Shown here: piece by piece, positions 1 through 64,000 of the stretch | Numbering within the stretch: the first letter of the stretch is position 1 | Layout of the letters: every line of letters begins with the position of its first letter | NCBI GenBank assembly: GCA_026004535.1 | Contig: BPJI01000001.1 | Location: 431,424 to 495,423, forward strand | Length of the DNA: 64,000 nucleotides | From: Candidatus Parcubacteria bacterium | GTDB taxonomy: Bacteria; Patescibacteriota; Minisyncoccia; UBA6257; HR35 | Direction of reading: 5' to 3' | Translations under genes and position numbers: made by a program | Notes under the pieces: model-generated | Told to the model about the DNA's origin: nothing | Databases searched by the model: none | The model's input: only the letters and a program-made list of their open reading frames with translations

Positions 1-168
1 GAGGCCTATAATAATTTAGGAAATGCTCTTTTTAAACTTAATCGTTACGAAGAAGCAATTGAAGCCTTTGAAAATTTCATTAAATTAGCAGATAGGGAAA
101 AATATAAATCTCTAATAAAAGATGTTATAAAGTTAATTGTACAATTAAGAGAACAATTGAAAAAATAA
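1..168 (+). CDS. C-terminal end of a TPR-repeat protein (partial; start lies outside the window)
   Basis: Frame-1 translation to the stop at 166-168 reads EAYNNLGNALFKLNRYEEAIEAFENFIKLADREKY..., a TPR-like helical repeat. Confidence 0.35.
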   Translation, partial: EAYNNLGNALFKLNRYEEAIEAFENFIKLADREKYKSLIKDVIKLIVQLREQLKK

Positions 169-200
169 AATATCGCTTCTATTTTTAAAAGACTATTTTA

Positions 201-1664
201 TCAAACTTTATATTTTTTCTTTATTTCTTCTTCTTTTTGTCTTTCGATTGATTCTATTTTTTCTTCGCCAATCAAAGCTAATTCTTTTAATTTCTCATCT
301 GGTAAGTCTTTTAATTCTTTAGCTCTTTCAATTAAATATTCCTTGTTATTTTTAGTTGGATCATCAATAACTTCTTCTAATAAAGCTTTCAAGATCCAAC
401 CAATTTTAGGACCATGAGGAACGCCTAGATTCAACAAATCATAACCATTGATATTTAACATTTTCGGAGTGATTGGCTCTAAATGAACTTTTTCAATTAA
501 ATATCTTAAATATCTAAGTCGATAAGGTTCAGCTTTGGGAACTCCAGAACCAATTCTATCAGCGTGTCTTAACTTAAATAAATCCTCCAAATTTTCTTGG
601 CCAACACGTCTAACTAAACGACGAACAGCAGCTGGAGTTACTTTATCAATTTCTAAATAAAACATATGCTGACTTACAAGGTGAGTAACTTTTTTAATAA
701 TTTCATTTGAATATCTCAATCTTTCTAAAATTCTTTTTGTGATTTTAGCTCCTAAAATTTCATGACCATAAAAAGTACAATTAGGTCCTTCGCCTTGTTT
801 AGTTAAAGGTTTGGCAATATCATGGAACAAAACAGCCAATCTTAAATATAAGGGATAATTTTTTTTAACTGCATAATCCAAGGACTTTAAAGAATGAAGA
901 TAGACATCATATTTATGGTGTTTATTTTGGCCAACACCATAACATCTATCTAATTCTGGCAAAATTTCCTTTAATAAATTGGTTTGTCTTAAAAGTTCAA
1001 TGCCAATAACAGCATTTCGACTCATTATAATTCGATTAAATTCATCTCTAATTCTTTCATGAGCTATGTATTGAATTAGATAAGCAAATTTTTGGATTGC
1101 TTTAAAAGTTTTTGTCTCAATTGTAAAATTTAATTCACAAGCTAATCTAATAGCCCTCATTAATCTTAAAGCATCTTCACGAAATCTTTTTTCAGGATCA
1201 CCAACTGTTCTGATGATTTTATTTTTTAAATCTTTAATCCCATCAAAAAGATCAATAATATCTCCATCAATACTTAGAGCTAAAGCATTAATAGTAAAAT
1301 CTCGGCGCTGAAGATCTGTTTCTAAATCTTTAATAAAAATGACCTCTTCTGGCCGACGTAAATCACGATATTCTTTTTCTTGACGAAAGGTTGTAACTTC
1401 AATTACTCTTAGGGTTTCGTCTTCGGAATTAGTTTTAATACCTACAGTACCGAACCTATTTTCGTAGAAAGCATTAGGAAAAATTTTTAAAATTTCCTCA
1501 GGTAAGGCATCAGTTGTAATATCCCAATCTTTTGGCTTACGATCAAGTAAAAGATCACGAACACAACCACCAACAAGAAAAGCCTGATAGTTATGATCAA
1601 TTAATTTTTGCCAGATTTGTAGAACTTCTGAGGGCAGGGAAGAGATTTGGATTTTTTTTAACAT
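201..1664 (-). CDS. cca: CCA-adding tRNA nucleotidyltransferase with HD domain
   Basis: 487 aa. N-terminal GGCVRDLLL..DWD polymerase-beta nucleotidyltransferase motif, plus an HD phosphohydrolase region. Confidence 0.85.
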   Translation of the reverse strand: MLKKIQISSLPSEVLQIWQKLIDHNYQAFLVGGCVRDLLLDRKPKDWDITTDALPEEILKIFPNAFYENRFGTVGIKTNSEDETLRVIEVTTFRQEKEYRDLRRPEEVIFIKDLETDLQRRDFTINALALSIDGDIIDLFDGIKDLKNKIIRTVGDPEKRFREDALRLMRAIRLACELNFTIETKTFKAIQKFAYLIQYIAHERIRDEFNRIIMSRNAVIGIELLRQTNLLKEILPELDRCYGVGQNKHHKYDVYLHSLKSLDYAVKKNYPLYLRLAVLFHDIAKPLTKQGEGPNCTFYGHEILGAKITKRILERLRYSNEIIKKVTHLVSQHMFYLEIDKVTPAAVRRLVRRVGQENLEDLFKLRHADRIGSGVPKAEPYRLRYLRYLIEKVHLEPITPKMLNINGYDLLNLGVPHGPKIGWILKALLEEVIDDPTKNNKEYLIERAKELKDLPDEKLKELALIGEEKIESIERQKEEEIKKKYKV

Positions 1665-1674
1665 TGTTTTGTTA

Positions 1675-1745
1675 AGCGGGATACGGGAATTGAACCCGTG
1701 TCTCCACCATGGGAAGGTGGCGTTGAGCCACTCAACTAATCCCGC
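1675..1745 (-). tRNA. tRNA-Gly (anticodon CCC)
   Basis: The reverse complement folds as a cloverleaf: acceptor GCGGGAT/ATCCCGC, D stem GTTG/CAAC, anticodon stem CCACC/GGTGG with loop TTCCCAT, and a GTTCAATTC T arm. Confidence 0.8.
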
Positions 1746-1918
1746 TTTAATTAGATTATATCATACATTCTTTTACATTATTAACTTTAAATTATCATAA
1801 TATAAATAATATAATTTATTACACTTGATTTTTAAAAAATTTTAGGATAAAATTATAAAAATTTAAAACCTATTTAATTTTGTAAAAAAAAATTAATTTT
1901 GTAAAAAATAAAAAATGG

Positions 1919-2296
1919 ATGGCAAAGAAGATAATAATAGGTACAAATTTGATATTAGATATTATCAATGTAGACTCTGCTGTTTTGAGTAAGAGAAAAA
2001 ATATTTTAGACTTGCTTAAAAAATTAATTAAGGAAACTAAATCAACTCCTGTCTCTAAACCATTCATCAAAAAAATAAAATCACCTAAATACCCTTATGA
2101 AGGTTATTCAGTTATTCAAATTATTCAAGAAAGTCATATTGCTATTCATACTTGGCCTGAATATAATTATCTAGCTATTGACATTTTTTCCTGTAAGAAA
2201 ATTAATGAGAATAAAATAATCTTTATTTTAAAGAAGATATTTAGCAAAAATACAAGAATTAAAGTAAAAATTTATCAAAGAATAGCCGAGTATTAA
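1919..2296 (+). CDS. speH: S-adenosylmethionine decarboxylase proenzyme (class 1, pyruvoyl-dependent)
   Basis: 125 aa. Carries [11 protein letters not shown]...AIDIFSC, the AdoMetDC self-cleavage (ES) and active-site Cys region. Confidence 0.75.
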
Positions 2297-2625
2297 TTTT
2301 AGTTCGTAAAACAATTATTTTGCGAATTTATAAATGTTCTCTCTTAAAAAAAGCTTATTTAATTGGAATTAATTGAATCTCCATCTTTTTACCTACTCTC
2401 AAGTTCTTTCCCAAATTTTTAATCAATCATTTGATCATTTGATATTGATATTTGCGGTTCTCGTAGTAAAAGTTAAACCACAGCAATTTTAATAAAAATT
2501 TTTAGAGACACCAGCTATGATACCACAGTTCTCGTTGGTTCAGAAATTATAGAATAGAAAAGCAATGTTTTGTTAGGCAAAAATTTTAAATTGGTAGTCA
2601 TAACTAACTTCCGAGTTGGTGATGT

Positions 2626-2835
2626 TTATAAAATTTTAGAAGCCCTTAAAAGTTCAATTATTTGATCAATATCTTTTTCTTCAATAGGCAGCTTAATTTC
2701 GGTTGGTTGATGTTGTTTGAAGTAAATTTCATTTCCCTGCCCTATTTTTTGAGCTAAAAAAAATATTGTTAAACCATTAATCAGAATCACAACTGAAATA
2801 TAAATAATCATTATGGCTAATTTTGCTTTTTTCAT
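2626..2835 (-). CDS. hypothetical small membrane protein
   Basis: 69-aa ORF with one TM helix. Its start overlaps the upstream gene's stop (ATGA). Confidence 0.3.
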   Translation of the reverse strand: MKKAKLAIMIIYISVVILINGLTIFFLAQKIGQGNEIYFKQHQPTEIKLPIEEKDIDQIIELLRASKIL

Positions 2836-3356
2836 TTTGTCTGTAAATTTAATTCAATATTCAAATTATTGTTAATTTTATCAATTTTAAAATTGATTGT
2901 TTGCCAAATTAAACCACTTTCAATCATAAAATTGGAAAATTTTTCCAAATCGCTCTCGGGCAACTGAAAAATAAAAGTTAATTTTTTTTCTTGTTGATTA
3001 AAACTTGTTGTTTGAATTGACCAATTCTCTTTTTGTAATTTTTCATTAACCAAATTTTTAGTTGTCTCAAAATCTCGATCTAATTTTTGATTAGCTTCAA
3101 ATAAAATTGTTTTTAATTCCTTACCAGTTTTTTGTTCAATCAAACTAACTATCTTTTTTATTTTATTTTGACTTTCAATTGTCGCTTGGTTTTGAATCAA
3201 TTTTTCTTTTAAATTATTAATCTCGTTTATTTTTGCCAAAGTTTTTTGGGAATAAAAATTAAGTATAAAAAAATAACCAACAGTTATCAGAAGAAAAATA
3301 AGAGTAAAAACAGCTATCTTTAAATAAATTTTATTTAATGTCTGATTATGGCCCAT
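2832..3356 (-). CDS. hypothetical membrane-anchored coiled-coil protein
   Basis: 174 aa with an N-terminal TM helix and a K/E/Q-rich coiled coil. It resembles PilN/PilO-type assembly proteins only in architecture. Confidence 0.35.
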   Translation of the reverse strand: MGHNQTLNKIYLKIAVFTLIFLLITVGYFFILNFYSQKTLAKINEINNLKEKLIQNQATIESQNKIKKIVSLIEQKTGKELKTILFEANQKLDRDFETTKNLVNEKLQKENWSIQTTSFNQQEKKLTFIFQLPESDLEKFSNFMIESGLIWQTINFKIDKINNNLNIELNLQTK

Positions 3357-3360
3357 TAAT

Positions 3361-3530
3361 TATTCATTACCCGGATATGGAACGGATAAATTAACTGGAT
3401 GTAAACCGGATGATATTATTAATTATTTTTACTCGGATTTACACCGGATAAACTACCCTGATTATAACCGGATATATCTGGTATTCATCCGGGTAATTAA
3501 TCAGGTATTTAATCCGGGTAATCTATTTAA
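3361..3530. repeat. ccggat-word repeat element (direct block, then inverted atccggg block)
   Basis: About a dozen (a)cccggat / aaccggat words at ~11-13 nt spacing, followed by the reverse-complement words catccgggtaa / aatccgggtaa. Confidence 0.8.
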
Positions 3531-5432
3531 TTATAACTCTTTTTCTTTAATTTCAACAAAAATTTCTAATTCCTCTTTAGTAATTATCTCTTCTTTAATT
3601 TTACCTAAATGTTCTAAGGGCGTAGCGAAAATTTCCTTGATAATTGCTCGAGGATTAATTTTGTTTTTCTTATTAAATTCCATTTGATATTTTCTTCTTC
3701 TTTGGGTTTCCTTTATGGCAGCTTCTAATGATTTGGTTATTTTATCAGCATACAAAATTACTTTACCTTCTAAATGACGAGCACTTCTCCCGATTGCTTG
3801 GATTAATGTTGTTGTATTTCTTAGAAATCCTTCGCGGTCAGCATCTAAGATAGCTACTAAGGAAACTTCAGGCAAATCTAATCCTTCTCTTAGAAGATTA
3901 ACTCCGACCAAAACCTCAATTTCGCCTGTTCTTAATTTTTTTATAATCTCTGCTCTTTTTAAGGTTTTAATATCTGAATGTAAATAGTTCGCTTTAATTC
4001 CCTGCTCTAATAAAAATTCAGTTAAATTTTCGGCTGATCTTTTAGTTAAAGTTAAAACCAAAACTCTTTGATTTTTATCAAGTCTTTCTTTTATCTCTTT
4101 TAATAAATCTAAAACTTGATTTTTAGTTGGTCGCACTTCAATTTCTGGATCTAAAATACCTGTTGGCCTTACTAGTTGTTCAACGATCTGCGAAGAAATT
4201 TTTCTTTCAAAAGGTCCAGGAGTTGCTGAAACAAAAATAATCTGGAAATTTTTATTGAAAAATTCATCAAATGTTAAAGGCCGATTATCGATTGCTGAAG
4301 GTAATCTCCAGCCATATTCAACTAAAATTTCTTTTCTTTTTCGATCACCATTAGCCATTGCTCTTAATTGAGGAATGGCTAAGTGCGATTCATCAATAAA
4401 CAAAATTGTTTCTGATGGTAAATAATCTAATAAAGTATATGGTGGTTCACCTGGATTTCGAAAAGATAAATGCCTTGAATAATTTTCAATTCCAGAACAA
4501 TAACCATATTTTTCTAAAAGATGAATATCTAACAAGGTTCTTTGTTTAATTCTTTCAGCTTCAACAATTCTTCCCTGCTCCAAAAATTGCCAATATCTTT
4601 CTTTTAATTCTTGTTTGATATTTAAGATAGCAATGTCTAATTTTTCTTTGGGGGTGACAAAAAATTTAGCTGGAAAGATTTTAATATATTCTAATTCTTC
4701 ATAATCTCCAGTTATTTCTAATTTAAAAACATCCTCTCTTGATTTTTTGATTGTAAATTTTTTAATTGATTTTATGATTTTGTTTTGCCATTTAATTTCT
4801 AACATATAACTTCCGTCAGGGTTAAAAATGTAAATTCCTGAATTTTCTCGGTCATAAATATATGTTCCTGATCTGATTGTATTCAAACTTCCTTTTTCAT
4901 ATTGTAATGTTTTTAAATAATCAATAACATCTTTAAGGGAAATTTTTTGGCCAACATTTAAATTTAAACAAATATTTTTATATTCTTCAGGATCACCAAT
5001 GCCATAAATACAACTAATTGAGGAGACAATAATAAAATCTTTTCTAGTTAAAACACTTTCAATGGCAGCATGACGAAGTTGATCTAAAAGCTCATTAATT
5101 CTTGCATCTTTAGCAATATAAATATCTGTTTCAGGTAAATAAGCTTCCGGCTGGTAATAATCATAATAACTAACAAAATAATGAACTGCATTTTCAGGAA
5201 AGAAATATTTAAATTCTTGATAAAGTTGAGCCGCCAAAACTTTATTAGGTGAAAGAACCAAAGCAGGCCTTTGAGTTTTATAAATAACATTAGCCATAGA
5301 AAATGTTTTTCCACTGCCAGTCACTCCTAAAAGTGTTTGAAATCTATAATTTTTATTCAATCCGGCAACTAACTTTCTAATTGCTTGAGGCTGATCTCCA
5401 GATGGTTTGTAATCCGAAATCAATTTGAACAT
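3531..5432 (-). CDS. uvrB: excinuclease ABC subunit B
   Basis: 633 aa. Walker A GVTGSGKTF, UvrB helicase motifs and a C-terminal UVR-like helix. Confidence 0.9.
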   Translation of the reverse strand: MFKLISDYKPSGDQPQAIRKLVAGLNKNYRFQTLLGVTGSGKTFSMANVIYKTQRPALVLSPNKVLAAQLYQEFKYFFPENAVHYFVSYYDYYQPEAYLPETDIYIAKDARINELLDQLRHAAIESVLTRKDFIIVSSISCIYGIGDPEEYKNICLNLNVGQKISLKDVIDYLKTLQYEKGSLNTIRSGTYIYDRENSGIYIFNPDGSYMLEIKWQNKIIKSIKKFTIKKSREDVFKLEITGDYEELEYIKIFPAKFFVTPKEKLDIAILNIKQELKERYWQFLEQGRIVEAERIKQRTLLDIHLLEKYGYCSGIENYSRHLSFRNPGEPPYTLLDYLPSETILFIDESHLAIPQLRAMANGDRKRKEILVEYGWRLPSAIDNRPLTFDEFFNKNFQIIFVSATPGPFERKISSQIVEQLVRPTGILDPEIEVRPTKNQVLDLLKEIKERLDKNQRVLVLTLTKRSAENLTEFLLEQGIKANYLHSDIKTLKRAEIIKKLRTGEIEVLVGVNLLREGLDLPEVSLVAILDADREGFLRNTTTLIQAIGRSARHLEGKVILYADKITKSLEAAIKETQRRRKYQMEFNKKNKINPRAIIKEIFATPLEHLGKIKEEIITKEELEIFVEIKEKEL

Positions 5433-5439
5433 GATATAA

Positions 5440-5530
5440 TTATATCACTGACATTGAACTAACAGAACTGACACTGAAACTTACAGAATTAATATAATCT
5501 AAGTTCCATAAGTTCTGCGTTTGTATATTC
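5440..5530. repeat. cagaac/gttctg-word repeat element in the uvrB / phosphohexomutase divergent intergenic region
   Basis: The words aacagaactgacactgaaacttacagaatt are followed by inverted ttccataagttctgcg. Confidence 0.6.
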
Positions 5531-5534
5531 CAAA

Positions 5535-6947
5535 ATGCTCTTAACTGGTTATGATTTAAGAGGTATTTTTAAAAAAGAATTGACTTTTGATGTTATTTAT
5601 CAAGCAACTAAACAGTTTTTTAAGAAATTAAAAATTAGAAAAGCCATTTTGGCTGTTGATGCAAATAGAAATAATTTTTTAATTAAAGATTTCTTAGAAA
5701 GAAATTTCAATCTTGAGTTTATTGGCGTTCTACCAACGCCAATTTTTTATTATAAAGTCATTAAAATAAAAATTCCTGGAATTATGATTACTGCTTCTCA
5801 TTTGCCTTTAAAATATTCGGGGTTGAAATTTATTTTAGAAAATGGCGAACCGTGGAAACCTTATATTAGCGCGTTGCCTTCGGGTCATACCCCCGAAGCC
5901 CACAGCCCTCGGAGTGCTATCGTACGCACCTCTGCCGGAATGACCCTCAGGCAAACGCGCCGGATAATTAATTTACAAAAGCACCAGATAATTAAGGAAT
6001 ATTTTAAAACTTTATTTTCTATCATCAAACCGAAAAAGAAAATTTTTGTTTGTTTTGATAAGAAAAATTTTTTTCTTAATGCTTCCCTACCCTATTTTGA
6101 AAAATTAAAAATTTTTCATCAAGATAATTCTCCAATTAAGATTAAATCTGATTTAGACAATGACAGAATTTTTGTTTATCTTAAAAAAAGAAAAATTCAT
6201 AATGATTTAATTTTTTATTATTTAGCTCTTTTGCCTCAATATAAGAAATTGGCTGTGCCAATATTTTTCAGTCAAAAACTAAGACAAGAACTTATTAAAA
6301 AAGGTAAGAAGATTTATTTTATTCCAACTGGACACTATTATTTCAAAAAAGCATTCAAAAAATATAATTTAGACTTAGGTTTTGAACCAAGTGGTCATTT
6401 TTATATGTTTAAAGATTTAAAAACAGAATCGCCCTATTTGGCCTTAGGTTTATTTTTACATTTATTAGCAGAACTTACGGACCTAACACAGACAGAACGG
6501 ACCAAACAGAGAATAGCCTTGGAGGAAATTTTAAAATTAAATAATTCACTTCAACTTTATCGTTTTGATATTAAGAAAATACAATCAGAAGAAAATGTTG
6601 TCTCTTTTTTGAAGAAGAGATATAAGTTAAAATTAAAAAAGTTTGACGGTTATTTATTATTTCCAAAGGAAAAAACAGAACTTACAAAACTAACACAGAA
6701 TTTAAATAAAAATACTATCGCAGAACTTACTGAACTAACACAGAACTTACAGAAAAATACTACCTCAGAAATTGCAGAACTAACACAGAACTCGCAGAAA
6801 AATTCAGTGAGTTCTGCGTCAGTTCAGCATGGTTCTGCGTTCTACCTGTATTTAAGGAAAAGCAAAACAGAAAATAAATTAAGAGTATCTTTTGAAGGCG
6901 ACAAAAAAATTCTCAAAGAAATAAAACAATGGCTCATGAAGATTTAA
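5535..6947 (+). CDS. phosphoglucomutase/phosphomannomutase-family protein carrying in-frame repeat insertions
   Basis: TASHLP (active-site Ser, SHNP-like) and GFEPSGH (GEESGH-like) phosphohexomutase motifs. Interrupted by a GC-rich ~100-nt insert and by ELTxLTQN repeat blocks. Confidence 0.6.
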   Translation: MLLTGYDLRGIFKKELTFDVIYQATKQFFKKLKIRKAILAVDANRNNFLIKDFLERNFNLEFIGVLPTPIFYYKVIKIKIPGIMITASHLPLKYSGLKFILENGEPWKPYISALPSGHTPEAHSPRSAIVRTSAGMTLRQTRRIINLQKHQIIKEYFKTLFSIIKPKKKIFVCFDKKNFFLNASLPYFEKLKIFHQDNSPIKIKSDLDNDRIFVYLKKRKIHNDLIFYYLALLPQYKKLAVPIFFSQKLRQELIKKGKKIYFIPTGHYYFKKAFKKYNLDLGFEPSGHFYMFKDLKTESPYLALGLFLHLLAELTDLTQTERTKQRIALEEILKLNNSLQLYRFDIKKIQSEENVVSFLKKRYKLKLKKFDGYLLFPKEKTELTKLTQNLNKNTIAELTELTQNLQKNTTSEIAELTQNSQKNSVSSASVQHGSAFYLYLRKSKTENKLRVSFEGDKKILKEIKQWLMKI

Positions 6948-7933
6948 TGAAAAAAATTTTTAAGCTTTATCCTTTTATTGTTATTTTTGTTTTTATTATT
7001 TTGATTTCGCTTCATTTTGTTTATTCTGTTTTTGTTCCTTTGCTTATTGGTGAGAGAAAAGAAATTTATATTAATCCAGGAACAAAAATCTGGTTTTTAG
7101 CCCAAAATTTAGAAAAAAACGGTATTATTCGTTCTGCTTTTTATTTTAGATTTTTAGTTAATTTAAGAAATTCAAAAATCAAAGCTGGAATATATGAATT
7201 TAGTGGTTATTATAATTTATTAGATGTAATTCAAACTTTAGAAAAAGGAGGCCGAGGTGTAAAGATAACGATTATTGAGGGTTTAACTTTAAAAGAAATT
7301 GAAAAACTTTTAAAAGAAAAAGGATTTAATGTCGATCTGGCTAAATATAAATTAGCAGATTTCTCTGAAATTGATTTAAAAAATTATTTTCCGGCCGAAA
7401 GTAGTCTAGAAGGATTTTTAGCACCCGATACTTACGAATTCTTTCCTAATGATGATGAAAAAACAATTGTTCAAAAAATTTTAAAAAACTTTTCAAGAAA
7501 ATATTTACCTGAAATTTTAAAAGGAATGGATTTTAATTTATATCAAAGATTAATTTTAGCTTCAATAGTTGAAAAAGAGGCGAAGTATCAAGATGATTTT
7601 CCTATAATTGCTGGTATTTTGATTAAGAGACTAAAAAATAATAAACAATTAGAGGTTGATGCAGCTTTGGTTTATGAAAAATGTGGATTTGTTTTCTGTC
7701 AAGATGCTCTAAATAAAAAAGACCTTATTAAAGATTCTCCTTATAATACTTATAAAAAATTAGGCTTAACACCAACTCCGATTTCTAATCCTGGTATTTT
7801 AGCAATTAAATCAGTTAATAATCCCGTTCAGACTGATTATTGGTATTATCTAACTGATTCTGAAGGTCGAGCAATATTTGCTAAAACATTTAAAGAGCAT
7901 CAGGAAAACATTAAAAAATATCTAAAGAGATGA
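6929..7933 (+). CDS. mltG: endolytic murein transglycosylase MltG (YceG family)
   Basis: 334 aa. N-terminal TM helix, YceG fold, conserved LILASIVEKEA motif. Confidence 0.8.
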   Translation: MAHEDLMKKIFKLYPFIVIFVFIILISLHFVYSVFVPLLIGERKEIYINPGTKIWFLAQNLEKNGIIRSAFYFRFLVNLRNSKIKAGIYEFSGYYNLLDVIQTLEKGGRGVKITIIEGLTLKEIEKLLKEKGFNVDLAKYKLADFSEIDLKNYFPAESSLEGFLAPDTYEFFPNDDEKTIVQKILKNFSRKYLPEILKGMDFNLYQRLILASIVEKEAKYQDDFPIIAGILIKRLKNNKQLEVDAALVYEKCGFVFCQDALNKKDLIKDSPYNTYKKLGLTPTPISNPGILAIKSVNNPVQTDYWYYLTDSEGRAIFAKTFKEHQENIKKYLKR

Positions 7934-8775
7934 TTCCCAAGGGTTACTTAATCATCATTATAATCATTTTAGCAATTTTGTCAGTCTTTTCTTTAAGGAA
8001 AACCTACCAAGAGTTTGTTGTACCTAAGATTGGCGTTACTATTTACCCATTTTATGATATTGTTAAAGAAATTGTTGGCGATAAATATGAGGTTGTTTTA
8101 ATTACTCCTCCTGGTGCTGAACCTCATAATTATGAACTGAAAATAGAAGATGTTAAAAGACTTCGTGGTATTAAGATAGTTTTTGCTAATGGTTTAGGGA
8201 TTGATAGCTGGACAGAAAATTTGATTAAAAATTTTAAAGACGTAAAAACGGTTTACTTATATCAAGGTGTTGATTTAATTGAGCAGGATCCTCATTTTTG
8301 GCTTTCTTTAGAAAATATGAAAAAAATTGCGAAGATTGTCGAAAAAGAAATGGAAAACTTTGATAAAAAAAATAGAGAGTATTATCAAGAAAATTTAGAT
8401 AAAGTTTTAGAGAAAATAGAAAATCTACAAACAGAAGCAAAACAAACAGTTTTTTCAAATAAATTCATTATTACCCAACACAATGCTTTTAATTACTTAG
8501 CTAAGGAATTAAATTTAAATGTCGCCGGTTATTTAGAAGGAGAAAACAAAGAATTAACCCCAGCTGAACTTTCACAATTAATTAATAAAATAAGAATCTT
8601 AAATATAAAAGTAATTTTTAAAGAACCGGGCGAAGAAAGTAATCTTCTCAAAACTATTGCTCAGGAATTAAATTTAAAAATTTATGAATTAGACCCAATC
8701 GAAGGCAAAAGTGGTTTAAACTATTTTGACGCTTATAGAAAAAATATAGAAACTCTAAAACAAGCACTTCGATGA
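7930..8775 (+). CDS. znuA: metal (Zn/Mn) ABC transporter substrate-binding protein, ZnuA/TroA family
   Basis: 281 aa. Signal/TM N-terminus, PPGAEPHNYE metal-binding His motif, cluster-9 SBP fold. Confidence 0.75.
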   Translation: MIPKGYLIIIIIILAILSVFSLRKTYQEFVVPKIGVTIYPFYDIVKEIVGDKYEVVLITPPGAEPHNYELKIEDVKRLRGIKIVFANGLGIDSWTENLIKNFKDVKTVYLYQGVDLIEQDPHFWLSLENMKKIAKIVEKEMENFDKKNREYYQENLDKVLEKIENLQTEAKQTVFSNKFIITQHNAFNYLAKELNLNVAGYLEGENKELTPAELSQLINKIRILNIKVIFKEPGEESNLLKTIAQELNLKIYELDPIEGKSGLNYFDAYRKNIETLKQALR

Positions 8776-8776
8776 T

Positions 8777-8826
8777 TTCAACTAACCGTCTAACACGATA
8801 TAGCATCTTAAACAGTCAAATTAATG
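8777..8826. repeat. left copy of a ~46-50 bp direct repeat flanking the pilin cassette
   Basis: caactaaccgtctaacacgAtatagcaTCttaaacagtcaaatTaat, which matches 10675-10724 at roughly 46 of 50 positions. Confidence 0.75.
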
Positions 8827-8977
8827 TTTACGACGTCGTACGTCGTAAAGTAAATATAACGACGTGCGACGTCCAGATATTGAGAAAATAATATTTAGGA
8901 CATCGCACGTCTTAAATTATTTTCCGTGTCCGATTCCGTTCATTTCGCCTTTAAATTTTAGCACAATTTTCCACATC

Positions 8978-9005
8978 TTGACATCATATTTTTTCTATTT
9001 ATAAT
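8978..9005 (+). promoter_or_regulatory. near-consensus sigma70-type promoter for the pilin gene
   Basis: TTGACA (8978-8983), 16-nt spacer, TATAAT (9000-9005), 7 nt upstream of the ATG at 9012. Confidence 0.5.
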
Positions 9006-9011
9006 TAAATT

Positions 9012-9332
9012 ATGAATAAAAAAATGAATAAATCCTTCACTTTAGTTGAACTTTTAGTTGTCTTAGCTCTAATAGCTATCTTAGCTACTGTCTTAATTGT
9101 TGTCATTAAGCCAGCAGATATCTTTAAAAGAGGTAGAGATAGTCAAAGAACTTCAGACCTTAAAAATCTTGAAAAAATATTTGACCTTATTCTTTTTGAA
9201 ACTCAAGGCACCTTTTCTGAACTTCAATATGCTTCCTCAAATGTTGTCTATATCTCTCTTCCTGATACTTCATCAACTTGTGGTCAATGGATAAGTCAAT
9301 TACCACAGCTTCCTTCAGGCTGGTCATATTGA
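9012..9332 (+). CDS. type IV pilin-like protein (prepilin N-terminal methylation domain); the ORF ends at an in-frame TGA
   Basis: N-terminus MNKKMNKSFTLVELLVVLALIAILA is a class III signal with the conserved Glu5. The same frame continues with no further stop into the LamG domain downstream. Confidence 0.7.
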   Translation: MNKKMNKSFTLVELLVVLALIAILATVLIVVIKPADIFKRGRDSQRTSDLKNLEKIFDLILFETQGTFSELQYASSNVVYISLPDTSSTCGQWISQLPQLPSGWSY

Positions 9333-18940: not shown

Positions 18941-19765
18941 TCAGTAAATATCTTCTAGTTCTTCTTTCAAAACAATTGTTGGATTTTCGACTGCTTGATT
19001 TAGATTATCAATAATATTTCTGAATAAATCATCAAATTCTGTTGGTAGTCTTTTTCGTTTATAAGGATTTGCATAAGAAATAATTTGTTGATAAACATAA
19101 GGATGCCATTTGCCTAAATCTTTTAATTTTTGAGCAATCTCTTTAACTAAAGCATTAGCTTCTAAAACTTTCTCTGCTCGGGCTTCTCTAATTTTTAAAG
19201 CTTCGGGTAATTTTTCGTCCAAAAAGAAATCGCATTTTTTCAAAATTGGCTCGAAAGAACTACCTGCCAGTTTTTCTTGTTTTTCATAACTAATTCCTAA
19301 AGTTACATAATAAGCTTGCTCAATTGAATCAACCAGCTCAGGATCTGATTCTAACATTTCTGAATTAGATTGTAAGTATTGACGATAAATAGCAATAGCT
19401 ACGTGAGATTTTTCGCGAATATTTAATTCTTTCTCAATATTAAAGTTCATCATTAATTGAGCTAATCTTTGAGGGACAACAATTGCTGGAATTTCTCTGA
19501 TGCCAAGTTCTTTAGCTGCTAAATATCTGTGCTGACCATCAATAATAGTATAAGTGTCATTATTTTGGACAACAACGACCGGAACAATAAAACCAATTCT
19601 TTCAATTGAATTAGACAAATGTTTAACGTGATAAGAACTTGGTTTTCTTTGATGAGAAATAACTGATAACTTATCAATGGGAATTAATTTAAATTTTAAA
19701 TTTTGATGATGATAGGGATCAGCAAACTCTATCTCTGGTTGTAATTTGGTTTTTCTTGGAGCCAT
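18941..19765 (-). CDS. ParB-like nuclease domain protein
   Basis: The IIDGQHRYLAAKELGIREIPAIVV ParB/Srx N-terminal domain motif. Confidence 0.6.
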   Translation of the reverse strand: MAPRKTKLQPEIEFADPYHHQNLKFKLIPIDKLSVISHQRKPSSYHVKHLSNSIERIGFIVPVVVVQNNDTYTIIDGQHRYLAAKELGIREIPAIVVPQRLAQLMMNFNIEKELNIREKSHVAIAIYRQYLQSNSEMLESDPELVDSIEQAYYVTLGISYEKQEKLAGSSFEPILKKCDFFLDEKLPEALKIREARAEKVLEANALVKEIAQKLKDLGKWHPYVYQQIISYANPYKRKRLPTEFDDLFRNIIDNLNQAVENPTIVLKEELEDIY

Positions 19766-19774
19766 TTTATTATA

Positions 19775-19895
19775 TATTAACCGGATAAGTTACCCGGATT
19801 ATAACTGGATATAACTACCCGGCTTTTTACCGAATTCATTATGACAAAATAATCTAGGTGACTATCCGAGTAATCTATCCGGTAAGTTATCCGGG
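19775..19895. repeat. ccggat-word repeat element
   Basis: aaccggataagttacccggatt..., then inverted tatccgagtaa / atccggtaa / atccgggcaa words. Confidence 0.75.
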
Positions 19896-19942
19896 CAAAT
19901 AGATATCAGCAGCCATCCAACTAATTTATAATTATATTATAA

Positions 19943-21613
19943 ATGGATTTTGAAAATTTTAAAAATAAATTAATCTCGTATAATAATTATGGTCCAGAAG
20001 ATTTAATTTTAATTGAAAGAGCCTTTTATTTTGGCGAAAAAATTTATCAAGGAATTAAAAGAAAAAACGGAGAGCCCTATTTAAATCATTGTTTAAGAAC
20101 CGCTTTGAACCTGGCTGAACTGAAATTATCTAAAGAAATGATCATTGCTGGCATTTTGCATGATGCTTTAAAAGATGGCAATTGTAATGAGGAGAAATTA
20201 AAAACAGAGTTTGGCGAGGAGATTACTTTTTTAGTTAAAGGAGTAAATAAAATAGGTTCTTATCGTTATCAAGAAAAAAACTTAATTCAGGCTGAAAATT
20301 TAAGGAATCTAATTTTAGCTATTATTAAAGATCCAAGAATTGTTGTTATTAAACTTGCTGATCGTTTAGATAATATGAGAACCTTAGAATTTCTATCTGA
20401 TGAAAAAAGAAAAAGAATCTCTCTTGAAACAGCTGATATTTATGCCCCATTAGCTTTAAGACTAGGCATTAACAATTGGGCAGGTGAGCTTGATGATTTA
20501 GCTTTAAAATTTTTAGATCCAGAAAATTATAATGCTCTTAAATTAGAAATTGAAAAAAGAGTTGCTGATGGAAAAAGTTATTTAGAAAAATTAAAGACGT
20601 CTATTGAACGAGAACTTAAAAATAAGAATATTAATTTAATTAAGATCGACTATCGAGTTAAAAGAATCTCAAGTGTTTACAAAAAATTGCCTCGAAAAAA
20701 TTTTGATCTTGATCAAATCTACGATCTCTTAGCTTTTAGAATTATCGTTAATTCGGTTGAAAATTGTTATTTAGCTTTAGGAGTAATTCATTCTTTGTTT
20801 AAACCACTGATGCATGAATTTGATGATTATATCGCCTTTCCTAAACCTAATGGTTATCGTTCTTTACATACAACAGTTATTACGGAAGAAAATAAATATA
20901 TTGAATTTCAAATACGCACAGAAGAAATGCATCTTTTTAATGAATACGGATTGGCTGCCTATTTAGCTTACGCTAAAGCTAAACAAACAAAAATATATCA
21001 AAAAAACAAGACTGTTTTTGCTGACGAGAAAGAATTAAAAATAATTAATAATTTAAAAAACTGGCAAGAAAATTTTCAAGAAATTTTTTCTGAAAAGATT
21101 TATGTTTTAACTCCTAAAGGTGACGTTATCGAGCTTCCTGCTGGCAGTACGCCTTTAGATTTTGCTTATAAAATTCATACAGATTTAGGTAATCATTTTG
21201 TTGGTGCTCGAGTTAATCAAAAAATTGTTCCAATCAATTATAAGCTTCAAAATGGAGATGTTATTGAAATAATCGTTAATAAAAATAGGAAACCATCTCC
21301 TGATTGGTTATCAATTGTTAAATCGGCTAATGCTAGAAAGAAAATCAAGGCTGAAGTTAAAAAAGAAAACATAATCTTTGTTCCTAAAATAATCCAACCA
21401 ATAAAAATTATTGCTCAAGATCGAATTGGTATTTTAAAGGATATTACTAATTTAATTTCCTCAAAAGGTATTAACATTATTGGTAGTAAAAATAAATCTA
21501 AAAAGGGATTGGTTTATATTTATTTCGATGTTCAGGTTAATGAAAAAAAAGAAATTATCGCTTTAAAAGATTTAATTAAAAATAAAATTAAAGAAGTGGT
21601 TGAGGTAGAATAA
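19943..21613 (+). CDS. RelA/SpoT-family (p)ppGpp synthetase/hydrolase
   Basis: 556 aa with HD domain (HDALKDG), RelA_SpoT synthetase domain, TGS domain (YVLTPKGDVIELPAGSTPLDFAY) and a C-terminal ACT-like domain. Confidence 0.85.
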   Translation: MDFENFKNKLISYNNYGPEDLILIERAFYFGEKIYQGIKRKNGEPYLNHCLRTALNLAELKLSKEMIIAGILHDALKDGNCNEEKLKTEFGEEITFLVKGVNKIGSYRYQEKNLIQAENLRNLILAIIKDPRIVVIKLADRLDNMRTLEFLSDEKRKRISLETADIYAPLALRLGINNWAGELDDLALKFLDPENYNALKLEIEKRVADGKSYLEKLKTSIERELKNKNINLIKIDYRVKRISSVYKKLPRKNFDLDQIYDLLAFRIIVNSVENCYLALGVIHSLFKPLMHEFDDYIAFPKPNGYRSLHTTVITEENKYIEFQIRTEEMHLFNEYGLAAYLAYAKAKQTKIYQKNKTVFADEKELKIINNLKNWQENFQEIFSEKIYVLTPKGDVIELPAGSTPLDFAYKIHTDLGNHFVGARVNQKIVPINYKLQNGDVIEIIVNKNRKPSPDWLSIVKSANARKKIKAEVKKENIIFVPKIIQPIKIIAQDRIGILKDITNLISSKGINIIGSKNKSKKGLVYIYFDVQVNEKKEIIALKDLIKNKIKEVVEVE

Positions 21614-23689
21614 TTAACGAATTGTTATTCCATATCTACTTTTTAAATTTTCTTCAATTTTCCGCATTTCTAAGTTAACATCTTCATCAGTTAAACTTCG
21701 TTGGGGGTGGAAAAAAATAAACCTGATTGTCATTGATTTTAAATTTGAAACCTCAGAATTTTGAGGAAAATAAACGTCAATTAATTTTATTTCCTGAAGA
21801 TAATTTATTTTTAATCTCTCAATTTCCATCTTTAATTGACTAAATTTAATTTTTTCATCAATAAAGAATGATAGATCTCTGATAATTTGAGGAAAAATTG
21901 GCCAAGGATGAAAAACTTTTTTCATCACAGATCTTTTTTTTAATGTATTTGTATCTAATTCAATTACACCAACATTTAAATCAATGTCCAGTTCGCTTAA
22001 AATTTTTTTCTTAATTAAACCCAAAATGCCGACATTATCAATTTTTATTCCTGCGGTTAAAAATTCGTTTTTAATTTCTTCTAATTTCAAATTCAAGCAT
22101 AATTCTGAAGCAATAAAATTTAAAACACCCTTTAATTCCTTTAAAATTTCTTCGGGTGTTAATTTACTGGCATAAACGATTCCCAAATGATATTTCTCAA
22201 CCACGGATTCACGCGGATTTAAAACGGATTTGCGCGGATTATATTGAGCCACGGATTCACGCGGATTTACACTGATCTCTTTATAAGCTACTTTACTTAT
22301 TTCAAAAATTTTGATTTCCTTAAAATTAAATTGATTAAGATAAACAGATTTTAATAAATTAGGAATTAAACTCGATTGAAAATATTTATAATTTTCACTA
22401 ATTGGATTTAAAACCTCGACCACGGATTTTCGCGGATTTAAAATATCAACCACGGATTCACGTGGATTTTCTATACGCATAACATCATTTAATCTATATA
22501 ATCCTTGCAGTTCTTTCTCTCCATAAAAACTATAATTATGACCTTCATCATAACCAGCTTTGGTTAATATTTTTCTTAAAAAATTATTAAAAACAATATC
22601 TTCTTCAATGAAAATTTCTCTTAAGGGTGATTCATAAATTGGTTTAATTTTATTTAAATCATATATCCTTATAATTTCTTCAACAATATCTGTTTCCGTT
22701 TGTAAATCTAATCTCTCCAAAGGTACAATTAATTGATCATTTTTAATTTTGATGCCTAATTTTTTAAAAATTTTCAAAATTTCTTTTTTATTAATTTCTA
22801 AACCGGTGATTTTTTTAACTTTGTCAAAATTAAATTTTATTTTAGTCTCCCTTAATTTTTTCTCTCCAAAAATTTTTCTTAAAACATCTCCGCCTAAATT
22901 TCTATTAATTAAATAAGAAACCCTATTTAAGGCTTGCAAAGCTCTTATTGGCGCTACTTTTCTTTCAAAACGAAAACTTGCTTCTGTTTTCAAATTTAAC
23001 TTTCTTGAAGTTTGATAAATTTTAGTCGGGTCAAAAACTGCCGCTTCAATAAAAATATTTTTTGTTTTTAAATCAATTTCTGCTGTTTTGCTTCCTTTAA
23101 TTCCAGCTAAACCTAAAATTTTTTCTTTATCAGCAATAACAATTTCATCACCTTGAAGCTCATATTCTTTCCCCTCTAAAGAAATAAATTTTTCTCCTTT
23201 TTTAGCTAAACGAACATAGATATTGCCTTTAATTTTGTCCAAATCAAAAATATGAAGTGGTGCCCCATATTCAATCATCACAAAATTAGATAAATCAACT
23301 AAAAAGTTAATTGAATTAAAACCGTAAAATTCAACAAATTCTTTTAACCAACCCGGAGAAGGTTTATTTTCAACATTTAAAATTATTCTGCCAAAATAAT
23401 AAGGCGCTAATTTTGAATTAACAATCACTTTGAAGTTTAAACTTTTTGCTTTAGATTGTAGATTGTTAATTTTTAATTCTTTTGAGATTAAATTTTTTAT
23501 TATTGCTACTTCTTTAGCTAAACCAATTAAACTCGCTGCATCAGGATAACGATTAGGCAAAATATCAACCTCTAAAATTCCATCATTATAAACAGTCTCG
23601 AAACTTTTCATTGTCAATTCACTAGCAATTTTTTCCCAGTCTAATTTTTTATTTAAATATTTTTCTAAATCTTTTATTCTAAATTTCAT
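21614..23689 (-). CDS. pheT: phenylalanine--tRNA ligase beta subunit, carrying in-frame cacggat repeat insertions
   Basis: B3/B4, B5 and C-terminal FDX-ACB domains. NPRESVV..NPRKSVV peptide repeats are encoded by cggatt word arrays at 22196-22270 and 22425-22478. Confidence 0.8.
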   Translation of the reverse strand: MKFRIKDLEKYLNKKLDWEKIASELTMKSFETVYNDGILEVDILPNRYPDAASLIGLAKEVAIIKNLISKELKINNLQSKAKSLNFKVIVNSKLAPYYFGRIILNVENKPSPGWLKEFVEFYGFNSINFLVDLSNFVMIEYGAPLHIFDLDKIKGNIYVRLAKKGEKFISLEGKEYELQGDEIVIADKEKILGLAGIKGSKTAEIDLKTKNIFIEAAVFDPTKIYQTSRKLNLKTEASFRFERKVAPIRALQALNRVSYLINRNLGGDVLRKIFGEKKLRETKIKFNFDKVKKITGLEINKKEILKIFKKLGIKIKNDQLIVPLERLDLQTETDIVEEIIRIYDLNKIKPIYESPLREIFIEEDIVFNNFLRKILTKAGYDEGHNYSFYGEKELQGLYRLNDVMRIENPRESVVDILNPRKSVVEVLNPISENYKYFQSSLIPNLLKSVYLNQFNFKEIKIFEISKVAYKEISVNPRESVAQYNPRKSVLNPRESVVEKYHLGIVYASKLTPEEILKELKGVLNFIASELCLNLKLEEIKNEFLTAGIKIDNVGILGLIKKKILSELDIDLNVGVIELDTNTLKKRSVMKKVFHPWPIFPQIIRDLSFFIDEKIKFSQLKMEIERLKINYLQEIKLIDVYFPQNSEVSNLKSMTIRFIFFHPQRSLTDEDVNLEMRKIEENLKSRYGITIR

Positions 23690-23700
23690 TGTTATGTATT

Positions 23701-23800
23701 ACCCGGATAACCAACCGGATTATTTTACCCGGATGATTACCGGATAAATCCGGTTTATATCCAGGTAGTATTATCCGGTTAATATCCGGGTAAAAATATT
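23701..23800. repeat. ccggat-word repeat element
   Basis: acccggataaccaaccggatt..., then atccaggta / atccggtta / atccgggtaa. Confidence 0.75.
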
Positions 23801-23823
23801 TTCTGCTGCTGTCTAAGGTATTA

Positions 23824-24831
23824 TTAAAATTGTCTTATAAATCTCAAATCTGAAGAATGTAAAATTCTAATGTCATCAATACCATGCTCTAACATTATTA
23901 ACCTATCAACACCAAAACCAAAGGCATAGCCTTGATATTTCTTATAATCAATCCCAGCTGACTTTAAGACAAAATCATGAACCATGCCAGCACCAGCGAC
24001 TTCAATAAAACCAGTTTTTTTACAAATTATACATCCTCTTTGTTTACAAAAAATACAACCAATGTCAATTTCTAATCCAGGTTCAACAAAAGGAAAATAT
24101 CCTGGTCTAAATCGAACAGGTAAATTTTCTTTAAAAAATCTTTCAAAAAATTTCTCAACCACATATTTTAAATGACCTAAATTGCTATTTTCGCTAATTG
24201 AAATTCCGTCAAGTTGATAAAATTCAAAATCATGGGTTTTGTCAATTGCTTCGTAACGAAAAACTTTACCAGCAATTATTGCTCTTATCGGAACTCCATA
24301 TTTCTTTAAAACAGGAACTTGAAAACAAGAAGTATGAGTTCTAAATAATAATTCTCTATTTTTTACCCATAAAGTGTCCCAAAGATCCCTGGCTGGATGA
24401 TGCGGAGGAATGTTTAAGTAATCAAAGTTTTCTTTTTCATCAACGATTTGAGCATAATCAACGACACTAAAACCTAACTGAATAAAAATATCAAAAATTT
24501 TATTAATTGTTTGGGAAATCAAATGTTCTTTACCAACTTTAATTTCTCTACCCGGATGTTCAAAATCAAATTTAATATTAGTCTCTAGTAAAAATTCTTT
24601 TTTTTGCCGATAAAGATTTTCAATTTTTCTTTTAAGTTCGTTATAAAGACTGCCAATTTTTCTTTTTTCTTCAATTTCTAATTTTTTTATTAATGATGGA
24701 AAATTAGCTAAATAACTTTTTCGACCTAAATATTTTATTAACAAATTTTCCAATTCACTTAAACTCTTAACACTAGTAAATTCTTTTTCTGCTTCTTGCC
24801 AAATTTTATTTAAAGTTTCTTCAAGAGACAT
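23824..24831 (-). CDS. pheS: phenylalanine--tRNA ligase alpha subunit
   Basis: Class II aaRS motifs, including FRPGYFPFVEPGLEID. Confidence 0.9.
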   Translation of the reverse strand: MSLEETLNKIWQEAEKEFTSVKSLSELENLLIKYLGRKSYLANFPSLIKKLEIEEKRKIGSLYNELKRKIENLYRQKKEFLLETNIKFDFEHPGREIKVGKEHLISQTINKIFDIFIQLGFSVVDYAQIVDEKENFDYLNIPPHHPARDLWDTLWVKNRELLFRTHTSCFQVPVLKKYGVPIRAIIAGKVFRYEAIDKTHDFEFYQLDGISISENSNLGHLKYVVEKFFERFFKENLPVRFRPGYFPFVEPGLEIDIGCIFCKQRGCIICKKTGFIEVAGAGMVHDFVLKSAGIDYKKYQGYAFGFGVDRLIMLEHGIDDIRILHSSDLRFIRQF

Positions 24832-25087
24832 TGCTTTCTATCTGTAAAATCACCTCGCCTTGTCCAATTTTTTTAACTAATTCTTGTTCAGAAAAATTTG
24901 CTGGACTAAAAATAACCAAAATGTTTACTTCAGGATAATAATCAAATTTTTCCAAAACAAATTCCTCTAAAATTTTTTCTCCAAACTCAGGCTTATTATT
25001 TTTAATTTCGTAATTTCTAACTAAAACCCTGACTTTATCTCCTGGTTTAATTTTGGTCTCTTCAGTTTGAAATACGAAATATCTCAT
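24821..25087 (-). CDS. hypothetical protein
   Basis: 88-aa ORF, operonic with its neighbours. Confidence 0.3.
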   Translation of the reverse strand: MRYFVFQTEETKIKPGDKVRVLVRNYEIKNNKPEFGEKILEEFVLEKFDYYPEVNILVIFSPANFSEQELVKKIGQGEVILQIESNVS

Positions 25088-25989
25088 TTGAAATTGGGGA
25101 CAACCATAAAAACATTTGACTGATAAACCCTTTGCCCTATTGCTTTTTTAAGTAAATTTTTAAGATTATCAAAGGCATCAGTTATAGCTTCTAAAATAGC
25201 CAAATCTCTATCTATGGACATTATTGTCGGACCAACTTTATGTGGTACACCAAATCCCCTTAATATTAATGATTCATGAGTTTCTAAGTCTTTTATCTCA
25301 ATCTCTACTGTAGCAAAGGCATTCAATCTAAGTGACAATCTGTCTAAAATTTCATATATAATATCTCGTCTTGATCCTCTTTTCTCAGCTTCTCTTAAAA
25401 TAATATCTCTTAAAAATTCGATCATTATATTCCTTCGCTCCTCTGTCTCCACTTTAACAAAAACTTTTGAAATCTCATATTTTTTTCCTTCCAGTCTTCT
25501 TAATGCATCCACATCAGGTATCCATTTCGTTTTGGCTGTCTCAATAAAAAGATCTTGAACCTTGTTTCTAACAAATTGTTCGAAATTATGTCTACTCGGA
25601 ACATTGATTGTTAAAGCATAAAACCAAGAAATTCCTATTGGCTTTTCTGGAACTAAAAATTTTCCTATCATTTCTATATTATTAAATTTCTCAGTAAGTT
25701 CTCTAACATCAATTTGAAATTGAGCAATTTCTTTAGTTTGTTGAACATAAGAAGTTGAAGCAATTAATTCAACTAATTCTTTTTGGGATTGTGCAATTGT
25801 TAATTCGATTTCTGTTGGTGGTTTAAGCGCTTTCATTACTTCTTCGTTGAAATTTCGAGAATCTGCAGGTTTTTGAGCTAAACTTAAAAATAAAAATGGC
25901 ACTAAGGCATTGGCTACCTCTCCTCTGAATCTAACCAATTTATTTATTACTCCTCTTGCCGCTTCTTTTTCAGTAACTTTTTCAACCAT
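25084..25989 (-). CDS. hypothetical protein
   Basis: 301-aa ORF at coding density typical of the window. No family recognised. Confidence 0.4.
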   Translation of the reverse strand: MVEKVTEKEAARGVINKLVRFRGEVANALVPFLFLSLAQKPADSRNFNEEVMKALKPPTEIELTIAQSQKELVELIASTSYVQQTKEIAQFQIDVRELTEKFNNIEMIGKFLVPEKPIGISWFYALTINVPSRHNFEQFVRNKVQDLFIETAKTKWIPDVDALRRLEGKKYEISKVFVKVETEERRNIMIEFLRDIILREAEKRGSRRDIIYEILDRLSLRLNAFATVEIEIKDLETHESLILRGFGVPHKVGPTIMSIDRDLAILEAITDAFDNLKNLLKKAIGQRVYQSNVFMVVPNFK

Positions 25990-25998
25990 ATTTTAATT

Positions 25999-26634
25999 TT
26001 ACACTACCTTTGTTAAGGGACAATTTTGATGATTATGCTTTTTGGCTGGACAATATTCTCTTCCATATTGAATCAATCTTAAGGGAAAATCGCGCCATTC
26101 TGGACCTTTGGGTATTATTTCCATTAAATCTTTTTCTATTTTTTCTGGCTTAGTTTCATTAGTTAAACCTAAAATTTTTGTTAATCTTTTTACATGAGTA
26201 TCAACAACAATCCCTTCATATTTATTATAAGCAATAGATAAAACTACATTAGCAGTTTTTCGAGCTACACCTCTAAGCTGAAGAAGTTCTGCCATTGTTT
26301 TTGGCACTTCACCTCCAAATTTTTCTTTAATTATCTTGGCATTTTCTAAAATAAACTTTGCTTTGTTTTTATAATAATTAACTCCTTTAATATCCTGTTG
26401 GAATTCTTTCAAGTTAGCTTTAGCATAATCATCAATTGTTTTATATTTTTTAAAAAGCTTTGCTGTTATTTCGTTTACTTTTTTGTCAGTTGTTTGAGCA
26501 GATAAAATTGCCGCCACTAAAAGTTCCCAGGGATTAGAAAAATTTAAAGCAATCCTTGCTTGAGGATAAATTTTTTTTAATTCTTTATTAATTTTTTCAA
26601 AAATTTTTTTTCTTTTCTGAATATCGTTTGCCAT
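25999..26634 (-). CDS. nth: endonuclease III-like DNA glycosylase (HhH-GPD family)
   Basis: HhH motif LLQLRGVARKTANVV and a GPD region. The C-terminal Cys cluster is only partial. Confidence 0.7.
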   Translation of the reverse strand: MANDIQKRKKIFEKINKELKKIYPQARIALNFSNPWELLVAAILSAQTTDKKVNEITAKLFKKYKTIDDYAKANLKEFQQDIKGVNYYKNKAKFILENAKIIKEKFGGEVPKTMAELLQLRGVARKTANVVLSIAYNKYEGIVVDTHVKRLTKILGLTNETKPEKIEKDLMEIIPKGPEWRDFPLRLIQYGREYCPAKKHNHQNCPLTKVV

Positions 26635-26640
26635 ATTTAA

Positions 26641-26780
26641 AATACTACCCGGATGATTACCTGATAAAAATATCTACCTGGATAAATACCGGATTATTTT
26701 ACCCGAATGCTTACCAGATAAATCCGGTTTGAATCCGGGTAACTATATCCGGCTAATATCAGGGTAACTAGTTTCTTTAT
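26641..26780. repeat. ccggat-word repeat element
   Basis: tacccggatgattacctgataaaa..., then atccggtt / atccgggtaa words. Confidence 0.75.
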
Positions 26781-27152
26781 CTATTTAATACCCGGCGATG
26801 ACACAATCAACACCCAACTTTTTTTAACTAAATCTGCTTCTTCTAAAATGGGGTCAATAACTCTTGAAACCTTGGCACAGTCTTCGATATTTACTCCTCC
26901 TTCTTTATCAATTTTAATTATTAAAGCAAATCTACCATTTTCACTACCGAATTGAATATCAAACAATTTATAACCCATATCCTCGATTACTTCTTCAATC
27001 AATTCTCTGACTTTTTCTTTTAGGTCCATTAGATAAGCCCGCTGACAGCTGAAGAAAATTTTTTCAGGGCGATGATAGCTGCGACATTTATCATATACAG
27101 CCGACAGCTGCTGAAATTTTTCAACCGCGGGCAGCTGCAGATATATATTCAT
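26781..27152 (-). CDS. rimP: ribosome maturation factor RimP, N-domain only; the ORF's first ~40 codons are a cagctgc repeat element
   Basis: MDLKEKVRELIEEVIEDMGYKLFDIQF...VLIVSSPGI matches the RimP N-terminal domain. The upstream in-frame extension (27030-27152) lies inside the cagctgc array. The usual C-terminal domain is absent. Confidence 0.55.
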   Translation of the reverse strand: MNIYLQLPAVEKFQQLSAVYDKCRSYHRPEKIFFSCQRAYLMDLKEKVRELIEEVIEDMGYKLFDIQFGSENGRFALIIKIDKEGGVNIEDCAKVSRVIDPILEEADLVKKSWVLIVSSPGIK

Positions 27153-27535
27153 TAGGCAGACAGCAGCGGAAAATCTTAAAACGCAGACAGCTGCGGAAAT
27201 GCTTTAACTACCCGGATGGTCTATCGGATATAATTACCCGGATAGCTTATCGGATAATGTTTATCCAGATGAATACCGGATTATTTTATCCGGATGATTA
27301 CCGGATATTTATCTAACCGGATAACTTACCGGATATAGTTACCCGGATAAACTAACGGATATAATTACCCGGATTAATAACCGGATAAAAATACTCTATA
27401 TATCATCCGGTCTATATCCGGGTAGTTCTATCCGGTTCATAGCCGGGTAGTATTATACGATTATAATCCGGGCAGAAAATATTTTCAGCTGCTGTCTGCG
27501 GTAAATACTCTGACCACTGCTGTCCATATTAATAA
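27040..27535. repeat. composite repeat hotspot: cagctgc block, ccggat direct+inverted block, ctgctgtc block
   Basis: 27040-27200 holds gacagctg / cagctgc words. 27205-27480 holds ccggat and atccgg words. 27481-27535 holds cagctgctgtctgcg. Confidence 0.8.
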
Positions 27536-27556
27536 TTTTACTATAATTATAATATA

Positions 27557-28171
27557 ATGAAAAAATCAGCGGGAATTTTAATTTATAGAATAAAGCGGAA
27601 TCACACAGAACCAACACATAACTTACAGAAAAATTATGTCAATTCCGCGTCCGTTCTACATAGCTCAGCGTCTAAAAATAATTCAACGAGCTCAGCGTCG
27701 GTTCTGCGTAATTCTGCGGAAATAGAAGTTCTTTTAGTTCATCCTGGTGGACCATTTTATAAAAATAAAGATCTTTGGGATATACCAAAAGGTGAAATAG
27801 AAGAAAACGAAGAACCACTTCAGGCAGCCGTAAGAGAATTCAAAGAAGAAACGGGCTTGGTTTTTTCTTCCGATGATTTAAATAAAATTATTTTCTTTGA
27901 CAAATTTTTAAGACATACTGATAAAAAAACTATCTATATCTTTCTAATTGAAAAAAATTTTGGAAATAATTTAGTACCGAAAAGCAATTTTATCGAAATA
28001 GAATTTCCAGCTAAAAGTAAAAGATTTATAAAAATACCGGAAATTGATAAAATGGATTATTTTAATCTAAAAGAAGCTAAAGAAAAAGTTTTTCCCTGGT
28101 TAAAAGAATTGTTAGAAAAGTTTGAAAAATTTATTAATCAAGTTGATTTTGATCAAAAAATAAAAAATTAA
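27557..28171 (+). CDS. NUDIX hydrolase with an in-frame cagaac/gttctgcg repeat insertion near the N-terminus
   Basis: Nudix box GEIEENEEPLQAAVREFKEETG. The insert at 27597-27730 encodes NHTEPTHNLQKN...SASVLHSSAS..SASVLRNSAE. Confidence 0.75.
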   Translation: MKKSAGILIYRIKRNHTEPTHNLQKNYVNSASVLHSSASKNNSTSSASVLRNSAEIEVLLVHPGGPFYKNKDLWDIPKGEIEENEEPLQAAVREFKEETGLVFSSDDLNKIIFFDKFLRHTDKKTIYIFLIEKNFGNNLVPKSNFIEIEFPAKSKRFIKIPEIDKMDYFNLKEAKEKVFPWLKELLEKFEKFINQVDFDQKIKN

Positions 28172-28305
28172 AATTGTTAGTTAAAAAGTAAAAAAAATAA
28201 ATCTAGAAAAAGAATTTAATATTTATTTTTTAATTAAAAGATATTTAATTTTGCATAATAAATAATTCTAGTTTCTGAATTAAAATTATTCTACTTTTAT
28301 TAATT

Positions 28306-29580
28306 TTATTTATTTTTAGTTAAAATAAGAAGACTCTCTAAATGAGGAGTATTTGGATAAAAATCAAAACCATAGACTCCTTTAATTTTATAGTCATTTT
28401 TTAAAAAATTAAAATCTCGAGCTTGAGTTATAGGATTGCAAGAAAGATAAAAAATATTTTGAGGTTTGGTTTTTAAAATTAAATTAATTAATTTTTTGTG
28501 AAGTCCTACCCGGGGAGGATCCAAAATTAATAAGTCAGTTTTTTCTAATAAATCAGAAGGAATCTTTTCTGAAGGCAAAAGGAGGGTTTTAAAATTTTTT
28601 ACCCCATTAATCTCAGCATTAATCTTTGCGTAACTTATTGAATTTTTATCAACATCAACAGCTAAAATTTCCTTAGCTTTTTCTTTTAAACTCAAACCAA
28701 TAACGCCGACTCCAGAATATAAATCAACAATCTTTTTAAAATCTTCACTATTTTCAATCATAATCTTTAAAGCTTCTTCAAAAAGTTCGATGTTATTTTG
28801 AAAAAAAGAATTATAATGATAAAAAAATTCAAGATTTAAAATTTTCTCCTTCAAATATTCCCTACCCCAAGAATTTAAAACTTCATCAAACCGACTAGCT
28901 GGGCTTTTAGGATTAGAAAAAGCAAAAACAAAACCGGAAATTTTTTTATTTCGGTAAATAAAAGATTGATTTCTGTTTTTAGTTAATAAAGAGAGATGAA
29001 TATCATTAGTCCTTTTAGCTTTTCTGATAATTAAACTTTTCAAGTCTTTTAATCTTTCAAAATCTATTTTCTCTAAAAGGTCCAAAGCTAATTTATTTGC
29101 TTCTTCGTCAATTAATAAACAGCCATTTTCTAGTTTTAATTTCTCTTTATAATTGCCTCTTTTATAAAAAGCTAAAAAATGTTTTTCTCCTTCTTCTAAA
29201 AAGCTATATTCAATTTTAGTTCGATAACCAAAAATCTCTTTTGCTGGATAAAAATTGTCTAAATTGACTTGGCAATCGGCAAATTTTAGATAGATTTCTT
29301 TGAGTATATTTTTTTTAATTTTTATTTGAAAGTCATAAGAAAAAGTTTGCCAAGGTGAGCAAGAAAGATAATGATTTTCTTTAGCTTCAATTCTATAAGG
29401 TGACTTATTCAAAACTTTCAAAAGTTCGGCTTCAATAAATTCCTTTCTATTTTTAATTATCTTAACTAATGCTTTCTCTCCTGGTAAAATCCCGTAAGCA
29501 AAAACAATTCTGTTCCCAAATTTTCCAACACTTACACCATTATGTTCTATATTTTCAAAATTTAATTTAATTGTTTCCAT
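28306..29580 (-). CDS. 23S rRNA (uracil-5-)-methyltransferase RlmD/RumA-like (TRAM plus class I SAM MTase)
   Basis: N-terminal TRAM-like domain, SAM motif DLYSGVGVIGLSL, and LLILDPPRVG. Confidence 0.65.
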   Translation of the reverse strand: METIKLNFENIEHNGVSVGKFGNRIVFAYGILPGEKALVKIIKNRKEFIEAELLKVLNKSPYRIEAKENHYLSCSPWQTFSYDFQIKIKKNILKEIYLKFADCQVNLDNFYPAKEIFGYRTKIEYSFLEEGEKHFLAFYKRGNYKEKLKLENGCLLIDEEANKLALDLLEKIDFERLKDLKSLIIRKAKRTNDIHLSLLTKNRNQSFIYRNKKISGFVFAFSNPKSPASRFDEVLNSWGREYLKEKILNLEFFYHYNSFFQNNIELFEEALKIMIENSEDFKKIVDLYSGVGVIGLSLKEKAKEILAVDVDKNSISYAKINAEINGVKNFKTLLLPSEKIPSDLLEKTDLLILDPPRVGLHKKLINLILKTKPQNIFYLSCNPITQARDFNFLKNDYKIKGVYGFDFYPNTPHLESLLILTKNK

Positions 29581-30262
29581 TTCCTAAATAACGCCAATGC
29601 CAGGGTTCAAAGATATAATATTTATTATTTTTAGGAAAACTTTGATAAAAACCAAATTTATTAGCATTTTTAACTAACCATAGGTATTCATCTGTTTTGA
29701 GAAAAATTTTTGATTCTTTTTCATTTAAAGGGATGCCGTTTTGGGTAATAATATCTATTGCGGTCTTAAAATAATCATTATGTTCACTAAATCCAGGCAA
29801 AGCTATTTTTTTAAGAGTTTTCTCTAAATTGAATTTATTATTAATTAATTCTTGAATTAAAATTAAAAGTTGATAGCCTATTGATCTATATCCCGATTCT
29901 AAAACTATCGTTTTTTTAATCTCTTTTTGCATAGTTTTTCTCATTGAATTAAAAGCCTTATAAACATGGAACGGCAAGTATTGAGAATAAAGTTTTATTT
30001 TTTTTCCATCTCGATAATAAATTTCATTTTTTAAAACAACGAATTTAAAATTTTTCCTTACGTCTCCAAAATAAGTTAGTTTATTTTTTGGTTTTAATTT
30101 TAAAAATTTTCTTAAAATTTCTTTTTCTTTTTTATTAAAATAATATAAAATCTTTTTAATAGGTAAAATAACCAGAAAATTTTTTTTAGAACTTGTTTGC
30201 AGAAATTTAAATTTCTTATCAATATTAAGCAAAACGATTTTGATTTCTTTATTAATTTGCAT
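29567..30262 (-). CDS. D-alanyl-D-alanine carboxypeptidase-like peptidase M15 (VanY family)
   Basis: ESGYRSIGYQ, PGFSEHNDYFKTAIDI and EPWHWRY, the Zn-ligand motifs of M15B/VanY. Confidence 0.65.
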   Translation of the reverse strand: MQINKEIKIVLLNIDKKFKFLQTSSKKNFLVILPIKKILYYFNKKEKEILRKFLKLKPKNKLTYFGDVRKNFKFVVLKNEIYYRDGKKIKLYSQYLPFHVYKAFNSMRKTMQKEIKKTIVLESGYRSIGYQLLILIQELINNKFNLEKTLKKIALPGFSEHNDYFKTAIDIITQNGIPLNEKESKIFLKTDEYLWLVKNANKFGFYQSFPKNNKYYIFEPWHWRYLGNGNN

Positions 30263-31280
30263 TTAAAAACTCATAAACAGCCCTTTTTACTGCTTCTTTA
30301 TTCATTCCATATTTTTGAATTAATTCATCAGGGTTGCCTGATTCAGCAAAAGTATTTTGAAGTCCTAAAAATTTTATTGGTGGAATAGAAAAAAATCCAT
30401 ATTGTCTTTGAAAATCAATATTCATTAAAGCTTCACCAATAGCACTTCCCATTCCACCTTGAACTTGATGATCTTCTAAAGTAATGATTCCTTTAACTTT
30501 TTTAGTAATTTCAAAAATTTTTTCAACATCAAGTGGTTTGATTGTATGAACATTTAAAACATAAACATCTATTCCCTCCTCTTCCAAGTCTTTAGCAGCT
30601 AAAAGTGCTTGATAGACTAAATGGCCAGTTGCAAACACTGCAACTAAATTTTTGTCTGCGTTAGTCTGTGGTACCCAGAATTCTTCAATCTTACCGAATC
30701 TAAAAGGAGTCTCTTCTGTTGTTATTATTGGTGTTTTATCTCTTACATATCTGATATAAAACGGACCATAAACTTCTGCTGAATATAATGTTGCTTTTTT
30801 TGCTTCCCAATAGTCACAAGGAGAAATAACCCTTATATTTGGCCAGCATCTGGTAATAGCAATATCTTCAGTTGCTTGATGAGTAGCACCATCAGGACCA
30901 GTGACAATACCTGAATGATGACCAGCAATTTTTACATTGGAATCATTATAAACTATTGTTGTTCTGATTGTTTCCCAATTTTTACCAGGAGAAAAAGCTG
31001 CATAAGAAGAAATAAAAGCAATTTTTCCACTTACACCTAAACCAGCAGCAATTCCAGCCATATTTTGTTCAGCTACGCCACATTCAATAAATCTTTGGGG
31101 AAATTTTTCAGCAAATTTATTAGATCGAGTTGATTCAGTTAAGTCAGCAGTTAAAACAACAACATTAGGATTTTTTTCACCAAGTTCAACTAAAGCATCA
31201 CCATAACCATCTCTGATTGGTTTTTGTTCAACCTCTTGATCAAAAATTTTGGGATTTAATTTTAGTTTGGGATTAAGCAT
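30252..31280 (-). CDS. transketolase, C-terminal (pyrimidine-binding) subunit
   Basis: Split-type transketolase. Its start overlaps the N-subunit stop (TAATG). Confidence 0.85.
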   Translation of the reverse strand: MLNPKLKLNPKIFDQEVEQKPIRDGYGDALVELGEKNPNVVVLTADLTESTRSNKFAEKFPQRFIECGVAEQNMAGIAAGLGVSGKIAFISSYAAFSPGKNWETIRTTIVYNDSNVKIAGHHSGIVTGPDGATHQATEDIAITRCWPNIRVISPCDYWEAKKATLYSAEVYGPFYIRYVRDKTPIITTEETPFRFGKIEEFWVPQTNADKNLVAVFATGHLVYQALLAAKDLEEEGIDVYVLNVHTIKPLDVEKIFEITKKVKGIITLEDHQVQGGMGSAIGEALMNIDFQRQYGFFSIPPIKFLGLQNTFAESGNPDELIQKYGMNKEAVKRAVYEFLNAN

Positions 31281-32143
31281 TACTGATGCTCACTAATTAT
31301 TTTTCCTCCTAATGTTCTTAATTCATCTAAAGCTTTTTTGGCTTCTTCTTTGTTTGGTGGCTTACCGTGCCATTCAAATTTCTTTTCCATAAAACTTACT
31401 CCTTTTCCTGGAATTGTATAAGCAATAATAACTGAAGTTCTTCTCCATTCTGATTTAGTTTCTCTAATTGCATCAACAAAAGAACGAATATTATGACCAT
31501 CAACTTCTAAAACATGGAGTCCAAAAGATTCTAGTTTTTGTTTTAATGGTTCAAGGGGCATAACATCTTCAGTTACTCCATCAATTTGAATGTAGTTTCG
31601 ATCAATTATTATTGTTAAATTAGGTAAAGGATTTTTGCCAAGCCACATATAGGCTTCCCAGGTATTTCCCTCTTGATGCTCACCATCAGAAGTAAGACAA
31701 TAAACATGATAATCTTTTTTATCTAAAATTCCAGCATAAGCAATACCAATTGCTTGAGAAATTCCTTCGCCTAATGGACCTGAACTGGTTTCTACTCCTG
31801 GAAGTGTTGTTCGATGAGGATGACCTTGAAGACGAGAATCTATTTTTCTTAAAGTTTTTAATTCTTCAATCGGAAAATAACCAGCAAGTGCCATTGCTGC
31901 ATAGCGAACAGGACAAATATGACCATTAGATAAAATTAATCTATCTCTATCAGGCCAATCAGGATTTTGAGGATCATGACGCAAAATATGAAAATAAAAA
32001 GCTGAAAAAATATCAGCCATTCCTAATGGTCCAGCAGAATGACCAGAACCAGCCTCTAAAAGCATTTCAATTATCAATTGTCTTATTTCATTTGCTTTCT
32101 CTTCTAAAAATTTCACCTTTTCATCATGAAGTTCCTCGATCAT
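31280..32143 (-). CDS. transketolase, N-terminal (TPP-binding) subunit
   Basis: GHSAGPLGMADI and TSDGEHQEG TPP-binding motifs. Confidence 0.85.
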   Translation of the reverse strand: MIEELHDEKVKFLEEKANEIRQLIIEMLLEAGSGHSAGPLGMADIFSAFYFHILRHDPQNPDWPDRDRLILSNGHICPVRYAAMALAGYFPIEELKTLRKIDSRLQGHPHRTTLPGVETSSGPLGEGISQAIGIAYAGILDKKDYHVYCLTSDGEHQEGNTWEAYMWLGKNPLPNLTIIIDRNYIQIDGVTEDVMPLEPLKQKLESFGLHVLEVDGHNIRSFVDAIRETKSEWRRTSVIIAYTIPGKGVSFMEKKFEWHGKPPNKEEAKKALDELRTLGGKIISEHQ

Positions 32144-32164
32144 TGTTTAAATTATAAGATTATT

Positions 32165-33142
32165 TTAAAAAGTTTCAAAATAAGAAAATCTATTTTTTGC
32201 TTTTCGCCAAATAATTTCTATTTTTTCAACCTTAGCTAATATTGGTCCTCGTTTTATTTTTTCTAAAAATTCTTGTAAATTCTTTTCTTTACCTTGAGCT
32301 AAAACCTCAATACTGCCATCTGTTAAATTTTTAGCATAACCAAAAATTCCTAAATTTTGTGCCCAATTACGGCAAAATAATCTAAAACCAACTCTCTGTA
32401 CTCTGCCATAAACTTTGACGTAAAATTCTAAATAATCTTTCTCTATATCTTCAAAACTTAATGCTTCTTCCAAGGTAAATTCATTTATTTTAGTTCTAAC
32501 TAAAGATTTTAAATAAGCACCACAACCTAATTTTTGACCAATATCATGAGCTAAACTTCTAATATAAGTTCCTGATGAAACTTCAACTTCAATTTTAAGG
32601 ATCTTTTCTTTTAAATCTAAAATTTTAATATTATAAATTTTTACTTTTCTTGGTTTTAAATCAACCTTTAAGCCTTTCCTTGCTAATTTATATGCTCTTT
32701 TGCCTTTTATTTTTATAGCTGAATAAGGTGGAGGAATTTGTTCTATCTCGCCAATAAAACCTGCTAATATTTTTTCTATCTCTGATATATTTAGGTTCGT
32801 ATCAGTTCGCGTTAAGCCATGAACCAGAGCAGAGCTCGGTTCATGGTCCTGAACCCTTCGTGGTTCAGGATTCGCATCGGTTCGCACTATGTTTCCGGTT
32901 ATATCATAAGTATCAGAGATAGCACCTAATTCAATTTCAGCAATATAAGTTTTTCTACTTTCTTTTAAAAATTTTGTTAGTTCTTTTGTATAGTCATCAA
33001 TTCCCAAAATTAAAAGTCCTTCAGCAAAAGGATCTAATGTTCCTCCATGCCCAACTTTTTTCTTAGTTAATTTTTTAAAATAATTAACAATCTGAACAGA
33101 AGTATAATTTTGGGGTTTATTAAACAGAACTAATCCTTCCAT
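32165..33142 (-). CDS. truB: tRNA pseudouridine(55) synthase TruB fused to a C-terminal acylphosphatase-like domain; contains an in-frame ggttc-word insert
   Basis: N-terminal TruB (HGGTLDPFAEGLLILGI). C-terminal VYGRVQRVGFR ... GYAKNLTDGSIEVLAQG acylphosphatase signatures. GC-rich insert at 32795-32905. Confidence 0.7.
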   Translation of the reverse strand: MEGLVLFNKPQNYTSVQIVNYFKKLTKKKVGHGGTLDPFAEGLLILGIDDYTKELTKFLKESRKTYIAEIELGAISDTYDITGNIVRTDANPEPRRVQDHEPSSALVHGLTRTDTNLNISEIEKILAGFIGEIEQIPPPYSAIKIKGKRAYKLARKGLKVDLKPRKVKIYNIKILDLKEKILKIEVEVSSGTYIRSLAHDIGQKLGCGAYLKSLVRTKINEFTLEEALSFEDIEKDYLEFYVKVYGRVQRVGFRLFCRNWAQNLGIFGYAKNLTDGSIEVLAQGKEKNLQEFLEKIKRGPILAKVEKIEIIWRKAKNRFSYFETF

Positions 33143-33214
33143 AGAGATTAATAAACTTAAAAGTTGAACTATTGAATTTAAATTGATCGAGGGGTAAATA
33201 ATCGTTAAAATTTA

Positions 33215-33397
33215 TTAAATAAAAAATTTGTATAAATCCTTAGTATTTTTATAAACATTAAATCTACCATCAAGAATCTCTTTTTTACTTAGTAGAACAT
33301 CTAATTCTAATCTTTTCCTTTTGATATCTCTATATATTTTATTAGATTTAGATATTTCTTTCTTCGATAAACTTTGTTTATAATTTTCTTTAGTCAT
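33215..33397 (-). CDS. hypothetical small basic protein
   Basis: 60-aa ORF, weak. Confidence 0.2.
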   Translation of the reverse strand: MTKENYKQSLSKKEISKSNKIYRDIKRKRLELDVLLSKKEILDGRFNVYKNTKDLYKFFI

Positions 33398-33438
33398 ATT
33401 AATGTAATGTTATTAGGTTTCTAAATTATTTTTAAATT

Positions 33439-33942
33439 TTAATAAATAAAAAGAAAATAATATAAAAATGGCAGTGATACCCAATAAAGAAAATTAGTTA
33501 TAAATTCTATAAAAACTCTGGATTTTGATTTTTTTACTTCATAACCCATTTTTTGTAAAAATCTCTCTCTTCTGAAAATAAATAATGTGCTTTCACCTGT
33601 TTTTATTTCTAGTAATAAATCGGGAATTCTCGTTAACATCAAAATTATAGCGACTGTAGTGACGCCTATATTAGTAAAATAAAAAATAATGTACAGATAT
33701 CCCAGGATTAAAAACAGTGATACAATACTAAGCACCTTAGCTGATTGCTCATTTTTTTTGATCTCCTGTTCAATTACAGAATGGACTTCTTTTTTTAACT
33801 CCTTAATATTTTTTGTCTGCCCATATAAAAGAGATCTCATAAACAGTCCTATTAAATTAGTACCTATAAATATCAAAACTATCCAAATTATTATTGTAAG
33901 TAATATATTAAAAATAATCATTTTGAAAGTAATAAAATTCAC
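33439..33942 (-). CDS. hypothetical membrane protein
   Basis: 167 aa with 4 predicted TM helices. Confidence 0.4.
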   Translation of the reverse strand: MNFITFKMIIFNILLTIIIWIVLIFIGTNLIGLFMRSLLYGQTKNIKELKKEVHSVIEQEIKKNEQSAKVLSIVSLFLILGYLYIIFYFTNIGVTTVAIILMLTRIPDLLLEIKTGESTLFIFRRERFLQKMGYEVKKSKSRVFIEFITNFLYWVSLPFLYYFLFIY

Positions 33943-34045
33943 TATAATTATATTATATTTTAAAAATTAACTTTAAAATAATTTTCTACCCTTATTTTTA
34001 TAGTCTCTTCGTTAAAATATGTTCTCTTTAATATACACAGCTTGT

Positions 34046-34663
34046 TTATTTAAATCTGCTTAGGTAAGTATCAATTTTCCAAAGAAGAACAACGATCCAA
34101 AAATACGCTAAGAAATTAACGATTTTGGTTATGTTAGTGAAAATAATTATTAAACTTCCGTCTGGGGGTAAAGTAACTTCTTGTATGAATTGAAAAACAA
34201 AAAGAAGAATAGAAGAAAATAAAAGCAACATTGATTCAAATTTAAATTTAAATTTCCAAGTGTATTTTATTGCCAATACAAGAAAAACTATATAGAAAAT
34301 TTGCGATAATAAAATGAACCACAATGGCATAAGTAAAATTCCTTTTAAGTTTTCTACTGACGTAATATTTGATAAAACATAAGTAGCTATCCCTAGAATT
34401 GATAGTGTTTTAGGTCTAATTACGCCATTATTTTTATAAAAATCAAAATTATATAAACGAGCATCCCTTAATATGGAATCATAAAATAATTTTTTTTCTT
34501 TACTAGATAAACTTTGATAAGCCTCTAAGATTTCTTTAAACTTTTCGGGATCACCACCTCTGTCTGGATGATATTTTTTAACTAATTCTCTAAATTTCTT
34601 TTTTATTTCCTCTTCTGATGAGTATTCTGGTATCCCTAGAATTTCATAATAGTTTTTATTCAT
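34046..34663 (-). CDS. DnaJ (J-domain) membrane protein
   Basis: N-terminal J domain YYEILGI...HPD. C-terminal half has TM helices. Confidence 0.7.
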
Positions 34664-34720
34664 CTTTAACTATTTTATATATTTATTTATAAAATAATTA
34701 TCTTCATTAAATCTTAAAAT

Positions 34721-37501
34721 TTAATATTTCATTTGCAACCTTATTTTTCTATTAATTTTTGCTTTTTCTAAAATAACATTCTTTGTTTTTTCAAATCGCT
34801 TAAAGTTTTCTTGGTTCAAAAATTCTTCAAGTTCTTTTTCCTCAACAAAAGCACCGATATAAGGAATTGTTGATTTTAATATTTTAATTAAAACAAAATC
34901 ACTTTTACCTGGCCCACCACCTTTTTCTTCTAATTTTTGCCAATTTTCTTTTAACCAATTAAAAGTGAATTTTGCTGCATTTGAATTTAAAGAAACTGAA
35001 TTGAAAAAGAAAATAGTCTGATTAAATCTAACTTGTGAAGAAAGAATAAATTCAAAAATAGAACTTAACTTTTCTAAATTTTGTAAATTACCAAAAGCAA
35101 TTAAACATTTATTTTGTTCTTCAATCAAATTAGTCTGATGATAATAATTCAAAAGTTTTTCTAAATAGTTATCATTAGCAATTAAAGCATTATTAAAGAT
35201 TGCTTGTTTAATATCAGGATGAAGTTTTTCTTTGTCTTTTAAAAATTCTTCAAATTTTTCTTGGCTGAAATCTAAAATCTCTTTATTCTTCAAAATTCCC
35301 AAAGAAAATAGAGTTTTTTGCCTTAAAACTGTTTCATAAGGTTGTTCACCTTCCCTCGGCTCTTTTCCTAAAATATCCAAAACTTTTAAAGAAAATTTTT
35401 CTAATAAAGCGGAAAGGTCAGAAACGGACGCGGAACGAACGGAATAAGCGGAACTGGTTTTTCCGTCTGTTCCATTTTTTCCGTGTCCGTTTCCGTCTGT
35501 TCTGCTTTGATCTGTATCAATTCTGCGCAGTTCCGCGTTTAGTCTGCGTTGGTCTACGTCTATCCTGCGTTGGTCTGCGTTTAGTAAATAATAATAAAAA
35601 TTTAAATAAGAAATAATTTCACTAAAAACAAAGGGTTTAGAATTATTGATAAAATATTTTTCTAAAATTTCTAAAAAGTTTTCAAAATTTTTCTCACCCT
35701 TTCTAACTAACATATCATAATCATGAACTAAATGAACCTGATCAATTTCATTTAATTTTTCTAAATTCTCTAAATTTCTTTTTAGAATTTCTTCATCATA
35801 ATCACTAACAAAAAAACTTGAATAGTTTTTATTAAGAATAAAAGTTGAAAAATTAGATTCAGGAATTGGGGCGATTTCTTCTTTTTCTTTTAATATTTTT
35901 CTTTCTTCTTTATTATCAATTTCAATCACAAAAGGAATTTTCCAATAATCTTCTCTGTCTTCTAAAAATAAGAATCTCCTTTGTCTTAAACAGTATCTGC
36001 CTTGCTCTTTTTTAAAACTTACCAAAGGATAGCCAACTTTTTCAATATAATCTTTCATAATCTCAACCACTGGCACACTCGAAACTTCTTCTAAGCATTG
36101 CCACAAATCTTCTGCTTTAGCATTTTGATAAGTAAATTTTTTAATATACAGCCTCAATCCTTCTCTAAATTTTTCTTCACCTAAATAATTCTCAATCATC
36201 CTTAAAACACTGCCACCTTTTTCATAAGATATCTCATCAAAAATTTCAACTGACTCATTTGGATCTTTAACCTCAACTTTAATCGGGTGAGAAGCAATCA
36301 AACCATCAGCATTCAAAGCACTAAAAACTTCATCCAAAACATATTTTTCTAAAATTCTCCAATTAGGATAAAAATTATTAACAGCTTTATAAGCTAAATA
36401 AGTGGCAAAGCTTTCATTTAACCATAAATCGTCCCACCACTTCATTGTTACTAAATTACCAAACCACATATGAACTAATTCATGAGCAATAACTTCAGCA
36501 ATTCTTTCTTGGGTAGATTTTGGTGTTATGCCTTCGAAAACTAAAAGTAAATTCTCGCGAAAAGTAATTGCTCCCCAATTTTCCATTGCTCCAGCAGCAA
36601 AATCAGGAACAGCGATTAGATCTAATTTTTTTAAGGGATAAGGGGAATCAAAATATTCTTCTAAATAATTTAAAAATTTTTTAGCATTTTCTAAAGCAAA
36701 TCTTACTCCTTCTAATTTTTCCTTTGGCGTAACTGCCACTCGAATAATAACTTCTTTATATTTATCTTCAACAAAATACCAATCACCAATTCCAATATAC
36801 AAAAGATAAGTTGACATCTTGGGAGTTGTTTCAAAAATCACTTTTTTCTTTTCATTAACAATTTCTTCTTTAATTGGCAAAGTATTGGAAATTGCTTTTA
36901 ATTCTTTAGGAAAAATTAAAGTTAAATCAAACGTTGCTTTTTTATCTGGGTCATCAAAACAAGGAAAAGCTTTGCGTGCTTCAATTGGTTCAAATTGAGT
37001 TGTGATTAAACATTTTTCTTGTTCTTTGTCTTTATATTTACTTAAATAAATTCCTCCTAAAACCTCTTTTAATTCTCCTTCAAAATCAATAAAAATAGTA
37101 TTATCTTTTTCAGAAAAATTATTTTTAATCAAAATTCCATCTTTTTGAACTTCAAAATCTACATCTTGGTCATTCACTTTTAGCTGATTAATTTTTAAAT
37201 CAACAGCATCAATTTTTAGAAAATTACCCCGATGATCACCTGATAGATTACCCGGATAATTGTCTGGCATATTACCCGGATAATCACTGGATAAATCCGG
37301 TTCATATTCGGGTAGTATTATCCGGTTAATATCCGGGTGGTTCCATCCGGTTTGAATCCGGGTAGCTGTATCTGGTTTTAATCCGGGTAAACTAATTCTT
37401 ATCTCTTCTCTGCCTCGATAAATATTCTTCTCTAAATCAAAGTCTAATTCAATTTTATAATTTCTAACTTCCATTATTTTTCCTTGATAAATTTTCAACA
37501 A
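34721..37501 (-). CDS. pepN: aminopeptidase N (M1 family) with in-frame repeat insertions
   Basis: GAMENWG exopeptidase motif and HELVHMWFGNLVT...WLNESFA zinc motif. The acggaa/ctgcg element at 35395-35580 and the ccggat element at 37228-37392 sit inside the ORF. Confidence 0.85.
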   Translation of the reverse strand: MLKIYQGKIMEVRNYKIELDFDLEKNIYRGREEIRISLPGLKPDTATRIQTGWNHPDINRIILPEYEPDLSSDYPGNMPDNYPGNLSGDHRGNFLKIDAVDLKINQLKVNDQDVDFEVQKDGILIKNNFSEKDNTIFIDFEGELKEVLGGIYLSKYKDKEQEKCLITTQFEPIEARKAFPCFDDPDKKATFDLTLIFPKELKAISNTLPIKEEIVNEKKKVIFETTPKMSTYLLYIGIGDWYFVEDKYKEVIIRVAVTPKEKLEGVRFALENAKKFLNYLEEYFDSPYPLKKLDLIAVPDFAAGAMENWGAITFRENLLLVFEGITPKSTQERIAEVIAHELVHMWFGNLVTMKWWDDLWLNESFATYLAYKAVNNFYPNWRILEKYVLDEVFSALNADGLIASHPIKVEVKDPNESVEIFDEISYEKGGSVLRMIENYLGEEKFREGLRLYIKKFTYQNAKAEDLWQCLEEVSSVPVVEIMKDYIEKVGYPLVSFKKEQGRYCLRQRRFLFLEDREDYWKIPFVIEIDNKEERKILKEKEEIAPIPESNFSTFILNKNYSSFFVSDYDEEILKRNLENLEKLNEIDQVHLVHDYDMLVRKGEKNFENFLEILEKYFINNSKPFVFSEIISYLNFYYYLLNADQRRIDVDQRRLNAELRRIDTDQSRTDGNGHGKNGTDGKTSSAYSVRSASVSDLSALLEKFSLKVLDILGKEPREGEQPYETVLRQKTLFSLGILKNKEILDFSQEKFEEFLKDKEKLHPDIKQAIFNNALIANDNYLEKLLNYYHQTNLIEEQNKCLIAFGNLQNLEKLSSIFEFILSSQVRFNQTIFFFNSVSLNSNAAKFTFNWLKENWQKLEEKGGGPGKSDFVLIKILKSTIPYIGAFVEEKELEEFLNQENFKRFEKTKNVILEKAKINRKIRLQMKY

Positions 37502-38000
37502 TATTTATTTGACTAAATGGAATAAAAACTTTAGACCCATTTTCTGTTTCTAAAATTAAATAACGAGAGGTAAAATCAATAACCTTACCTTTAAAACTAT
37601 TATTAATTATAATTTCTTCATTCTTTCTAAAAACATCCTCAAAAACAAAAAGCCAACCAGTAAAAACATCACGCAGATTATTTTGAAAAATTAAAACCAA
37701 AACCGCACCTAAAGCACCAGCTCCAGTCAAAATAGCATTAACATTAAGTTTAAATTGTTTCAAAACAAAAATAAAAAAAATAAAAAGCAAAATAAATCTT
37801 AAAATCATCTTCACTGTCTTAATAATAGTAACAACTCTTTCTAAATGAAATAATTTGGCACTTGCCTTGAATGCTAAAGATAAAATTTTGGCTATTAAAA
37901 AATAGATCAAAACCAAAAACAAAGTAAAAATTAAAATTGACTGTATCTCGTCTTTAAACTGACTTAATAAATTAAAAATTAAACTATAATATACCTGCAT
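37464..38000 (-). CDS. small-conductance mechanosensitive channel (MscS family, short form)
   Basis: TM helices followed by the MscS beta domain (GKVIDFTSRYLILETENGSKVFIPFSQI). Confidence 0.55.
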   Translation of the reverse strand: MQVYYSLIFNLLSQFKDEIQSILIFTLFLVLIYFLIAKILSLAFKASAKLFHLERVVTIIKTVKMILRFILLFIFFIFVLKQFKLNVNAILTGAGALGAVLVLIFQNNLRDVFTGWLFVFEDVFRKNEEIIINNSFKGKVIDFTSRYLILETENGSKVFIPFSQINIVENLSRKNNGS

Positions 38001-38011
38001 CTTTTAAATCA

Positions 38012-38794
38012 TTATATTTCTCCTCTTAAAAATTTCCTAACTCCTTCCTCTGGATTTTTATACCTTATGGCAAGAAAAATTTTAAAGGATAGAGTATATA
38101 ATTTTTTATAAATTGGATCTTTCCTTAAATTTTCTGCCTCTTCTATGGTAAAACCTTCACTTATTGCTATATTTGTTATGTTTTCATCTGTTAAGGTATG
38201 TTCTAAGTGATATTTAACTCTTTGTAGGGCTTCAAGAGGATTGGATATGTTATAAATAGCAAAATGAATTTTTCTACTCCGAGTAAATATCTCTCTTACT
38301 TCTTCAAGTGGAATATTGAGTTGTTGAGAGATAAATTCATCTGAGTTTATGAATTTATTTATAAATTCATAGTCTTGATAAACAGCAATTTTTTTAGCGT
38401 TTTCTAATATTTTTGGAGGAAGTGGTAATTTTTTAGATAAAGCAGATGCTATTTCTTCTAAATTAATTATTAACATCTCAGCTAGGAGTCTAAGTTTATC
38501 TTTATTATTAAAAATTGATTCTTCTAAAATATTTTGTCTTTTTAGTTCAGCAGCAATTTTTTCCAAAGCTACTCTGAGAAATTGTTTAAATTCTTGTCTA
38601 TACTCAGGTAAAATCCCAATTAATTGAGAATTTTCAGGATAGTCAATTACTTCATTAATAACATCTTTAATGTTATTAAGAAATTTTTCGGGCAATTCAG
38701 GTTTTCTTCCTCCCTTAAAACTCCTTCTTGCTATTTGTTGAATATTACTTAATAAATCTTCTGCTTCTTTTCTTATATTTTCAATACTTCTCAT
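38012..38794 (-). CDS. hypothetical protein
   Basis: 260-aa alpha-helical ORF. No family recognised. Confidence 0.4.
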   Translation of the reverse strand: MRSIENIRKEAEDLLSNIQQIARRSFKGGRKPELPEKFLNNIKDVINEVIDYPENSQLIGILPEYRQEFKQFLRVALEKIAAELKRQNILEESIFNNKDKLRLLAEMLIINLEEIASALSKKLPLPPKILENAKKIAVYQDYEFINKFINSDEFISQQLNIPLEEVREIFTRSRKIHFAIYNISNPLEALQRVKYHLEHTLTDENITNIAISEGFTIEEAENLRKDPIYKKLYTLSFKIFLAIRYKNPEEGVRKFLRGEI

Positions 38795-38799
38795 TTTCG

Positions 38800-38870
38800 T
38801 TGCGGGGGCAGGATTTGCACCTGCGTCTCGGGCTTATGAGACCCGCGTGGTCCTACTCCACCACCCCGCG
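38800..38870 (-). tRNA. initiator tRNA-fMet (anticodon CAT)
   Basis: Reverse complement reads CGCGGGGTGGTGGAGTAGGACCACGCGGGTCTCATAAGCCCGAGACGCAGGTGCAAATCCTGCCCCCGCAA. It has the C1:A72 mismatch and three G:C pairs in the anticodon stem, hallmarks of bacterial initiator tRNA. Confidence 0.8.
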
Positions 38871-38890
38871 ATCTTATTATTTTTATTATA

Positions 38891-39694
38891 TCATTTTTTT
38901 TGACAATTAATGCAATAAAAAGCACTTCTTCCTCCTAAAATTACTCTTTTTATCTTTTCATAACATCGCCGACATTTTTCATCTTCTCTCTGATAAACTA
39001 AAAATTTTTCTTGATATTTTCCTTTTGATTCATCTGGTTTGAAATAGAATCTAAAACTTGTTCCTTCATATTTAATTGCTTTTTTCAAGATTTTTTTAAT
39101 TGCATTTAATAGTTTTTTTATTTTATCGTCAGTTAATTTATTTGCTGGAATTTGAGGATGAATCTTAGCTAAAAATAATGACTCATTAGCATAAATGTTT
39201 CCAATTCCAGCAATTTTTGCTTGATCCATCAGAACTAATTTTATTGGTCTTTTGGTCTTATTTAAAATATTTTTTAAATCATCAAAAGTTAAATTTAAAG
39301 CATCAATACCCAGTTTTTTTATCTCTTTATTTAAATTTTGCTCATCAACGACCTTTACCCAACCAAACCTGCGAACATCATTAAAAACAAGATAACCTCT
39401 ATCTAAAACAAACACAACCCTTATTGAATTACTGATTTCTGAATTTCTTAAGAAATTTAGAAATAAAATTTGCCCGGTCATCTTTAAATGAAACATCAAA
39501 TTATAACCATTACTTAAAACAAAGATCAAAATTTTACCTTTTCTTTCAAGACTTAGAACTTTCGATCCCTCAATCTTTTTCTTTTCACCTTTAAAACTTC
39601 TCTTATCAAAAATTTCAACATTTTTTATTTTTTGTCCTATAATTTCTTTTTCTAAGTATCTCTTAATCGTTTCTACTTCAGGAAGTTCAGGCAT
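38891..39694 (-). CDS. fpg: formamidopyrimidine-DNA glycosylase (Fpg/Nei family)
   Basis: N-terminal MPELPEVE and a C-terminal C4 zinc finger, CRRC...CINC. Confidence 0.85.
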   Translation of the reverse strand: MPELPEVETIKRYLEKEIIGQKIKNVEIFDKRSFKGEKKKIEGSKVLSLERKGKILIFVLSNGYNLMFHLKMTGQILFLNFLRNSEISNSIRVVFVLDRGYLVFNDVRRFGWVKVVDEQNLNKEIKKLGIDALNLTFDDLKNILNKTKRPIKLVLMDQAKIAGIGNIYANESLFLAKIHPQIPANKLTDDKIKKLLNAIKKILKKAIKYEGTSFRFYFKPDESKGKYQEKFLVYQREDEKCRRCYEKIKRVILGGRSAFYCINCQKK

Positions 39695-39840
39695 TATTAT
39701 GTAATTTTATATAAGCTTTCATGGTCCTTTGAAATATAAAAATTATTTCATTTTATTCTCTATTCTATTTTAGATTATAATTTAATAATAGTGCAGAGAG
39801 TGCAAACATAATTTTCTACTGGCGATAGTAGCAGAAAAAT

Positions 39841-39990
39841 ATTTTTACCCAGATTATAACCAGATAATACTACCCGGATATTAACCGGATATAACTACTC
39901 GGATTCAAACCGGATACAAATACCCGGATATAAACCGGTATTCATCCGGGTAATCTATCCGGTATTAATCCGGGCATATTAATAAAATCT
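39841..39990. repeat. ccggat-word repeat element
   Basis: taacccagat / aaccagat / acccggat words, then catccgggtaa / atccggtatt / aatccgggca words. Confidence 0.8.
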
Positions 39991-39993
39991 AAT

Positions 39994-40383
39994 ATGAATA
40001 GTTTAGTTATTAAAACAAAAAAGAAAAAAGAAATAATTGATATTACTGAAAAAATAAATGAGATTTTATCAAAACAAGAAAAAGATTCTGGACTAGTTTT
40101 TCTTTTTGCTTTGCATACAACCTGCGCTTTAACAACTGCCGACCTAGATCCTGGAGCTGAAAAAGATTATATTAATGCCTTTGAGAAAATAAGTCCTCAA
40201 GCAAACTTTATTCATCCTCATAATCCCGAACATTTTCCTGATCATTTTTTATCTTCAATTATTGGCACTTCCCTTCTTCTTCCTTTTGAAAACAAAAACT
40301 TAATTTTAGGCACATGGCAAAGAGTAATTCTAATTGAATTTGATGGACCGAGAGAAAGGAAAATCATAGTCAGGTTAATATAA
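39994..40383 (+). CDS. yjbQ: YjbQ/UPF0047 family protein (secondary thiamine-phosphate synthase-like)
   Basis: LHTTCALTTADLDPGAEKD and LGTWQRVILIEFDGPRERKIIVR, matching UPF0047. Confidence 0.7.
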   Translation: MNSLVIKTKKKKEIIDITEKINEILSKQEKDSGLVFLFALHTTCALTTADLDPGAEKDYINAFEKISPQANFIHPHNPEHFPDHFLSSIIGTSLLLPFENKNLILGTWQRVILIEFDGPRERKIIVRLI

Positions 40384-40401
40384 TTTTAGATTTTAAGCCA
40401 A

Positions 40402-41832
40402 CTATCTCAGATTTTGTTTATATCTTTTTTCTAATTCTCTAAATCTATACCAAAGAAAAGCTAATAGGAAAATAATCAAAAACAAAAGAAATAACCAAAA
40501 AATATTTACTCCCCCAAAAGCTCCGATAAAACCTAACAGACTTGTATTTATACCTTTAATTTGCAAATCAGAGGAGAATGAATAATTAGCTCCAGGCGTT
40601 GAGACTTTAAAATCAATATTATAATTTTTAGTCTTTACTACACCCGAACAAGGAACATCTACTATCCAATCAACAAGACGACTTGAATTTGGTTCTAAGA
40701 CAAAATCTCTTTCGCTAGGTTTAAACCAATTACCAACTTCTCCATTTGCTTTAATGGTTATTTTTCTATTTACAGAAGTATTATTTATTAAGGTTAATTG
40801 AATTGTATTTTGAGCACAAACATTCACAGAATAGGTAGGTTCCACAAGTAAATCAATTAATTTATTATTATTTGTTTTTTGAATAGGTGTCGGCACCTCA
40901 ATACTACGGGTTACTGTTCGAGTTACTGTCCGAGTCAAATAAGTAGTTCGACCAACTGAAATTAATATTTCCTTAGACGACTGGCTGCCTTGATTATCGG
41001 TAACAATTAACTTAACCCTATAAGCACCGGAGGCTAAAGCACGATTAAAAGTTTTAAGATTAGAAACCGTTTCGTTGTTAATTATCCATTCATAAGAAAT
41101 AATAAAACCATCTGGATCATAAGATTGAGAAGCATCAAAAGTGACAATGGTGCCTGGCCGAATATCCTCGGGAGTAAAAGCAATAACAGCTATGGGTAAT
41201 TGATTTATTATTGACGAATTTTGCCCAGAAGAAATATTAACCGAACAAGAGGCTGATTTAGTTTCATTACCAGAGGTAACAGTAATATTAGCTGTATAAG
41301 TACCAGCCGAAGAGAAAGACCTAGAGCAAGTTGAGGAAGAACCACTGCAAGCACCCGACCAAGAATAAGAATAAGATCCATTGCCACCGCTTACATTAGC
41401 TGTAAAAACAACTGTTTGATTTACATTAGCTGGGTTAGGCGAAGCAGAACAAGAAACTTGAAGATTTGAAAAGACACAATTCGTTCTAAAAGAATAAATA
41501 TTACCATAATTTGTACCTCCGCTATTTCTGGAAGCAGCTCGATAAAAGTAAGTAGTACAAGGTTGAAGACCTGTAATAGTTTGGCAAAATCCTTGAGGAG
41601 GATTAGGAATAAAAAGAAATTGATCAGGCGTTCTGTTAGTCAAAGAAAAGCTCGATGTTCCCCATTCAAACCAAGCAGTTATATTAGGATCACCACCATT
41701 GTCTTGAATTTCACCAACCAAAGTAGCCCAAGTATTACCATAAGTTGTTTGAGCTGGACAAGTTTGAGCAAAAACATTGCTTCCCTCTAAGATTATAAAT
41801 ACTATCAAGATTATTAAAAATCTTCTTAACAT
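40402..41832 (-). CDS. cell-surface protein: signal peptide, FN3-like domain, two PKD domains, C-terminal TM anchor
   Basis: WFEWGTS...GLQPCTTYFYRAASRN FN3-like signature. Two PKD-like blocks (VVFTANVSGGNGSYSYSWSG... and IVTFDASQSYDPDGFIISYEW). C-terminal hydrophobic helix plus a basic tail. Confidence 0.7.
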   Translation of the reverse strand: MLRRFLIILIVFIILEGSNVFAQTCPAQTTYGNTWATLVGEIQDNGGDPNITAWFEWGTSSFSLTNRTPDQFLFIPNPPQGFCQTITGLQPCTTYFYRAASRNSGGTNYGNIYSFRTNCVFSNLQVSCSASPNPANVNQTVVFTANVSGGNGSYSYSWSGACSGSSSTCSRSFSSAGTYTANITVTSGNETKSASCSVNISSGQNSSIINQLPIAVIAFTPEDIRPGTIVTFDASQSYDPDGFIISYEWIINNETVSNLKTFNRALASGAYRVKLIVTDNQGSQSSKEILISVGRTTYLTRTVTRTVTRSIEVPTPIQKTNNNKLIDLLVEPTYSVNVCAQNTIQLTLINNTSVNRKITIKANGEVGNWFKPSERDFVLEPNSSRLVDWIVDVPCSGVVKTKNYNIDFKVSTPGANYSFSSDLQIKGINTSLLGFIGAFGGVNIFWLFLLFLIIFLLAFLWYRFRELEKRYKQNLR

Positions 41833-41876
41833 TTTTACTTAAATTCTAACATATTTTTTTATTTTGTCAATACTAA

Positions 41877-42293
41877 TTAAAAAATAATCCAATTTGACTT
41901 TTTATCTGGATAACTATTTTGAATTGGATTGGTTTTGTTTTTAAATTTTTGACATAAAGTTTTGATCTCTTTTATTTCGCCATAATTTATACCTGCAGTA
42001 TTTTGGGCAACGGCTCGATAATAGTAAGTAGTACAAGGCTTAACGCCTCTTTCTCTTAAACAAAAAATCTGAGAATCTCTCAAAATTAATTCTTTGGTTT
42101 TTTTATCTAGCTTATCTTTATTTAGTCCGTATTCAAACCAAACTTTAACTTCCTTATCACCACCAAGTCCATCTAACCTGCCGACAAAAGTTATAAAACG
42201 AAAACTCGTAGCAGTTTTACTAGGACAACTGACAGCAAAACTAAAATTAACTAAAATTAAAATGTTTAAAATTAATAATAATTCTTTTTTCAT
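41877..42293 (-). CDS. secreted FN3-like domain protein (divergent paralog of the N-domain of 40402-41832)
   Basis: VWFEYGLNKDKL...GVKPCTTYYYRAVAQNTAGINYGEIKEIKTLC, the same signature as its neighbours. Confidence 0.55.
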   Translation of the reverse strand: MKKELLLILNILILVNFSFAVSCPSKTATSFRFITFVGRLDGLGGDKEVKVWFEYGLNKDKLDKKTKELILRDSQIFCLRERGVKPCTTYYYRAVAQNTAGINYGEIKEIKTLCQKFKNKTNPIQNSYPDKKSNWIIF

Positions 42294-42307
42294 TTCCTAA
42301 ATTTCGT

Positions 42308-42991
42308 TTATAAAGTTATAACAGGTGGTAAGGTGATAACAGCTGGTGGTCTTACCGGTTGATTAACGGTTACCGAACAAGAGGCTGATTTAGTTTCATT
42401 ACCAGAGGTAACAGTAATATTAGCTGTATAAGTACCAGCCGAAGAGAAAGACCTAGAGCAAGTTGAGGAAGAACCACTGCAAGCACCCGACCAAGAATAA
42501 GAATAAGATCCATTGCCACCGCTTACATTAGCTGTAAAAATAACTGTTTGATTTACATTAGCTGGGTTAGGCGAAGCAGAACAAGAAACTTGTAAAGGAG
42601 CACATTGAGTAGTAAAGGAGTAAATAGATCCTCTTGAAGTTCCAGCAGAATTTCTAGCAACGGCTCGATAAAAGTAAGTAGTACAAGGTTGAAGACCTGT
42701 AATAGTTTGGCAAAATCCTTGAGGAGGATTAGGAATAAAAAGAAATTGATCAGGCGTTCTGTTAGTCAAAGAAAAGCTCGATGTTCCCCATTCAAACCAA
42801 GCAGTTATATTAGGATCACCACCATTGTCTTGAATTTCACCAACCAAAGTAGCCCAAGTATTACCATAAGTTGTTTGAGCTGGACAAACCCTTTGAACAC
42901 TAGTTTGAGCAATAGCTTGTTTTTTTGAAAAAATATATTGACCTAAAAAAACTAATCCAATGATTAGAAACAAGAAAGATGTTTTTTTCAT
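42308..42991 (-). CDS. truncated tandem paralog of the surface protein (signal, FN3-like, one PKD) ending in a VITLPPVITL tail
   Basis: About 540 nt nearly identical to 41230-41800 except for a ~75-nt divergent patch. Confidence 0.65.
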   Translation of the reverse strand: MKKTSFLFLIIGLVFLGQYIFSKKQAIAQTSVQRVCPAQTTYGNTWATLVGEIQDNGGDPNITAWFEWGTSSFSLTNRTPDQFLFIPNPPQGFCQTITGLQPCTTYFYRAVARNSAGTSRGSIYSFTTQCAPLQVSCSASPNPANVNQTVIFTANVSGGNGSYSYSWSGACSGSSSTCSRSFSSAGTYTANITVTSGNETKSASCSVTVNQPVRPPAVITLPPVITL

Positions 42992-43009
42992 ATTTTTTAA
43001 TTAGATTCT

Positions 43010-43489
43010 TTAATAAGTAACGACCGCCGGTAAAGTAATAACTACAGGGAGCCTAATAACTTTTGTCCCCGACCACCAAACAATATAACCCACCAAGTTT
43101 GAATCATTACAAATCCAACCTTCGTCTGAATTACAAAATTTATCAAAAACATCAATTTGAATTGTTTTATTAGAACCAACCGAAGAGAATGATGTTAAAC
43201 GTTGTCTACCTTGTAATGGGCCTATCATGTTTCTTACGCATTCGGGCATTTTCCCATCACATACAAAAACATATATCCATTCGTTATTATTCCTTGTTTC
43301 ACACCAACCTTCATTTATATTGCATTTAGCTTGACAATTATAAAAATTAGCATCATGACCACTACCGCAAATATTAGTGTACTCTCCTCCAAATGGCGGA
43401 ATATAACCAGCAATAGCTTTTAAGGCTAAAAACAAATTAACAAACGAAATTATACTAATTATTAAAAATAATCTCTTTTTCATGGCCAA
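43010..43489 (-). CDS. cysteine-rich secreted protein ending in a RLPVVITLPAVVTY tail
   Basis: 159 aa with a signal peptide and 10 or more Cys. Shares the C-terminal ITLP motif with 42308-42991. Confidence 0.55.
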   Translation of the reverse strand: MAMKKRLFLIISIISFVNLFLALKAIAGYIPPFGGEYTNICGSGHDANFYNCQAKCNINEGWCETRNNNEWIYVFVCDGKMPECVRNMIGPLQGRQRLTSFSSVGSNKTIQIDVFDKFCNSDEGWICNDSNLVGYIVWWSGTKVIRLPVVITLPAVVTY

Positions 43490-43617
43490 ATATTGATAAC
43501 TCCAATTTATAGATCAATATAAAAATTTTATCACAAAAAAGGTAATTTGTCAAGATCTAAAAATGCAAGAAAATAAGTATTTTTTAAGCTAGTTTATTTA
43601 GTATATATTTTAAGATT

Positions 43618-44340
43618 TCACCTAATTTCAAAAGTTATATTTATTTGTACTTTTATTTCTTGAGAACCAGGTTCGATTTGAGGAATTGTTTCTCCTTCAT
43701 CTCCACTCGTGCCAACATACTTTGAATATAAAGGAATTGAAGGAAAAGAAGAATATTCACTAATACTTACAATTTTTCCTAGTTTAAAGCCAGCTATCTT
43801 GGCAATTATTTCGGCTTTTTCCTTAGCATTTAAAATTGCCTTCTCTCTTGCTTTAGCTAAATAACTTTCTGATTCATCAATAGTAAAGTTAGGACCAGAA
43901 ACATTGTTAGCACCACGCTTCACCACTCCATCAAGTATTTCACCAATTTTAGTTAAATCTCTAATTTTAACAACTAAATTTTGGCTTATTGTATAACCAA
44001 CAATTTGATAAGAAGAGGTCCTATAATCATACTTAGGCGTGATTGAATAATTTTCAGTTTTAATATCTTTGTCCACGATTCCCTGCTCTTTAAGAAAATT
44101 TATAATTTTATTCATCTTGTTTGAGTTTTCTTGTTGAAGGTTTTTCAAATCTTTACCATCAGTAATAACACCGATTCTTATTTCAGCAATATTGGGGACA
44201 GCGACTTCTTTCCCTTCGCCAGTAACTGAAAAAGTTCTTTGCGGTTGATTTATGTTTTTGTATTCATAAACAAACCAAAAAATGGCTATAACAAACAAAA
44301 ACAAACTAATAATTATTGAATTTTTTAAATTTTGATCCAT
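43618..44340 (-). CDS. SIMPL-domain (DUF541) periplasmic protein
   Basis: N-terminal TM helix and the DUF541 pattern (ISVTGEGKEVAVPNIAEIRIGV...). Confidence 0.6.
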   Translation of the reverse strand: MDQNLKNSIIISLFLFVIAIFWFVYEYKNINQPQRTFSVTGEGKEVAVPNIAEIRIGVITDGKDLKNLQQENSNKMNKIINFLKEQGIVDKDIKTENYSITPKYDYRTSSYQIVGYTISQNLVVKIRDLTKIGEILDGVVKRGANNVSGPNFTIDESESYLAKAREKAILNAKEKAEIIAKIAGFKLGKIVSISEYSSFPSIPLYSKYVGTSGDEGETIPQIEPGSQEIKVQINITFEIR

Positions 44341-44435
44341 TAATTTAATTATACTATGTTTTAATATTATTTAAAATATAAAAATCATTAATTTTTAAAG
44401 TTTTTTCCACAACATTTTATAATTTTATTAATCGA

Positions 44436-45161
44436 ATGGACTTTTTAAAAATAATTACAAAATATAAAAACAGACCAATACCTGAAAGAAAGTTTGATCA
44501 ATTCTATGCTACGGCCGATACTGTTATTAAAAGAAGCAACCTATTATTGAGATATCAAAAAAAATTCAAATTTTCTAAAATTATTTTTCTTGGTGATGAT
44601 GATTTAACTTCAATTGCTTTGGCTTTAACTAAAAAATTTGATGAAATTATTGTTTTAGATATTGATGAAAGAATTTTAAATTTTATTAATGAAGTTACTG
44701 AAAAGGAAAAATTAAATGTAAAAATATTTAAACATAATATTTGCAACCCTTTATCAAAAGATTTACTTAAAACCCAAACCAATTTTATTTTCTTTGATCC
44801 ACCTTATAATCCTTCGGCAGTTAAAATTTGGCTGATTAGGGCATTGGAAATTCTTTTAGGTTTAGGAAGTAATAAAAAAAGAAAAAATATAGAATTTTTA
44901 AAAAACAAATTTATTTTTATGTGTTATGGTTATACAGATAAAAGTTTTGAAAGAGGTTTAAAGATTCAAGAAATAATTCATAATTTAGGTTTAATCATTC
45001 AAGAAAAATTTAGAAAGTTTAATAAATATACCGGAGCCGAGACAATTAATAATGAAAGTGATTTTTATATTATTCAACCAACGCCTTTGGTTAAATTAGA
45101 AACAATAGATAAGTTTAAAAACAAAAGTTTTGAAGAAAAAATTTATACTTGGCAAAATTGA
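44436..45161 (+). CDS. BpsA-like aminopropyltransferase (DUF43; N4-bis(aminopropyl)spermidine synthase family)
   Basis: IIFLGDDDLTSIALAL and FFDPPYN, the signature motifs of DUF43/BpsA. Confidence 0.6.
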   Translation: MDFLKIITKYKNRPIPERKFDQFYATADTVIKRSNLLLRYQKKFKFSKIIFLGDDDLTSIALALTKKFDEIIVLDIDERILNFINEVTEKEKLNVKIFKHNICNPLSKDLLKTQTNFIFFDPPYNPSAVKIWLIRALEILLGLGSNKKRKNIEFLKNKFIFMCYGYTDKSFERGLKIQEIIHNLGLIIQEKFRKFNKYTGAETINNESDFYIIQPTPLVKLETIDKFKNKSFEEKIYTWQN

Positions 45162-45308
45162 TTAACATAAAATTCCTAATCCCAAAATCAAAACTTTTTT
45201 ATTTTTTAAATTTATCATCTTAATTTTTTATAAAAATATATTATTCAATATCTATTCCCCAATCCTACAAACTGGATTAATTCTTCACTGCTACGTAGCA
45301 ATAGACTT

Positions 45309-45818
45309 TTATACTAATTTTGATAGTTTTTTATATAACTTTGATTTTCTATCTAATTTGCTTAGTACTTGATACAGTTTTTTCTTTTGCTTTTTGTTCA
45401 TAATTTTTATAATCTCTTCTATTAAAAGTTCTGGCCAAAACATAGATGGCATTCTTCTTTTTATTTTTCTCCAATCTTTCTCTATATAATCTAAAATAGT
45501 CGGTTGTTTTATTTCTTTCTTGATTCTTTCCTGAATCAATCTGAAACCTTCCCCACTTTCGTATAACCACACAGCAACTTTGGCTATAGTCCCATGGCTT
45601 ACTTTAACAACTTTTTCTATTTCTCTATAACTTAAACCTTTTAGTAATAATTTGGCAATTTTAATTCTTTTGGCTAACATAATTACTTCTTGTTTTGTCA
45701 AAAGATCAGTAATGAAATGCATAATTTCTTGACGATTTTTTAAAACAGAAATTGCTTCGCAAAATTCCTCTAGAAGCTCTGCTTTCTCCTGATCTGAAAT
45801 TGATTTGTATTTAGGCAT
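45309..45818 (-). CDS. TrpR-like YerC/YecD-family HTH regulator
   Basis: LLTKQEVIMLAKRIKIAKLLLKGLSYREIEKVVKVSHGTIAKV, the YerC/YecD pattern. Confidence 0.6.
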   Translation of the reverse strand: MPKYKSISDQEKAELLEEFCEAISVLKNRQEIMHFITDLLTKQEVIMLAKRIKIAKLLLKGLSYREIEKVVKVSHGTIAKVAVWLYESGEGFRLIQERIKKEIKQPTILDYIEKDWRKIKRRMPSMFWPELLIEEIIKIMNKKQKKKLYQVLSKLDRKSKLYKKLSKLV

Positions 45819-45914
45819 TTTTAAAACATGAAATCTAAATAATATAAAATATCTAAATTTTATGTAAAAATAACCAAATTAAATATAACACAAAATAAAC
45901 AAAAAAACCAAAAT

Positions 45915-45956
45915 GGTCAATTTTTCTATTGCTACGTAGCAATAGAAAAATTGACC
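45915..45956. promoter_or_regulatory. perfect 42-nt palindrome (candidate operator or terminator) upstream of the yerC-like gene
   Basis: ggtcaatttttctattgctacgtagcaatagaaaaattgacc equals its own reverse complement. Its core TGCTACGTAGCAATAG recurs at 45289-45304 and 10592-10607. Confidence 0.6.
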
Positions 45957-46009
45957 AAATTAGGGATAATTAAAGATGAGTTTTTGATTTATAATTTAAT
46001 TAAACACAA

Positions 46010-46691
46010 ATGAAAATTTATATTGGTACTTCAGGTTGGCAATATTGGCATTGGAGATGAAAATTTTACCCAGAAAATTCAACTTCTAAAGATTTTTTAA
46101 AATTTTATTCAAAACATTTCAATACTGTTGAAATTAATACAAGTTTTTATCATTTAACAAAAAAGACAACATTATCGTCTTTTTACTCATTTTAGAAGAT
46201 TAAAATTAAATAAAGAAGATAAAAAATTACTATTAGAAACTATCCAAATTTATAAAGTTTTAAAAGAAAAATTAGGACCAATTTTAATTCAACTTCCTCC
46301 AGGATTAAAATATGATTTAAAATTATTCAAATCATTTATAAATGTTATTAAAAAATTTAAAAAAGTAAAATTTGCTATTGAATTTCGTCATAAAACTTGG
46401 CTAAATAAAAAAATTTATACTCTATTAAAAAAATACAAAATAGCGTTCGTAATATCTGATTCACCAAGATGGCCAACTGATTTTGTTAAAACAACTGATG
46501 TGATTTATGTTAGATTTCATGGCAAACCAATTCTTTTTGCTTCAAAATACTCAAAAGAAGAATTAAAAGAATATGCTGAAAGAATTAAAAAACTAAAACC
46601 AAAAATTTTATTTGCTTATTTTAACAATGATGCTGAAGGTTATGCTATTGACAATGCTTTAGAATTTAAAAATTTATTTAATTTATCATAA
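46010..46691 (+). pseudogene. DUF72 (UPF0759) family gene, disrupted
   Basis: MKIYIGTSGWQYWHWR, then an in-frame TGA at 46058-46060, then KFYPE... A frame switch near 46180 and a missing mid-section follow. The C-terminal part (ending ...YVRFHGKPILFASKYSKEEL...AYFNNDAEGYAIDNA) is intact in another frame. Confidence 0.6.
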
Positions 46692-47449
46692 TCAGCTCCT
46701 CTTCTTATTATTTTTATTTCTTTTTGAGTTAAATCAATTAAAGTTGAAGGTTGACCAGCGAGCCTTCCTCTATCTAAATAAAATACTTGGTTATTAAAAT
46801 ATTTCTTTGCTTCATTTATAGTTTTTGCTGGTTCGTATCCTTCCCAATTAGCCGATGGAGCAATTAATGGCCCAGAAATTTTTAAAATTTTTAAGATAAA
46901 TTTATCTTTGGGGGATCTAAAAGCTAAAGTTATTGTTCCACGATGAAGATAAGTAAATTTTTCCGATTTACAAGGAAAAATGACGCTTATCCTGCTTGGC
47001 CAAATTTTCTTTAAAATTTCTTTTTGCCAATCTTGAAGTTGAATTTTGAAAAGTTTTAATTCTCTGATATCTGAAATCAAAATTATACAAGGCTTTTTAG
47101 GGTTTCTTTTTCTTAATTTATAAACTTTTTCAACTGATTTTTTATTAAAAGCAGATGTACAAATGCCGTAAATTGTATCAGTCGGAATAACTCCAATCGC
47201 TCCTTCTTTTAAAAGCAGAGCTGCTTTTAACCAATCGAAGTCTTTTCTTCCCAGATATTCACCAACAGTATAATCACTTTTAATTACTCGATGACAAGGA
47301 ATATTTTTGTCTTTGTTTTTCATCATCAAATTTCCAACAACTCTAAAAGCTTTTTCATTACCAACTAATCTAGCAACTTGTTTATATGTCAAAAATTTAC
47401 CAACCGAGATTTTGCTTACAATTTTTAAAACTTTTTCCTTAAAACTCAT
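46640..47449 (-). CDS. fusion protein: N-terminal MGMT/Ogt-like DNA-binding domain plus C-terminal YrdC/Sua5 (TsaC-like) domain
   Basis: N-terminus has KNIPCHRVIKSDYTVGEY (the PCHRV alkyl-acceptor Cys motif). C-terminus has GVIPTDTIYGICTSAFNKKSVEKVYKLRKRNPKKPCIILISD (YrdC/Sua5 signature). Confidence 0.6.
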   Translation of the reverse strand: MSFKEKVLKIVSKISVGKFLTYKQVARLVGNEKAFRVVGNLMMKNKDKNIPCHRVIKSDYTVGEYLGRKDFDWLKAALLLKEGAIGVIPTDTIYGICTSAFNKKSVEKVYKLRKRNPKKPCIILISDIRELKLFKIQLQDWQKEILKKIWPSRISVIFPCKSEKFTYLHRGTITLAFRSPKDKFILKILKISGPLIAPSANWEGYEPAKTINEAKKYFNNQVFYLDRGRLAGQPSTLIDLTQKEIKIIRRGADYDKLNKFLNSKALSIA

Positions 47450-47454
47450 ATATC

Positions 47455-47512
47455 TTAGTATAGTCTGCGTAGTTCTGCGTTAGTTCTGCATAAGTCTGCG
47501 GTTTATTTTAGA
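47455..47512. repeat. ctgcg-word repeat element
   Basis: tagtctgcgtagttctgcgttagttctgcataagtctgcgg. Confidence 0.6.
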
Positions 47513-48027
47513 ATTTTGTATTTTTGAACTAATTTTGTATTTTGCCACCAATTGCCTAAACCTAAATAATTACCTGAATTGCTCAAACAAAGAATGGCCA
47601 TTAAAATTATGTAAATAATATGCTCATCAATTAATGGATTGTGGACTGGAGGTAAAAACCCAGCTAGGTACATTAAAGCAAGTATTAATCCGCCAAAGAA
47701 TGTTGAAAGTTTCACAAAAATTCCCAACATCAATCCCAAACCAACTCCTAAAAGACCTAACATAAAAAGCCAATCAACAGCTGGATTGCCTGCCATTGCT
47801 CTAAAAATTTCAGCAAACGGTCCCTTAACTGCAAATTTCAAAAAACCAAAAGTTGGTGAACCACCATAAAGCCAAGCATCTTTACAAAAATAATTCACAA
47901 CCTGAGTTTGAGCATCGCGACAAGTAGAAAATCCTAAACCAAAAAGCTTGTCTAAAAAAGCCCAAAGAAATATCCAACCTAATGAAAGACGCAAAATTCC
48001 TAAAATTAATTGTAAATTTTTATTCAT
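47503..48027 (-). CDS. DoxX-family membrane protein
   Basis: 174 aa with 4 TM helices and a DoxX-like pattern. Noticeably GC-richer than its surroundings. Confidence 0.5.
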   Translation of the reverse strand: MNKNLQLILGILRLSLGWIFLWAFLDKLFGLGFSTCRDAQTQVVNYFCKDAWLYGGSPTFGFLKFAVKGPFAEIFRAMAGNPAVDWLFMLGLLGVGLGLMLGIFVKLSTFFGGLILALMYLAGFLPPVHNPLIDEHIIYIILMAILCLSNSGNYLGLGNWWQNTKLVQKYKILK

Positions 48028-48059
48028 TGTATTTAACTAGAACTAACATAAGAGATTAA

Positions 48060-48116
48060 ATAATTTATTGATTTCTGTAGGTTCTGTATTAGTTCTGTTA
48101 GTTCTGTGTGTTTAAT
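48060..48116. repeat. gttctgt-word repeat element
   Basis: ttctgtaggttctgtattagttctgttagttctgtgtg. Confidence 0.6.
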
Positions 48117-49614
48117 TTTTAACAACGACCTTTTTAATAATTGACCCTTGTTTAGTATCTTCAATTTTATAACCAGCTTCCAATACTTCTTCTCTAATTT
48201 TATCAGCTTCCTGCCACTTCCCTTCTTTTCTTAATCTTTCTCTTAATAAAACTTTCTTTTTAATTTCAGCTGGTAATTTTTGTTTTGCTAAAAATTCTTT
48301 GAATCCTAACCCCAAAATTTTATCAGCCTCTAAAACAAAAATTTTTTTAAATTTTAAATCTTCATCTGACTTTAAAATTTCCCATAATTTAGCAATTAAT
48401 CGAGGAGTATCAAGATCATAATTAACAATATTTAATATTTCTTTAAAAGCAGAATTATGCAGAACTAAATCAGAACTACCCAGAGCCGAGACTCGCTTGT
48501 CGCCAAATAGTGATTTATACAAATTAATAGAAAGATTAAAGCTGGAGATCGTCTCTAAAAGTAAGTTATATGCATTTTGAGCTGATTCCATTGCTTGCCA
48601 AGTAAAATTCATTTCTGAACGATAATGTGAGGTTAAAACTAAATATCTAAAAGCAAGCGGTTGAAAACCTTTTTTCTCAATATCTTCTAAAGTAATAATA
48701 TTTCCTAAACTTTTCGCCATTTTCTCTCCCTCAACTTTTAAAAAATTTACATGAAGCCAATAATTAACAAATTTTTTACCAGTTGCTGCTTCTGATTGAG
48801 CAATTTCATTAGTATGATGAATATCAATGTGATCAATACCGCCAGTATGAATATCGATTGTTTTACCTAAATATTTCATTGACATTGCTGAACATTCAAT
48901 ATGCCAACCAGGAAAACCAATGCCCCAAGGACTTCTCCATTCCATTTGTCTTTTCACATCTTTAGGTGAAAATTTCCATAGAGCAAAATCATACGGATTT
49001 CTTTTTTCAGGATTTATCTCAACTCTCGCGCCAGCTAATAATTTTTTCCTTTTAATTTGGGCCAATATACCATAATTTTTAAACTTAGAAGTGTCAAAAT
49101 AAATGCCATCTGAAATTTTGTAAGTATAGCCCTTTTTTTCTAAAATCTTTATAAGCTCAATCATTTCTTTTATATGCTGAGTTGCTCGAGGAAACTTAAA
49201 AGGAGTTTTGATATTTAATTTTTTAATATCTTCCTTGAAAATTTTTTCAAAATAACGTGCAATTTCCCAAGCAGTTTTTCTTTTTTCTCTGGCACTTTTT
49301 TCAATTTTATCTTCACCAGTATCAGCATCAGAGGTTAAATGTCCAACATCAGTAATGTTAATAATTTGTTTTACTTTATAGCCATTATACTCAAGTGTTC
49401 TTCTTAAGGTATCGGCAAAAATATAAGCTCTTAAATTACCAATATGAGGTCTTTCATAAACAGTTGGCCCACAATTATACATCGTTACTATCTTATCTTT
49501 CAAAGGTTTAAATTTTTCTTTTCTTCGAGTTAAGGTATTAAATAGATAAAGAGGCTCCATTAATTTAATTATAATTCGGTAATATCTCTTGGTAAAAATA
49601 AATTCAAAATCCAA
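48112..49614 (-). CDS. cysS: cysteine--tRNA ligase
   Basis: HIGNLRAY (HIGH motif) and KMAKSLGN (KMSKS motif). Confidence 0.9.
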
Positions 49615-51002
49615 TCAATAAATGTTTTAACTTGATCTCGAAAAGAAATCATTTTGCTTAAATAAACTCCTTTCCAAATAAACCAACTAATTAAACCAGA
49701 AAATTCAATTCCTTTAATTTCACCTAAGGCATAAAACCTACCAACTGAAATCAAATCGCCAGCATGTTTATAAATAAATTTCTGCAATGGTTTATTTTCA
49801 ATTAAATTTTTAATATTTAAAGCAACTAATTTTGCTTGTCTAACTGCAACTTGAGCTAATTGTGGTAATGGTTTTTGATCTTGAATAAAACAACAAACAT
49901 CACCAATTGCAAAAACATTATCATATACAGAACTACTCAGAACTGATGCAGGACTGACTGAATTATCTTTGGTTGCAGAACTATACTGAACTGACACTGA
50001 ACTAACAGAATTATTCTGTGAGTTCTGTATTGGTTCTGTATGTTCTGCATTATTCTGCAAATTCTGTGTAAGTTCAGCTCTTTCTGCGTCTATTTTCTTT
50101 TTCACCTGCAAATATTCATTTAAAACTAGTCTTCCTTTATTATCTTTTTCAACGTTACCAATAATTTCTGGTAAATTTGGTTCAACTCCTGCTGTCCAAA
50201 TAACTGTTTTTGTTTCAATAACATTACCGTCATCAAGTTTAATAAAATCTTCACCAACCTCAATTACTCCTTTTTCTAGTCTAACATCAACTTTTAATTT
50301 TTTTAACCTTTCAAGTGCTTTTTGTCTTAATTTTGGAGAAAATTGAGGAATTAATTCTTTGCCTTTTTCGATTAGAATTATTTTAACTTGTGAAATTAAA
50401 TCTGATGAATATAATTTACTAAATGTTTTATAAAACAAATCACTCATTTCACCAGCCAATTCAACTCCTGTTGCTCCACCTCCAACAATGACAAAAGTGA
50501 GATATTTATTTACCTTTTCTGGATATAAACTTCCTATTTCAAACATATGAACAAATCTATTTTTCAATCTTATAGCGTCATCAATTGTTTTTAAGGAAAA
50601 ACTATATTCTTTAGCCCCAGGAATATTGTAATAATTTGTTTTCGAACCTAAGGCAATAACTAGATAATCATAATTAACATTATAATCTTCTCTTTCTTTA
50701 TTTATGTAAACAATTTTGTTCTCTAAATCAATTTTTTCAACTTCTCCATGAACAAAATCAAAATCACAACATCTAATAATTTCTCTTATGGGTTCTAGGG
50801 CATTATCAATCGAAACTCCGCCAGTAGCAACTTCATGAAGTAAAGGCGTAAAAATAAAATAATTCTTTTTATTCACCAATACTAATTTTACTTTCTTATT
50901 ATGAAAAAGTTTATGTAAATGTTTTAAAGCATAAACACCACCAAATCCTCCACCTAAGATTACTATCTTCATTAAATAATCGGAAATAACGGAAACAAAC
51001 AC
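49569..51002 (-). CDS. ndh: type II NADH dehydrogenase / pyridine nucleotide-disulfide oxidoreductase with an in-frame cagaac/gttctg repeat insertion
   Basis: [12 protein letters not shown] motif and a second Rossmann motif [11 protein letters not shown]. The insert at 49925-50100 encodes [34 protein letters not shown]... Confidence 0.75.
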
Positions 51003-51110
51003 GGAATGAGCGGAAGAAACGGAAAAAACTCCGTTAATTCCGATAGTCAGCTTCTTCCGTGTTATGTCGTTCTTTCCGTTAATTCCGTGTTAAGTTCCGC
51101 AAGTTCTGTT
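50980..51110. repeat. acggaa-word repeat element (direct block, then inverted ttccgt block)
   Basis: aatcggaaataacggaaacaaacacggaatgagcggaagaaacggaaaa, then ctccgttaattccg...ttccgtg...ttccgtt...ttccgtg. Confidence 0.8.
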
Positions 51111-51113
51111 AAT

Positions 51114-51512
51114 TTAGAACAAACTAAGACTGAATGGCCAAGGCTGAGGAACAAAGAGTAAGGCTAAAACTCCTGCCCAGATAGCCATATTCTTCATGAA
51201 ATTAATCATTTCCATCATTTTCACTTGTGGATCTTGGACCGTCCAAAAATTATGAATCATAAATGTAACAGGCAAAAAGAAAAGCGTTAGAGCTAAAACT
51301 CCGACTTGAATATAAGCACCAAATAAAATTGAAAATCCACCAATTAAAAGTAAAAGACCTGTAACAATGACAGACAATTTAGGAGCTGGTACATTTTTAG
51401 TTTGAGCATACTGAGACATCATATTCAGATTTTTAAAATGATTAAAACCACTAAACAAAAAATAAAAACCCAAAATTACTCTTGAAAGTAGCAGAATGTA
51501 ATCTGAAATCAT
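51114..51512 (-). CDS. DoxX-like small membrane protein
   Basis: 132 aa with 4 TM helices. Confidence 0.45.
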   Translation of the reverse strand: MISDYILLLSRVILGFYFLFSGFNHFKNLNMMSQYAQTKNVPAPKLSVIVTGLLLLIGGFSILFGAYIQVGVLALTLFFLPVTFMIHNFWTVQDPQVKMMEMINFMKNMAIWAGVLALLFVPQPWPFSLSLF

Positions 51513-51540
51513 CTTTTTTAATTTTTTTAATTCGACCTAA

Positions 51541-52845
51541 TTAAATTTTAGCACAAATTTCTAATAATCTATTATATTTTACTACTCTTTCACCTTGTAA
51601 AGGAACACCGATTTTAAAATAATCTGCACCAAAAGCAATTCCTAAATCAATTAGCCAATTATCATTTGTTTCGCCACTACGATGTGAAAAAATAGTAAAT
51701 AAATTATTTTCTTTGGCTAATTTAACAAAATTAAATGTTTCAGTTATGGTGCCGATTTGATTAGGTTTGACAATTACACCATCAACAGAATTTTTCTCTA
51801 AAGCAATTTTTAATCTTTCAATATTGGTCACTGTTAAATCATCGCCAATTACTTTAAATCCTTCTTTACGAAGTTCAGCAAATTTTTCAAATTCATTTTC
51901 TTTATATGGATCTTCTAAATATTTAACACCCAAAATTTTTAATTTTCGATAAACATTCTTCCAATTAACTATATTTGTTATTTGATTAGCAGCAATATCA
52001 GCTCCAAGCTCAAAATAAAAATTATTACCCGGATGATTACCGGATAAATCCGGTTTATATCCGGGTAAATTATCCGTATCCGGTTTAAATCCGGGCAACT
52101 TATCCGGTTGTAATCCGGGTAAATTATCCGGTTCATATCCGGATAAATTACTAGTTACTTCTTTTAAATATAAAAAAGGTTCATAATTATCACTAAAGTT
52201 TGTACAAAATGCTCCTTCATCGTTTCTTCCTAATGGTTTAGGCAATTTTTTTTCAATCTGATTAATAATACTAATGATCTTAGCGATTAAAAGTTCAAAA
52301 TATGCAGCATTGAAAGAATTTTTCCGTAAGTTCTGCGTCAGTTCCGTGTAGTGCTGTGTTATTAACCAATATTCCTGAAAATCTAAATTATTAAAAGAAT
52401 GCACTCCTCCACCAATAATATTTAAAATTAATCTTAGCATTCGTGTAGACTCGTCCTTATTTATTCGTGTAGATTCGTTTTTTAAATATTCAAACAACTC
52501 CAAATTTTTACTTTTAGCTAGAGCTCGAGCAAAACTGATTGAAACTCCTAAAGTAAAATTACCTCCTAATTTTTCTTTATTCTTCCCTGCTCTTTCAATT
52601 AAAAATTCATCTAATTCATTAAGATTTTGAAAATCTTTATTTTTTATATCTTTCAAAAATTCGCTTAAATTCTTTTTAATTTTTTCACAATCTAAACAAA
52701 CAACCTCATGAGAACCGATACTTTTCCCAGAAGGAATTGACGCTTTTTCTTTTATTCCTTCACTTTCAATCTCAACCTCGATTGTCCATTCTCCTCTTGA
52801 GTCTAAAATTTTATTTACTTTTATATCATTTATTTTCATCTTCAA
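51541..52845 (-). CDS. eno: enolase (phosphopyruvate hydratase) carrying three in-frame repeat-element insertions
   Basis: ILDSRGEWTIEVEI N-terminus, NDEGAF, YLEDP, IGDDLTVTN, KPNQIG, SHRSGETND and KYNRLLEI catalytic motifs. Inserts at 52024-52150 (ccggat), 52325-52360 (cagaac/ctgcg) and 52436-52480 (cgtgtagac). Confidence 0.85.
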   Translation of the reverse strand: MKMKINDIKVNKILDSRGEWTIEVEIESEGIKEKASIPSGKSIGSHEVVCLDCEKIKKNLSEFLKDIKNKDFQNLNELDEFLIERAGKNKEKLGGNFTLGVSISFARALAKSKNLELFEYLKNESTRINKDESTRMLRLILNIIGGGVHSFNNLDFQEYWLITQHYTELTQNLRKNSFNAAYFELLIAKIISIINQIEKKLPKPLGRNDEGAFCTNFSDNYEPFLYLKEVTSNLSGYEPDNLPGLQPDKLPGFKPDTDNLPGYKPDLSGNHPGNNFYFELGADIAANQITNIVNWKNVYRKLKILGVKYLEDPYKENEFEKFAELRKEGFKVIGDDLTVTNIERLKIALEKNSVDGVIVKPNQIGTITETFNFVKLAKENNLFTIFSHRSGETNDNWLIDLGIAFGADYFKIGVPLQGERVVKYNRLLEICAKI

Positions 52846-55198
52846 ATTTTTTAACTATCTCAATTGTCTTTATCACTACATCACTATTAACACTTATACT
52901 TTCAATTCCTTCTTTAACTAAAAGTTCAACGATTTCTGGAAAATCACTCGGTGCCTGTCCGCAAATTCCTACATATTTCTTCTTTTCTTTACATTTTTTA
53001 ATTACTTCACTAATTAATTTTTTGACTGATTCATTTCTTTCATCTGCTAAGCTCTGTAAAATTTCATTATCTCGATCAATTCCTAAAGTAAGTTGGGTTA
53101 GATCATTCGAACCAATTGACATTCCGTCAAAAAATTCTAAAAATTCATCTACTTGTAGAATATTTGAAGGTATTTCAGCCATTACATAAACTTTATAATT
53201 TTTTTCTTTTTTTTGACCTAAAATATTTTCGATTATTTCCATAACTTTTCTTCCTTCTTCAGGTGTTCGGCAAAACGGTACCATCATTGCTAAGTTTGAA
53301 ATCCTCATTTCCTCTCTAACTTTTTTCATTGCTAATACTTCAAGCTCAAAAGCTTGCTTAAATTTTGGATGATAATATCTACTTGCTCCTCGCCAACCGA
53401 TCATTGGATTTTCTTCTTCTGGTTCATAAAGATCTCCGCCAATTAAATTTCGATACTCATTGGTTTTAAAATCAGAAAACCTAACAATTACTTCATAGGG
53501 CCAATAAGCAACACAGATTTTAGCAATTCCTTCGGCTAATTTGTCAATAAAATATTGTTTTTTATTTTTATAGCCTCTGGTTAATTCATCAATTTTTTCT
53601 TTTATTTCCTCAGATAAATTAGGATAATCAATTAAAGCATTGGGATGAATTTTTATTTCTTCAGCAATAATAAATTCTTCTCGGGCAAGTCCAACGCCTT
53701 TAACTGGTAAGTACCACTTCTCCCAAGCTTCATCAGGAAGTCCAATATTGACATATATTTTTGTTTTTGTTTCTGGTAAATTTTCTAAATTATGCTCAAT
53801 AACTTCGTAATCAAGATTTCCTTTATAAACATAACCTGTAATTCCGGTAGAACAATCAATTGTCACTTCATCGCCTGTTTTTAAAACTTCTGTTGCCTTT
53901 TGAGTGCCAACAATTGCTGGAATGCCTAATTCACGAGATACTATTGCCGCATGACAAGTTCTTCCTCCTTTATCAGTAATTATTCCCTTGGCAATTTTCA
54001 TTATCGGCACCCAATCTGGGTCAGTCATTTCAGTAACTAAAATTTCTCCTTCTTGAAATTCATTTATTTTAGAAACATCTTTAATAACTCTTACTTTACC
54101 CGAAGCTATTTTTGAGCCAATAGCGATGCCTTTTAAAATAATTTCACCTTTTTCTTTTAATTTATATTCTTCATAAACATTATATTTTTTAGTTGAATGA
54201 ACTGTTTCAGCTCTTGCTTGAACAATATAGAGCTTGCCATCAATTCCATCTTTGGCCCATTCAATATCCATTGCTCTTCCATAATGTTTTTCGATAATTA
54301 ATCCCATCTTAGCCAACTCTAAAACTTCGTCATCATTCAAAGAATAATTTGTTTTTTCTTCTTCTTTTGTCTCTATTTCTTTTACACCTCTTTCTTCAGC
54401 ATAAATAATTTTTTTCACTTTCTCGCCTAATCTTTTACAAATAATACTTCCAAATCCTCTTTCTAAGCCCTCTTTAAAAACTATCCATTCATCAGGAATT
54501 ACTTTTCCTTGAACAATCAGCTCACCTAATCCCCAGACTCCATTAATAACAATAACTTTATTTAAACCAGAATCGGAATCAATCGTAAACATTACTCCAG
54601 AACTAGCCAAATCAGATCTTATCATTTTTTGAACACCAACAGAAAACTTAACCTGAAAATGATCAAATCCTTTTTCTTGTCTGTAAAAAATAGCTCTATC
54701 AGTAAACAAAGAAGCAAAACAATATTTTATTTTTTCTAAAAGATCTTTTTCAGTTACATTTAAATAAGTTTCTTGCTGCCCAGCAAATGATGCATCAGGA
54801 AGATCTTCGGCTGAGGCGCTACTTCTTACGGCAACTTGTAAATCTTCTCCATATTCTTCTTTTAGTTTCTCAAAAGCACCTAATATTTCCTTTTTAAAAT
54901 CTTCAGGAAATTCACCTTGTTTAATTAAATTTCTAATTATTTCTCCTGCTTTTTGTAATTTTTCAACATTATAGACATCTAAATTTTTTAAAGTTTCTTT
55001 AATTTTTTCTTCTAAGTTGTTATATTTTATAAAATAGTCATAAGCTTTAGTTGTAATTGCAAAACCGTTAGGAACCCTAACTCCTAAATCTGACAATTTC
55101 TGATACATCTCACCTAAATTAGCATTTTTTCCACCAACTATGCCAACGTCTTCTTTTTCAATCTCATTAAACCACAAAATATATTTTTCTTCCTTCAT
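52826..55198 (-). CDS. ppsA: phosphoenolpyruvate synthase (pyruvate, water dikinase)
   Basis: 790 aa. N-terminal WFNEIEKEDVGIVGGKNANLGEM, phospho-His motif GGRTCHAAIVSRELGIPAIVG, C-terminal PEP-utilising TIM barrel. Confidence 0.85.
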   Translation of the reverse strand: MKEEKYILWFNEIEKEDVGIVGGKNANLGEMYQKLSDLGVRVPNGFAITTKAYDYFIKYNNLEEKIKETLKNLDVYNVEKLQKAGEIIRNLIKQGEFPEDFKKEILGAFEKLKEEYGEDLQVAVRSSASAEDLPDASFAGQQETYLNVTEKDLLEKIKYCFASLFTDRAIFYRQEKGFDHFQVKFSVGVQKMIRSDLASSGVMFTIDSDSGLNKVIVINGVWGLGELIVQGKVIPDEWIVFKEGLERGFGSIICKRLGEKVKKIIYAEERGVKEIETKEEEKTNYSLNDDEVLELAKMGLIIEKHYGRAMDIEWAKDGIDGKLYIVQARAETVHSTKKYNVYEEYKLKEKGEIILKGIAIGSKIASGKVRVIKDVSKINEFQEGEILVTEMTDPDWVPIMKIAKGIITDKGGRTCHAAIVSRELGIPAIVGTQKATEVLKTGDEVTIDCSTGITGYVYKGNLDYEVIEHNLENLPETKTKIYVNIGLPDEAWEKWYLPVKGVGLAREEFIIAEEIKIHPNALIDYPNLSEEIKEKIDELTRGYKNKKQYFIDKLAEGIAKICVAYWPYEVIVRFSDFKTNEYRNLIGGDLYEPEEENPMIGWRGASRYYHPKFKQAFELEVLAMKKVREEMRISNLAMMVPFCRTPEEGRKVMEIIENILGQKKEKNYKVYVMAEIPSNILQVDEFLEFFDGMSIGSNDLTQLTLGIDRDNEILQSLADERNESVKKLISEVIKKCKEKKKYVGICGQAPSDFPEIVELLVKEGIESISVNSDVVIKTIEIVKKFEDENK

Positions 55199-56202
55199 TA
55201 ATTTACTAAATTTATTGGTTTTCCTTTGATGAATCCTTTAATATTCTCAATTGTTGTTTTTAAAATTCTTTCAATTGCTTCTTTTGAATTAAAAGCATTA
55301 TGTGGAGTAACCAAGACATTTGGCATTTTCATTAAAATATGATTTTGCCATAAAGTCTTTATATCTTTAGCTTCGATATCTTTTTTCGTTAAAAGCTCTA
55401 ATTCTTCTTTAATTTCTGTTTCTTCTTCTAAAACATCTAAAGCGGCTCCATTTAAAATTCCTTCTTTCAAAGCATAAACCAAAGCCTCTGTTTCAACGAT
55501 ACCACCACGAGCAGTATTAATTAAATAAGAACCTCTTTTTATAAGTTTGATATTTTCTTTGTTGATTAAATGATAGGTTGAAAGATTTAAATTAACATGA
55601 ATTGTAATAACATCTGAATTTTTTAAAAGTTCTTCTAAACTTACATATTTAATTCCATACTCTTTAGCAAAATTTTCATCAGGATAAACATCATAAGCCA
55701 AAATATCCATCCCCAAAGCTTTGGCTAATTTAATAACTTGCTTGCCGATTTTACCAGTTCCAATTACTCCCAAAATCTTTCCATCAACTTCTTCACCTCT
55801 TAAATTTTTTAAATCAAAACTTTCAGCTTCTTTTATTTGATCAATAGCATAATAAATTTTTCTCATCAAACTAAGCATAAGTCCAATTGTCCATTCGGCA
55901 ACAGTTTTTGTACCATATTCAGGTACATTACTCACTAAAATTCCTTTTTGTTTACAATACTGAGTATCTATATGATCAAAACCAGTTGATCTTGTAGTAA
56001 TGAATTTTAATTTAGGCAAAGAATCAATTATTTCTCTATCAATCTGAGAACAAATAAAAATACTTAAAATTTCTAAATCTTTGAAATTATGTACATTTTC
56101 TTTGGTTAGCCATTCAGAAGTAAAAACTAAATTATGTCTTTCGAGTTCTCTTTCTAAAATTTCTTTTTCCCAACCTTCTCCTTCAAAAAATCCTATATTC
56201 AT
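55198..56202 (-). CDS. D-isomer-specific 2-hydroxyacid dehydrogenase (phosphoglycerate/D-lactate dehydrogenase family)
   Basis: NAD-binding GVIGTGKIGKQV and a catalytic His/Glu/Arg region. Confidence 0.75.
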   Translation of the reverse strand: MNIGFFEGEGWEKEILERELERHNLVFTSEWLTKENVHNFKDLEILSIFICSQIDREIIDSLPKLKFITTRSTGFDHIDTQYCKQKGILVSNVPEYGTKTVAEWTIGLMLSLMRKIYYAIDQIKEAESFDLKNLRGEEVDGKILGVIGTGKIGKQVIKLAKALGMDILAYDVYPDENFAKEYGIKYVSLEELLKNSDVITIHVNLNLSTYHLINKENIKLIKRGSYLINTARGGIVETEALVYALKEGILNGAALDVLEEETEIKEELELLTKKDIEAKDIKTLWQNHILMKMPNVLVTPHNAFNSKEAIERILKTTIENIKGFIKGKPINLVN

Positions 56203-56240
56203 TGGTAAATCTAGGTTTTTATTATGTTCTTAAACTATTT

Positions 56241-57164
56241 TCATTTAATCCTATTTTTAAGGAAAAAATATCCCAAAATCATTAAAATTATACTTAAAAT
56301 TGATATAATAATAGTTGATAAAATACTCTCTTGAAGTGGTAGGGGTATGTTCATTCCATAATAACTGAAAATAATGGTTGGGATAAACAAAATTATTGTA
56401 ATAATGGTTAGATTTAAAATTCTTTTATTAATTGATCTATCCATAATCATTCTATAATTATCTTTTATAATTTTCAATCTTTTAATGTTGGAGTTAATTA
56501 TTTCTATAAGTTCTAACATCTCAAAAGAAAGATCGTCAACATTACTCTTTTCCTCTTGTAAAAATTCCAGATATTTTTTAAATAATAACTTTTCGTAGAC
56601 TTTATAAATAGTAATCAACGTAGAAAGGGTTGTGCTTAATAAAACTTCTAATTTTGAAAATTCAATTATTTTTTTATCATCAAGTTCAGAATATATACTA
56701 CTATAGAATTCTTCCGAACCTTTTATCAATTTATCAACTAAATTTCTATAGGATTTATTTATTAAATTTAATTTTAAAAGAAAAAATTTAGTTTTTTGAG
56801 TAGTAAAAAAATTAATTTGATCGTTGGTAAGCAAATTAAAAATAGCGGTTTTTTTATTAAAAATAGTAAAAATGTATTTAGGTGTCAAAATAATTAAAAT
56901 CGGCAAAAGTTTTATTTCATTATTTTCAAAGTGAGGTATTTTTAAAAAAATATACAAAAAGTTTTTTACGATTTCTAAGCGTGGTTGGGTAAATTCATCA
57001 ATAACATCTTCTAAGGAATTTCTATTAATTTTAAAATTCTTAGCTAAAACGGTAATATCATCTTTATTAAAATTTTCGACAAAAATCCACGATCCAGGAG
57101 TTGGCTTTTCCAATTTTAATAAATTTCTATCTTTTAAAGATTTTTTATAAATATTTATTTCCAT
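56241..57164 (-). CDS. corA: CorA-family magnesium transporter
   Basis: C-terminal two TM helices with the YGMNIPLP (GMN) motif. Confidence 0.7.
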   Translation of the reverse strand: MEINIYKKSLKDRNLLKLEKPTPGSWIFVENFNKDDITVLAKNFKINRNSLEDVIDEFTQPRLEIVKNFLYIFLKIPHFENNEIKLLPILIILTPKYIFTIFNKKTAIFNLLTNDQINFFTTQKTKFFLLKLNLINKSYRNLVDKLIKGSEEFYSSIYSELDDKKIIEFSKLEVLLSTTLSTLITIYKVYEKLLFKKYLEFLQEEKSNVDDLSFEMLELIEIINSNIKRLKIIKDNYRMIMDRSINKRILNLTIITIILFIPTIIFSYYGMNIPLPLQESILSTIIISILSIILMILGYFFLKNRIK

Positions 57165-57576
57165 ATTTAAAATAACTAACTAAATTCTTTAAAAAATTAT
57201 CTAAAAACAAAACTAAAAAAATAATAATTGATGAACCATCAGCTATTAAACAATAAATGCAAAAAGATTTTAAAACAAAAGCCTGAAGATAAATTAAATA
57301 AAGAGCAAAAATAAATCCTAAAGAGGAAACAACCTTTAATAAAACCTTAGGCTTTTCAAAAAAATTCAAAATCAAGATACTTCCAAAATAAAAGACTCCC
57401 CATAAAGCAACTGGCAATCCCAAAAATTTACTATATTCACTTTTCAAAACAAAATCACAACCTACATCAGGCAAACAGAAAGGCGAGTCGTTTTTAATAC
57501 CAAGGTAAAATAAATAACTCGCAACCAAAAATCCAATCAACCCTAAAATAAAAATCAAATTTTTCTGTTTTAGCAT
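57145..57576 (-). CDS. vitamin K epoxide reductase (VKOR) family protein
   Basis: TM helices with CLPDVGC and CIYC cysteine pairs. Confidence 0.6.
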   Translation of the reverse strand: MLKQKNLIFILGLIGFLVASYLFYLGIKNDSPFCLPDVGCDFVLKSEYSKFLGLPVALWGVFYFGSILILNFFEKPKVLLKVVSSLGFIFALYLIYLQAFVLKSFCIYCLIADGSSIIIFLVLFLDNFLKNLVSYFKYGNKYL

Positions 57577-57584
57577 CTAATAAT

Positions 57585-58271
57585 TTAATACCACTTAGCT
57601 AAAATTACTTCAATGTTTTTATTTTCTTTCTCAACTAATTCCTTAAATTTATTAACATCACTAAAACCATTTTCACCTCGATAATGATAAGGGTAAATTT
57701 TTTTCGGCTGAAATTCTAAAACTACTGAAACTGCCTGCTCAACATCCATTGTATAAGGTAAATTCATTGGCACAAAAGCAAGATCAATATTTTTTAAATT
57801 TTTCATTTCAGGAATATCTTCAGTATCACCGGCAATATAAACTCGAAAATCATCTTTCTCAATTAAATAACCATTACCTCTTCCTTTAGGATGAAATTGT
57901 GATCTTTCAGGAGTTAGATTATACATTGGTAAAGCTGTAACTTTAAAATCATTCCAATTCATTTCTTCTTCGTTATTTAAAATTTTTGCTTTAGGCTTTA
58001 ATTTTTCTAAAAGATCATCATAAACTGCTTTTGGTACAATCAGATCAAAATCACCTTTTTGGCTTAAACTTTCCAAAACATTATTATCTAAATGATCGAA
58101 ATGAATATCAGTAATTAAAACTAAATCAGGTTTTGGTTTATCTTCATATAATTTTTTATCCCAAGCAGGATCAACATAAATAATCTTTCCGCCCCAATCT
58201 AAAATAAAAGAAGCATGATAAATTGGAATAATTTTTGGTTCCATAAATAAATTATAAACAAAAAGGAACAA
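57585..58271 (-). CDS. MBL-fold metallo-hydrolase
   Basis: ITDIHFDHLD, the HxHxDH zinc motif. Confidence 0.7.
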   Translation of the reverse strand: MFLFVYNLFMEPKIIPIYHASFILDWGGKIIYVDPAWDKKLYEDKPKPDLVLITDIHFDHLDNNVLESLSQKGDFDLIVPKAVYDDLLEKLKPKAKILNNEEEMNWNDFKVTALPMYNLTPERSQFHPKGRGNGYLIEKDDFRVYIAGDTEDIPEMKNLKNIDLAFVPMNLPYTMDVEQAVSVVLEFQPKKIYPYHYRGENGFSDVNKFKELVEKENKNIEVILAKWY

Positions 58272-58330
58272 AAATAAAGTAGTTCAATTTTATTTTGATT
58301 TGAAAAGAAATCACTTTTAAAGATGACAAT

Positions 58331-59305
58331 CTATAAGTGATCCTCTTTAATCAAATTTTTAAATTCTTCAATTAGAATAACTCTTTCAGGATCTTGAGAA
58401 TAATAAAGAGCTAAATAATAACTTGTCCAATCTGCTAAAATTAATGAATTAAAAATTTTATGAAAAACAGAGACTCCCTCGAGATTTATAATTTCTATCT
58501 TAAAACCGTGTTCAGTAAATATTTTCTCAAAAACCTCCATTCTTTTTTGAATTTTTGGCTGATCATCTTTATCTTTTAAAATAATAAAATAAAATTTTTC
58601 AATTAGTTCTTTGATCTCAAAACCAGCCATTTCGTTATGATTTAATTCTGGAAAAACATTATAAAAAGAAGGAATCTTACTAGTTTCATTAAATTTAATT
58701 TTCCAATTATAAGCAAGACAGATATTTTCAGTTGAAGAATAAATTATTGGAATATAACCCTTAATTTTCTCTGCTAATTCCTTCCCCTTCTCTTTATATT
58801 CTTCTGGTTTAAGTAAATCTTTTAATTCATCTAATTCTTTTGATAGATCATCGCGACCAATTAATTTAACAATAGCTTTCAAATTAAATCCTAGAGCAGA
58901 ACGTGGTTGAAGTCCTATATCTGGCATTTGAATATAAGGCAAATTATATTCTTTAGCAAGTTCAATCAATTTACCATTAGTCGAAACAACTGCCACAGTT
59001 AATTTTTTTGCAATTGCTTCTAAAAGAAAATCTATTGTTTCTTCAGTATTACCAGAATAAGAATTAGCAATTAAAAGTCTTTCTTTTAAATCTTCTTCAT
59101 TTATTTTAGGCAAACCGTAGTCTCGATGAATGAGTATATCAAGATAAGGATCTCTAATTTTAAGTAAATCAGCAGCTAAATTAGAACCACCCATCCCAGC
59201 AATAACAAATTTAGAAAATTTAGTTCTTATTTTATCTTCATTTTCAATTTTTGGTTCGTAATAAAACTGTTGATTAAAATTTTTTATTACCTCATAAAAA
59301 TTCAT
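58331..59305 (-). CDS. bifunctional phosphoglucose/phosphomannose isomerase (archaeal-type SIS-domain PGI/PMI)
   Basis: GMGGSNLAADLL SIS motif and PGI/PMI family length. Confidence 0.7.
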   Translation of the reverse strand: MNFYEVIKNFNQQFYYEPKIENEDKIRTKFSKFVIAGMGGSNLAADLLKIRDPYLDILIHRDYGLPKINEEDLKERLLIANSYSGNTEETIDFLLEAIAKKLTVAVVSTNGKLIELAKEYNLPYIQMPDIGLQPRSALGFNLKAIVKLIGRDDLSKELDELKDLLKPEEYKEKGKELAEKIKGYIPIIYSSTENICLAYNWKIKFNETSKIPSFYNVFPELNHNEMAGFEIKELIEKFYFIILKDKDDQPKIQKRMEVFEKIFTEHGFKIEIINLEGVSVFHKIFNSLILADWTSYYLALYYSQDPERVILIEEFKNLIKEDHL

Positions 59306-61921
59306 TTATTTAATTTTAATTTTAATAAACTTATAAATTTCTCCAATTATTAAAACTATTGAGCTTAAAGCTAAAATTATAAAAAATTCAAACATGGTTA
59401 TTTCTGAAAAACCTAAAATTAGACGAGCCGTTGGGTTAAAGATAATAAAATATTGTAAAAATAAAGAAAGTAGTACTCCCAAAACTACGTATGGATTTAA
59501 TTTAAAGCTTAGCTTAAAAATACTTTGATTAAACGATCTTAAATTTAAAGCATTATAAATTTGGGTTAAGCTCATTATTAAAAAAGCATACGTTCTTGCT
59601 TTGTCTAAATCTATTAAATATTCACTGCTAAAAATTAAGACAGTGAGTATCATCATTATTGAAGCCATCATTAAAAGAAATGGTAATAAGTCAAAGGTTA
59701 TTAATGATTCTTTAGGATTTCTAGATTTTGACTGAAGTTCATAACCATGTTCTTTTTCGAATGCTAGAGTTGTTCCAACTAAAGTATCGGTGACAAAATT
59801 TAAAAATAAAATATGAGTTGGTTTTAAAATAAAAGGAAAGCCCAAAATAAAAGATGTTAAAATTGTTAAACTCTCAGCAACATTAGTTGTAATTAAAAAG
59901 AAAACAACCCTTTTGAGATTATTGAATATTTTCCTTCCTTCGATTATACCTGAAAGTAAACTTTCCAAATTATCATCCACTAAAATAATATCGCTAGCCG
60001 ATTTAGCAATTTCTGAACCGCGCCTACCCATACAAACTCCCACTTCAGCTTTTTTCAAACTTAAAACATCATTAACGCCATCGCCAATATAAGTAACTGA
60101 ATAACCTAATTTTTGATAAAGTTCTAAAATTTTAAGTTTAGTTTCAGGAGTTATTCGAGCAAAAATATAAGTATCCTTTAAGATTTCTTTTAATTTTTCA
60201 TCTGACAGGTTCTTAATTTCCTCTTCATCAACTGCATTTACTTTTTCAAAGCCGATTTCTTTGGCAATATAAACTGCTGTGGCTTTATGATCCCCAGTTA
60301 AAATTCTAATATCAATTCCAGCAGATTTTAATTTTTGAATAGTCTCCTTAACTCCCTCTTTAGGAGGGTCATATAAACCAATTAAACCAACAAAAATTAA
60401 ATTTTCTTCTCTTTCTCCTTCGTTGTAAGCAGCAGCTAGGATACTAAAACCATTATTAGCATATTCAACAGCCTTATTTAATATTTCCTCTTTATTTTCA
60501 AATTCCTTTACTCCTTCATAAGTTAAAACGTAATTACATTGATTAATTATTTTTTCGAAAGCACCTAAATAGTAAGATTCAATTCTTTCATGTTCCACTA
60601 TAACTCTTTTATGTTTTTTAATTCTCGAAAATGGTTCTCTTTTTTTGATCTTTTCTTTAGCCAAAATCTCTTCTCGCTTGAGTCCTGATTTTTCTAATAA
60701 AACAAGCAAAGCAATATCCCTGGGGTTTCCCTTAAATTTTACCTCATCATCTTTAACAATTTCACCTTCACTAACAATAGCGCAAATATTTAAAAGTTTT
60801 ATTAAAGGATAATTTTCAAAAATATTTATTTCCCTTTCGTCTTTTAAAAATTTTCCTTCTAAACTATGCCCCTCACCAGTAATTTCAATTTCTTCATTAT
60901 TAACAAAAATCTTTCTTGCAGTCATGACATTTTCAGTTAAAGTACCAGTTTTATCGGAAAGAAGAAGATTAATAACTGATAAATTTTCAGTTGCTTGTAA
61001 ATTTTTTACTAAAACATTTTTCTTATATAAAGCATAAGCGCTAACAACAAGTAAAACAGTAATTATTACTGGTAAGCCTTCTGGAATTGAAGAAACAAAG
61101 GATGACAAAACAAAAAGCAAACTTTCTGACCAAAGATAATGTCTTTGAAAAGCAAAATAAAAAATTAAAATCGAAGTTGAAAGCGCAATCAAAATCATTC
61201 TTAAAATCAAATCTTTAGAAAGTTTTTCAAAGTGAGGAGCAAATTGTTCTATTTTCTTAAATTTTTCATAAATTTTACCAATATAAGTTTTAAGACCTGT
61301 TGCTACTACAATTCCTTTCCCCTTTCCTTCGACAACATAACTTCCCATAAAACCGATATTCTTCATTTCAGAAATTGGAGTATTTTCAGACAAAACTTTA
61401 ATATCTTTTTCAACTGGCAAGGACTCACCAGTTAAAATTGATTCATCAACCTTTAAATTTTCCACTTCAAATAATCTTAAATCAGCTGGGATAATATCTC
61501 CTTCTTCAATATAAACAACATCACCAGGAACTAAATTTTCAGCTTCAATTTCAACTAATTCCTTATTGCGTAAAACTTTTGCTTTTGGTTTTAAAAGATC
61601 TTTTAATTTCCCCAAAGTTTTTTCTGTTCGAAGTTCAAAAAAGAAACCAATAAAAGCATTGACTAAAATTATTAAAACAATCACAAAAGAATCAGTAAAT
61701 TTACCCAAATACAAAGTTAAAATTAGAGCAAAAAATAAAACTATATTAAAAATATTTTTAAATTGCTTTAAGAAAATATTGAATAAAGATTTCTTTTCTT
61801 CAGGTAAAATATTTTTGCCATATTTATTTAATCTTTCTTTTACTCTTTCACTACTTAAACCATCAAATTCGGAATCAAATTCATCTATGACTTTTTCAAT
61901 TTCCCACGAATGGTAAATCAT
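59306..61921 (-). CDS. cation-transporting P-type ATPase (type II, Ca2+/Mg2+-like)
   Basis: DKTGTLT phosphorylation motif, TGDHKATA, GDGVNDVLSLKKAEVGVCMG, and 8-10 TM helices. Confidence 0.85.
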   Translation of the reverse strand: MIYHSWEIEKVIDEFDSEFDGLSSERVKERLNKYGKNILPEEKKSLFNIFLKQFKNIFNIVLFFALILTLYLGKFTDSFVIVLIILVNAFIGFFFELRTEKTLGKLKDLLKPKAKVLRNKELVEIEAENLVPGDVVYIEEGDIIPADLRLFEVENLKVDESILTGESLPVEKDIKVLSENTPISEMKNIGFMGSYVVEGKGKGIVVATGLKTYIGKIYEKFKKIEQFAPHFEKLSKDLILRMILIALSTSILIFYFAFQRHYLWSESLLFVLSSFVSSIPEGLPVIITVLLVVSAYALYKKNVLVKNLQATENLSVINLLLSDKTGTLTENVMTARKIFVNNEEIEITGEGHSLEGKFLKDEREINIFENYPLIKLLNICAIVSEGEIVKDDEVKFKGNPRDIALLVLLEKSGLKREEILAKEKIKKREPFSRIKKHKRVIVEHERIESYYLGAFEKIINQCNYVLTYEGVKEFENKEEILNKAVEYANNGFSILAAAYNEGEREENLIFVGLIGLYDPPKEGVKETIQKLKSAGIDIRILTGDHKATAVYIAKEIGFEKVNAVDEEEIKNLSDEKLKEILKDTYIFARITPETKLKILELYQKLGYSVTYIGDGVNDVLSLKKAEVGVCMGRRGSEIAKSASDIILVDDNLESLLSGIIEGRKIFNNLKRVVFFLITTNVAESLTILTSFILGFPFILKPTHILFLNFVTDTLVGTTLAFEKEHGYELQSKSRNPKESLITFDLLPFLLMMASIMMILTVLIFSSEYLIDLDKARTYAFLIMSLTQIYNALNLRSFNQSIFKLSFKLNPYVVLGVLLSLFLQYFIIFNPTARLILGFSEITMFEFFIILALSSIVLIIGEIYKFIKIKIK

Positions 61922-62047
61922 AAAATTATTATAACTAATATTAATAATTATAATATTAGGATAATCTAATTGAAATTTTTAGTGAAGTTTGAATCTTTCC
62001 AAATAAAAATTTTCTCTGGAGTGAAAGCCAATGATTTCTTTGTATTT

Positions 62048-62353
62048 TCACTTTATTGCCTCTTTCAACCACTTCAAGTATTTTTCATTAACTTTATCAA
62101 TTTTAATTTTCAAAATACATGGCACTGAATAAGGATGAATTTTTTCAACAACTTTCTTTATTTTTTTATAATTTTTCTCCAAAGTTTTAACGATTAAAAT
62201 ATATTCTTTATCTTTAACAATTTTTCTTTGCCACCAATATAAACTTTCAATCGGAAAAATATTAGCGCAACCAATAAGTCTTAACCTCAAAAGCTCTTGA
62301 GAAATTCTCAAAGCAGTTTTTCGATTGGGATTAGTTATATAAACAAATATCAT
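62048..62353 (-). CDS. cutA: divalent-cation tolerance protein CutA
   Basis: 101 aa matching the CutA1 pattern (IFPIESLYWWQRKI ... HPYSVPCILKI ... YLKWL). Confidence 0.7.
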   Translation of the reverse strand: MIFVYITNPNRKTALRISQELLRLRLIGCANIFPIESLYWWQRKIVKDKEYILIVKTLEKNYKKIKKVVEKIHPYSVPCILKIKIDKVNEKYLKWLKEAIK

Positions 62354-63274
62354 CTAAGTTTATTTAAAACTTGTTCAATTATTCCTATCAATGATCTTAC
62401 TGCGCTTCCACAATTTACAACAAAAACATTTTTATCATATTCATAGATCAAGGGTTTTTTATTAGTTGCATCATAGCCCCAAAGAATTTTTTCAACCTCT
62501 GCTTTTTTCAAAAATGGCAAAACATCGCCTAGGCCCATCGAAAGTAAATCGTTAAAATAATCTTCAGGTTTTGGTTCTAAACTATGTTCAATAATTTCTT
62601 CTTGGCCCAAAACTATTCTATAGCCATAATCAAATTTTTTTAAAAAGTAATAGATAATGCCGTCCTTAAATCTTATTATTGTATGTGGTATTTTAAGTTG
62701 CTCCTCTTTAACTTCTAAATTTAAAACAAAAAGCTGTCTTTTCTCGATTTCAATTGGAACATCAAGATATTCTTTATTTTTATAACCCATGGCAAAGATA
62801 ACTTTATCAGCTAAAAATTCTCCGTTGTTCGTAATTATTTTATAAATTTCACCATCTTTTTCAATCTTTTGAAATTCAGTCGAATTAAAAATTTCAACAC
62901 CGTTTTCTTTAGCTACTTTTTTAAAATAATTCACTAACTTGCCTCCAGCAATATTTATACTCGGCACAAAAACTCCTTTATGAACAAAGAAATAATTATC
63001 TTCAATCAAATTTAAATCAACTTTATCTTTAAGGCTCAAAATAAATTCAGCAGTTTTTCTTGTATTTTCTCTTATTTCTTCATCTTCAAAATACCATCTA
63101 ATACTTCCACCAGCATTAATATAAGCAAGTCCATCATCAATCTCTGGTTCTTTTTGCAATAAGAGCAATTTTGTTTAAATTAAATTTATTTTTATCTTGA
63201 GAAATAAAATAAGCAACACCTGAACCAATTGGACCACCGCCAACTATTATTAAGTCATATTTTAAATTTGTCAT
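62350..63274 (-). pseudogene. FAD-dependent oxidoreductase (DAO-like), frameshifted near its N-terminus
   Basis: The ATG at 63274 gives MTNLKYDLIIVGGGPIGSGVAYFIS (GxGxxG), which runs into TGATGA after ~45 codons. The remaining 272 aa continue in another frame (ORF 62350-63168, which starts at TTG). Confidence 0.5.
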
Positions 63275-64000
63275 ATTTTATTAGAACTTTATTTATTGAT
63301 CCGAATTTTTTAAAATCACTAATTAATATTTTACTAAAATTCCATTTTTTCTTTAAAACTTCAAATAGATATTTTAAATATTTTCTTTCTTCATTGTTTT
63401 TAATAATTTTATAACAGGTAGATAAAACCTCATAAGCACCATCATAAATTAAATTATCATCAAAACCATATTTAGCTGATAACTCCATTAATTTTTCATC
63501 TGACCATTCTGCTCTACCCTTTAAATTATTTTCTAAAATCAGACCCTTTAAAAGAACCAAAAGACCTTTATAAATTTTGATATCCCAAATAGTATCAATA
63601 GCCTTAAATTCAACTCTGCCTCTTTCAGCATCTATTCTATTTTTGCCTAAAATCCATTTATCAGAATATCTTGAGATTAAATTATTATCACTGACGAAAC
63701 CAACTGCTGATGGCCTTAATTTTGAACGAAAATAAATTCTAACCGAATAACCATCCCATAATTTACCTTTATAAAATGGCGAAGAAAAAGTAAAAGGCAC
63801 AATAAAAGGAGCATAATAATTAAGTTTCAAAACAATATCTAGAATGTCTTTGTCATTTAATTCAGGAAAAGAAATGTTTAAATCAGGCCCAAAAGTAAGT
63901 AAAGCAAAAGGCGCAGTTTTTCTTCCTGGATCTTCTTTTCTTAATTTTTTCTCATAAGAATGGAGTTTAATTTTTATACCCACTCTATCTAAATACGGAT
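63255..64000 (-). CDS. carboxylate-amine ligase, GCS2/YbdK-like (partial; continues beyond the window end)
   Basis: RVEFKAIDT resembles the GCS2 RxEfRxxD motif. The ORF is still open at the window edge. Confidence 0.45.
   Translation of the reverse strand, partial: PYLDRVGIKIKLHSYEKKLRKEDPGRKTAPFALLTFGPDLNISFPELNDKDILDIVLKLNYYAPFIVPFTFSSPFYKGKLWDGYSVRIYFRSKLRPSAVGFVSDNNLISRYSDKWILGKNRIDAERGRVEFKAIDTIWDIKIYKGLLVLLKGLILENNLKGRAEWSDEKLMELSAKYGFDDNLIYDGAYEVLSTCYKIIKNNEERKYLKYLFEVLKKKWNFSKILISDFKKFGSINKVLIKYDKFKI

Follow-up and report, generated by a model that had tools for sequence, protein, structure and literature searches.

The feature studied here lies within a minus-strand gene of the window, as we call the whole 64-kb stretch of DNA that was analysed. 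The product of this gene is 100% identical to KatS3mg096_471, an NCBI protein from a Candidatus Parcubacteria MAG, and it matches the Pfam domains TruB_N, TruB_C_2 and Acylphosphatase. The TruB_N match (5.5e-48, 163.6 bits) is split in two around an insert, and the TruB of Thermotoga maritima (1R3E) is matched at 1.6e-48. In our alignment of TruB sequences (A1) the residues of the catalytic Asp motif GTLDP (G33-G34-T35-L36-D37) are invariant; with a TruB_N domain that carries the catalytic Asp, the open reading frame can be classed, as far as sequence goes, as a TruB pseudouridine synthase.

Two perfect inverted repeats with 9-bp stems adjoin directly inside this gene (Table 1). In hairpin 1 (30 nt), the 9-bp outer stem is followed by a bulged A and by a 4-bp inner stem that closes a 3-nt loop, so that 12 nt separate the outer arms; hairpin 2 (24 nt) is simpler, and the two together make up 54 nt. 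The first-pass annotation had reported a GC-rich sequence with two consecutive perfect hairpins, in frame in truB, and all of this holds: the quoted sequence is present, its translation SEQ5 (NPEPRRVQDHEPSSALVHGLTRTDTN) is correct and in frame, and the local GC content is 52%, compared to 28.5% across the window. As DNA, the hairpin region folds with an energy of -23.2 kcal/mol against a mean of -9.7 in shuffled sequences (z = -5.9, 0 of 200 shuffles), while the mRNA-sense RNA folds with -37.8 kcal/mol against -22.9 (z = -4.4). Across the window, four perfect stems reach 9 bp or more with 5 or more G/C, two of them being the adjacent truB hairpins, against 0.0 in 20 first-order Markov shuffles; GC-rich stems of this kind are thus not expected by chance. 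The first bases of the pair are CCA, and a T-loop-like GGTTCGTATC precedes them by 26 nt, possibly by coincidence.

Table 1. Features in and around the hairpin pair in truB (window coordinates).
Feature	Position	Strand	Description
truB-acylphosphatase fusion gene, host of the insertion	32165-33142	-	ORF and Pfam
12-nt perfect inverted repeat around the insert	32776-32922		CTATCTCTGATA (32776-32787), TATCAGAGATAG (32911-32922)
Left flank	32794-32816		words GGTTCG (32794) and GTTCGC (32805); AAG at the end, followed by CCA of hairpin 1
Left direct-repeat copy	32796-32810		TTCGTATCAGTTCGC, within the left flank
Segment unaligned to the 86-89%-identical relative	32797-32887	-	91 nt; 37 nt in the relative
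Hairpin 1 (type 1)	32817-32846		CCATGAACC-A-GAGC-AGA-GCTC-GGTTCATGG
Hairpin 2 (type 2)	32847-32870		TCCTGAACC-CTTCGT-GGTTCAGGA; 9-bp stem, 6-nt loop
Right flank	32871-32887		words ATTCGC and GGTTCGC
Right direct-repeat copy	32871-32885		TTCGCATCGGTTCGC, 13 of 15 positions match the left copy

The AlphaFold model of the window TruB has a mean pLDDT of 86.7 and is confidently folded throughout, except for residues 91-115, the only ones with a pLDDT below 50; the loop encoded by the hairpins is thus predicted to be disordered. Residues 88-113 take the place of just 2 residues in the T. maritima enzyme. The earlier description of the hairpins as part of the TruB catalytic domain therefore needs to be qualified: they do lie within TruB_N, but since a 2-residue surface turn has been replaced by a segment of predicted disorder, the insert stands outside the catalytic architecture. 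Inserts of this type inflate and disrupt domain matches, as with the split TruB_N match here, and should be recognised in annotation.

Comparison with relatives reveals how the loop differs. In the close, 86-89%-identical relative (L081, L082 and L083) its place is taken by a 37-nt array of four ACGCAGAC words, compared to 91 nt in the window, and blastn alignments of all three to the window break at 32888 and 32796. The net difference is 54 nt (18 codons), exactly the length of both hairpins. More distant relatives (L084, and L001, which is among the matches listed in a profile search of genome contigs with the TruB alignment) have a plain AT-rich TruB loop. Aligning TruB with its orthologues, a check that the first-pass annotation had proposed, shows that the loop is not common to them: 44 of 111 have a short baseline loop, with a 2-residue turn at the insertion point, and none has the loop sequence of the window. 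These alignments establish the truB hairpins as an insertion. Among the relatives compared we found no clean empty-site/filled-site pair with identical flanks, and the words flanking the insert differ between the window and its relative (GCGAAC vs GCAGAC). The words of the left flank are equivalent in position to words 3-4 (in sense order) of the ACGCAGAC array. Neither arm of the 12-nt inverted repeat around the insert is kept in the relative, as judged by inspection of the codons, and since by our estimate about 6 such repeats per window are expected by chance, it is doubtful that this repeat belongs to the element.

When metagenome contigs were scanned with a strict pattern, 55 loci were obtained, and the doublet of the window is also present in 21 of them, whose GC content is about 0.52 or below; around 13 distinct low-GC metagenome loci have the doublet CCnTGAACC...GGTTCAnGG, in a doublet-first sample that is biased by the exact pattern of the scan. 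High-GC matches (GC above 0.55, e.g. TGAACCGTGTGGTTCA tandems in soil contigs) seem to be unrelated and were excluded. The first-pass annotation had staked its claim on the existence of further copies, and in this respect it is upheld. The outer stem of the family, CCnTGAACC/GGTTCAnGG with a covarying third position, is also that of the window copy, and lineage variants of it read TAAACC, TGCACC or TGAAGT, while the inner stem is variable, yet always paired. Two hairpin types can be distinguished: type 1, to which hairpin 1 of the window conforms, combines a bulged A with a variable inner stem of 4 bp and a loop of 3 nt, and type 2 has a 6-nt loop, ACGTnG or its complement. Hairpin 2, whose loop reads ACGAAG on the mRNA strand, was counted as fitting the type-2 consensus. 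The abutting stems of the family are spaced by 0-2 nt, as they are in the window, and elements are 48-60 nt long and low-copy at every locus seen. The window doublet is mixed (type 1 + type 2); the other doublets are 1+1 or 2+2. The loop of L096 is nearly identical to that of the window (CCCTGAACCAGAGCAGGGCTCGGTTCAGGG vs CCATGAACCAGAGCAGAGCTCGGTTCATGG), those closest to hairpin 2 are found in L120 (CTTCGC) and L108, and the doublet locus L100 belongs to a close relative of the window organism (78% protein identity for GAPDH, 74% for ParB).

The structure of both types is maintained by compensatory changes. In the type-1 alignment (A4), 96.6% of the cells are paired, 6 of the 14 pairs have changed on both sides, and double-changed cells number 35, against 8.9 in shuffles (0 of 500); in the type-2 alignment (A5), 95.3% are paired, with 26 double-changed cells against 7.1 (0 of 500 shuffles). 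Hairpin 1 scores 54.1 bits with the covariance model R1, in whose training set this copy is itself included, and copies outside the training set reach 44-54 bits (L141) and 27-52 bits (L144). The same TruB loop holds a single family hairpin in a different subclade (L150; 24.3 bits with R1, E 5e-5; 15 of the 111 orthologues). These shared sequence and pairing features place the truB hairpins in a structure-conserved double-hairpin family of other organisms. Doublets that sit at orthologous positions and undergo compensatory changes would also fit an RNA or DNA structure that is useful to the host.

Membership in this family bears on the view of the first-pass annotation that the hairpins are one more local word family, with palindrome-first geometry. 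What stands of that view concerns the flanks, where the GTTCG/GTTCGC words do form a short array, equivalent in position to the ACGCAGAC array of the relative; the hairpins themselves belong elsewhere. One could still imagine that the hairpins formed de novo, by slippage or template switching within the GC-rich word array that the TruB loop already contained: in this clade the TruB loop is a hot spot for such arrays, the GAAC-type words of the flanks share GAACC with the hairpin arms, the hairpins are bracketed by a 15-nt direct repeat (13/15), and there are 18 other arrays of direct or inverted words in the window. However, both hairpins match family members at unrelated loci in other organisms, in stem as well as in loop, so that it is very unlikely for the same 30-nt and 24-nt sequences to have arisen here independently. 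The window contains no other GGTTC/GAACC word array, and the arrays it does contain are built differently, from many words with 11/14 or 10/11 spacing and nested palindromes. We thus consider a local origin improbable.

The doublets in other organisms are frequently associated with tRNA genes. They abut or overlap a tRNA 3' end in L085, L092/L115, L100, L108, L122 and L123, and some overlap the stop codons of genes. A GIY-YIG gene (PF01541, 59 bits) adjoins the doublet in 13 of the 21 pattern-selected loci; when loci were picked via the nuclease protein alone, a doublet was adjacent to the nuclease gene in 7 of 7 (6 distinct). The nuclease, of about 84 aa and UPF0213-type, has its closest solved structures in the UPF0213 proteins 1ZG2 (E 2e-08) and 1YWL (7e-04), and together with the doublet at one end its gene forms a cassette of ~300-360 nt. 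At five loci, which represent three distinct cassettes, direct repeats of tRNA pieces bracket the unit of doublet and nuclease gene (19 nt in L108, 18 nt in L123, 13 nt in L117/L110 and 43 nt in L144), and in L138 the cassette is accompanied by only the 3' half of a tRNA-Asn. The association is one of adjacency, and on this basis the enzyme is a candidate nuclease partner of the doublet. We found no match of the cassette nuclease to a defence system in PADLOC, and neither doublets nor relatives of the GIY-YIG protein in viral contigs.

The truB copy has a different setting. The tRNA genes of the window (1674-1746 and 38799-38870) are far from it, and the 64 kb contain no second doublet and, as searched by tblastn with two family proteins, no GIY-YIG gene; we therefore refer to the truB copy as solo. 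It is not the only one of its kind: two solo doublets of 48 nt, almost identical in sequence, are found in frame in a Pyr_redox_2 oxidoreductase (L097) and in a 4HBT thioesterase (L134), again as loop insertions relative to solved homologues. The latter two encode EPRGVQ(R/C)REPIVVHGK, compared to EPRRVQDHEPSSALVHG in TruB, and no target-site duplication is visible at either.

The similarity of these peptides (EPRGVQ..EP..VHG in three proteins) might be read as selection at the protein level, with the loop conferring a new property on TruB, such as partner binding or thermostability, and the DNA palindromes being incidental; the intact open reading frame and the hot-spring origin of the organism are compatible with this. 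We nevertheless regard it as highly improbable. The recurring peptide follows from reading a single DNA element in one frame, in enzymes that are unrelated; the loop, for which disorder is predicted, is missing in an 80%-identical TruB orthologue, and across the clade the content of the TruB loop follows DNA repeat families rather than protein conservation. The in-frame copies also speak to whether the insert could be an error of assembly or polishing, given that the source MAG stems from long-read metagenomics and the exact sequence is known from one assembly (1 member, 1 contig). An artefact would, however, have had to produce exactly 18 stop-free codons inside an otherwise conserved reading frame, and the element recurs in assemblies made independently, from short reads among others, including in-frame copies in other genes; we attach almost no weight to this explanation.

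More serious consideration is due to a host-functional RNA element, which, placed after tRNAs and short genes, would serve for instance as a transcript signal for 3'-end formation, processing or stability, and which in truB would modulate mRNA stability, pausing or expression. The many doublets exactly at tRNA 3' ends or over stop codons are in line with this idea, as are the strong covariation, the finding that several organisms keep doublets at orthologous positions, the stable mRNA-sense fold in truB and one hairpin of L147, in which a pair reads G.U on the transcript strand but would read C.A on the opposite one. On the other hand, the stems are not followed by a T-run and no terminator-like site was found in truB; a plain terminator or stabiliser would need no invariant TGAACC stem across genera, and the two-fold symmetry of the element implies that it has no strand preference. 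The truB of a close relative lacks the element, and we found no match to an Rfam family. Solo copies in three unrelated open reading frames, along with the repeats of tRNA pieces, point to movement at the level of DNA. On balance we think an RNA function unlikely, though less so than either a local origin or selection on the protein.

We thus favour, as a probable though by no means certain explanation, that the 54-nt doublet in truB is a solo, non-autonomous copy of a family of selfish hairpin elements and is tolerated by its host; the same reading assigns the family to Patescibacteria and some other low-GC uncultivated bacteria. It is as a stray copy of a repeat that is found elsewhere next to tRNA and nuclease genes that the truB doublet looks selfish. 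The cis element would be the two-fold-symmetric pair of abutting hairpins, which in its usual setting starts at or overlaps the final bases of a tRNA gene and ends a GIY-YIG cassette. The nuclease, or host repair acting on extruded hairpins, might copy the doublet to new sites. Copies in genes would survive only where the length is a multiple of three, where the TGA of TGAACC is out of frame, and where the insertion falls into a permissive surface loop. In TruB, the copy would have landed in a turn that already held a lineage-specific word array, adding 18 codons (EPRRVQDHEPSSALVHG...) as a disordered loop with no catalytic role and presumably neutral for the enzyme.

We further speculate, and advance this only tentatively, that the doublet is the cis site of an undescribed minimal mobile element, a cassette of ~330 nt with an 84-aa GIY-YIG nuclease that consists of the catalytic domain only; such a cassette would home into tRNA genes, which are restored by the duplicated pieces, and solo doublets would be mobilised in trans into open reading frames. 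If this is true, it would be a partnership like that of REP and RAYT, with another nuclease fold at its base. The widespread "hypothetical" nucleases of the UPF0213 type would gain a function, and part of the length variation and low-complexity loops in housekeeping proteins of Patescibacteria with their reduced genomes would be explained. The element is short and structurally well defined, and no fewer than three unrelated enzymes contain it in frame; with a candidate nuclease partner and a preference for tRNA 3' ends, the mechanism is directly testable, by biochemistry as well as by comparative genomics. We found no published description of the hairpins, the word arrays or the cassette of GIY-YIG gene, hairpins and tRNA, including in the source paper of the MAG.

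Among known elements, the closest in behaviour are the Rickettsia palindromic elements (RPEs), reportedly described by Ogata et al. in 2000, which are the best-known selfish repeats that write themselves into proteins. RPEs are ~100-150 bp long, specific to Rickettsia and present in many copies per genome, and we know of no enzyme associated with them nor of an established way in which they move. The likeness lies in a palindromic selfish repeat in an AT-rich reduced genome, in frame in surface loops, with the host protein intact; in-frame palindromic insertion with retention of the protein is seen in truB, L097 and L134. The truB element, at 54 nt and in a Parcubacteria MAG, is nonetheless set apart by the description of RPEs, and it differs in being a pair of separate hairpins, low-copy and linked to tRNA 3' ends and GIY-YIG genes.

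Organellar parallels exist as well. Yeast mitochondrial GC clusters and fungal double-hairpin elements (DHEs) are GC-rich hairpins that invade AT-rich genomes, coding regions included, and DHEs likewise consist of two adjacent hairpins; they are unrelated in sequence, whereas the present element is bacterial, and to our knowledge no association with tRNAs or a GIY-YIG cassette has been described for them.

REP sequences and REPINs, with their RAYT partners (PMC3733652), resemble the present family in that both are short imperfect palindromes (20-40 nt) arranged as inverted doublets, mostly extragenic at gene 3' ends, and in that a small nuclease-type gene is flanked by repeats that it is presumed to mobilise. 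However, the consensus found here (AGCCnTGAACCAG...GGTTCAnGGCC) has no GTAG or CGTC head, and the neighbouring gene is GIY-YIG (UPF0213) rather than an IS200/IS605-like Y1 transposase. The inner stems within a doublet differ, so that the hairpins would fold separately, and not as one REPIN hairpin. REPs are high-copy and extragenic, while the window has one doublet per 64 kb, in a gene; some copies of the family lie inside open reading frames. A transposase was absent from the 31 window ORFs that were scanned (approximately the first 42 kb). Low copy number also distinguishes the family from classical MITEs. In terms of MITE features, the element is dyad-symmetric and has the imperfect 15-nt direct repeat (13/15) in its truB flanks, with no duplication visible at L097 and L134.

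A free-standing GIY-YIG homing endonuclease gene in a tRNA cluster is known from phage T4 (SegB; PMC2330249). As in our cassettes, the GIY-YIG gene sits among or against tRNA genes in the manner of a selfish cassette, but Seg proteins exceed 200 aa, contain DNA-binding domains and are phage-borne, whereas the ~84-aa protein here comprises just the catalytic domain, is encoded on a chromosome and is accompanied by a conserved double hairpin. In size and fold class it equals UPF0213/YhbQ-type proteins such as 1ZG2 and 1YWL, which are annotated as hypothetical; we know of no mobility or hairpin association described for these.

Two adjacent hairpins directly after tRNAs or stop codons are also characteristic of hairpin-cluster or tandem-hairpin intrinsic terminators (PMC8355165). 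The present doublet differs in its outer stem, which is invariant across genera, in the missing T-run and in the copies within open reading frames; in truB itself an intrinsic terminator was rejected, with 0 terminator-like sites in 32100-33300 and an mRNA strand that reads CTTAACGCG after the stems. Group I introns occur in tRNAs of Patescibacteria (PMC13011429), and were considered and dismissed, since tRNAs were all that Rfam models matched, at the gathering threshold, in the window and in 16 doublet loci. The hairpins match no Rfam family, either at this threshold or at E<=10.

Several further identities were set aside. Integron attC sites have an R''/R' core of RYYYAAC/GTTRRRY in a single long imperfect hairpin with an integrase nearby; the arms found here (nTGAAC/GTTCAn) have C where R is required and form two separate hairpins, and no integron integrase was seen in the doublet loci examined. 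A mimic of the T-arm for TruB autoregulation does not fit, as the GGUUCA lies in stems and not in a 7-nt T-loop, and as the element occurs in unrelated genes. A LexA/Cheo box would read GAAC-N4-GTTC, a spacing that the element lacks, and the sites found lie at gene 3' ends; CRISPR/TIGR arrays would require variable spacers of guide length, which are absent. As for the strand on which the word arrays fold more stably, compared in search of RNA-level selection, the picture is mixed: intergenic arrays slightly favour the transcribed strand, and arrays in open reading frames the antisense strand.

As the first-pass annotation had proposed from the sequence, two GC-rich hairpins lie back to back and in frame within truB; the GC content of the window is 28.5%. 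Both are perfect inverted repeats, the first with an extra 4-bp inner stem and a bulged A. The fold of the region is far more stable than those of shuffled sequences (z = -5.9 for DNA, -4.4 for mRNA-sense RNA). Across the 64 kb, just four perfect stems reach 9 bp with five or more G/C, and Markov shuffles contain none. The host ORF (32165-33142, minus strand) encodes a TruB_N, TruB_C_2 and acylphosphatase fusion, and the insert divides the Pfam TruB_N match in two; stems, folds, stem rarity and placement thus all agree with the original observation. The fusion to acylphosphatase (32165-32880, C-terminal third of the ORF) is present in all of the best 120 homologues and is thus clade-wide. A 12-nt perfect inverted repeat (32776-32787 / 32911-32922) encloses the insert and is not kept in the relative; it is probably coincidental, since chance alone would yield about six of its kind per window. 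An exact protein match places the window in the NCBI MAG Candidatus Parcubacteria bacterium KatS3mg096, on a 556,583-bp contig; long-read metagenomics of a Japanese hot spring yielded this MAG, and the paper describing it says nothing of repeats.

Coordinates of hairpins and word arrays in the window, and direct repeats around cassettes (doublet plus GIY-YIG gene) at loci from other organisms (L-numbers)
Feature	Position or length	Description
Hairpin 1	32817-32846	perfect inverted repeat CCATGAACC(12)GGTTCATGG, abuts hairpin 2
Hairpin 2	32847-32870	perfect inverted repeat TCCTGAACC(6)GGTTCAGGA, abuts hairpin 1
Word arrays, window	3406-3535, 6771-6860, 8776-8905, 10406-10485, 12276-12640	
Word arrays, window	16386-16650, 22196-22280, 23666-23815, 26671-26790, 27071-27485	
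Word arrays, window	35386-35610, 37231-37410, 39846-40010, 47431-47530, 51986-52195	
Cassette direct repeat	L108 19 nt, L123 18 nt	tRNA-Asn 3' end
Cassette direct repeat	L117/L110 13 nt	tRNA-Gln 5' end
Cassette direct repeat	L144 43 nt	tRNA-Gln 5' half

The hairpins are an insertion. Residues 88-113 of the window TruB align with just two residues of Thermotoga maritima TruB (1R3E), and across 27 aligned orthologues the loop is short in the 301-aa baseline proteins, while others carry differing inserts at the hairpin site and at three or four further sites. Among 111 orthologues with recognisable anchors, loop length is baseline in 44, two residues longer in 42 and four longer in 15; the window loop, at +24, is unique. 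A close relative (metagenome contigs L081-L083, 86-89% nucleotide identity) aligns up to 32888 and resumes from 32796, leaving 91 unaligned nt in the window vs 37 in the relative. The surplus of 54 nt, or 18 codons, equals to the nucleotide the summed lengths of hairpins 1 (30 nt) and 2 (24 nt). In L084 and L001, which are more distantly related, the loop is simply AT-rich. In the AlphaFold model of the window TruB, which is confident overall (mean pLDDT 86.7), pLDDT falls below 50 only at residues 91-115, where there is no secondary structure; a protein-level adaptation of the loop is unlikely, and the insert would be neutral for TruB.

The loop of the relative consists of four direct words at spacings of 10/11/10, A-ACGCAGAC-TC-ACGCAGAC-TGG-ACGCAGAT-TT-ACGCAGAC, while in the window G-TGCGAAC-CG-ATGCGAAT precedes the 54-nt double hairpin and CTTA-ACGCGAAC-TGAT-ACGAAC follows it. 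The words flanking the hairpins (32794-32816 and 32871-32887) are of GCGAAC type in the window vs ACGCAGAC x4 (GCAGAC type) in L081 2391-2427; they change in concert at equal positions and spacings, which implies that the array either evolved in concert or was replaced wholesale. Because all four differ together, the insertion may have exchanged the entire 37-nt array for the 91-nt unit, at whose borders lies a 15-nt direct repeat (TTCGTATCAGTTCGC / TTCGCATCGGTTCGC). As a mere lead, the left flank, GGTTCGTATC...CCA followed directly by TGAACC, recalls the T-loop-to-CCA distance of a tRNA. In the truB of another relative (L150 10247-10281, JGI 3300077104) the same loop contains one lone hairpin, CCGCACC-A-GAAC-AGA-GTTC-GGTGCGG, of the family to which the window hairpins belong; the subclade of this relative has the peptide RTRTEFGAGQGNIE (15 of the 111 orthologues). 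Either the family has hit this turn repeatedly, or the hairpin of that lineage is an old one.

Eighteen GC-rich word arrays are found in the window, both intergenic and in frame within genes, with words of 6-8 nt (CCGGAT, CACGGAT/CGCGGAT, CGCAGA, GCGGAAC, CAGCTGC, ACGACG) recurring every 10-14 nt, one arm direct and the other inverted. CCGGAT occurs 90 times vs ~7 expected, 73 of the copies in 11 clusters of alternating 11/14-nt spacing; since copies have spacers as well as words in common, these arrays are true dispersed repeats. Relative to the array-free L084 the arrays are insertions, adding 47 and 50 aa to the M1 peptidase and 17 and 21 aa to PheT, and the pheS-pheT spacer is 2 nt in L084 and 134 nt in the window. 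L150 has a like architecture with ACGCAGAC as its dominant word. For the arrays within the M1 peptidase gene (ORF 34721-37501, minus strand), the antisense RNA folds far better than the mRNA (-74.9 vs -59.6 kcal/mol at 35400-35590, -71.0 vs -48.4 at 37240-37400), whereas strand differences of intergenic arrays are small or reversed; selection against mRNA structure may cause this bias. Around the truB hairpins, the four flanking words are members of this class; the hairpins themselves are not. They had been taken for a further word family with palindrome-first geometry, a classification we abandon: GGTTC/GAACC is not arrayed elsewhere in the window, and the kin of the hairpins are a dispersed hairpin family. 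It is likewise unlikely that the hairpins arose purely locally from the array that surrounds them, since their stems and loops match distant copies.

Metagenome contigs were scanned for TGAACC-N(3-15)-GGTTCA-N6-TGAACC-N(3-15)-GGTTCA, which gave 55 loci against an estimated chance expectation below 1. High-GC matches appear unrelated and were set aside; a like doublet is present at 21 loci with a GC of ~0.52 or less, representing ~13 distinct places. The first-pass annotation had proposed a search for further copies; such copies exist in other genomes. An assembly artefact is an unlikely origin of the truB insert. Type 1 hairpins (30 nt) follow CCnTGAACC-A-Gnnn-nnn-nnnC-GGTTCAnGG and type 2 (24 nt) CCnTGAACC-ACGTnG-GGTTCAnGG; each doublet has two-fold symmetry, its second hairpin being an inversion of the first. 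In the window type 1 precedes type 2, and the type 1 loop, AGAGCAGAGCTC, nearly matches those of L096, L099 and L100, the last from an organism closely related to that of the window (78% protein identity for GAPDH, 74% for ParB). The structure is conserved by covariation: in type 1 (19 sequences) 96.6% of cells are paired, with 35 double-changed vs a shuffle mean of 8.9, and in type 2 (17 sequences) 95.3%, with 26 vs 7.1, values reached in 0 of 500 shuffles in either case; 6 of 14 type 1 pairs have changes on both sides. A type 1 covariance model recovers copies outside its training set (44-54 bits in L141, 27-52 bits in L144) and the single hairpin in the L150 TruB loop (24.3 bits, E 5e-5), with no further match in the window, L001, L081, L082 or L084. 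No Rfam family matches the hairpins.

The family is associated with tRNAs and with a small gene. In L085, L092/L115, L100, L108, L122 and L123 the doublet begins on the final one or two bases of the tRNA gene or overlaps them, the start of the stem often being formed by the tRNA's own CCA or CC; at other loci, TGA or TAA in the first stem is the stop codon of a gene for an ~84-aa GIY-YIG protein (PF01541, 59 bits). Among solved structures, the UPF0213 proteins 1ZG2 and 1YWL come closest; PHROG gives a weak match to 'homing endonuclease', PADLOC none. Its gene directly adjoins the doublet at 13 of the 21 loci, 20-60 nt downstream or ending inside it. In a test independent of the pattern scan, loci were chosen through the 142 homologues of the protein, whose named hosts are Nealsonbacteria, Paceibacterota, Patescibacteria, and a deltaproteobacterial and a Hypogeohydataceae MAG; a doublet touches the gene at 7 of 7 such loci (six distinct), with lineage-specific stem words (TAAACC, TGCACC, TGAAGT) in an unchanged architecture. 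The main rival reading, that truB secondarily captured an RNA or DNA structure of use to the host (a 3'-end or processing signal, for instance), would account for these positions at tRNA and gene ends as well as for the covariation.

Less easily explained by such a structure are stems whose sequence stays invariant from genus to genus, the symmetry of the strands, the missing T-run, and the repeat-bracketed cassettes and copies in unrelated ORFs. Doublet and GIY-YIG gene form units of 300-360 nt between direct repeats of tRNA pieces; in L144 (4860-5331, GCA_964423185.1) the unit lies between the copied tRNA-Gln 5' half and a complete tRNA-Gln, while in L138 only a tRNA-Asn 3' half stands beside it. 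Immediately downstream in L144 are genes for a large serine recombinase and HTH proteins, an integrative element. Decayed GIY-YIG copies also occur (frameshifted in L110, truncated in L120). Near-identical solo doublets of 48 nt, differing by a compensatory pair, sit on two contigs of one groundwater site; they lie in frame in the genes for a Pyr_redox_2 oxidoreductase (L097) and for a 4HBT thioesterase (L134), each time as a loop insertion vs solved homologues. These two encode EPRGVQ(R/C)REPIVVHGK and the TruB insert EPRRVQDHEPSSALVHG; with the L150-type truB hairpin (15/111 orthologues) there are at least four in-frame occurrences, and the frame used avoids the TGA of TGAACC. The evidence, in our view, best supports reading the truB hairpins as one solo copy of a selfish element, a double hairpin whose autonomous form is the tRNA-associated GIY-YIG cassette. 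Solo doublets would move at the DNA level, driven perhaps by the GIY-YIG nuclease or by repair of extruded hairpins.

Selfish palindromic repeats able to enter coding sequence are already known; what is new here is the association with an enzyme, which can be tested. Rickettsia palindromic elements, which are likewise selfish and in frame, are among the closest functional analogues, but length and host argue against membership. In REP/REPIN-RAYT systems, too, hairpin doublets have a nuclease-type gene of their own; the present family has neither a GTAG or CGTC tag nor a Y1 transposase, and was not assigned to them. Mitochondrial GC clusters and double-hairpin elements are also counted among the closest functional analogues. 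A further analogue occurs in tRNA clusters: free-standing homing genes of the GIY-YIG type, such as T4 SegB (PMC2330249). A terminator (no T-run follows the hairpins), a group I intron (no match) and an attC site (the core does not match) were rejected. We found no description of the hairpin family or of the GIY-YIG/hairpin/tRNA cassette in the literature, and a recent survey of Patescibacteria tRNA introns (PMC13011429) mentions neither GIY-YIG nor hairpins.

Several other features of the window were noted. L081 runs straight from an MscS-like gene to truB, without the M1 aminopeptidase, DnaJ-domain ORF and two small ORFs present at 33143-37432; the M1 peptidase is present in the more distant L084. 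The tRNA-Met (CAT) at 38799-38870 is absent from L082, which has a 52-nt gap and then divergent sequence at that place. An intergenic region contains a 44-nt perfect palindrome with a 20-bp stem (45914-45957, TGGTCAATTTTTCTATTGCT-ACGT-AGCAATAGAAAAATTGACCA); two further hairpins, at 10529-10561 and 8827-8849 (stems of 15 and 10 bp), share TTTACGACGT...ACGTCGTAAA. Finally, an exact 91-nt duplicate (41300-41390 / 42432-42522) is split between two adjacent ORFs of the minus strand, a copy in each; the ORF at 40402-41832 has PKD domains.

Follow-up and report, generated by a model that had tools for sequence, protein, structure and literature searches.

The two repeat blocks within the pepN gene appear, on balance, to belong to a superfamily of selfish palindromic repeat elements that is specific to this lineage, and to be copies that lie in frame and are translated. 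We refer to these elements as mirror arrays, a name coined in this analysis for tandem word units that are followed by their reverse complement. We infer that they are mobile and would seed new sites in spacers and genes alike, often at the centre of an existing element, which would result in concentric layers, and that the arrays would lengthen and shorten as whole units are gained or lost by slippage. Intragenic copies would be purged by selection on the host protein unless they are stop-free, have a length that is a multiple of three, are located in a permissive surface loop and are read in the frame that gives a hydrophilic peptide rich in Pro, Gly, Asp and Asn (LPGxKPD...SGNHPGN for the CCGGAT family), and the pepN inserts would be two such survivors.

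The window, that is, the whole 64-kb stretch of DNA that was analysed, contains pepN on the minus strand at 34721..37474. The gene encodes an M1-family aminopeptidase (tricorn-interacting-factor F2/F3-like) with the Pfam domains Peptidase_M1_N, Peptidase_M1 and ERAP1_C. The mechanical ORF is 926 aa long (34721..37501, minus strand) with its upstream end at the TTG at 37501; the true start is probably the ATG at 37474, which matches the orthologues and the 917-aa protein P0001 from Ca. Parcubacteria KatS3mg096. P0001 is 100% identical to the window pepN, and the catalytic motifs GAMEN and HExxH...E are intact. The preliminary description held that repeat blocks encode peptides inside pepN. This was confirmed, since both peptides that it quoted are present in the 926-aa ORF and the blocks are absent from most close orthologues. 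In the orthologue alignments the closest relatives are mostly ~815 aa long and have neither block, and by this comparison both blocks are real insertions. The AlphaFold model of pepN has a mean pLDDT of 87.6 with values below 50 only at the inserts (residues 33-82 and 660-680 in the 917-aa numbering), which lie between secondary-structure elements and leave the catalytic core intact. Both inserts map to low-confidence surface loops in the predicted structure.

Insert 1 is a CCGGAT mirror array of 56 codons (37223..37390, minus strand). In gene sense, the 5' arm (37295-37390) consists of four 25-nt units (TTACCCGGAT...AACCGGAT) and the 3' arm (37223-37294) of 24-nt units (ATCCGGGTAAT...). The encoded peptide of 54-56 residues, (L)PGLKPDTATRIQTGWNHPDINRIILPEYEPDLSSDYPGNMPDNYPGNLSGDHRG(N), is longer than the one first quoted for 37228-37392. 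It was missing in all 35 other pepN orthologues aligned and, on that alignment, is unique to this lineage. The stretch with pLDDT below 50 (residues 33-82 of the 917-aa protein) lies between two beta strands, and the DNA folds into a hairpin of -28.5 kcal/mol (z = -3.05). Because the four units of the 5' arm are each 25 nt long, the frame rotates A, C, B, A along it (LPGLKPD / TRIQTG / HPDINRI / LPEYEPD). At just the points where frame C would run into a stop in the canonical unit, the insert has a different sequence (TTCAA for TTTAA, GATGG for GATAA), and it is stop-free in all three motif phases. Six of its 14 words are degenerate, and the copy looks old and decaying.

Inserts of this kind might be missing from the mature product, through RNA excision or through translational bypassing of the hairpin, as exemplified by the GC-rich "byp" elements of yeast mitochondria. 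The inserts are indeed strong local hairpins within coding sequence. However, neither route would need inserts that are stop-free, a multiple of three in length and in a single frame, yet such inserts are what was seen, and no stops are left in any phase of the pepN copy. An Rfam gathering search of the window returned two tRNAs only, with no intron or ribozyme match, and on this result the inserts were also rejected as self-splicing introns or known structured RNAs. We consider loss from the product very improbable and favour inserts that would be translated.

Insert 2 (35408-35581, minus strand) comprises two arrays, first one of ACGCAG words and then an ACGGAA/TTCCG mirror array, and encodes the 58-aa peptide NADQRR...SVSDLSA, which bears out the earlier assignment of an acggaa/ttccg/ctgcg block at 35395-35580 as coding. 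Its outer part (35501..35581, minus strand) is an array of ACGCAG(A/G) words in 21-nt (10+11) dimers. It encodes the heptad-like sequence NADQRRI DVDQRRL NAELRRI DTDQSR, which in the AlphaFold model extends helix 614-659 with a pLDDT of ~66-69. The inner part (35408..35500, minus strand) is the ACGGAA/TTCCG mirror array, with its 5' arm at 35459-35500 (TDGNGHGKNGTDGK), its 3' arm at 35408-35458 (TSSAYSVRSASVSDLSA), CGGAA words ordered >>>><<<< and pLDDT below 50 at residues 660-680. The insert 2 region (35385-35590) gave a hairpin fold of -34.9 kcal/mol (z = -5.26). In P0002, P0007, P0014 and P0017 the same site is occupied by other arrays (TQTDADL..., QINAD...). The preliminary view that pepN carries two element types holds in that the inserts belong to different word families, but these share one common architecture and are often nested in each other in relatives.

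Across the window, there were 47 occurrences of CCGGAT where 3.3 were expected and 22 of ATCCGGG where 0.4 were expected, and the three-word pattern ACCCGGAT..ACCGGAT..ACCCGGAT occurred 7 times compared to 0.00 in 100 shuffles. Repeat abundance is far above chance. The 5' arm is built from tandem 10-13-nt units around a GC-rich word, NCRGAW (CCGGAT, ACGGAA, ACGCAGAC, CAGAAC, ACGGAT), and the 3' arm from the reverse-complement units; a long imperfect hairpin can therefore form in either DNA strand or in a transcript, and the array reads alike in both orientations. Fold z-scores across the elements folded ranged from -3.0 to -7.5. In low-GC sequence, clusters of at least four CCGGAT words always had the forward words before the reverse ones, a few with one word misplaced, and the opposite arrangement never occurred. 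CCGGAT elements have conserved ends, TTACCCGGAT...ATCCGGGTAA, which are terminal inverted repeats, and 15 of 50 copies have the centre CCGGAT-NN-ATCCGG. The same form recurs in the CGGAA, CAGAA and ACGGAT families. Elements are 70-300 nt in size, with word periods of 10-14 nt and AT-rich filler spacers of 3-8 nt, and about half of them are located in genes. The outer ACGCGGAC/GTCTGCGT family forms G.T pairs on one strand and A.C pairs on the other. A strand-specific (RNA or ssDNA) structure was considered for this pairing and rejected, as both orientations occur in genes and perfectly complementary variants exist (L076 NDH2).

Many intergenic spacers of the window are occupied by arrays, for which no strand is assigned. 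The largest intergenic CCGGAT mirror array (12295..12607) has 13 forward and 5 reverse words in 25-26-nt dimers and folds with -64.5 kcal/mol (z = -7.46). Other CCGGAT mirror arrays lie between genes at 3355..3522, 23701..23809, 26639..26764, 27205..27502 (with GCTGC/GCAGC words in its flanks) and 39846..39976. A CGGAA/TTCCG mirror array, the word family of the inner part of insert 2, is intergenic at 18268..18359, and another covers the 5' end and upstream region of the NDH2 gene (50981..51099). No near-identical copies were found in the window, the best pairs being ~78% identical with normalised scores of at most 0.49, so the window gives no hint of a recent burst.

Insert presence and absence was observed among close relatives. 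pepN genes that are 91-97% identical in DNA differed by whole 60-200-nt inserts at four hot-spot sites, and NDH2 and enolase each had three such sites. The hot-spot sites are reused in orthologues; where different families recur at one site, this could be due in part to recombination exchanging alleles and not to repeated de novo insertion. In orthologous genes of L034, L053 and L072, the LSG(N/P/S)HPGN run gets shorter step by step, the reverse CCGGAT words numbering 11, 9 and 8. Orthologous copies also decay, with point mutations abolishing the words as well as the peptide motif (P0007 compared to P0014). At seven filled/empty junctions (pepN and NDH2; alleles 91-97% identical in DNA) no target-site duplication was found. 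In the filled alleles, 10-30 nt of the native loop is replaced and not simply interrupted.

The junctions are what would be expected if the arrays were generated in situ. Short palindromic seeds would then be extended by fold-back (hairpin-primed) synthesis and by replication slippage, with whole units added outward or inward and common words arising from mutational or polymerase bias or from gene conversion between arrays. The unit-number polymorphism between strains, which shows active slippage, and the concentric layers, with elements nested within one another in relatives, are also consistent with this origin. A small palindrome, CAGATCTG, is present in the empty form of pepN site 3 and is like the ACGCAGAC/GTCCGCGT words of filled alleles, and the palindrome of an element sometimes extends beyond its ends (GATAT...ATATC flanking the one in the L002 NDH2 gene). 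Thermophilic polymerases have reportedly been found by Ogata and co-workers to lengthen short palindromic tandem repeats in vitro, which also counts for it. However, the same 8-9-nt words, ends and centre recur at dozens of unrelated sites in several related genomes, which would be hard to reach independently from different seeds, and the empty alleles of pepN insert 1 and of most other sites contain no seed. We regard in-situ generation as unlikely and prefer selfish elements that spread, probably by hairpin or single-strand-dependent copying rather than classic cut-and-paste transposition. Pfam searches of ~58 ORFs with 100 aa or more in the window, which covers 64 kb of the 556-kb contig, revealed no transposase, RAYT, integrase or homing endonuclease, and no Y1_Tnp-type match was found in the window. 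We also considered that the split RNR and CysRS genes of L075 had been broken by elements. No GC-rich words were present at these break points, and the splits therefore look like plain frameshifts or stop changes.

Reading frame was analysed in about 45 related low-GC (25-33%) metagenome contigs that carry the three-word pattern and come from a limited number of samples. Frame A (LPGxKPD...SGNHPGN) was used by 29 of 30 distinct intragenic CCGGAT elements, and the intragenic hexamer counts were 206 for frame A, 29 for B and 6 for C. Among copies outside long ORFs, frame A was open no more often than frame C (18/72 and 16/68, respectively). A 24-nt period was found in 86 of 114 intragenic dimers, and unit periods were divisible by 3 in 84% of intragenic copies compared to 50% elsewhere (Fisher p = 1e-8). 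Intragenic CCGGAT elements occurred in at least ten different protein types. Pfam scans of ten host ORFs identified TruB, Mur ligases, PEP synthase, RNase P protein, an MnmA-type tRNA-modification enzyme (tRNA_Me_trans domains), PGA_cap, an M23/YkuD protein and an alpha/beta hydrolase. The source of the window pepN is a hot-spring Parcubacterium, and repeats of this kind also fill the intergenic spacers of its lineage and are found inside many other housekeeping genes, there almost always in one frame. Together with the presence/absence among orthologues, the frame and period biases strongly back the preliminary idea of mobility plus frame selection.

The extreme frame bias would also be expected if the modules benefited the host, so that the bias reflected function rather than tolerance. 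The peptides could be useful by providing flexible loops rich in Pro and Gly or by extending helices with heptads, or the hairpins could act in transcription or translation pausing, in mRNA stability or as binding arrays for nucleoid proteins. Consistent with this, the ACGCAG words are spaced by 10.5 bp, the helical repeat, the encoded heptad is added to a helix in the model, and arrays occupy numerous spacers of the window. In contrast, the inserts are patchy among near-identical strains and lacking from most orthologues, their words and peptide motif are decaying (P0007 compared to P0014, and the degenerate words of pepN insert 1), and the peptides are disordered in the model. A benefit to the host seems improbable to us, and we favour selfish copies that would be tolerated where they do little harm to the protein.

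No relevant earlier description was found in the Parcubacteria/Patescibacteria literature, and the Katase hot-spring MAG paper does not mention such repeats. Among species-representative genomes, in which the source lineage is not represented, the three-word CCGGAT pattern gave 16 single matches, none in a Parcubacteria record; these were mostly in unrelated, typically GC-rich taxa and were taken as chance rather than true elements. A scan of viral contigs for the pattern gave 0 matches and hence no sign of a phage vector.

The enolase gene of the window (51541..52839, minus strand; Pfam Enolase_N and Enolase_C; 432 aa as P0121, with an ORF that reaches the TTG at 52845) also contains a CCGGAT mirror array. 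The array (52021..52149, minus strand) spans 43 codons with 24/30-nt dimer periods and encodes the peptide NLSGYEPDNLPGLQPDKLPGFKPDTDNLPGYKPDLSGNHPGNN. It has a long 5' arm of 8-9 words and a short 3' arm of 2 words, nearly all of them intact, and a fold z-score of -5.50; this copy looks young and intact. The shortest enolase orthologues among those listed are 367-375 aa long, and inserts of various word families were present at the site in 9 of 106 orthologues. The preliminary description had related the pepN and enolase peptides. This was borne out, with both belonging to one CCGGAT repeat family: the peptides are 44% identical over 41 aa (BLASTP, E = 2e-7) and the DNA blocks roughly 78% over 122 nt. 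It had also proposed that the two DNA copies should be closer to each other than to other ccggat arrays. The normalised local score between them was 0.41, not above the 0.40-0.49 obtained with intergenic copies (enolase against 12295 and 39846, 0.40 and 0.41), and instead of clustering together both had their nearest relative in the intergenic copy at 23701 (pepN 0.49, enolase 0.44). There is therefore no special sister relationship between the two intragenic copies, and their peptides are alike because one repeat family is translated in one frame. The proposed insertion in the same frame applies to the pepN insert only in its 3' arm and in the last unit of its 5' arm, not in the rest of that rotating arm. 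Overall, the shared family, part of the shared frame and the idea of mobility with frame selection stand, and a special kinship and a complete common frame do not.

More broadly, although we hold this at somewhat less than even odds, these repeats may represent an undescribed class of protein-coding palindromic elements that remodel the proteomes of thermophilic Parcubacteria with ultra-small genomes. In each genome, dozens of housekeeping enzymes would then have strain-variable loops translated from hairpin DNA, with one reading frame for all word families and new elements nested in old centres, perhaps spreading by transposase-free, hairpin- or single-strand-templated copying without target duplication. 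To our knowledge, there is essentially one textbook bacterial case of in-frame selfish DNA inside essential genes, the Rickettsia RPEs, for whose properties Ogata et al. 2000 and 2002 are reportedly a further source. Mirror arrays would be a second, independent system of this kind, in a streamlined CPR genome, with a much clearer selection signature (29 of 30 in one frame, 24-nt units) and with strain polymorphism already in public metagenomes. Existing data could thus yield rates of gain and loss, site preference and the cost to proteins. In Parcubacteria MAGs the elements inflate and vary protein lengths. They can lead pipelines for orthology, domains and structure astray, and assembly could plausibly suffer from their mirrored repeats.

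Several known repeat classes share features with mirror arrays. Assignment as a CRISPR array (24-48-nt direct repeats with unique spacers of similar length) was rejected since the units are mirrored with periods of 10-14 nt and 3-8-nt AT-rich filler. REP/BIME elements are likewise short, non-autonomous, inverted-repeat or hairpin sequences in many copies, as are MITEs; the REP/BIME type (20-40-bp palindrome, GTAG/CGTC head, RAYT Y1/HUH) was rejected on the 10-13-nt NCRGAW units, the 70-300-nt size and the lack of a RAYT in the window. Some MITEs form in-frame fusions (PMC10969869), and mirror arrays resemble MITEs in their terminal inverted repeats (TTACCCGGAT...ATCCGGGTAA) but show no target-site duplication, and no parent IS was found in the window. 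PARCELs are coding tandem repeats whose DNA has dyad symmetry, as in mirror arrays, and their 25-residue amphipathic domains form ORFs of unassigned function, many with membrane-targeting sequences (PMC2996958). They are not enzyme inserts and intergenic copies are not reported, whereas mirror arrays occur both in enzymes and between genes. The palindromic microsatellite-like repeats of Fusarium mitochondria and the double-hairpin elements of Allomyces differ in presence between close relatives and are associated with indels (PMC7218506). They share the palindromic organisation of short repeats but are organellar; those of Fusarium are described as intergenic, and the part of the text searched mentions no in-frame insertion. 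Yeast mitochondrial GC clusters are GC-rich hairpin elements in a very AT-rich genome, strain-variable and not explained by cut-and-paste alone (PMC4478555). Mirror arrays are similarly GC-rich, hairpin-forming and strain-variable, a resemblance that is functional only: GC42-type clusters are single ~40-nt hairpins with an AG target duplication and mostly intergenic, and assignment to the yeast type (a single ~30-50-nt hairpin with an AG target) was rejected because mirror arrays are multi-unit and have no flanking duplication.

The closest parallel is with the RPEs, palindromic non-autonomous repeats of about 100-150 bp that occur between genes and inside many unrelated housekeeping genes, in frame and with a family-specific peptide at positions predicted to be tolerated by the fold, with several families per small genome and no known transposase (PMC10969869). 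Mirror arrays are also palindromic with long hairpin potential, lie in frame in unrelated genes with a conserved peptide (pepN, enolase and about 30 more in related contigs) and occupy fold-compatible positions, as judged from the pepN model and the reuse of hot spots. In contrast to RPEs, their arms are tandem units around a short GC-rich word, so that copy number varies by slippage, they nest concentrically, and one reading frame is common to all word families. Their host is a thermophilic Parcubacteria (CPR) lineage, whereas RPE-1 to RPE-10 belong to Rickettsiales. Because this unit-array build sets them apart from published RPE descriptions, we file mirror arrays as an analogue of the RPEs rather than a member.

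The pepN gene was identified on the reverse strand as an M1 aminopeptidase ORF (34721..37501) with Peptidase_M1_N, Peptidase_M1 and ERAP1_C domains, in a window of ~28% GC whose ORFs, scanned with Pfam, were ordinary housekeeping genes. Its product has 100% identity with a protein encoded on a 556-kb contig of the MAG "Candidatus Parcubacteria bacterium KatS3mg096". This name suggests the Katase hot-spring series of PMC9671151, which reports a spring temperature of 52 °C and does not mention the MAG. Orthologues and the database entry place the probable start at the ATG at 37474 (MEVRNY...). With the mechanical call, which begins with the TTG at 37501, the ORF overlaps an MscS-like ORF (37464-38000). 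Both pepN peptides quoted in the preliminary description were found in this ORF. The CCGGAT block (insert 1, nt 37223-37390) encodes LPGLKPDTATRIQTGWNHPDINRIILPEYEPDLSSDYPGNMPDNYPGNLSGDHRGN, in which the 29 residues quoted are present within a longer peptide of 54-56 residues. The ACGCAG plus ACGGAA/TTCCG block (insert 2, nt 35408-35581) encodes NADQRRIDVDQRRLNAELRRIDTDQSR-TDGNGHGKNGTDGK-TSSAYSVRSASVSDLSA. The closest pepN orthologues were 65-73% identical, and most were ~815 aa long and had neither block; both blocks are thus insertions. Insert 1 was found in this lineage alone among the pepN orthologues aligned.

In the AlphaFold model of the 917-aa PepN (mean pLDDT 87.6), pLDDT fell below 50 in two segments only. 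Residues 33-82 correspond to insert 1 and lie in the N-terminal domain, with a beta strand on either side; residues 660-680 hold the ACGGAA/TTCCG stretch of insert 2 and lie between two C-terminal-domain helices. The ACGCAG part of insert 2 has 21-nt dimers and therefore encodes a heptad, modelled as a helix extension (pLDDT ~67). The catalytic motifs, GAMEN and HExxH...E, have remained intact. The inserts thus look like tolerated surface loops.

CCGGAT occurred 47 times in the window compared to 3.3 expected, and the three-word CCGGAT pattern 7 times compared to 0 in 100 shuffles. In the window and related metagenome contigs, all CCGGAT clusters of at least four words in low-GC sequence ran forward and then as ATCCGG, forming a mirror array; the opposite order was never seen, and a few clusters had one word misplaced. 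The array ends were conserved (TTACCCGGAT...ATCCGGGTAA), the centre was often a perfect palindrome, CCGGAT-NN-ATCCGG (15/50 copies), and the word variants ACCCGGAT and AACCGGAT alternated at spacings of 11 and 13-14 nt. The mirror form was also observed for CGGAA (18268-18359; 35410-35535 in pepN; 50981-51099, as CGGAA/TTCCG across the 5' end of the NDH2-type oxidoreductase gene at 49569-51002), CAGAA (6676-6872; 49928-50086, as CAGAA/TTCTG inside the NDH2 gene) and ACGGAT (16396-16617), the form common to the families being NCRGAW. DNA hairpin folds exceeded shuffled controls for insert 1 (z = -3.05), insert 2 (z = -5.26), the enolase block (z = -5.50) and the copy at 12295-12607 (z = -7.46). 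Nesting was frequent: in pepN of contig L001, ACGCAGAC x3 enclosed a CCGGAT hairpin followed by GTCCGCGT x3, in that of L002 ACGGAT lay outside a CCGGAT hairpin followed by ATCCGCGT, and many further CCGGAT copies were likewise flanked by outer words. The "two element types" first noted in pepN do belong to different word families; because the mirror form, NCRGAW words, hairpins and nesting are common to the families, they form part of a single architectural superfamily.

In L001, L022, L028, L035, L043, L059 and L068, nested elements had asymmetric outer arms. On one strand of this outer family ACGCGGAC pairs with GTCTGCGT via G.T, and on the other ACGCAGAC/GTCCGCGT have an A.C mismatch; genes contain either orientation, and some variants are perfectly complementary. 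Mirror arrays also fill many intergenic spacers (3355-3522, 10332-10527, 12295-12607, 16378-16634, 18268-18359, 19758-19914, 23701-23809, 26639-26764, 27205-27502 and 39846-39976). As spacers of every type, divergent and tandem, hold them, the arrays are not specifically terminator-like. Another palindromic word pair, CGACG/CGTCG, forms an intergenic cluster at 8831-8950 between a ZnuA-like gene and a pilin-like ORF.

The preliminary description had paired the pepN copy with that of enolase (nt 52021-52149, encoding NLSGYEPDNLPGLQPDKLPGFKPDTDNLPGYKPDLSGNHPGNN) as one element copy type inserted in the same frame. The two blocks were ~78% identical over 122 nt of DNA, with a normalised local score of 0.41. 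Comparable scores were obtained with intergenic copies, namely 0.49 for pepN and 0.44 for enolase against the copy at 23701, and 0.40 and 0.41 for enolase against those at 12295 and 39846. The alignments thus place both copies in one family and show no special kinship between them. The peptides are indeed alike (BLASTP, 44% over 41 aa, E = 2e-7), because one repeat is translated in one frame. The enolase copy consists of 24/30-nt dimers and keeps to a single frame. In the pepN copy the 5' arm is built from four 25-nt units, similar to the 25-26 nt seen in this genome's intergenic copies, and the frame consequently shifts in the order A, C, B, A (LPGLKPD / TRIQTG / HPDINRI / LPEYEPD), before the 24-nt 3' arm goes on in A. 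"Same frame" accordingly applies to the 3' arm and the last 5' unit, and not to the rest of the 5' arm. Frame C of the canonical unit contains stops (ATT TAA and GGA TAA, e.g. at 12295-12607), and at those positions the pepN copy reads TTCAA and GATGG. Six of its 14 words are degenerate compared to nearly all intact in enolase, which suggests that the pepN copy is the older.

Firmer evidence for frame selection than this lone pair came from related metagenomes. The three-word scan of metagenome contigs gave 53 loci, ~45 of them at 25-33% GC and from a limited set of JGI samples. Among 185,579 species-representative genomes the same scan gave chance matches only, and viral contigs gave no match. 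Of the arrays at the metagenome loci, about half lay within ORFs of at least 200 aa. Ten host ORFs were scanned with Pfam and include TruB, Mur ligases, PEP synthase, RNase P protein, PGA_cap, an MnmA-type tRNA-modification enzyme (tRNA_Me_trans domains), an M23/YkuD protein and an alpha/beta hydrolase. Frame A, LPG[YFL][KQE]PD...SG[NK]HPGN, was dominant in 29/30 distinct intragenic elements (hexamers: A 206, B 29, C 6). Among 35 copies lying outside long ORFs, A was open no more often than C (18/72 and 16/68), so stop codons alone leave the bias unexplained. The dimer period was 24 nt in 86/114 intragenic intervals, and a multiple of 3 in 84% compared to 50% outside long ORFs (Fisher p = 1.3e-8). 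In enolase orthologues an analogous frame is used by other word families, e.g. CCGAAT as YPN...FGxNSG. Frame selection on intragenic copies is thus well supported. It is unlikely that the inserts are removed before or in the course of translation, since such removal would not require one frame, stop-free sequence or 24-nt units.

Insertion sites were recurrently used. The insert 2 site, between ...YLNFYYY and LLEKFSL..., was also filled in orthologues P0002, P0007, P0014 and P0017, with TQTDADL arrays, a nested LPGFDPD...SGKHPG element or QINAD arrays, and two more pepN sites, RFLFLE^WKIP and NLEKL^SEID, were filled in other orthologues. In a neighbour-joining tree of pepN, insert carriers were scattered among near-identical sequences, and genes of 91-97% DNA identity differed by whole blocks of 60-200 nt. 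In orthologous genes of L034, L053 and L072 the LSG(N/P/S)HPGN run shortens stepwise (11, 9 and 8 reverse CCGGAT words), evidence of slippage in 24-nt steps. A 21-nt GC-rich mini-hairpin, CCTGCCTACCGGCAAGGCAGG, lies within an ACGCAGAC word at site 4 of the L076 pepN (~11780-11800); with the similar GCCTGCCTGCCGGCAAGGCAGGG in another gene (mini-hairpins were noted in L076 pepN and the L002 NDH2 5' region), it points to one more element family. A GIY-YIG domain ORF (83-91 aa) is immediately 5' of pepN in L001, L002, L003, L074 and L076; the window pepN has an MscS-like gene upstream and no GIY-YIG ORF at that place.

Enolase orthologues (~370-506 aa) have three hot-spot sites, and the one used in the window was filled in 9/106, by several word families. 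NDH2 orthologues from the same contigs (404-590 aa) differed in their inserts at three sites. The window enolase (51541-52839) has two more short GC-word stretches (52320-52360 and 52440-52480), one with ttccg/ctgcg words within the part encoding HYTELTQNLRKNSF and one with ttcgtgtag words encoding ESTRINKDESTR, both at or a few residues from orthologue hot spots (after residues 128 and 169). Some related enolases of 550-660 aa, including P0129, P0149, P0160, P0161, P0165, P0171, P0172 and P0183, have a PF13366 domain (GxxExxY, PD-(D/E)XK-type nuclease) besides the enolase domains, apparently a nuclease-like module fused to enolase or inserted in it. A PGM/PMM-like ORF (5535-6947), with a dense GC-word cluster (5817-5985) and a long CAGAAC array (6676-6872, 45-nt TRF period), probably hosts in-frame elements as well. 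RimP (26781-27152) has a ~50-aa N-terminal extension of GCTGC/GCAGC words (27023-27152; 123 aa compared to 81-83 in relatives), and a NUDIX protein (27557-28171; 204 aa compared to 146-162) carries a block of GC words close to the N terminus (27644-27753).

The best-supported reading is that a selfish, non-autonomous palindromic family would spread while selection on host proteins filters its copies, as proposed for Rickettsia RPEs (PMC10969869). A benefit of the peptides or hairpins to the host is less likely, because distribution is patchy and words have decayed. No target-site duplication was found at filled/empty pepN and NDH2 junctions, in filled alleles the insert takes the place of 10-30 nt of the native loop, and Pfam detected no transposase among ORFs of the 64-kb window. 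These observations keep alive a rather improbable rival, that fold-back priming and slippage build the arrays locally; a small palindrome, CAGATCTG, resembling filled-allele words is also present at one empty site.

Compared with known systems, the arrays failed the test for MITE identity (no target duplication) and that for REP/RAYT identity. No description of these repeats in Parcubacteria was found in the literature searched. The mirror arrays work like Rickettsia RPEs, beside which they are set as an analogue, and also resemble two systems of fungal mitochondria in how they work, the mobile GC clusters and the palindromic microsatellites. They differ from these in their unit-array arms, concentric nesting, one reading frame for all families and a different host.

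Follow-up and report, generated by a model that had tools for sequence, protein, structure and literature searches.

A conserved four-gene surface-protein cassette of Patescibacteria with gene conversion between two paralogs and a C-terminal peptide that may act as a docking strand

The ORF listing of the window (the whole 64,000-nt stretch analysed) showed four neighbouring genes on the minus strand, in the order D-B-C-A (Table 1). The source bacterium is a tiny member of the Parcubacteria from a hot spring. All four proteins begin with a hydrophobic, signal-peptide-like segment, which is a helix in the AF2 models of B and D. In the case of gene D, the ATG at 43483 corresponds to the deposited 157-aa protein, and an extended ORF call starts at a TTG at 43489. 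Its Cys-rich domain is a beta-sandwich to which no family was assigned. This D is a short form: in its relatives, an additional Gly linker and then another Ig-like domain precede the C-terminal tail. Protein C has neither the tail nor a membrane helix. Protein A is the anchored member and is composed of a signal peptide, an N-terminal Cys-type FN3-like domain (FN3c), a PKD domain, a second PKD domain (PKD_4/K319L-like), a linker, a FixG_C-like Ig domain, a membrane segment and a basic end; its orthologs follow the same domain plan. The description of A in the sequence-only reading, as a full-length copy closing with a TM helix and a basic tail, was borne out. Two promoter-like sites were noted, both by consensus match only, and the region overall is not enriched for sites of this consensus. 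The site in the C-A gap is lineage-specific because A overlaps the end of C in relatives. An alternative genetic code was rejected, as all stops are TAA and table 11 gives housekeeping ORFs of full length. Stop-codon readthrough or frameshifting that would join the genes was also rejected: the D-B frame is not conserved (in frame here, offset by 1 in L001), and B and C are out of frame.

Table 1. Features of the four-gene locus, in positions of the window.
Feature	Position	Strand	Description
Promoter-like site upstream of D	43525..43553	(-)	TTGACA-17-TAAAAT, TG-extended; 11/12 matches
Gene D	43010..43483	(-)	157 aa; predicted signal peptide, Cys-rich beta-sandwich domain, ITLP tail
D tail	43013..43054	(-)	RLPVVITLPAVVTY-COOH
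Gene B	42308..42991	(-)	227 aa; predicted signal peptide, FN3c, PKD, ITLP tail
FN3c of B	42602-42886	(-)	
B tail	42311..42352	(-)	RPPAVITLPPVITL-COOH
Gene C	41877..42293	(-)	138 aa; predicted signal peptide, FN3c, Lys-rich linker, NWIIF-COOH
FN3c of C	41952-42227	(-)	
Conserved NWIIF-COOH end of C	41880-41894	(-)	
Promoter-like site in C-A gap	41843..41870	(-)	TTGACA-16-TAGAAT, TG-extended; 11/12 matches
Gene A	40402..41832	(-)	476 aa; anchored member; multi-domain
FN3c of A	41476-41760	(-)	
Conversion block 1 in A	41537..41761	(-)	equals B 42663-42887; 225 nt identical; B-type characters
Unconverted patch in A	41461..41536	(-)	against B 42593-42662; 54% identity
Conversion block 2 in A	41240..41460	(-)	equals B 42372-42592; 221 nt, single G/A mismatch at 41409/42541
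Beta-prone linker TRTVTRTVTRS of A	40894-40947	(-)	
Hydrophobic membrane segment of A	40447-40539	(-)	residues 432-462
Basic end of A	40405-40446	(-)	directly after membrane segment

The PKD domains were assigned with the Pfam models PF00801 and PF18911. In A they scored 67.5 bits (PKD_4, cutoff 27) and 44.8 bits (PKD, cutoff 23.5), and in B 32.0 bits (cutoff 23.5), all above the Pfam gathering threshold. For the FN3-like domain, Pur_ac_phosph_N (PF16656) and fn3 (PF00041) were considered; the scores against Pur_ac_phosph_N, 24.4-25.8 bits (25.8 for B), lie below the cutoff of 30. The AF2 model of B has a mean pLDDT of 87.7, with values above 90 in FN3c; it has a tandem FN3/Ig fold and matches tandem FN3 structures with an E of 4e-6. 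The FN3c domain has a short A strand, and therefore no strand is obviously missing from it. It always forms the mature N-terminus of A, B and C, and in all 53 cases its cysteine lies within residues 21-59, never at an internal position.

The D-B-C-A cassette was found in about 25 Patescibacteria/Paceibacterota contigs, in several chromosomal neighbourhoods. These loci, several of them from hot-spring samples, are all that are known in the public data searched. Gene order and the gaps of 13-16 nt are kept in L001-L008, L010, L012, L014-L019 and about 17 metagenome loci, and the flanking genes represent at least four different chromosomal contexts. The order is that of a variable secreted 'tip' protein (D here), B (FN3c and Ig/PKD), C (FN3c only) and A (FN3c, Ig/PKD and a membrane anchor), and every cassette with enough sequence ends in a tail-less, membrane-anchored FN3c protein. 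The predicted domains show B to share the first two domains of A. These comparisons establish the locus as a conserved, predicted cell-surface cassette of a small Patescibacteria (Parcubacteria/Paceibacterota) lineage. The cluster had been taken for a tandem duplication; it is not a recent or local one, given the recurring gene order and the distinct role of each of the four genes.

Near-identical segments of A and B had been placed at 41230-41800 and 42361-42935. The near-identity is real, but its extent is shorter: it was measured at 41240-41761 in A and 42372-42887 in B, and the signal peptides of the two genes differ. It consists of two blocks on either side of a diverged patch of 76 columns, which holds 32 mismatches and a 6-nt indel. 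In the protein, the patch runs through FN3c from the end of strand F over the FG loop and strand G, and takes in the linker to the PKD domain. In total, 38 of the 39 differing columns fall inside this one window of 76 columns (binomial probability ~1e-28), and an identical run as long was obtained in 0 of 100,000 random placements. The within-genome A/B DNA identity is 1.000 in block 1 and 0.978 in block 2, compared with 0.753 and 0.873 in L001 and 0.721 and 0.820 in L004. Since A and B are only 72-87% identical in relatives, the flanks of the patch were homogenised recently by B-to-A conversion. The identity between orthologs in block 1 is 0.90 for B-B and 0.85 for A-A. The patch keeps its orthology, A going with A-orthologs (0.73, 0.71) and B with B-orthologs (0.72, 0.74).

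Paralogs that are closer than orthologs, segment-wise incongruence and sharp boundaries were all found, and the alignments show that the first two domains of A were recently overwritten by B sequence through gene conversion. The event involved two tracts or one discontinuous tract, with the patch left in its ancestral, paralog-specific state. Such recombination recurs in the lineage, with further conversion in one relative, a duplication hybrid in one and a deletion hybrid in another; reciprocal A/B crossover hybrid genes are represented by B' of L036 and 'A' of L039. It could be argued that the near-identical blocks were produced during assembly, as a chimeric consensus of diverged paralogs, since exact repeats of 225 and 221 nt separated by 1.1 kb are hard for short-read assemblers. 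However, more than 20 independent assemblies reproduce the A/B paralogy and gene order, each patch lies in the gene predicted by orthology, and partial homogenisation and crossover hybrids arise independently in other assemblies, which leaves this explanation hardly credible. The sequence-only reading was right that recombination between paralogs shapes these genes, as seen in the conversion blocks here and the hybrids at related loci. Its view of the patch as a product of conversion that generates surface variation has to be reversed, because the patch is the part that escaped. Judged from the alignments, conversion at this locus homogenises and does not diversify. No invertible element was seen in the window. 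The likeness to the concerted evolution of adjacent surface-protein paralogs includes within-genome paralogs closer than orthologs, sharp tract boundaries, a mosaic and unequal-crossover hybrids; the A/B case is an ordinary one, with neither a silent cassette archive nor a sign of programmed antigenic variation. It warns that a diverged patch flanked by near-identical blocks may be a sign of homogenisation and not of diversification.

Proteins D and B end in a common peptide of 12 residues with the consensus P-x-V-I-T-L-P-[PA]-V-x-T-[LY]-COOH, here called the ITLP tail. In the six-frame translation of the window it occurs in D and B only, and the back-translated pattern, including the stop codon, gave 2 matches against 0.00 expected. 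Among 47 proteins retrieved by homology to the domains and not to the tail, 33 carry it at the exact C-terminus, in at least six architectures. No residue follows the motif in any of 50 proteins. Columns P216, V218, T220, L221, P222 and T226 are invariant in an alignment with the second domain swapped (A1). One part of the tail-conservation data, that from L006-L047, was ascertained by a pattern that includes the motif. The proline at -12, a position outside the search pattern, is present in all 41 sequences and draws on all four Pro codons, and the invariant T and P positions use 3-4 codons. The tail is kept when the preceding domain is swapped or deleted, as in the short D forms, from which a whole domain has been lost. 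This pattern of codon use and retention indicates purifying selection at the amino-acid level. The shared motif described by the sequence-only reading is therefore real, conserved and apparently undescribed: no match to the tail was found in Pfam, NCBIfam or the searchable literature, where the motif strings returned unrelated eukaryotic matches only.

Further proteins ending in the motif, for which a search had been suggested, were found at related loci. A search of 185,579 species genomes gave 13 strict matches, 10 of them real and located at 8 loci, with 1-2 per locus. Cassette genes are visible at 7 of the 8 loci, and the stretch of L016 shows a B-type gene only. About 17 real metagenome loci were added, and all those long enough to show neighbours are in the cassette. 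A locus has 1-2 copies of the tail, rarely 3. A 42-residue C-terminal profile gave 36 word-sharing candidates, none at E <=10, and an exhaustive HMMER search with a 45-residue profile was swamped by giant multi-PKD repeat proteins and is not a census of the tail. The mean Kyte-Doolittle hydropathy of the tail is about 1.7 (1.75 in D), compared with about 0 for the whole proteins. In the monomer models, the D tail is disordered (pLDDT <50) and the B tail is an extended coil with a pLDDT of ~80 (residues 21-32 score 42); no beta ladder between the B tail and B's own FN3c was seen in the monomer model.

The tail resembles the first PKD strands (A/A' and the start of B) in sequence. In tandem PKD (K319L-like) repeat surface proteins its counterpart is the junction between PKD domains, '...VTVN..PPVA.AG.DQTITLP...VTL', and it also aligns with the beginning of the second PKD domain in A; A and B themselves hold bona fide PKD domains. 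In the cassette proteins, however, the segment stands by itself at the C-terminus. The ANAGxDQ loop and the remainder of the domain are missing, and its conservation far exceeds that of the surrounding domains.

The tail had been proposed as a sorting signal with a cognate sortase. A dedicated enzyme encoded elsewhere, either a protease or a sortase-like transpeptidase, would then recognise the tail and process D and B or attach them covalently to the wall or to lipid. Like known sorting signals, the motif is modular and invariant and occurs strictly at the C-terminus; it also contains L-P-x-x-x-T, and the enzyme could lie outside the inspected DNA, which makes up 64 of 556 kb. As in LPXTG, PEP-CTERM, PGF-CTERM and GlyGly-CTERM systems, a short conserved C-terminal motif is found on unrelated secreted proteins of one lineage. 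The membrane helix and basic cluster that all of these share are both absent here, where the protein ends five residues after L-P. The tails read TLPAVVTY and TLPPVITL, with L-P but no T-G at +3/+4, and the membrane span and positive end needed by sortase substrates do not follow (0 residues after the motif in 50/50). The layout of motif, helix and Arg/Lys, together with a sorting-domain model, defines the PEP-CTERM, PGF-CTERM, IPTL-CTERM and GlyGly-CTERM signals; the tail lacks this layout and has no Pfam or NCBIfam sorting-domain match (NCBIfam scans of A, B, C and D at E <=1). No sortase, exosortase, archaeosortase or rhomboid domain was detected in the 59 window ORFs of >=110 aa (64 of 556 kb), and none flanks the cassette in four genomic contexts. 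Finally, the carriers number only 1-3 per locus, all within one cassette wherever the contig extends to neighbours. We consider a sorting signal distinctly unlikely.

A target that is not a protein or that lies outside the cassette, such as the cell's own membrane or wall or the surface of a host cell, is improbable in our view, even though the tail is hydrophobic (mean hydropathy 1.7), C ends in a hydrophobic WIIF after Lys residues, resembling an interfacial membrane anchor, and attachment to host cells is the way of life of Patescibacteria. At twelve residues, two of them proline, the tail is too short and rigid to form a membrane helix, the invariant Thr and Pro positions suggest a stereospecific protein site over lipid, and the strict link to one cassette points to a partner within it. 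The tail could also act in cis, capping an exposed beta-sheet edge or stabilising the last Ig-like domain with no partner. It directly follows an Ig-like domain in most proteins, and the pLDDT of ~80 in the B model contrasts with 42 for the floppy residues 21-32. Yet the tail is invariant while the preceding domain varies (PKD, another Ig type, D's second domain or D's Cys-rich domain), the D tail is predicted to be disordered, and the B model shows no beta ladder. A cap need not be the final residues, which the tail is in 50/50 proteins, and we find such a role quite improbable. That the tail is a functionless remnant, a first PKD strand left over from the origin of B by truncation of an A copy, would agree with its resemblance to PKD-PKD junctions and with its position exactly where A's second PKD begins (NQPPVPVIAF...). 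Nevertheless, the tail is the most conserved segment of proteins otherwise 40-55% identical, varies synonymously, is shared by unrelated proteins (D-type and other), and is kept when a domain is deleted, so we regard a remnant as highly improbable.

The explanation we prefer is that the ITLP tail is a docking strand, which would join another protein of the cassette in trans through beta-strand addition. The likeliest acceptor would be FN3c, the domain with which mature A, B and C begin. D and B, which have no anchor of their own, would be tethered to the membrane-anchored A, giving a head-to-tail assembly of membrane-A, then B, then D that would need no sortase-type enzyme. To the whole reading, made up of the conserved cassette, the A/B conversion and, as we infer, a docking strand in D and B, we give a little less than an even chance. 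The broader proposal that the tail and FN3c are two halves of an enzyme-free, chaperone-free, head-to-tail strand-donation system, forming a membrane-anchored, modular stalk with an exchangeable tip in ultrasmall Patescibacteria, is on balance unlikely. Several observations speak against a docking strand: the FG-loop type does not co-vary with the tail type across cassettes and thus gives no co-evolution signal for the acceptor, the number of tails (1-2) does not simply match that of FN3c domains (2-3), FN3c already has its short A strand, and the B tail makes no beta ladder with B's own FN3c in the monomer model. A role of the unconverted FG-loop patch in setting tail specificity was rejected, as B orthologs with an A-type loop (L007, L015, L028, L044) keep the same tails.

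The closest comparison for a docking strand is with type V pili, which are assembled by C-terminal hydrophobic donor strands (PMC13655056). Their subunits are joined non-covalently by a short hydrophobic strand that must be a free C-terminus, and anchor and stalk carry donor strands while the tip has none (PMC13655056). Like the FimA/Mfa operons of Bacteroidota, the cassette is a small operon-like set of anchor, stalk or adaptor, and tip proteins with beta-sandwich domains. The ITLP tail, known here from sequence, is likewise C-terminal, hydrophobic and unstructured alone, which is compatible with a donor strand but not diagnostic of it. The polarity is reversed, however, with a membrane-anchored protein that lacks the tail and a tip that carries it. 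Type V pilins consist of two transthyretin-like beta-sandwich domains, whereas FN3 and PKD domains are found here. They also have a lipoprotein Cys at +1; in the cassette proteins, 2-3 residues separate the A-x-A of the cleavage context from C-P and there is no lipobox, and they are not lipoproteins because the Cys stands 2-4 residues past the cut. No site for gingipain-type maturation is evident in them, and the phylum and the cell envelope are different.

Patescibacteria (CPR) account for a large share of bacterial diversity. To our knowledge, little has been established on how their surface proteins are held or assembled. The cassette offers a small test case, with four genes, an invariant 12-residue peptide on the anchorless members and an anchored partner, and its variable first gene could encode an adhesive tip. 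As a docking strand, the tail would represent a new minimal route to surface structures from common FN3/PKD modules and might provide a portable peptide tag, within a reach limited by the narrow distribution (~25 loci). The strand-donation system, if true, would be a new class of donor-strand-linked appendage built of FN3/PKD modules with a polarity opposite to that of type V pili, and its stalk could be a host-attachment device.

The window was taken from the 556,583-bp contig of the KatS3mg096 MAG ('Candidatus Parcubacteria bacterium KatS3mg096') and has a GC content of ~28%. The four adjacent surface-protein genes D, B, C and A are separated by gaps of 18 nt (D-B), 14 nt (B-C) and 44 nt (C-A). 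The stop codons of the cluster are TAA, and the housekeeping genes are full length when read with table 11. D and B (KatS3mg096_483 and KatS3mg096_482) are both annotated as hypothetical. One of the region's two best promoter-like sites is upstream of D and the other of A; both are consensus matches only.

Positions in the window of the four cassette genes and of the segments of the A/B alignment
Feature	Coordinates	Strand	Size or difference
Gene D	43010-43483	-	157 aa
Gene B	42308-42991	-	227 aa
Gene C	41877-42293	-	138 aa
Gene A	40402-41832	-	476 aa
Block 1	A 41537-41761 = B 42663-42887	-	225 nt identical
Patch	A 41461-41536, B 42593-42662	-	76 columns, 32 mismatches and a 6-nt indel, 54% identity
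Block 2	A 41240-41460, B 42372-42592	-	221 nt, one G/A difference

In A, an FN3-like domain whose sequence match is weak precedes two PKD-type domains and a FixG_C-like Ig domain; a hydrophobic segment and then a basic end close the protein. B combines the same FN3-like domain with one PKD domain. AF2 models B with confidence (mean pLDDT 87.7), and the model matches structures of tandem FN3/Ig domains. In C the FN3-like domain is the sole domain and is followed by a Lys-rich linker with the end NWIIF. FN3c is the name used here for the FN3-like domain that A, B and C share. It begins with C-P, 2-4 residues past the predicted signal-peptide cut, and was the first domain of the mature protein in all 53 occurrences and internal in none. 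The C orthologs share the Lys-rich linker and a conserved C-terminus, (K/N/D)W(I/V/F)IF-COOH (window 41880-41894), in a comparison covering L001, L004, L006-L008, L010, L012, L014, L015, L021, L028, L029, L031, L036 and L044, all related loci from other assemblies. This end resembles the initial residues of the membrane segment of A (NIFWLF, QNLWLL) and may be an interfacial membrane anchor. The C proteins of two distant cassettes, L017 and L019, end in KLNTK and have an extra Ig domain. The window also encodes a VKOR-family protein (57145-57576) and a DoxX protein (51114-51512), which point to extracytoplasmic disulfide-bond formation and fit the cysteine content of the secreted proteins D, B and A, which have 8-10 each.

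D ends with RLPVVITLPAVVTY and B with RPPAVITLPPVITL; apart from these two ITLP ends, already seen in the sequence-only reading, the window has no such motif. The search was extended beyond it and other carriers of the tail were found. Of 47 proteins retrieved by domain homology, 33 carry the motif; it forms their very end in every case and is spread over at least six architectures. The tail consensus can be read as two hexapeptides, P-x-V-I-T-L and P-(P/A)-V-x-T-(L/Y). In the main clade, the first-gene proteins mostly end in V(V/I)TY and the B proteins in V(T/Q)TL. An alignment of proteins with a swapped second domain showed that P216, V218, T220, L221, P222 and T226 are invariant, with identity dropping to ~42% outside the tail. 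In D of the window and two other short forms, a Gly linker and a whole domain are lost and the tail is kept in register. In the 41 distinct sequences that code for the tail, the Pro at -12, which lies outside the search pattern, is invariant with all four codons used, and 3-4 codons occur at the invariant Thr and Pro positions; for L006-L047, positions -10 to -1 were selected by the pattern itself and do not count as independent evidence. With a mean KD of 1.7, the tail is hydrophobic. It has no Pfam or NCBIfam model, and the motif strings were absent from the relevant literature in a literature search. Each locus has one or two copies (rarely three), and their carriers are members of one cassette that have no anchor. 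The tail is a real, undescribed, lineage-restricted motif; it is under selection, modular and confined strictly to the C-terminus.

The four genes had been read as a tandem duplication; this view was abandoned, as the same arrangement was seen across contigs of other lineages. Loci L001-L005, reached via B and D homologs, have the four cassette genes in the same order with gaps of 13-16 nt. A scan of 185,579 species, one genome per species, with a back-translated pattern of the tail plus stop gave 13 matches at 11 loci. Eight of these loci are on Patescibacteria-type contigs, seven of them with further cassette genes, and the other three are chance matches in other phyla, away from ORF ends; the fetched stretch of L016 shows a B-type gene alone. 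The same kind of pattern applied to the metagenome collection gave 27 loci, ~17 of them real and located in a cassette wherever the contig was long enough to show neighbours. One of the eight Patescibacteria-type loci, the contig L014 (JAWBTN010000099.1, 4155 bp), carries a D-B-C cassette with an architecture nearly identical to those of Patescibacteria; its binning as 'Candidatus Aenigmatarchaeota archaeon' is probably an error and not an archaeal occurrence. Flanking genes vary by lineage. The window has SIMPL and UPF0047, the largest group an ATP-cone protein and phosphoglycerate mutase, and another group RtcB and a P-type ATPase; in KatS3mg097 they encode a membrane protein and a putative TatD-type hydrolase (from N-terminal sequence only). 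By the distant cassette of L017, an intein (Hint and Intein_splicing matches) interrupts the RtcB RNA ligase gene (4317-7238). The distant cassettes keep the plan. Their first gene encodes 2xPKD, a large N-terminal domain with 2xPKD, 2xFN3 with Ig, or another beta-rich domain; B may have a different Ig domain replacing PKD, C is sometimes missing, and the last gene always encodes FN3c, Ig-type domains and a membrane anchor. D-B-C-A is a conserved cassette.

The near-identical stretches of A and B and the diverged patch between them, noticed from the sequence alone in these four adjacent genes, are present in the ORFs and the alignment, although the boundaries first given were slightly too generous. 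The A/B alignment covers A 41240-41761 and B 42372-42887, starting at the first Cys of the mature protein and running through the first PKD domain, and the patch holds 38 of the 39 differing columns (P ~1e-28). A codon-wise comparison of A with B was made for the window and two relatives, L001 and L004. In block 1, A/B identity was 1.000 in the window, 0.753 in L001 and 0.721 in L004, and orthologs reached 0.90 (B-B) and 0.85 (A-A). The corresponding values for block 2 were 0.978, 0.873 and 0.820, with orthologs at most 0.82. In the patch, A of the window showed identities of 0.73 and 0.71 to its orthologs versus 0.54 to its own B, and B was likewise nearer its orthologs (0.72, 0.74). Judged by these identities, the flanks were recently homogenised and the patch is an unconverted remnant. 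Recombination between A and B had thus been recognised correctly in kind, and its detail was reversed. An assembly artefact is an unlikely source of the near-identical blocks: more than 20 independent assemblies speak against it, as does the correct orthology of the patch. The shared blocks of the window have B-type characters (CPAQTTYG, a gapless SSFSLTNRTP and LQVSCSASPNPANV), which indicates conversion from B into A, and the closer match between paralogs than between orthologs in block 2 of L001 indicates that conversion recurs. Locus L036 has the gene order D-B-C-B'-C-A, in which B' (6096-6848) joins an A-type 5' part to a B-type tail. In L039, B and C are absent, and the 'A' gene (4960-6399) has a B-type signal peptide and start on an A-type body. 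These two genes look like reciprocal products of unequal crossover between A and B. The patch codes for the last part of strand F, then the FG loop and strand G, and for the linker that leads into the PKD domain. Several B orthologs have an A-type FG loop with unchanged tails, so nothing indicates protection of the patch for partner specificity. The A/B conversion is ordinary concerted evolution.

Other features of the window were also recorded. The divergent intergenic region that adjoins the cassette, with fpg (38891-39694, minus strand) on one side and the UPF0047 gene (39994-40383, plus strand) on the other, contains an array of some nine CCGGAT(A/T) motifs spaced 11-14 nt apart (39846-39973; TRF period 25, 3.7 copies), which may serve as binding sites of a regulator. 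A perfect 22+22 nt palindrome (TGGTCAATTTTTCTATTGCTAC / GTAGCAATAGAAAAATTGACCA) at 45914-45957 and a related copy of TGCTACGTAGCAATAGA at 45289-45332 lie on opposite sides of a TrpR-family HTH gene (45309-45818) and are candidate operator sites flanking their own regulator. A BpsA_C (branched-chain polyamine synthase C-terminal domain) protein (44436-45161) and AdoMet decarboxylase (1919-2296) form a gene pair typical of thermophiles, in line with the hot-spring origin to which the MAG names point. A single ORF (32165-33142) encodes an unusual fusion of TruB pseudouridine synthase with a C-terminal acylphosphatase domain. Near the gene of a TrwB/VirD4-like coupling-protein ATPase (12976-15414, 812 aa), a GTG-initiated Laminin_G_3 (concanavalin-like) ORF (9747-10229) looks 5'-truncated or misannotated at its start.

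The B tail (NQPVRPPVVITLPPVTTL-stop) starts exactly where the second PKD domain of A begins (NQPPVPVIAFAPDTI... in A orthologs). When the C-terminal 45 residues were used for an exhaustive profile search, most of the proteins retrieved were giant tandem-PKD proteins, whose domain junctions read '...VTVN-x-x-N-x-PPVA-N-AG-x-DQ-T-ITLP-x-x-x-VTL-xGSGS'. On both grounds the tail looks like the first strands of a PKD domain (A/A' and the start of strand B), without the ANAGxDQ loop or the remainder of the domain. Together with the likeness of the C end to the membrane segment of A, this makes B and C look like truncated relatives of A, each with a short stub of the next element. A neutral remnant of such truncation is contradicted by the conservation of the tail. 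A sortase- or exosortase-type sorting signal, as first proposed, is disfavoured: zero residues follow the motif, substrates are very few, and no enzyme of this kind is encoded in the cassette, beside it or in the 64-kb window. A cap acting in cis would fit the B tail, which AF2 models as an extended coil with pLDDT ~80 and without a beta ladder, but not the varied domains that precede the tail or the predicted disorder of the D tail (pLDDT <50). Binding to membrane, wall or host is possible.

Docking within the cassette is the most likely role of the tail when set against enzyme-mediated sorting. We infer a docking peptide because the tail is selected, modular and C-terminal, its carriers are anchorless, the cassette is enzyme-free, and every cassette that is covered far enough has a tail-less, membrane-anchored FN3c protein. 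Such a peptide would keep both D and B attached to another protein of the cassette, most simply via beta-strand addition, a proposal to which we give somewhat less than an even chance. FN3c would be the preferred acceptor, since it is the sole domain common to all anchors and B and since it follows a mirror-image positional rule, being always at the free N-terminus; the cassette comparison found no co-variation pointing to the acceptor. In type V pili, the link between subunits is non-covalent and is made by a hydrophobic donor strand at the C-terminus, whose end is free (PMC13655056). Docking in the cassette would be alike in its hydrophobic C-terminal strand, whereas fold and polarity would differ, and neither lipidation nor protease maturation would be involved. 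The distribution is narrow and the docking mechanism is a proposal; within that reach, the cassette is a clean, testable lead on surface-protein assembly in ultrasmall bacteria.

Follow-up and report, generated by a model that had tools for sequence, protein, structure and literature searches.

A TrpR-family regulator gene bracketed by two putative operator palindromes in candidate-phyla-radiation bacteria

In a 64-kb stretch of DNA from a Candidatus Parcubacteria genome, here called the window, a gene for a small regulator of the YerC/HisR type, which belongs to the TrpR family, lies between two palindromic elements that share the same core. The gene and its two sites form a module that is conserved across many candidate-phyla-radiation bacteria, often within a ribosomal-protein operon. 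Judged from comparisons between lineages, the palindromes are quite probably the cognate operators of an autorepressor, the protein encoded between them. That the 169-aa protein binds these sites is very probable, and it is also likely that it represses its own gene through the upstream site. The co-inheritance of the gene and the two sites, the covariation of amino acids and bases, and the spacing between operator and -10 box were computed; actual binding, repression, any ligand, and the roles of the downstream site and of a third, solo site are inferred.

The regulator gene is an intact open reading frame at 45309..45818 (-), and its product matches KatS3mg096_486, encoded on a 556,583-bp contig in a MAG of Candidatus Parcubacteria, at 100% identity. 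Residues ~10-100 form a TrpR-like domain and residues ~105-169 a helical extension that is specific to its family, and the protein exceeds the short single-domain YerC-YecD format (<100-110 aa). It matches the Pfam model PF01371 (Trp_repressor) with 59 bits, the cut-off being 27, and the NCBIfam model TIGR02531 (yecD_yerC) with 53.5 bits (cut-off 42.2) over all 88 profile positions, whereas the score with the TrpR equivalog model TIGR01321, 23.1 bits, is below the cut-off of 67.25. The TrpR-like domain has profile matches in the PDB to 3FRW, 3G1C, and 3KOR (E 1e-17 to 1e-18), and the fold agrees with that of the HisR-like 3G1C/3FRW and of TrpR, all-helical with a helix-turn-helix. The residues D38, T41, E44, and R51, which the protein has in common with helix 2 of HisR, are conserved. 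Fold searches found no structural relative of the ~65-aa C-terminal extension, and a search of 1.84 billion cluster representatives gave 59 matches to it. The full-length matches are mostly 167-189 aa long with the extension at the C-terminal end, and the extension is conserved in, and limited to, homologues of about 170-180 aa. The subfamily that carries it is so far confined to Patescibacteria-type records. The PADLOC defence models gave no match.

The neighbours of the regulator gene are a convergent gene for a BpsA_C-like methyltransferase (44436-45161, +) and a divergent DUF72 gene. The latter, which adjoins the palindrome at 46010-46691 (+), is a pseudogene: a TGA stands in frame at the place of a conserved Gly (46058-46060), ~20 codons are lost together with a change of frame near 46195, and its two pieces align to positions 1-39 and 54-216 of the Pfam DUF72 profile. 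The TGA at a Gly could suggest genetic code 25, but this was rejected, the nonsense codon and the frameshift/deletion being those of a pseudogene. Since a neighbouring ORF also terminates at TGA, the source genome, with 28.5% G+C, uses the standard genetic code.

Exact copies of the 16-mer TGCTACGTAGCAATAG are found at 10592-10607 (+), 45289-45304 (+), and 45930-45945 (+), the last place also carrying it at 45926-45941 (-), and the number expected by chance in the window is zero (100 shuffles). The 16-mer copies, the palindrome, and the gene all lie where a preliminary description of this DNA had placed them. The palindrome had been reported as perfect and 42 nt long; it is indeed perfect, but its length is 44 nt (45914-45957), and every other perfect inverted repeat of the window is shorter. 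The 12-mer core has no sites in the window beyond the same three places, even when one mismatch is allowed. A position weight matrix was built from 45 elements of the TG class, all of them from other lineages than that of the window, and its matches in the 64 kb are exactly the three sites, with 36.1 bits for the downstream, 35.4 for the solo, and 23.6 for the upstream copy. The next best score in the window is 0.1 bits, and the maximum in shuffles is 13.6 bits. The downstream and solo copies score highest because each of them retains one outer AAAGT block; in the upstream copy the outer blocks are replaced by AAAAATTGACCA.

The upstream site, a putative operator, is the palindrome itself (45914..45957, without strand, centre 45935/45936), 95 nt before the ATG. 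Its inner half-sites are TGCT/AGCA, both arms terminate in TTGACC, and its position is homologous to that of the upstream element in 71 of the 86 loci described below. The downstream site at 45280..45309 (-) abuts the stop codon and reads AAAGTCTATTGCTACGTAGCAGTGAAGAAT on the gene strand. The core and one outer AAAGT block are intact there, the second outer block is degenerate, and the position is homologous to that of the downstream element in 74 of the 86 loci. The solo third site, AAAGTCTAATGCTACGTAGCAATAGAGAAT at 10583..10612 (+), is identical to the downstream site (gene strand) at 26 of 30 positions. It lies within the 571-bp spacer between a pilin-like gene (9012-10229) and a gene for an ABC ATPase (10801-), ~165 nt upstream of the only promoter-like match preceding the latter. 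By its sequence it is a good site, but with this distance, and with unrelated genes next to the distal copies of other genomes, the regulon link to the pilin region that the preliminary description had suggested is speculative. No remnant of yerC was found beside it.

The surroundings of the solo site are rich in other repeats. Two unrelated inverted repeats flank it, at 10522-10568 and 10625-10670 (GGTAATCTAATTTTTACGACGT/ACGTCGTAAAAATTAAATTTCC and TCATTTCTAC...GTAGAAATGA). In the region 7930-12308, a type IV pilin-like gene with a Laminin_G_3 domain (9012-10229; Pfam) and the repeat-rich spacer of 571 bp split what appears to be a metal ABC transporter, with the solute-binding gene (7930-8793) on one side and the ATPase and permease genes (10801-12308) on the other; the transporter assignments were made by reading the sequences, the pilin domains by domain search. 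The window also holds 82 copies of ATCCGGRTAA (<=1 mismatch) as compared to 4.8 expected. They cluster in many intergenic regions at a spacing of roughly 12-25 nt, often as inverted pairs, namely at 3367-3521, 10343-10526, 12295-12608, 19777-19898, 23699-23793, 26645-26767, 27208-27425, 37224-37390, 39845-39953, and 52025-52146. The last of these is in frame within the enolase ORF 51541-52839 (-), where it encodes ...NLPGLQPDKLPGFKPDTDNLPGYKPD..., and the cluster at 37224-37390 falls inside the long ORF 34721-37474. The clusters resemble the in-frame palindromic elements of Rickettsia.

Homologues of 41-65% identity were retrieved at 85 related loci by two exact-protein look-ups and a metagenome scan, which makes 86 with the locus of the window. 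Most homologues, down to about 43% identity, are bracketed by two near-identical palindromes of ~30 bp. Of the 86 loci, 71 have the upstream element, at 9-90 nt from the start codon, 74 have the downstream element, at 0-55 nt past the stop codon, and 64 have both. The gene and the two palindromes co-travel in about 60 distinct lineages. Copies away from the gene are rare. There are few distal ones in about 467 kb of related loci, and those in loci L098 and L102 are single and adjoin unrelated genes. The consensus of the element is AAA-S-T-N5-T-R-C-T[ACRT]A-G-Y-A-N5-A-S-TTT, and the logo of 96 unique elements reads AAA-S-T-N-Y-N-N-T-R-C-T [A-C-R-T] A-G-Y-A-N-N-R-N-A-S-T-T-T. Of 111 unique elements, 96 have the CT-N4-AG core, and T-9/A+9 is conserved at 96%. 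The core TGCTACGTAGCA flanks the gene even in L033 and L035, whose proteins are 61-63% identical to that of the window. Other lineages have co-varied versions, TGCT-CTAG-AGCA, CACT-ACGT-AGTG, GCGCT-CAAG-AGCGC, and ATACT-TCCC-AGTAT, and in L038/L039 both copies have changed jointly to TGCT-TTAC-TGCA. At the variable positions the four half-sites of one genome are 0.71-0.77 identical, as compared to 0.36 between genomes.

Two of these loci have a peculiar structure. In L038 (2102-3000), and likewise in L039, the regulator gene and rplD are separated by an insertion of ~800 bp that contains two small ORFs and is flanked by a duplicated segment of ~130 bp from the rplD leader. In L056 (3630-3945), five copies of the palindrome are found upstream of the regulator gene, in two groups and in tandem, with neighbours ~53 nt apart; the first repeat unit of this array is CAAAACTTCACCACTTCGCAGTAGTGAAGTTTTAGGCCACTTTATTTTCCGCTC.

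The strongest connection between the protein and the palindrome is found at residue 65, which follows the invariant Tyr64. This residue is Arg in each of the 28 distinct proteins that have half-sites with T-G at positions -4,-3 (TGCT/AGCA), and it is another residue in each of the 28 proteins with half-sites that are mostly TA, CA, or CG. Two further proteins have half TG and half TA sites, and their residue 65 is not Arg either (Fisher 1.5e-14). In a neighbour-joining tree residue 65 changes eight times, and each of these changes shares its branch with a change in the site. Plain mutual information between protein and site was dominated by phylogeny and unusable alone, and we replaced it by counts of co-changes on the tree. 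Among 158 alignable protein positions compared in this way, residue 65 is an outlier with agreement in 56/58, 8 co-changes, and no unmatched change in the protein; the next best position reaches 43/58 and 1 co-change. The centre tetranucleotide (AYRT vs others) is best associated with E68 and H75, both in the helix-turn-helix. When aligned to E. coli TrpR with hhalign, R65 falls on Arg69, and H75, G76, T77, A79, and K80 fall on Ile79, Ala80, Thr81, Thr83, and Arg84, which are DNA-contact residues of TrpR (PMC9413887). A covariation of this kind is the signature that would be expected if the protein recognised the palindrome base-specifically and symmetrically on both arms.

The position of the upstream element relative to the promoter points in the same direction. 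Hexamers resembling a -10 box pile up at +35 (9/46 unique regions) and at +27 from the centre of the upstream element, facing the gene. TGn-extended -10 boxes at +24 to +36 from the centre were found on the gene-facing side of 14 of 46 upstream elements; the opposite side gave 1/46, the region past the downstream element 0/52, and the other side of the downstream element 0/53. Given this fixed distance, the -35/spacer region of the gene's promoter lies under the right arm of the upstream element, a classical position for a repressor. In several lineages the -10 box ends 6-10 nt before the ATG, which suggests that the transcripts may be near-leaderless. In the window, the candidate promoter elements of the regulator gene at 45882..45920 (-) adjoin or overlap an arm of the operator: TTGACC (45920-45915), 17 nt, TATTTT (45897-45892), and then an extended -10 box, TGtTATATT (45890-45882). 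A second promoter-like match, TTTACA-16-TATATT at 45841..45868 (-), lies 22 nt before the ATG and is likewise putative. Such matches are no more numerous in this AT-rich region than in shuffles, so the promoters of the window are to be regarded as candidates. The centre of the window palindrome is 117 nt from the ATG as compared to the usual 40-60 nt, which counts against its reading as an operator.

The preliminary description had suggested that the regulator is flanked by its own operator, and the comparative support for this is strong, with the co-travel of gene and sites, the covariation of a helix-turn-helix residue with a base, and the fixed distance to the -10 box. Probably a dimer of the protein reads the inner half-sites T-R-C-T / A-G-Y-A symmetrically across the 4-bp centre, and the G of TGCT would be specified by residue 65, which corresponds to Arg69 of TrpR. 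By occupying the upstream site, which extends over the -35/spacer region of this gene's promoter, the protein would repress its own transcription, an arrangement like the one predicted for about half of the hisR genes.

The downstream site would most likely be an auxiliary operator. Through a loop of about 600 bp it could act together with the upstream site, or the protein bound there could form a roadblock and so insulate the gene from the genes around it; each of these proposed roles is tentative, and rather doubtful when taken singly. The downstream element keeps its place relative to the 3' end of the gene, and not relative to the start of the next one, and no promoter is found at a fixed distance from it. 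The two sites are 531-670 bp apart from centre to centre (median about 598), and no helical phasing was found when this spacing was searched for it. An operator directly past a stop codon is unusual, and this counts against the operator reading; an auxiliary operator that acts by looping or as a roadblock nevertheless appears to be the most economical interpretation of the site.

A comparison with known systems shows where the module departs from them. YerC of B. subtilis is HisR, a histidine-dependent repressor, in vitro, purified HisR of Ruminococcus gnavus binds the palindrome of 20 bp predicted for it, and about half of the genomes have a candidate HisR site ahead of hisR (PMC9413887). The N-terminal ~100 aa of the window protein are homologous to HisR, and the target of HisR is also a palindromic DNA site. 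HisR has fewer than 100 aa, however, as compared to 169 aa with a family-specific C-terminal extension here. Its consensus, cacTTTA-N6-TAAAgtg, is 20 bp long, whereas the element here has ~30 bp with an inner T-R-C-T[N4]A-G-Y-A, and the outer AAAST/ASTTT blocks are oriented opposite to the HisR consensus. The linkage of HisR to his and histidine-transport genes was not seen either, no his genes being found among the neighbours of the regulator loci, which are ribosomal, glycolytic, and others, and HisR is not known to have a second site beyond the stop codon. E. coli TrpR differs in its half-sites, GNACT-N8-AGTNC as compared to a 4-bp centre here, and in that no tryptophan genes are involved here, in addition to the equivalog score below cut-off. 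That the site departs from both the HisR consensus and the TrpR spacing counts against the operator reading. Repressors with auxiliary operators and DNA looping are known from lac O1/O2, gal OE/OI, and lambda CI. The likeness lies in one site at the promoter and a second identical site some hundred bp off, and in lambda OL and OR bracket the repressor gene cI as the sites bracket the gene here. A difference from these systems is that no helical phasing was found in the spacing of the two sites here.

The genomic neighbourhood of the module raises another explanation. At 13 distinct loci the module is found between rplC (L3) and rplD (L4) in the S10 ribosomal-protein operon, and it is co-directional with it (among them L030 8760-11266; L033 8926-11228; also L035, L038-L041, L043, L052, L066, L067, and L070). 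All of these are on the branch of the YerC tree that includes the window protein, and the regulator homologues at this place have an extended -10 box of their own. Junctions without the module are seen in the related genomes L115-L118; in relatives with an L3 70-83% identical to the one of L030, the empty junctions measure 0-164 nt. In the L3 tree the empty junctions are nested among filled ones, a pattern that requires no fewer than three gains or losses at this one place. At depth, the identity of YerC tracks that of L3/L4 weakly (Spearman 0.30). At the other loci the neighbours are diverse and mostly co-directional, with pgk, G6PD, gnd, PEP-utilising enzymes, polA, efp, and others. The palindrome-gene-palindrome arrangement could then be a small mobile or insertion module, or the descendant of one, with the palindromes as its ends and the helix-turn-helix protein as the factor that binds them, and the operator-like behaviour would be secondary. 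The discrete unit of ~650 bp with near-identical flanking repeats would suit this explanation, as would its occurrence in very different neighbourhoods, its presence or absence exactly at the rplC-rplD junction within one clade, the poor agreement of YerC with L3/L4 identities, the tandem array of five ends in L056, the solo copies in L098, L102, and the window, and a weak helix-turn-helix similarity of the regulator to transposases of the IS1, IS630, and IS30 types. Insertion sequences with a terminal repeat that overlaps the transposase promoter are known, as are the REP/RAYT and hix/Hin arrangements. All of these share an architecture with the module, a small gene between two short repeats that its product recognises, and as in the insertion sequences the upstream repeat overlaps the promoter.

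Against this, neither Pfam, NCBIfam, nor fold searches found a catalytic domain in the regulator, DDE, HUH, and serine-recombinase domains being absent, and its C-terminal 65 aa are a short helical region that is limited to the family and has no structural match. There is one copy of the gene per locus, and the three sites in 64 kb are not a dispersed element. Close relatives have common neighbours, the solo copy has no gene remnant beside it, and a search of the empty rplC-rplD junctions for a solo palindrome or a footprint found neither, the comparison of filled and empty junctions being one between distant genomes. The module behaves as a unit that has changed its place over long times, with no indication of recent or autonomous mobility, and we regard an insertion module as an unlikely explanation.

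It is still less likely that the elements act as RNA hairpins, that is, as terminators, processing sites, or stabilisers that separate the regulator cistron, for instance in the S10 operon mRNA. Many copies could form stable stems of 13-15 bp with a 4-nt loop, and the folding energies are -32.2 kcal/mol (z -9.9) for the upstream copy of the window, -14.8 for L035, and -18.8 for L030. The downstream and solo copies of the window, on the other hand, are no more stable when folded than shuffles (-5.8 to -7.1 kcal/mol, z -0.9 to -1.5); the hairpin of the downstream site has -5.8 kcal/mol (z -0.9), and that of the solo site is weak on either strand. These poor hairpins have the highest scores with the matrix, and it is the sequence of the element that is retained, not its structure. 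The arms are paired to 61-81% at the lineage-variable positions 5-8, which is explained more simply by a hairpin or cruciform than by a protein that reads ~13 bp in each half-site. The mismatches between the arms, however, are G·T in 47, A·C in 58, and others in 76 cases on the gene strand, with no wobble excess on either strand. They concentrate at the variable positions 5, 7, and 8, and the two conserved blocks are nearly always symmetric. Furthermore, the helix-turn-helix residue homologous to a base-contact residue of TrpR co-varies with a base of the stem symmetrically on both arms.

A strand polarity is suggested by the centre, which is ACAT in 34 and ATGT in 5 cases, and since the neighbours are mostly co-directional the elements would be transcribed. 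The upstream and downstream copies also behave as direct repeats (31 vs 9). Neither the polar centre nor this behaviour is required by a perfectly symmetric dimer site, but in L100/L102/L104 the upstream and downstream elements have opposite centre polarity, and the complementarity of the arms, the excess of ACAT, and the direct-repeat behaviour could be partly the result of descent or homogenisation. Of the three copies in the window, a terminator scan picks out only the palindrome, on the minus strand; it sits upstream of the gene in a divergent promoter region and not at a gene end. No U-tract follows the stem, the 3-4 T of the logo being paired with the A-tract, and at the gathering score Rfam has no match to the elements, two tRNAs being its only matches in the window. 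A terminator shared between the copies, which had been proposed as well, lacks support, given the missing U-tract, the missing G·U bias, the two copies that fold poorly, and the place of the palindrome between divergent genes.

That the three copies are chance or a generic low-complexity repeat with no specific function is barely conceivable: a scan of species-representative genomes, the source genome not being among them, did find the exact 16-mer once each in 29 unrelated genomes, in none of them next to a yerC homologue, but no copies are expected in the window, and dozens of lineages have homologous elements next to their homologue of the gene.

The system proposed here, an autorepressor of the TrpR family with a palindrome as its operator, is of a known kind. 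What would be new is the subfamily with the C-terminal extension, the bipartite site of ~30 bp, the second site after the stop codon, and the frequent embedding in the S10 operon. A search for YerC/TrpR proteins in candidate-phyla-radiation bacteria, within the literature library that could be searched, found no paper that links the two. For the lineages with the module between rplC and rplD, a speculative and improbable extension is that it serves as a ligand-responsive roadblock or 'valve' in the S10-spc operon, and/or as a minimal self-regulating unit that relocates as a whole. If the former is true, a TrpR-type sensor would throttle the transcription of some 25 downstream ribosomal and secretion genes, and we know of no such growth control of S10-spc in other bacteria.

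The genomes of candidate-phyla-radiation bacteria are tiny, and to our knowledge almost none of the regulators of these bacteria have been studied. The analysis offers a concrete predicted pairing of a protein with its DNA site in a regulator family that is possibly confined to them, together with a predicted rule of specificity, by which Arg65 would recognise the G of TGCT. One site on the promoter and another directly past the stop codon are unusual for the TrpR family, and so is the position between rplC and rplD. Taken together, this architecture and this position raise the possibility that the protein may also gate the transcription of its neighbours.

Follow-up and report, generated by a model that had tools for sequence, protein, structure and literature searches.

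An O6-alkylguanine-DNA alkyltransferase domain joined in one chain to a TsaC-type domain in a Parcubacteria bacterium

Introduction

The O6-alkylguanine-DNA alkyltransferases Ogt, Ada-C and human MGMT (AGT) have in common a C-terminal catalytic and DNA-binding domain that carries a PCHRV motif, an Arg finger and conserved Tyr, Asn and Glu residues. In human AGT these are R128 (the Arg finger), Y114, N137 (the Asn hinge) and E172, which supplies the Glu in a Glu-His-water-Cys relay. The N-terminal domain of MGMT is not strictly required, and active fusions containing the C-domain only are described, namely AGTendoV from Ferroplasma acidarmanus, in which both activities are present, and AGT-2 from Caenorhabditis elegans (2023 review, PMC10779285). 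The ATL proteins also consist of a single domain with the MGMT C-fold, lack the N-terminal domain and bind nucleic acid; their acceptor Cys is replaced by Trp or Ala, leaving a binding-only protein (PMC10779285).

TsaC or TsaC2 is reported from all bacterial genomes that have been examined (PMC4615747). The catalytic domains of TsaC, Sua5 and TsaC2 (9DSV, 6F87, 3AJE) have the same fold with a PTDTxYG motif, an SxN motif, the Arg of a KxR motif and a set of threonine-binding residues. The KxR/SxN tetrad, which is K50, R52, S139 and N141 in E. coli TsaC, is essential for ATP binding, and YciO is a TsaC paralogue without t6A function that has the YrdC fold and lacks this KRSN tetrad (PMC4615747). 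Threonine is bound by T35, R121, S181 and R195 in Sua5 of Pyrococcus abyssi (Pa-Sua5), and the YrdC cavity of E. coli TsaC binds tRNA (PMC6004061). A YrdC-type domain is found with a second domain in one chain in Sua5/TsaC2, HypF, TobZ, TsaN (TsaD-TsaC-SUA5-TcdA, 8IDE) and the TsaC/HemK protein of Mycoplasma genitalium; the partner belongs to the same pathway or at least to translation, none is an alkyltransferase, and none of these proteins is reported to have a helix common to the YrdC core and its partner. Our literature searches found no paper describing YrdC with an alkyltransferase or PF01300 with PF01035, and nothing relevant on threonylcarbamoyl with Patescibacteria or on a TsaC-methylguanine fusion; the pairing goes unmentioned in the searchable reviews of either family. 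Here we describe such a gene from a tiny-genome Parcubacteria bacterium, found in a 64-kb stretch of DNA (the window, meaning the whole stretch analysed).

Results

Identification of the fusion gene

The coordinates of the gene and its features are collected in Table 1. The ORF starts with ATG and encodes 269 aa, and an identical database protein, KatS3mg096_488 (P0001), comes from a Candidatus Parcubacteria MAG, where its gene lies on a contig of 556,583 bp. Two Pfam domains score well above their cut-offs: PF01035 (DNA_binding_1) covers residues 3-83 (74 bits, cut-off 27; E 8.5e-21; profile positions 2-80 of 81), and PF01300 (Sua5_yciO_yrdC) covers residues 79-251 (137.9 bits, cut-off 25.1; E 3.3e-40; profile positions 2-178 of 178), so that the two overlap at residues 79-83. 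In NCBIfam the window protein exceeds the cut-offs of both TIGR00057, the L-threonylcarbamoyladenylate synthase equivalog (144.1 against 123.2 bits), and TIGR00589 ogt (55.2 against 46.4 bits). An earlier note, made from the sequence alone, had called an MGMT/Ogt-like domain followed by a YrdC/Sua5 domain; Pfam, NCBIfam and Foldseek all agree with these identities and their order, and the motifs that it quoted are found at residues 51-55 (PCHRV), 89-95 (PTDTIYG) and 119-127 (KPCIILISD).

Table 1. Positions of the fusion gene and associated features in the window.
Feature	Position	Strand	Basis
MGMT(C-domain)::TsaC fusion, complete CDS	46640..47449	-	ORF list, two Pfam domains, identical database protein
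Single-domain O6-alkylguanine-DNA alkyltransferase module, residues 1-84	47198..47449	-	PF01035, Foldseek 1eh6, invariant residues
PCHRV active-site motif, residues 51-55, with putative alkyl-acceptor Cys52	47285..47299	-	Sequence reading
Predicted shared helix and turn, residues 69-83, KDFDWLKAALLLKEG	47201..47245	-	DSSP on AF2 model, Pfam overlap
YrdC/TsaC catalytic domain (type 1), residues 85-252	46694..47197	-	PF01300, TIGR00057, Foldseek TsaC2/Sua5
PTDTIYG motif, residues 89-95	47165..47185	-	Alignment to 6f89; invariant 120/120
R113-K114-R115, counterpart of KxR (ATP-binding tetrad)	47105..47113	-	Alignment
S199-A200-N201, SxN half of the tetrad	46847..46855	-	Invariant 120/120; S143/N145 of Pa-Sua5
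Four tandem 10-11-bp repeats, AGTCTGCGT / AGTTCTGCGTT / AGTTCTGCATA / AGTCTGCGG	47463..47500	.	Tandem repeat finder, pattern search

The N-terminal alkyltransferase domain

The alkyltransferase module holds the helix-turn-helix (HTH), the PCHRV motif and a terminal helix. Its predicted fold superposes on human AGT (1eh6) with an rmsd of 1.8 Å over 85 columns at 41% identity in Foldseek. Residues Y22, R36, N45 and Cys52 were placed in register by a profile match of query residues 5-70 to 1eh6 residues 97-163; K75 and E82 lie outside the matched range, and we take them to correspond to human K165 and E172 on the basis of the human sequence and of the K..LL..EG motif that the two proteins have in common. 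Conservation was scored in the best 120 protein clusters of fused homologues, drawn from NCBI, JGI, ENA and Logan assemblies: Y22, R36, C52, R54, K75 and E82 are present in all 120, His53 in 117 and N45 in 110. The earlier note, which had seen in this part the HTH and active-site motif of an alkyltransferase DNA-binding domain, was right about the domain and too modest about its content, as the full catalytic set is present (acceptor Cys, His, Glu, Arg finger, Tyr and Asn hinge). Membership in the ATL proteins, which likewise have a single-domain MGMT C-fold, can be rejected from the retention of Cys52 in the window protein and in 120/120 homologues.

Unlike Ogt, Ada-C and human MGMT, the protein begins at the catalytic domain, with no Pfam match to the MGMT N-terminal domain (PF02870, Methyltransf_1N), and its 84-aa module runs straight into another enzyme. 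AGTendoV and AGT-2 likewise combine an AGT C-domain, without N-domain, with a second module; there, however, the partner is a DNA endonuclease or a histone-like tail, whereas here it is a tRNA-modification enzyme that is not known to take part in DNA repair.

Closest to residues 1-84 are the stand-alone 'MGMT family proteins' of Parcubacteria, which are 81-95 aa long (50-61% identity). The module's nearest kin are independent PCHRV proteins of 80-120 aa, which are plentiful in Parcubacteria, and the module is therefore viable alone. A Giovannonibacteria MGMT gene sits between NUDIX and Zip genes. The stand-alone Parcubacteria MGMTs have the same catalytic residues as the fused form and stop 2-5 residues past the catalytic Glu in a Lys-rich helix (KKKLLKKEG). 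The fused form, in contrast, has a four-residue DLDW insertion that includes W73, and a hydrophobic helix face (A76, A77 and L80) where the stand-alone proteins have Lys. The active-site loop also differs (GGYNxG in the fused form against GGY[MKL]G[RK]), so the substrate range of the fused domain may not be that of its stand-alone kin. Elsewhere the same module is joined to the DNA-repair partners methylpurine glycosylase and RNase HII, and for this reason DNA is its likely substrate.

The C-terminal TsaC domain

The predicted fold of the C-terminal part superposes on Thermotoga maritima TsaC2 with an rmsd of 2.2 Å over 196 columns (Foldseek). Residues were mapped by alignment to Pa-Sua5 (6f89) together with the residue list of PMC6004061, which gives the equivalences T92=T35, R115=R58, R178=R121, S199=S143, N201=N145, S235=S181 and R249=R195. 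The earlier note had left the substrate-binding residues to be checked; among the best 120 homologues, no substitution is seen at the threonine-binding positions T92 (the counterpart of Thr35), R178 and S235, and 118 keep R249. In the ATP-binding tetrad, S199 and N201 are found in 120/120 and R115 in 119/120, and the Lys position (residue 113) is Arg in the window protein and in 108 homologues and Lys in the other 12. The Lys to Arg change is conservative, and the unfused Patescibacteria TsaCs show the same R/K mix. Two further departures from Pa-Sua5, a Glu at the position of Ser147 and Leu124 at that of His67, also occur in the unfused Patescibacteria TsaCs, and the active-site profile is the same in fused and unfused proteins of this group. 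In a neighbour-joining tree the fused YrdC domain nests among the ~190-aa unfused TsaCs of sister Patescibacteria, and it looks like the ordinary TsaC of the lineage.

Two neighbouring families can be set aside. Pfam finds no SUA5 domain or linker after YrdC, the chain stopping 18 residues past the YrdC domain, which excludes Sua5/TsaC2 (type 2) and leaves the organisation of type-1 TsaC (E. coli 1HRU/2MX1), which has no SUA5 domain either. YciO is excluded because only one of the four tetrad residues departs, by a conservative replacement, while the other three are strictly kept, and because the profile score to E. coli YciO (47.7 bits) is far below that to T. maritima TsaC2 (102.7 bits). The domain also differs from canonical TsaC in its first helix, which in the fusion appears to be common to the N-terminal alkyltransferase domain.

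The junction

In the AlphaFold2 model (pLDDT 94, pTM 0.90), DSSP assigns a helix at residues 69-81 followed directly by a strand at residues 86-89. This single helix appears to serve both as the last helix of the MGMT domain and as helix α1 of the YrdC domain; the shared region (69-83) bears Lys75 and the catalytic Glu82, and there is no linker. Unfused TsaCs start with ...KKIALLLRGGAIGVIPTDT, and stand-alone MGMTs finish with ...KKKLLKKEGAI. A second type of MGMT-TsaC junction exists in another fusion family of Patescibacteria, in which a linker is present and PCHRV is replaced by PCFRV, with the catalytic His lost and the Cys kept. Whether it stems from a separate fusion event or is a forerunner of the other type, this second junction hints at a functional tie beyond chance and would fit a tie that was selected.

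Distribution and genomic context

Both domains, with the same in-frame junction, are present in 120/120 of the best database relatives. Of 80 related loci taken from GTDB species genomes, 37 have the fusion, and these all belong to Patescibacteria. Pairwise identity among the fused homologues averages 65% in the MGMT part and 73% in the YrdC part. The architecture, described in the earlier note as not standard, is indeed so when set against the literature, but is the normal form of TsaC inside one Patescibacteria clade. Four members of the fused clade (loci L033, L034, L035 and L038) have no MGMT domain; in L035 the MGMT core was lost, apparently by internal deletion, and TsaC was kept, from which TsaC appears to be the indispensable half. 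A neighbour-joining tree with 100 bootstraps supports the main fused clade at 11% and the second family at 50%; since it resolves little, we make no claim of independent fusion origins from phylogeny. Individual homologues are damaged or altered: the KatS3mg094 orthologue has a frameshift near its 3' end, a Kaiserbacteria tsaC is split in two, and several homologues have long low-complexity insertions.

Apart from L051, no second YrdC or MGMT ORF was found in the 64-kb window or within ±10 kb in the 80 loci. L051 is also the only one of 43 unfused TsaC loci with an MGMT gene within 10 kb, and a general adjacency of stand-alone MGMT and tsaC genes was rejected on this count. In a Nomurabacteria species MGMT, a small HTH gene and TsaC lie along one strand, an order that is a possible precursor of the fusion. 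The window and the Nomurabacteria locus at first seem to have a synteny of TsaC and a Trp repressor in common, but BLAST shows the two proteins to be unrelated and the synteny is not real. When the ORFs lying within ±5 kb in 81 loci were clustered, any one neighbour was found at no more than 5 of the 38 loci with the fusion, and motif searches with patterns that may be too strict gave no match to TsaD, TsaE or TsaB in the window or the loci. The tandem repeat array occupies part of the 53-bp gap that immediately precedes the start codon of the fusion; the 120-nt regions ahead of six orthologous genes have no evident counterpart, and the array was accordingly dismissed as a conserved part of the fusion system.

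Discussion

We conclude that the fusion gene is real and that it is common within a single uncultured lineage; both parts are familiar, and their combination is without prior study. We propose that it encodes a rigid bifunctional enzyme in which a housekeeping TC-AMP synthase and a suicide O6-alkylguanine alkyltransferase would work as chemically independent activities, a reading that we hold to be the probable one, with some reserve. The C-terminal domain is probably a housekeeping type-1 TsaC, which would convert threonine, bicarbonate/CO2 and ATP to threonylcarbamoyl-AMP for t6A37 formation on tRNA. The N-terminal domain would be a minimal O6-alkylguanine-DNA alkyltransferase of the Parcubacteria stand-alone type: it would grip duplex DNA through its HTH, flip the damaged base with the Arg36 finger and Tyr22, and move the alkyl group irreversibly to Cys52, activated via His53 and Glu82, in one reaction per molecule. 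A deletion that joined an upstream MGMT gene in frame to tsaC is the probable origin of the fusion; the likeness of the helix sequences (..LLKKEGAI and ..LLLKGGAIGV..) would have made it easy, and the fusion was then presumably retained across a clade of Parcubacteria. We infer that both activities occur in the fusion protein and that the genome has no TsaC and no MGMT besides those of the fused gene; if so, each alkylation of Cys52 would cost the cell one TsaC molecule. Several points weigh against bifunctionality. It looks costly to tie an essential enzyme to a suicide protein, and simple bifunctionality leaves the retention of the fusion unexplained. The Arg at residue 113 and the Glu at the Ser147 position, though common to the unfused Patescibacteria TsaCs, also count against this reading, as do the different active-site loop of the fused MGMT domain and the second junction type.

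The fusion may instead have been selected as an alkylation sensor that gates t6A synthesis, which we consider unlikely. Alkylation of Cys52 would destabilise the MGMT fold and, because the last MGMT helix is also TsaC helix α1, inactivate or unfold TsaC; TC-AMP would then become scarcer and, in an organism that has few regulators, alkylation stress would slow the translation of ANN codons. Alkylation is known to destabilise AGTs: the OGT of S. solfataricus loses 20-35 °C in melting temperature once alkylated, with disruption of its domain contacts (PMC10779285). The linkerless common helix in a model of high pTM argues in the same direction, as do the fused proteins' own conserved junction (the DLDW insertion with W73 and the hydrophobic A76, A77 and L80), the persistence of the fusion, its two active sites unimpaired, over a diverse clade, and the existence of the second junction type. 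The coupling itself, however, is pure inference and is dispensable, judging from the four fused-clade members without an MGMT domain; no conserved gene neighbourhood points to a stress regulon, and one lesion per molecule would make a very blunt sensor. That the protein acts as an alkylation-damage fuse, each Cys52 alkylation unfolding the shared helix and destroying one molecule of the only TsaC, seems to us unlikely.

Improbable, too, is a role of the MGMT domain as a nucleic-acid tether, non-repairing and ATL-like, that would hold TsaC on tRNA or another nucleic acid and keep the labile TC-AMP near its acceptor, or, in a variant of the same reading, would act on alkylated tRNA bases. The YrdC cavity of E. 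coli TsaC is already a tRNA binder (PMC6004061), the HTH, Arg finger and Tyr are invariant, the active-site loop is unlike that of stand-alone MGMTs, and the second family has dispensed with the catalytic His. Yet the acceptor Cys and the Glu are kept in 120/120 homologues and the His in 117/120, whereas true ATLs have the Cys replaced, and this strict retention argues against a purely ATL-like binding role; moreover, unfused sister TsaCs function without such a domain, and the DNA-repair fusions of the module elsewhere point to a DNA substrate.

An assembly or gene-calling misjoin, the artefact that the earlier note had kept in view, or the decay of one half to a non-functional relic is very improbable in spite of the damaged orthologues described above, for the identical in-frame junction recurs in the closest relatives and over 100 further protein clusters from multiple assembly sources and in the related GTDB-species loci, and the catalytic residues have stayed invariant at the mean identities given above; in practice we reject a misjoin.

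The pairing is unusual in that it brings together a stoichiometric, self-destroying DNA-repair protein and an enzyme for a tRNA modification that is universal and usually essential. Its N-terminal domain of ~84 aa is a natural relative of the C-terminal domain from which the SNAP-tag derives, here rigidly joined to an enzyme. If the two halves are independent, as in the bifunctional reading that we prefer, the fusion shows tiny-genome Patescibacteria compacting their proteomes by merging terminal helices, and the annotation rule for these proteins would be TsaC plus MGMT, where current database names give one or the other. If they are coupled, the fusion would be a new and directly testable link from the alkylation of DNA or other nucleic acid to translational fidelity; and should the protein act as a fuse, t6A synthesis and the decoding of ANN codons, AUG starts among them, would fall in proportion to the alkylation load, a stress response without regulators in a minimal genome.

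Domain architecture and distribution of the fusion protein

The reading of this 269-aa protein put forward in the earlier note, an MGMT/Ogt-like domain fused to a YrdC/TsaC domain, is borne out by Pfam, NCBIfam and Foldseek, and the two-domain observation is real. Pfam places both families in the claimed order and covers each profile in full, with PF01035 (the MGMT DNA-binding/catalytic domain) at residues 3-83 (E 8.5e-21) and PF01300 (Sua5/YciO/YrdC) at residues 79-251 (E 3.3e-40). In NCBIfam, the protein scores 144.1 bits against the TsaC equivalog TIGR00057 (curated cut-off 123.2) and 55.2 bits against the ogt superfamily model (cut-off 46.4). The AlphaFold2 model, built on 66 homologues, is of high confidence, with a mean pLDDT of 94 and a pTM of 0.90. 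In a Foldseek search of the PDB, the C-terminal part superposes on T. maritima TsaC2 and P. abyssi Sua5 (rmsd ~2.2 Å, ~196 columns), and human AGT is the match for the N-terminal part (rmsd 1.8 Å, 85 columns, 41% identity).

An identical protein is on record as KatS3mg096_488 from a Candidatus Parcubacteria MAG. Both Pfam domains occur in the same order in 120/120 of the best 90%-identity clusters, which were drawn from NCBI, JGI, ENA and Logan assemblies. A GTDB scan of one genome per species, followed by an HMM scan of the ORFs, gave 80 loci, all from Patescibacteria-labelled or evidently mislabelled bins; 37 carry the fusion and 43 an unfused TsaC of ~190 aa. This recurrence across relatives and independent assemblies rules out an artefact, and the misjoin that the earlier note had considered is not upheld. 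Known YrdC fusions are Sua5, HypF, TobZ, TsaN and TsaC/HemK, and known AGT fusions are Ada, AGTendoV, ATL-EndoV and AGT-2 (PMC10779285). The literature search found no paper naming MGMT together with YrdC/TsaC, in agreement with the note's view that the architecture is not standard, and the words tRNA and Sua5 are absent from the 2023 AGT review (PMC10779285). Database names of family members are inconsistent, ranging over 'L-threonylcarbamoyladenylate synthase', 'methylated-DNA--protein-cysteine methyltransferase' and 'hypothetical protein'.

The domain junction

There is no linker: residues 79-83 fall in both Pfam domains, and DSSP on the model assigns one helix (residues 69-81) that leads directly into the first YrdC strand (residues 86-89). 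Stand-alone Parcubacteria MGMTs terminate in ...K-x-x-L-L-K-K-E-G-A-I, 2-5 residues past the catalytic Glu; the unfused TsaCs nearest the fused clade begin with M..KKIALLLRGGAIGVIPTDT; the fused proteins read W-L-K-A-A-L-L-L-K-E-G-A-I-G-V-I-P-T-D-T across the junction. The model and the alignments thus suggest that the terminal helix of MGMT and helix alpha-1 of YrdC have merged into one. Glu82 of the fused proteins sits where unfused TsaCs have Gly or Ala. Three features set the fused domain apart from stand-alone MGMTs: a four-residue insertion, D-L-D-W, with W73 conserved; hydrophobic residues (A76, A77, L80 and F19) in place of Lys or Thr; and a changed active-site loop, GGY[MKL]G[RK] in place of an invariant GGYNxG. 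All three would fit burial of the helix at the domain interface.

A second MGMT-TsaC family of five proteins of ~300 aa (P0193 and P0405-P0408) has a different junction, in which a complete MGMT domain is followed by a conserved ~25-aa linker and a TsaC whose first helix is its own. All five members have PCFRV, in which the Cys is kept and Phe replaces the catalytic His. This family arose as a separate fusion or represents a precursor with a less compact junction; the main fused clade has a bootstrap value of 11% and the second family one of 50%, too weak to choose between these origins.

Conservation of the catalytic residues

The register of Y22, R36, N45 and Cys52 with human AGT comes from a profile match of query residues 5-70 to residues 97-163 of 1eh6 (the human AGT structure). 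K75 and E82 lie outside the matched range, and we take them to be the counterparts of human AGT K165 and E172. Tyr22, Arg36 (finger), Cys52, Arg54, Lys75 and Glu82 are invariant in the 120 fused proteins, and His53 (117/120), Pro51 (118/120) and Asn45 (110/120) are nearly so. The 81% identical orthologue from bacterium HR35, the closest relative (P0002, locus L001), has LCHRV in place of PCHRV, and PCYRV, PCNRV or SCHRV occurs in a few other homologues; the Cys is retained throughout. Insertions (30-75 aa; P0007, P0058, L013 and L037) make the loop that joins the Asn hinge to PCHR a hot spot.

TsaC positions were mapped by alignment to P. abyssi Sua5 and the residue list of PMC6004061. Thr92, Arg115, Arg178, Ser199, Asn201, Ser235 and Arg249, the counterparts of T35, R58, R121, S143, N145, S181 and R195, are invariant or nearly so in the 120 fused proteins. 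Among the ATP- and threonine-binding residues to which the earlier note had drawn attention, the mapped threonine-binding and most ATP-site residues are kept; the Lys of KxR is mostly Arg (Arg113 in the fusion protein; R in 108 homologues, K in 12). Glu203 occupies the Ser147 position of P. abyssi Sua5. Both deviations are equally present in unfused Patescibacteria TsaCs and are therefore lineage traits, not consequences of fusion. A second hot spot, with low-complexity insertions reaching ~90 aa, separates the ISVIL strand from YLHRG (P0019, P0036, P0065, P0112 and others).

Mean pairwise identity among the fused proteins is 65% over residues 1-84 and 73% over residues 85-252. The sequence evidence indicates that the MGMT half and the YrdC half are both under selection for canonical chemistry. 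The protein agrees in sequence and structure with type-1 TsaC, except for the K-to-R change; it differs from Sua5/TsaC2 in having no SUA5 domain, and YciO, the TsaC paralogue without t6A function, is excluded by the essentially kept tetrad and a higher score to TsaC2. Its N-terminal half corresponds to the AGT catalytic domain, except that the AGT N-terminal domain is missing. The presence of the Cys departs from the defining feature of ATLs, the binding-only alkyltransferase-like proteins, and the conserved Cys, His and Glu speak against a tethering role of the purely ATL-like kind.

Origin and relatives

Among 1.8 billion representatives, the nearest kin of residues 1-84 are stand-alone PCHRV proteins of 80-120 aa, and a search from one stand-alone MGMT returned thousands of 81-95-aa proteins, the named ones nearly all from Parcubacteria-group lineages. 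This minimal module is also joined, in either order, to methylpurine-DNA glycosylase (MPG; both orders; P0136, P0198 and P0138), RNase HII (P0149 and P0183) and DUF1801 (P0128). In P0462 (399 aa), TruB domains and a YrdC domain share one chain.

A neighbour-joining tree of the YrdC domain places the fused sequences together in a single group within the unfused Patescibacteria TsaCs, and four unfused loci (L033, L034, L035 and L038) fall inside that group. Of the MGMT domain, L035 (10049-10672) retains the opening residues, FSEKVLK, and the closing helix, LAWRKLALLLKDGA, but no core; an internal deletion seems to have taken out the alkyltransferase and spared TsaC. The KatS3mg094 orthologue (L012, 9947-10766) is frameshifted close to the C-terminus; in Kaiserbacteria, one tsaC (L072, 9998-10543) is split into two ORFs.

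In one Nomurabacteria species, genes for MGMT (81 aa), a small ArsR-like HTH protein and TsaC are consecutive on the same strand, an order seen in 1/43 unfused loci; the fusion would result if a deletion occurred in such a gene row. A Giovannonibacteria stand-alone MGMT has unrelated neighbours, and comparison of ORFs near the fused loci found no conserved neighbourhood around the fused genes. On a Giovannonibacteria-type contig (L089-L093, ~2258-3599), a stand-alone MGMT gene lies beside a bAvd gene and a reverse transcriptase gene (RVT_1), a pairing typical of a diversity-generating retroelement.

Neighbouring genes and repeats

Features of the window
Feature	Position	Strand	Remarks
MGMT::TsaC fusion ORF	46640..47449	-	ATG start, 269 aa
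BpsA_C-like protein (branched-chain polyamine synthase C-terminal domain)	44436-45161	+	E 3e-40
Trp-repressor-family protein	45309-45818	-	169 aa
DUF72-like gene	~46020-46691	+	convergent with fusion gene
NDH-2-like ORF	49569-51002		contains an in-frame 10-11-bp array
10-11-bp repeat arrays	47463-47500		directly upstream of fusion start codon
	48070-48110, 50005-50075, 35542-35581, 6675-6803		
~25-bp-period arrays	3355-3522, 10332-10527, 12295-12606, 16378-16634, 27205-27472, 37295-37389, 39846-39973		built on CCGGAT / ATCCGG, one on ATCCGTG

The gene whose 3' end overlaps that of the fusion gene by 52 nt reads by eye like DUF72. It looks like a pseudogene, its reading frame being interrupted by a stop after ...GWQYWHWR and also frameshifted. 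The BpsA_C-like protein would fit a hot-spring organism. The genome (GC 28.5%) carries 10-11-bp tandem-repeat arrays of the type (A)GT(T)CTG(C/T)(G/A)T, and ~25-bp-period arrays are numerous in the window. No 10-11-bp array of this kind is evident upstream of six fusion-gene orthologues. In-frame insertions in P0007 and P0112 contain peptides (ELTQNSQN.., LRKSA..) resembling translated 10-11-bp repeats.

Proposed function

A rigid bifunctional enzyme is the reading best supported by the sequence comparisons and the model. The YrdC domain would supply threonylcarbamoyl-AMP for t6A37, and the N-terminal half would repair O6-alkylguanine in duplex DNA as a single-turnover alkyltransferase. There is precedent in AGTendoV and C. 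elegans AGT-2, in which an AGT C-domain is active without the usual N-terminal domain and as part of a fusion with another module (PMC10779285). Stand-alone 82-aa MGMT versions are plentiful in the same phylum, and the module thus needs no TsaC scaffold. Each repair event would also use up one TsaC molecule, which is plausible because alkylated AGTs are strongly destabilised (PMC10779285) and the MGMT terminal helix belongs to the TsaC fold in the model. Such a loss could be a side effect that the cell tolerates, or could itself be what selection has kept, making the protein an alkylation fuse on translation.
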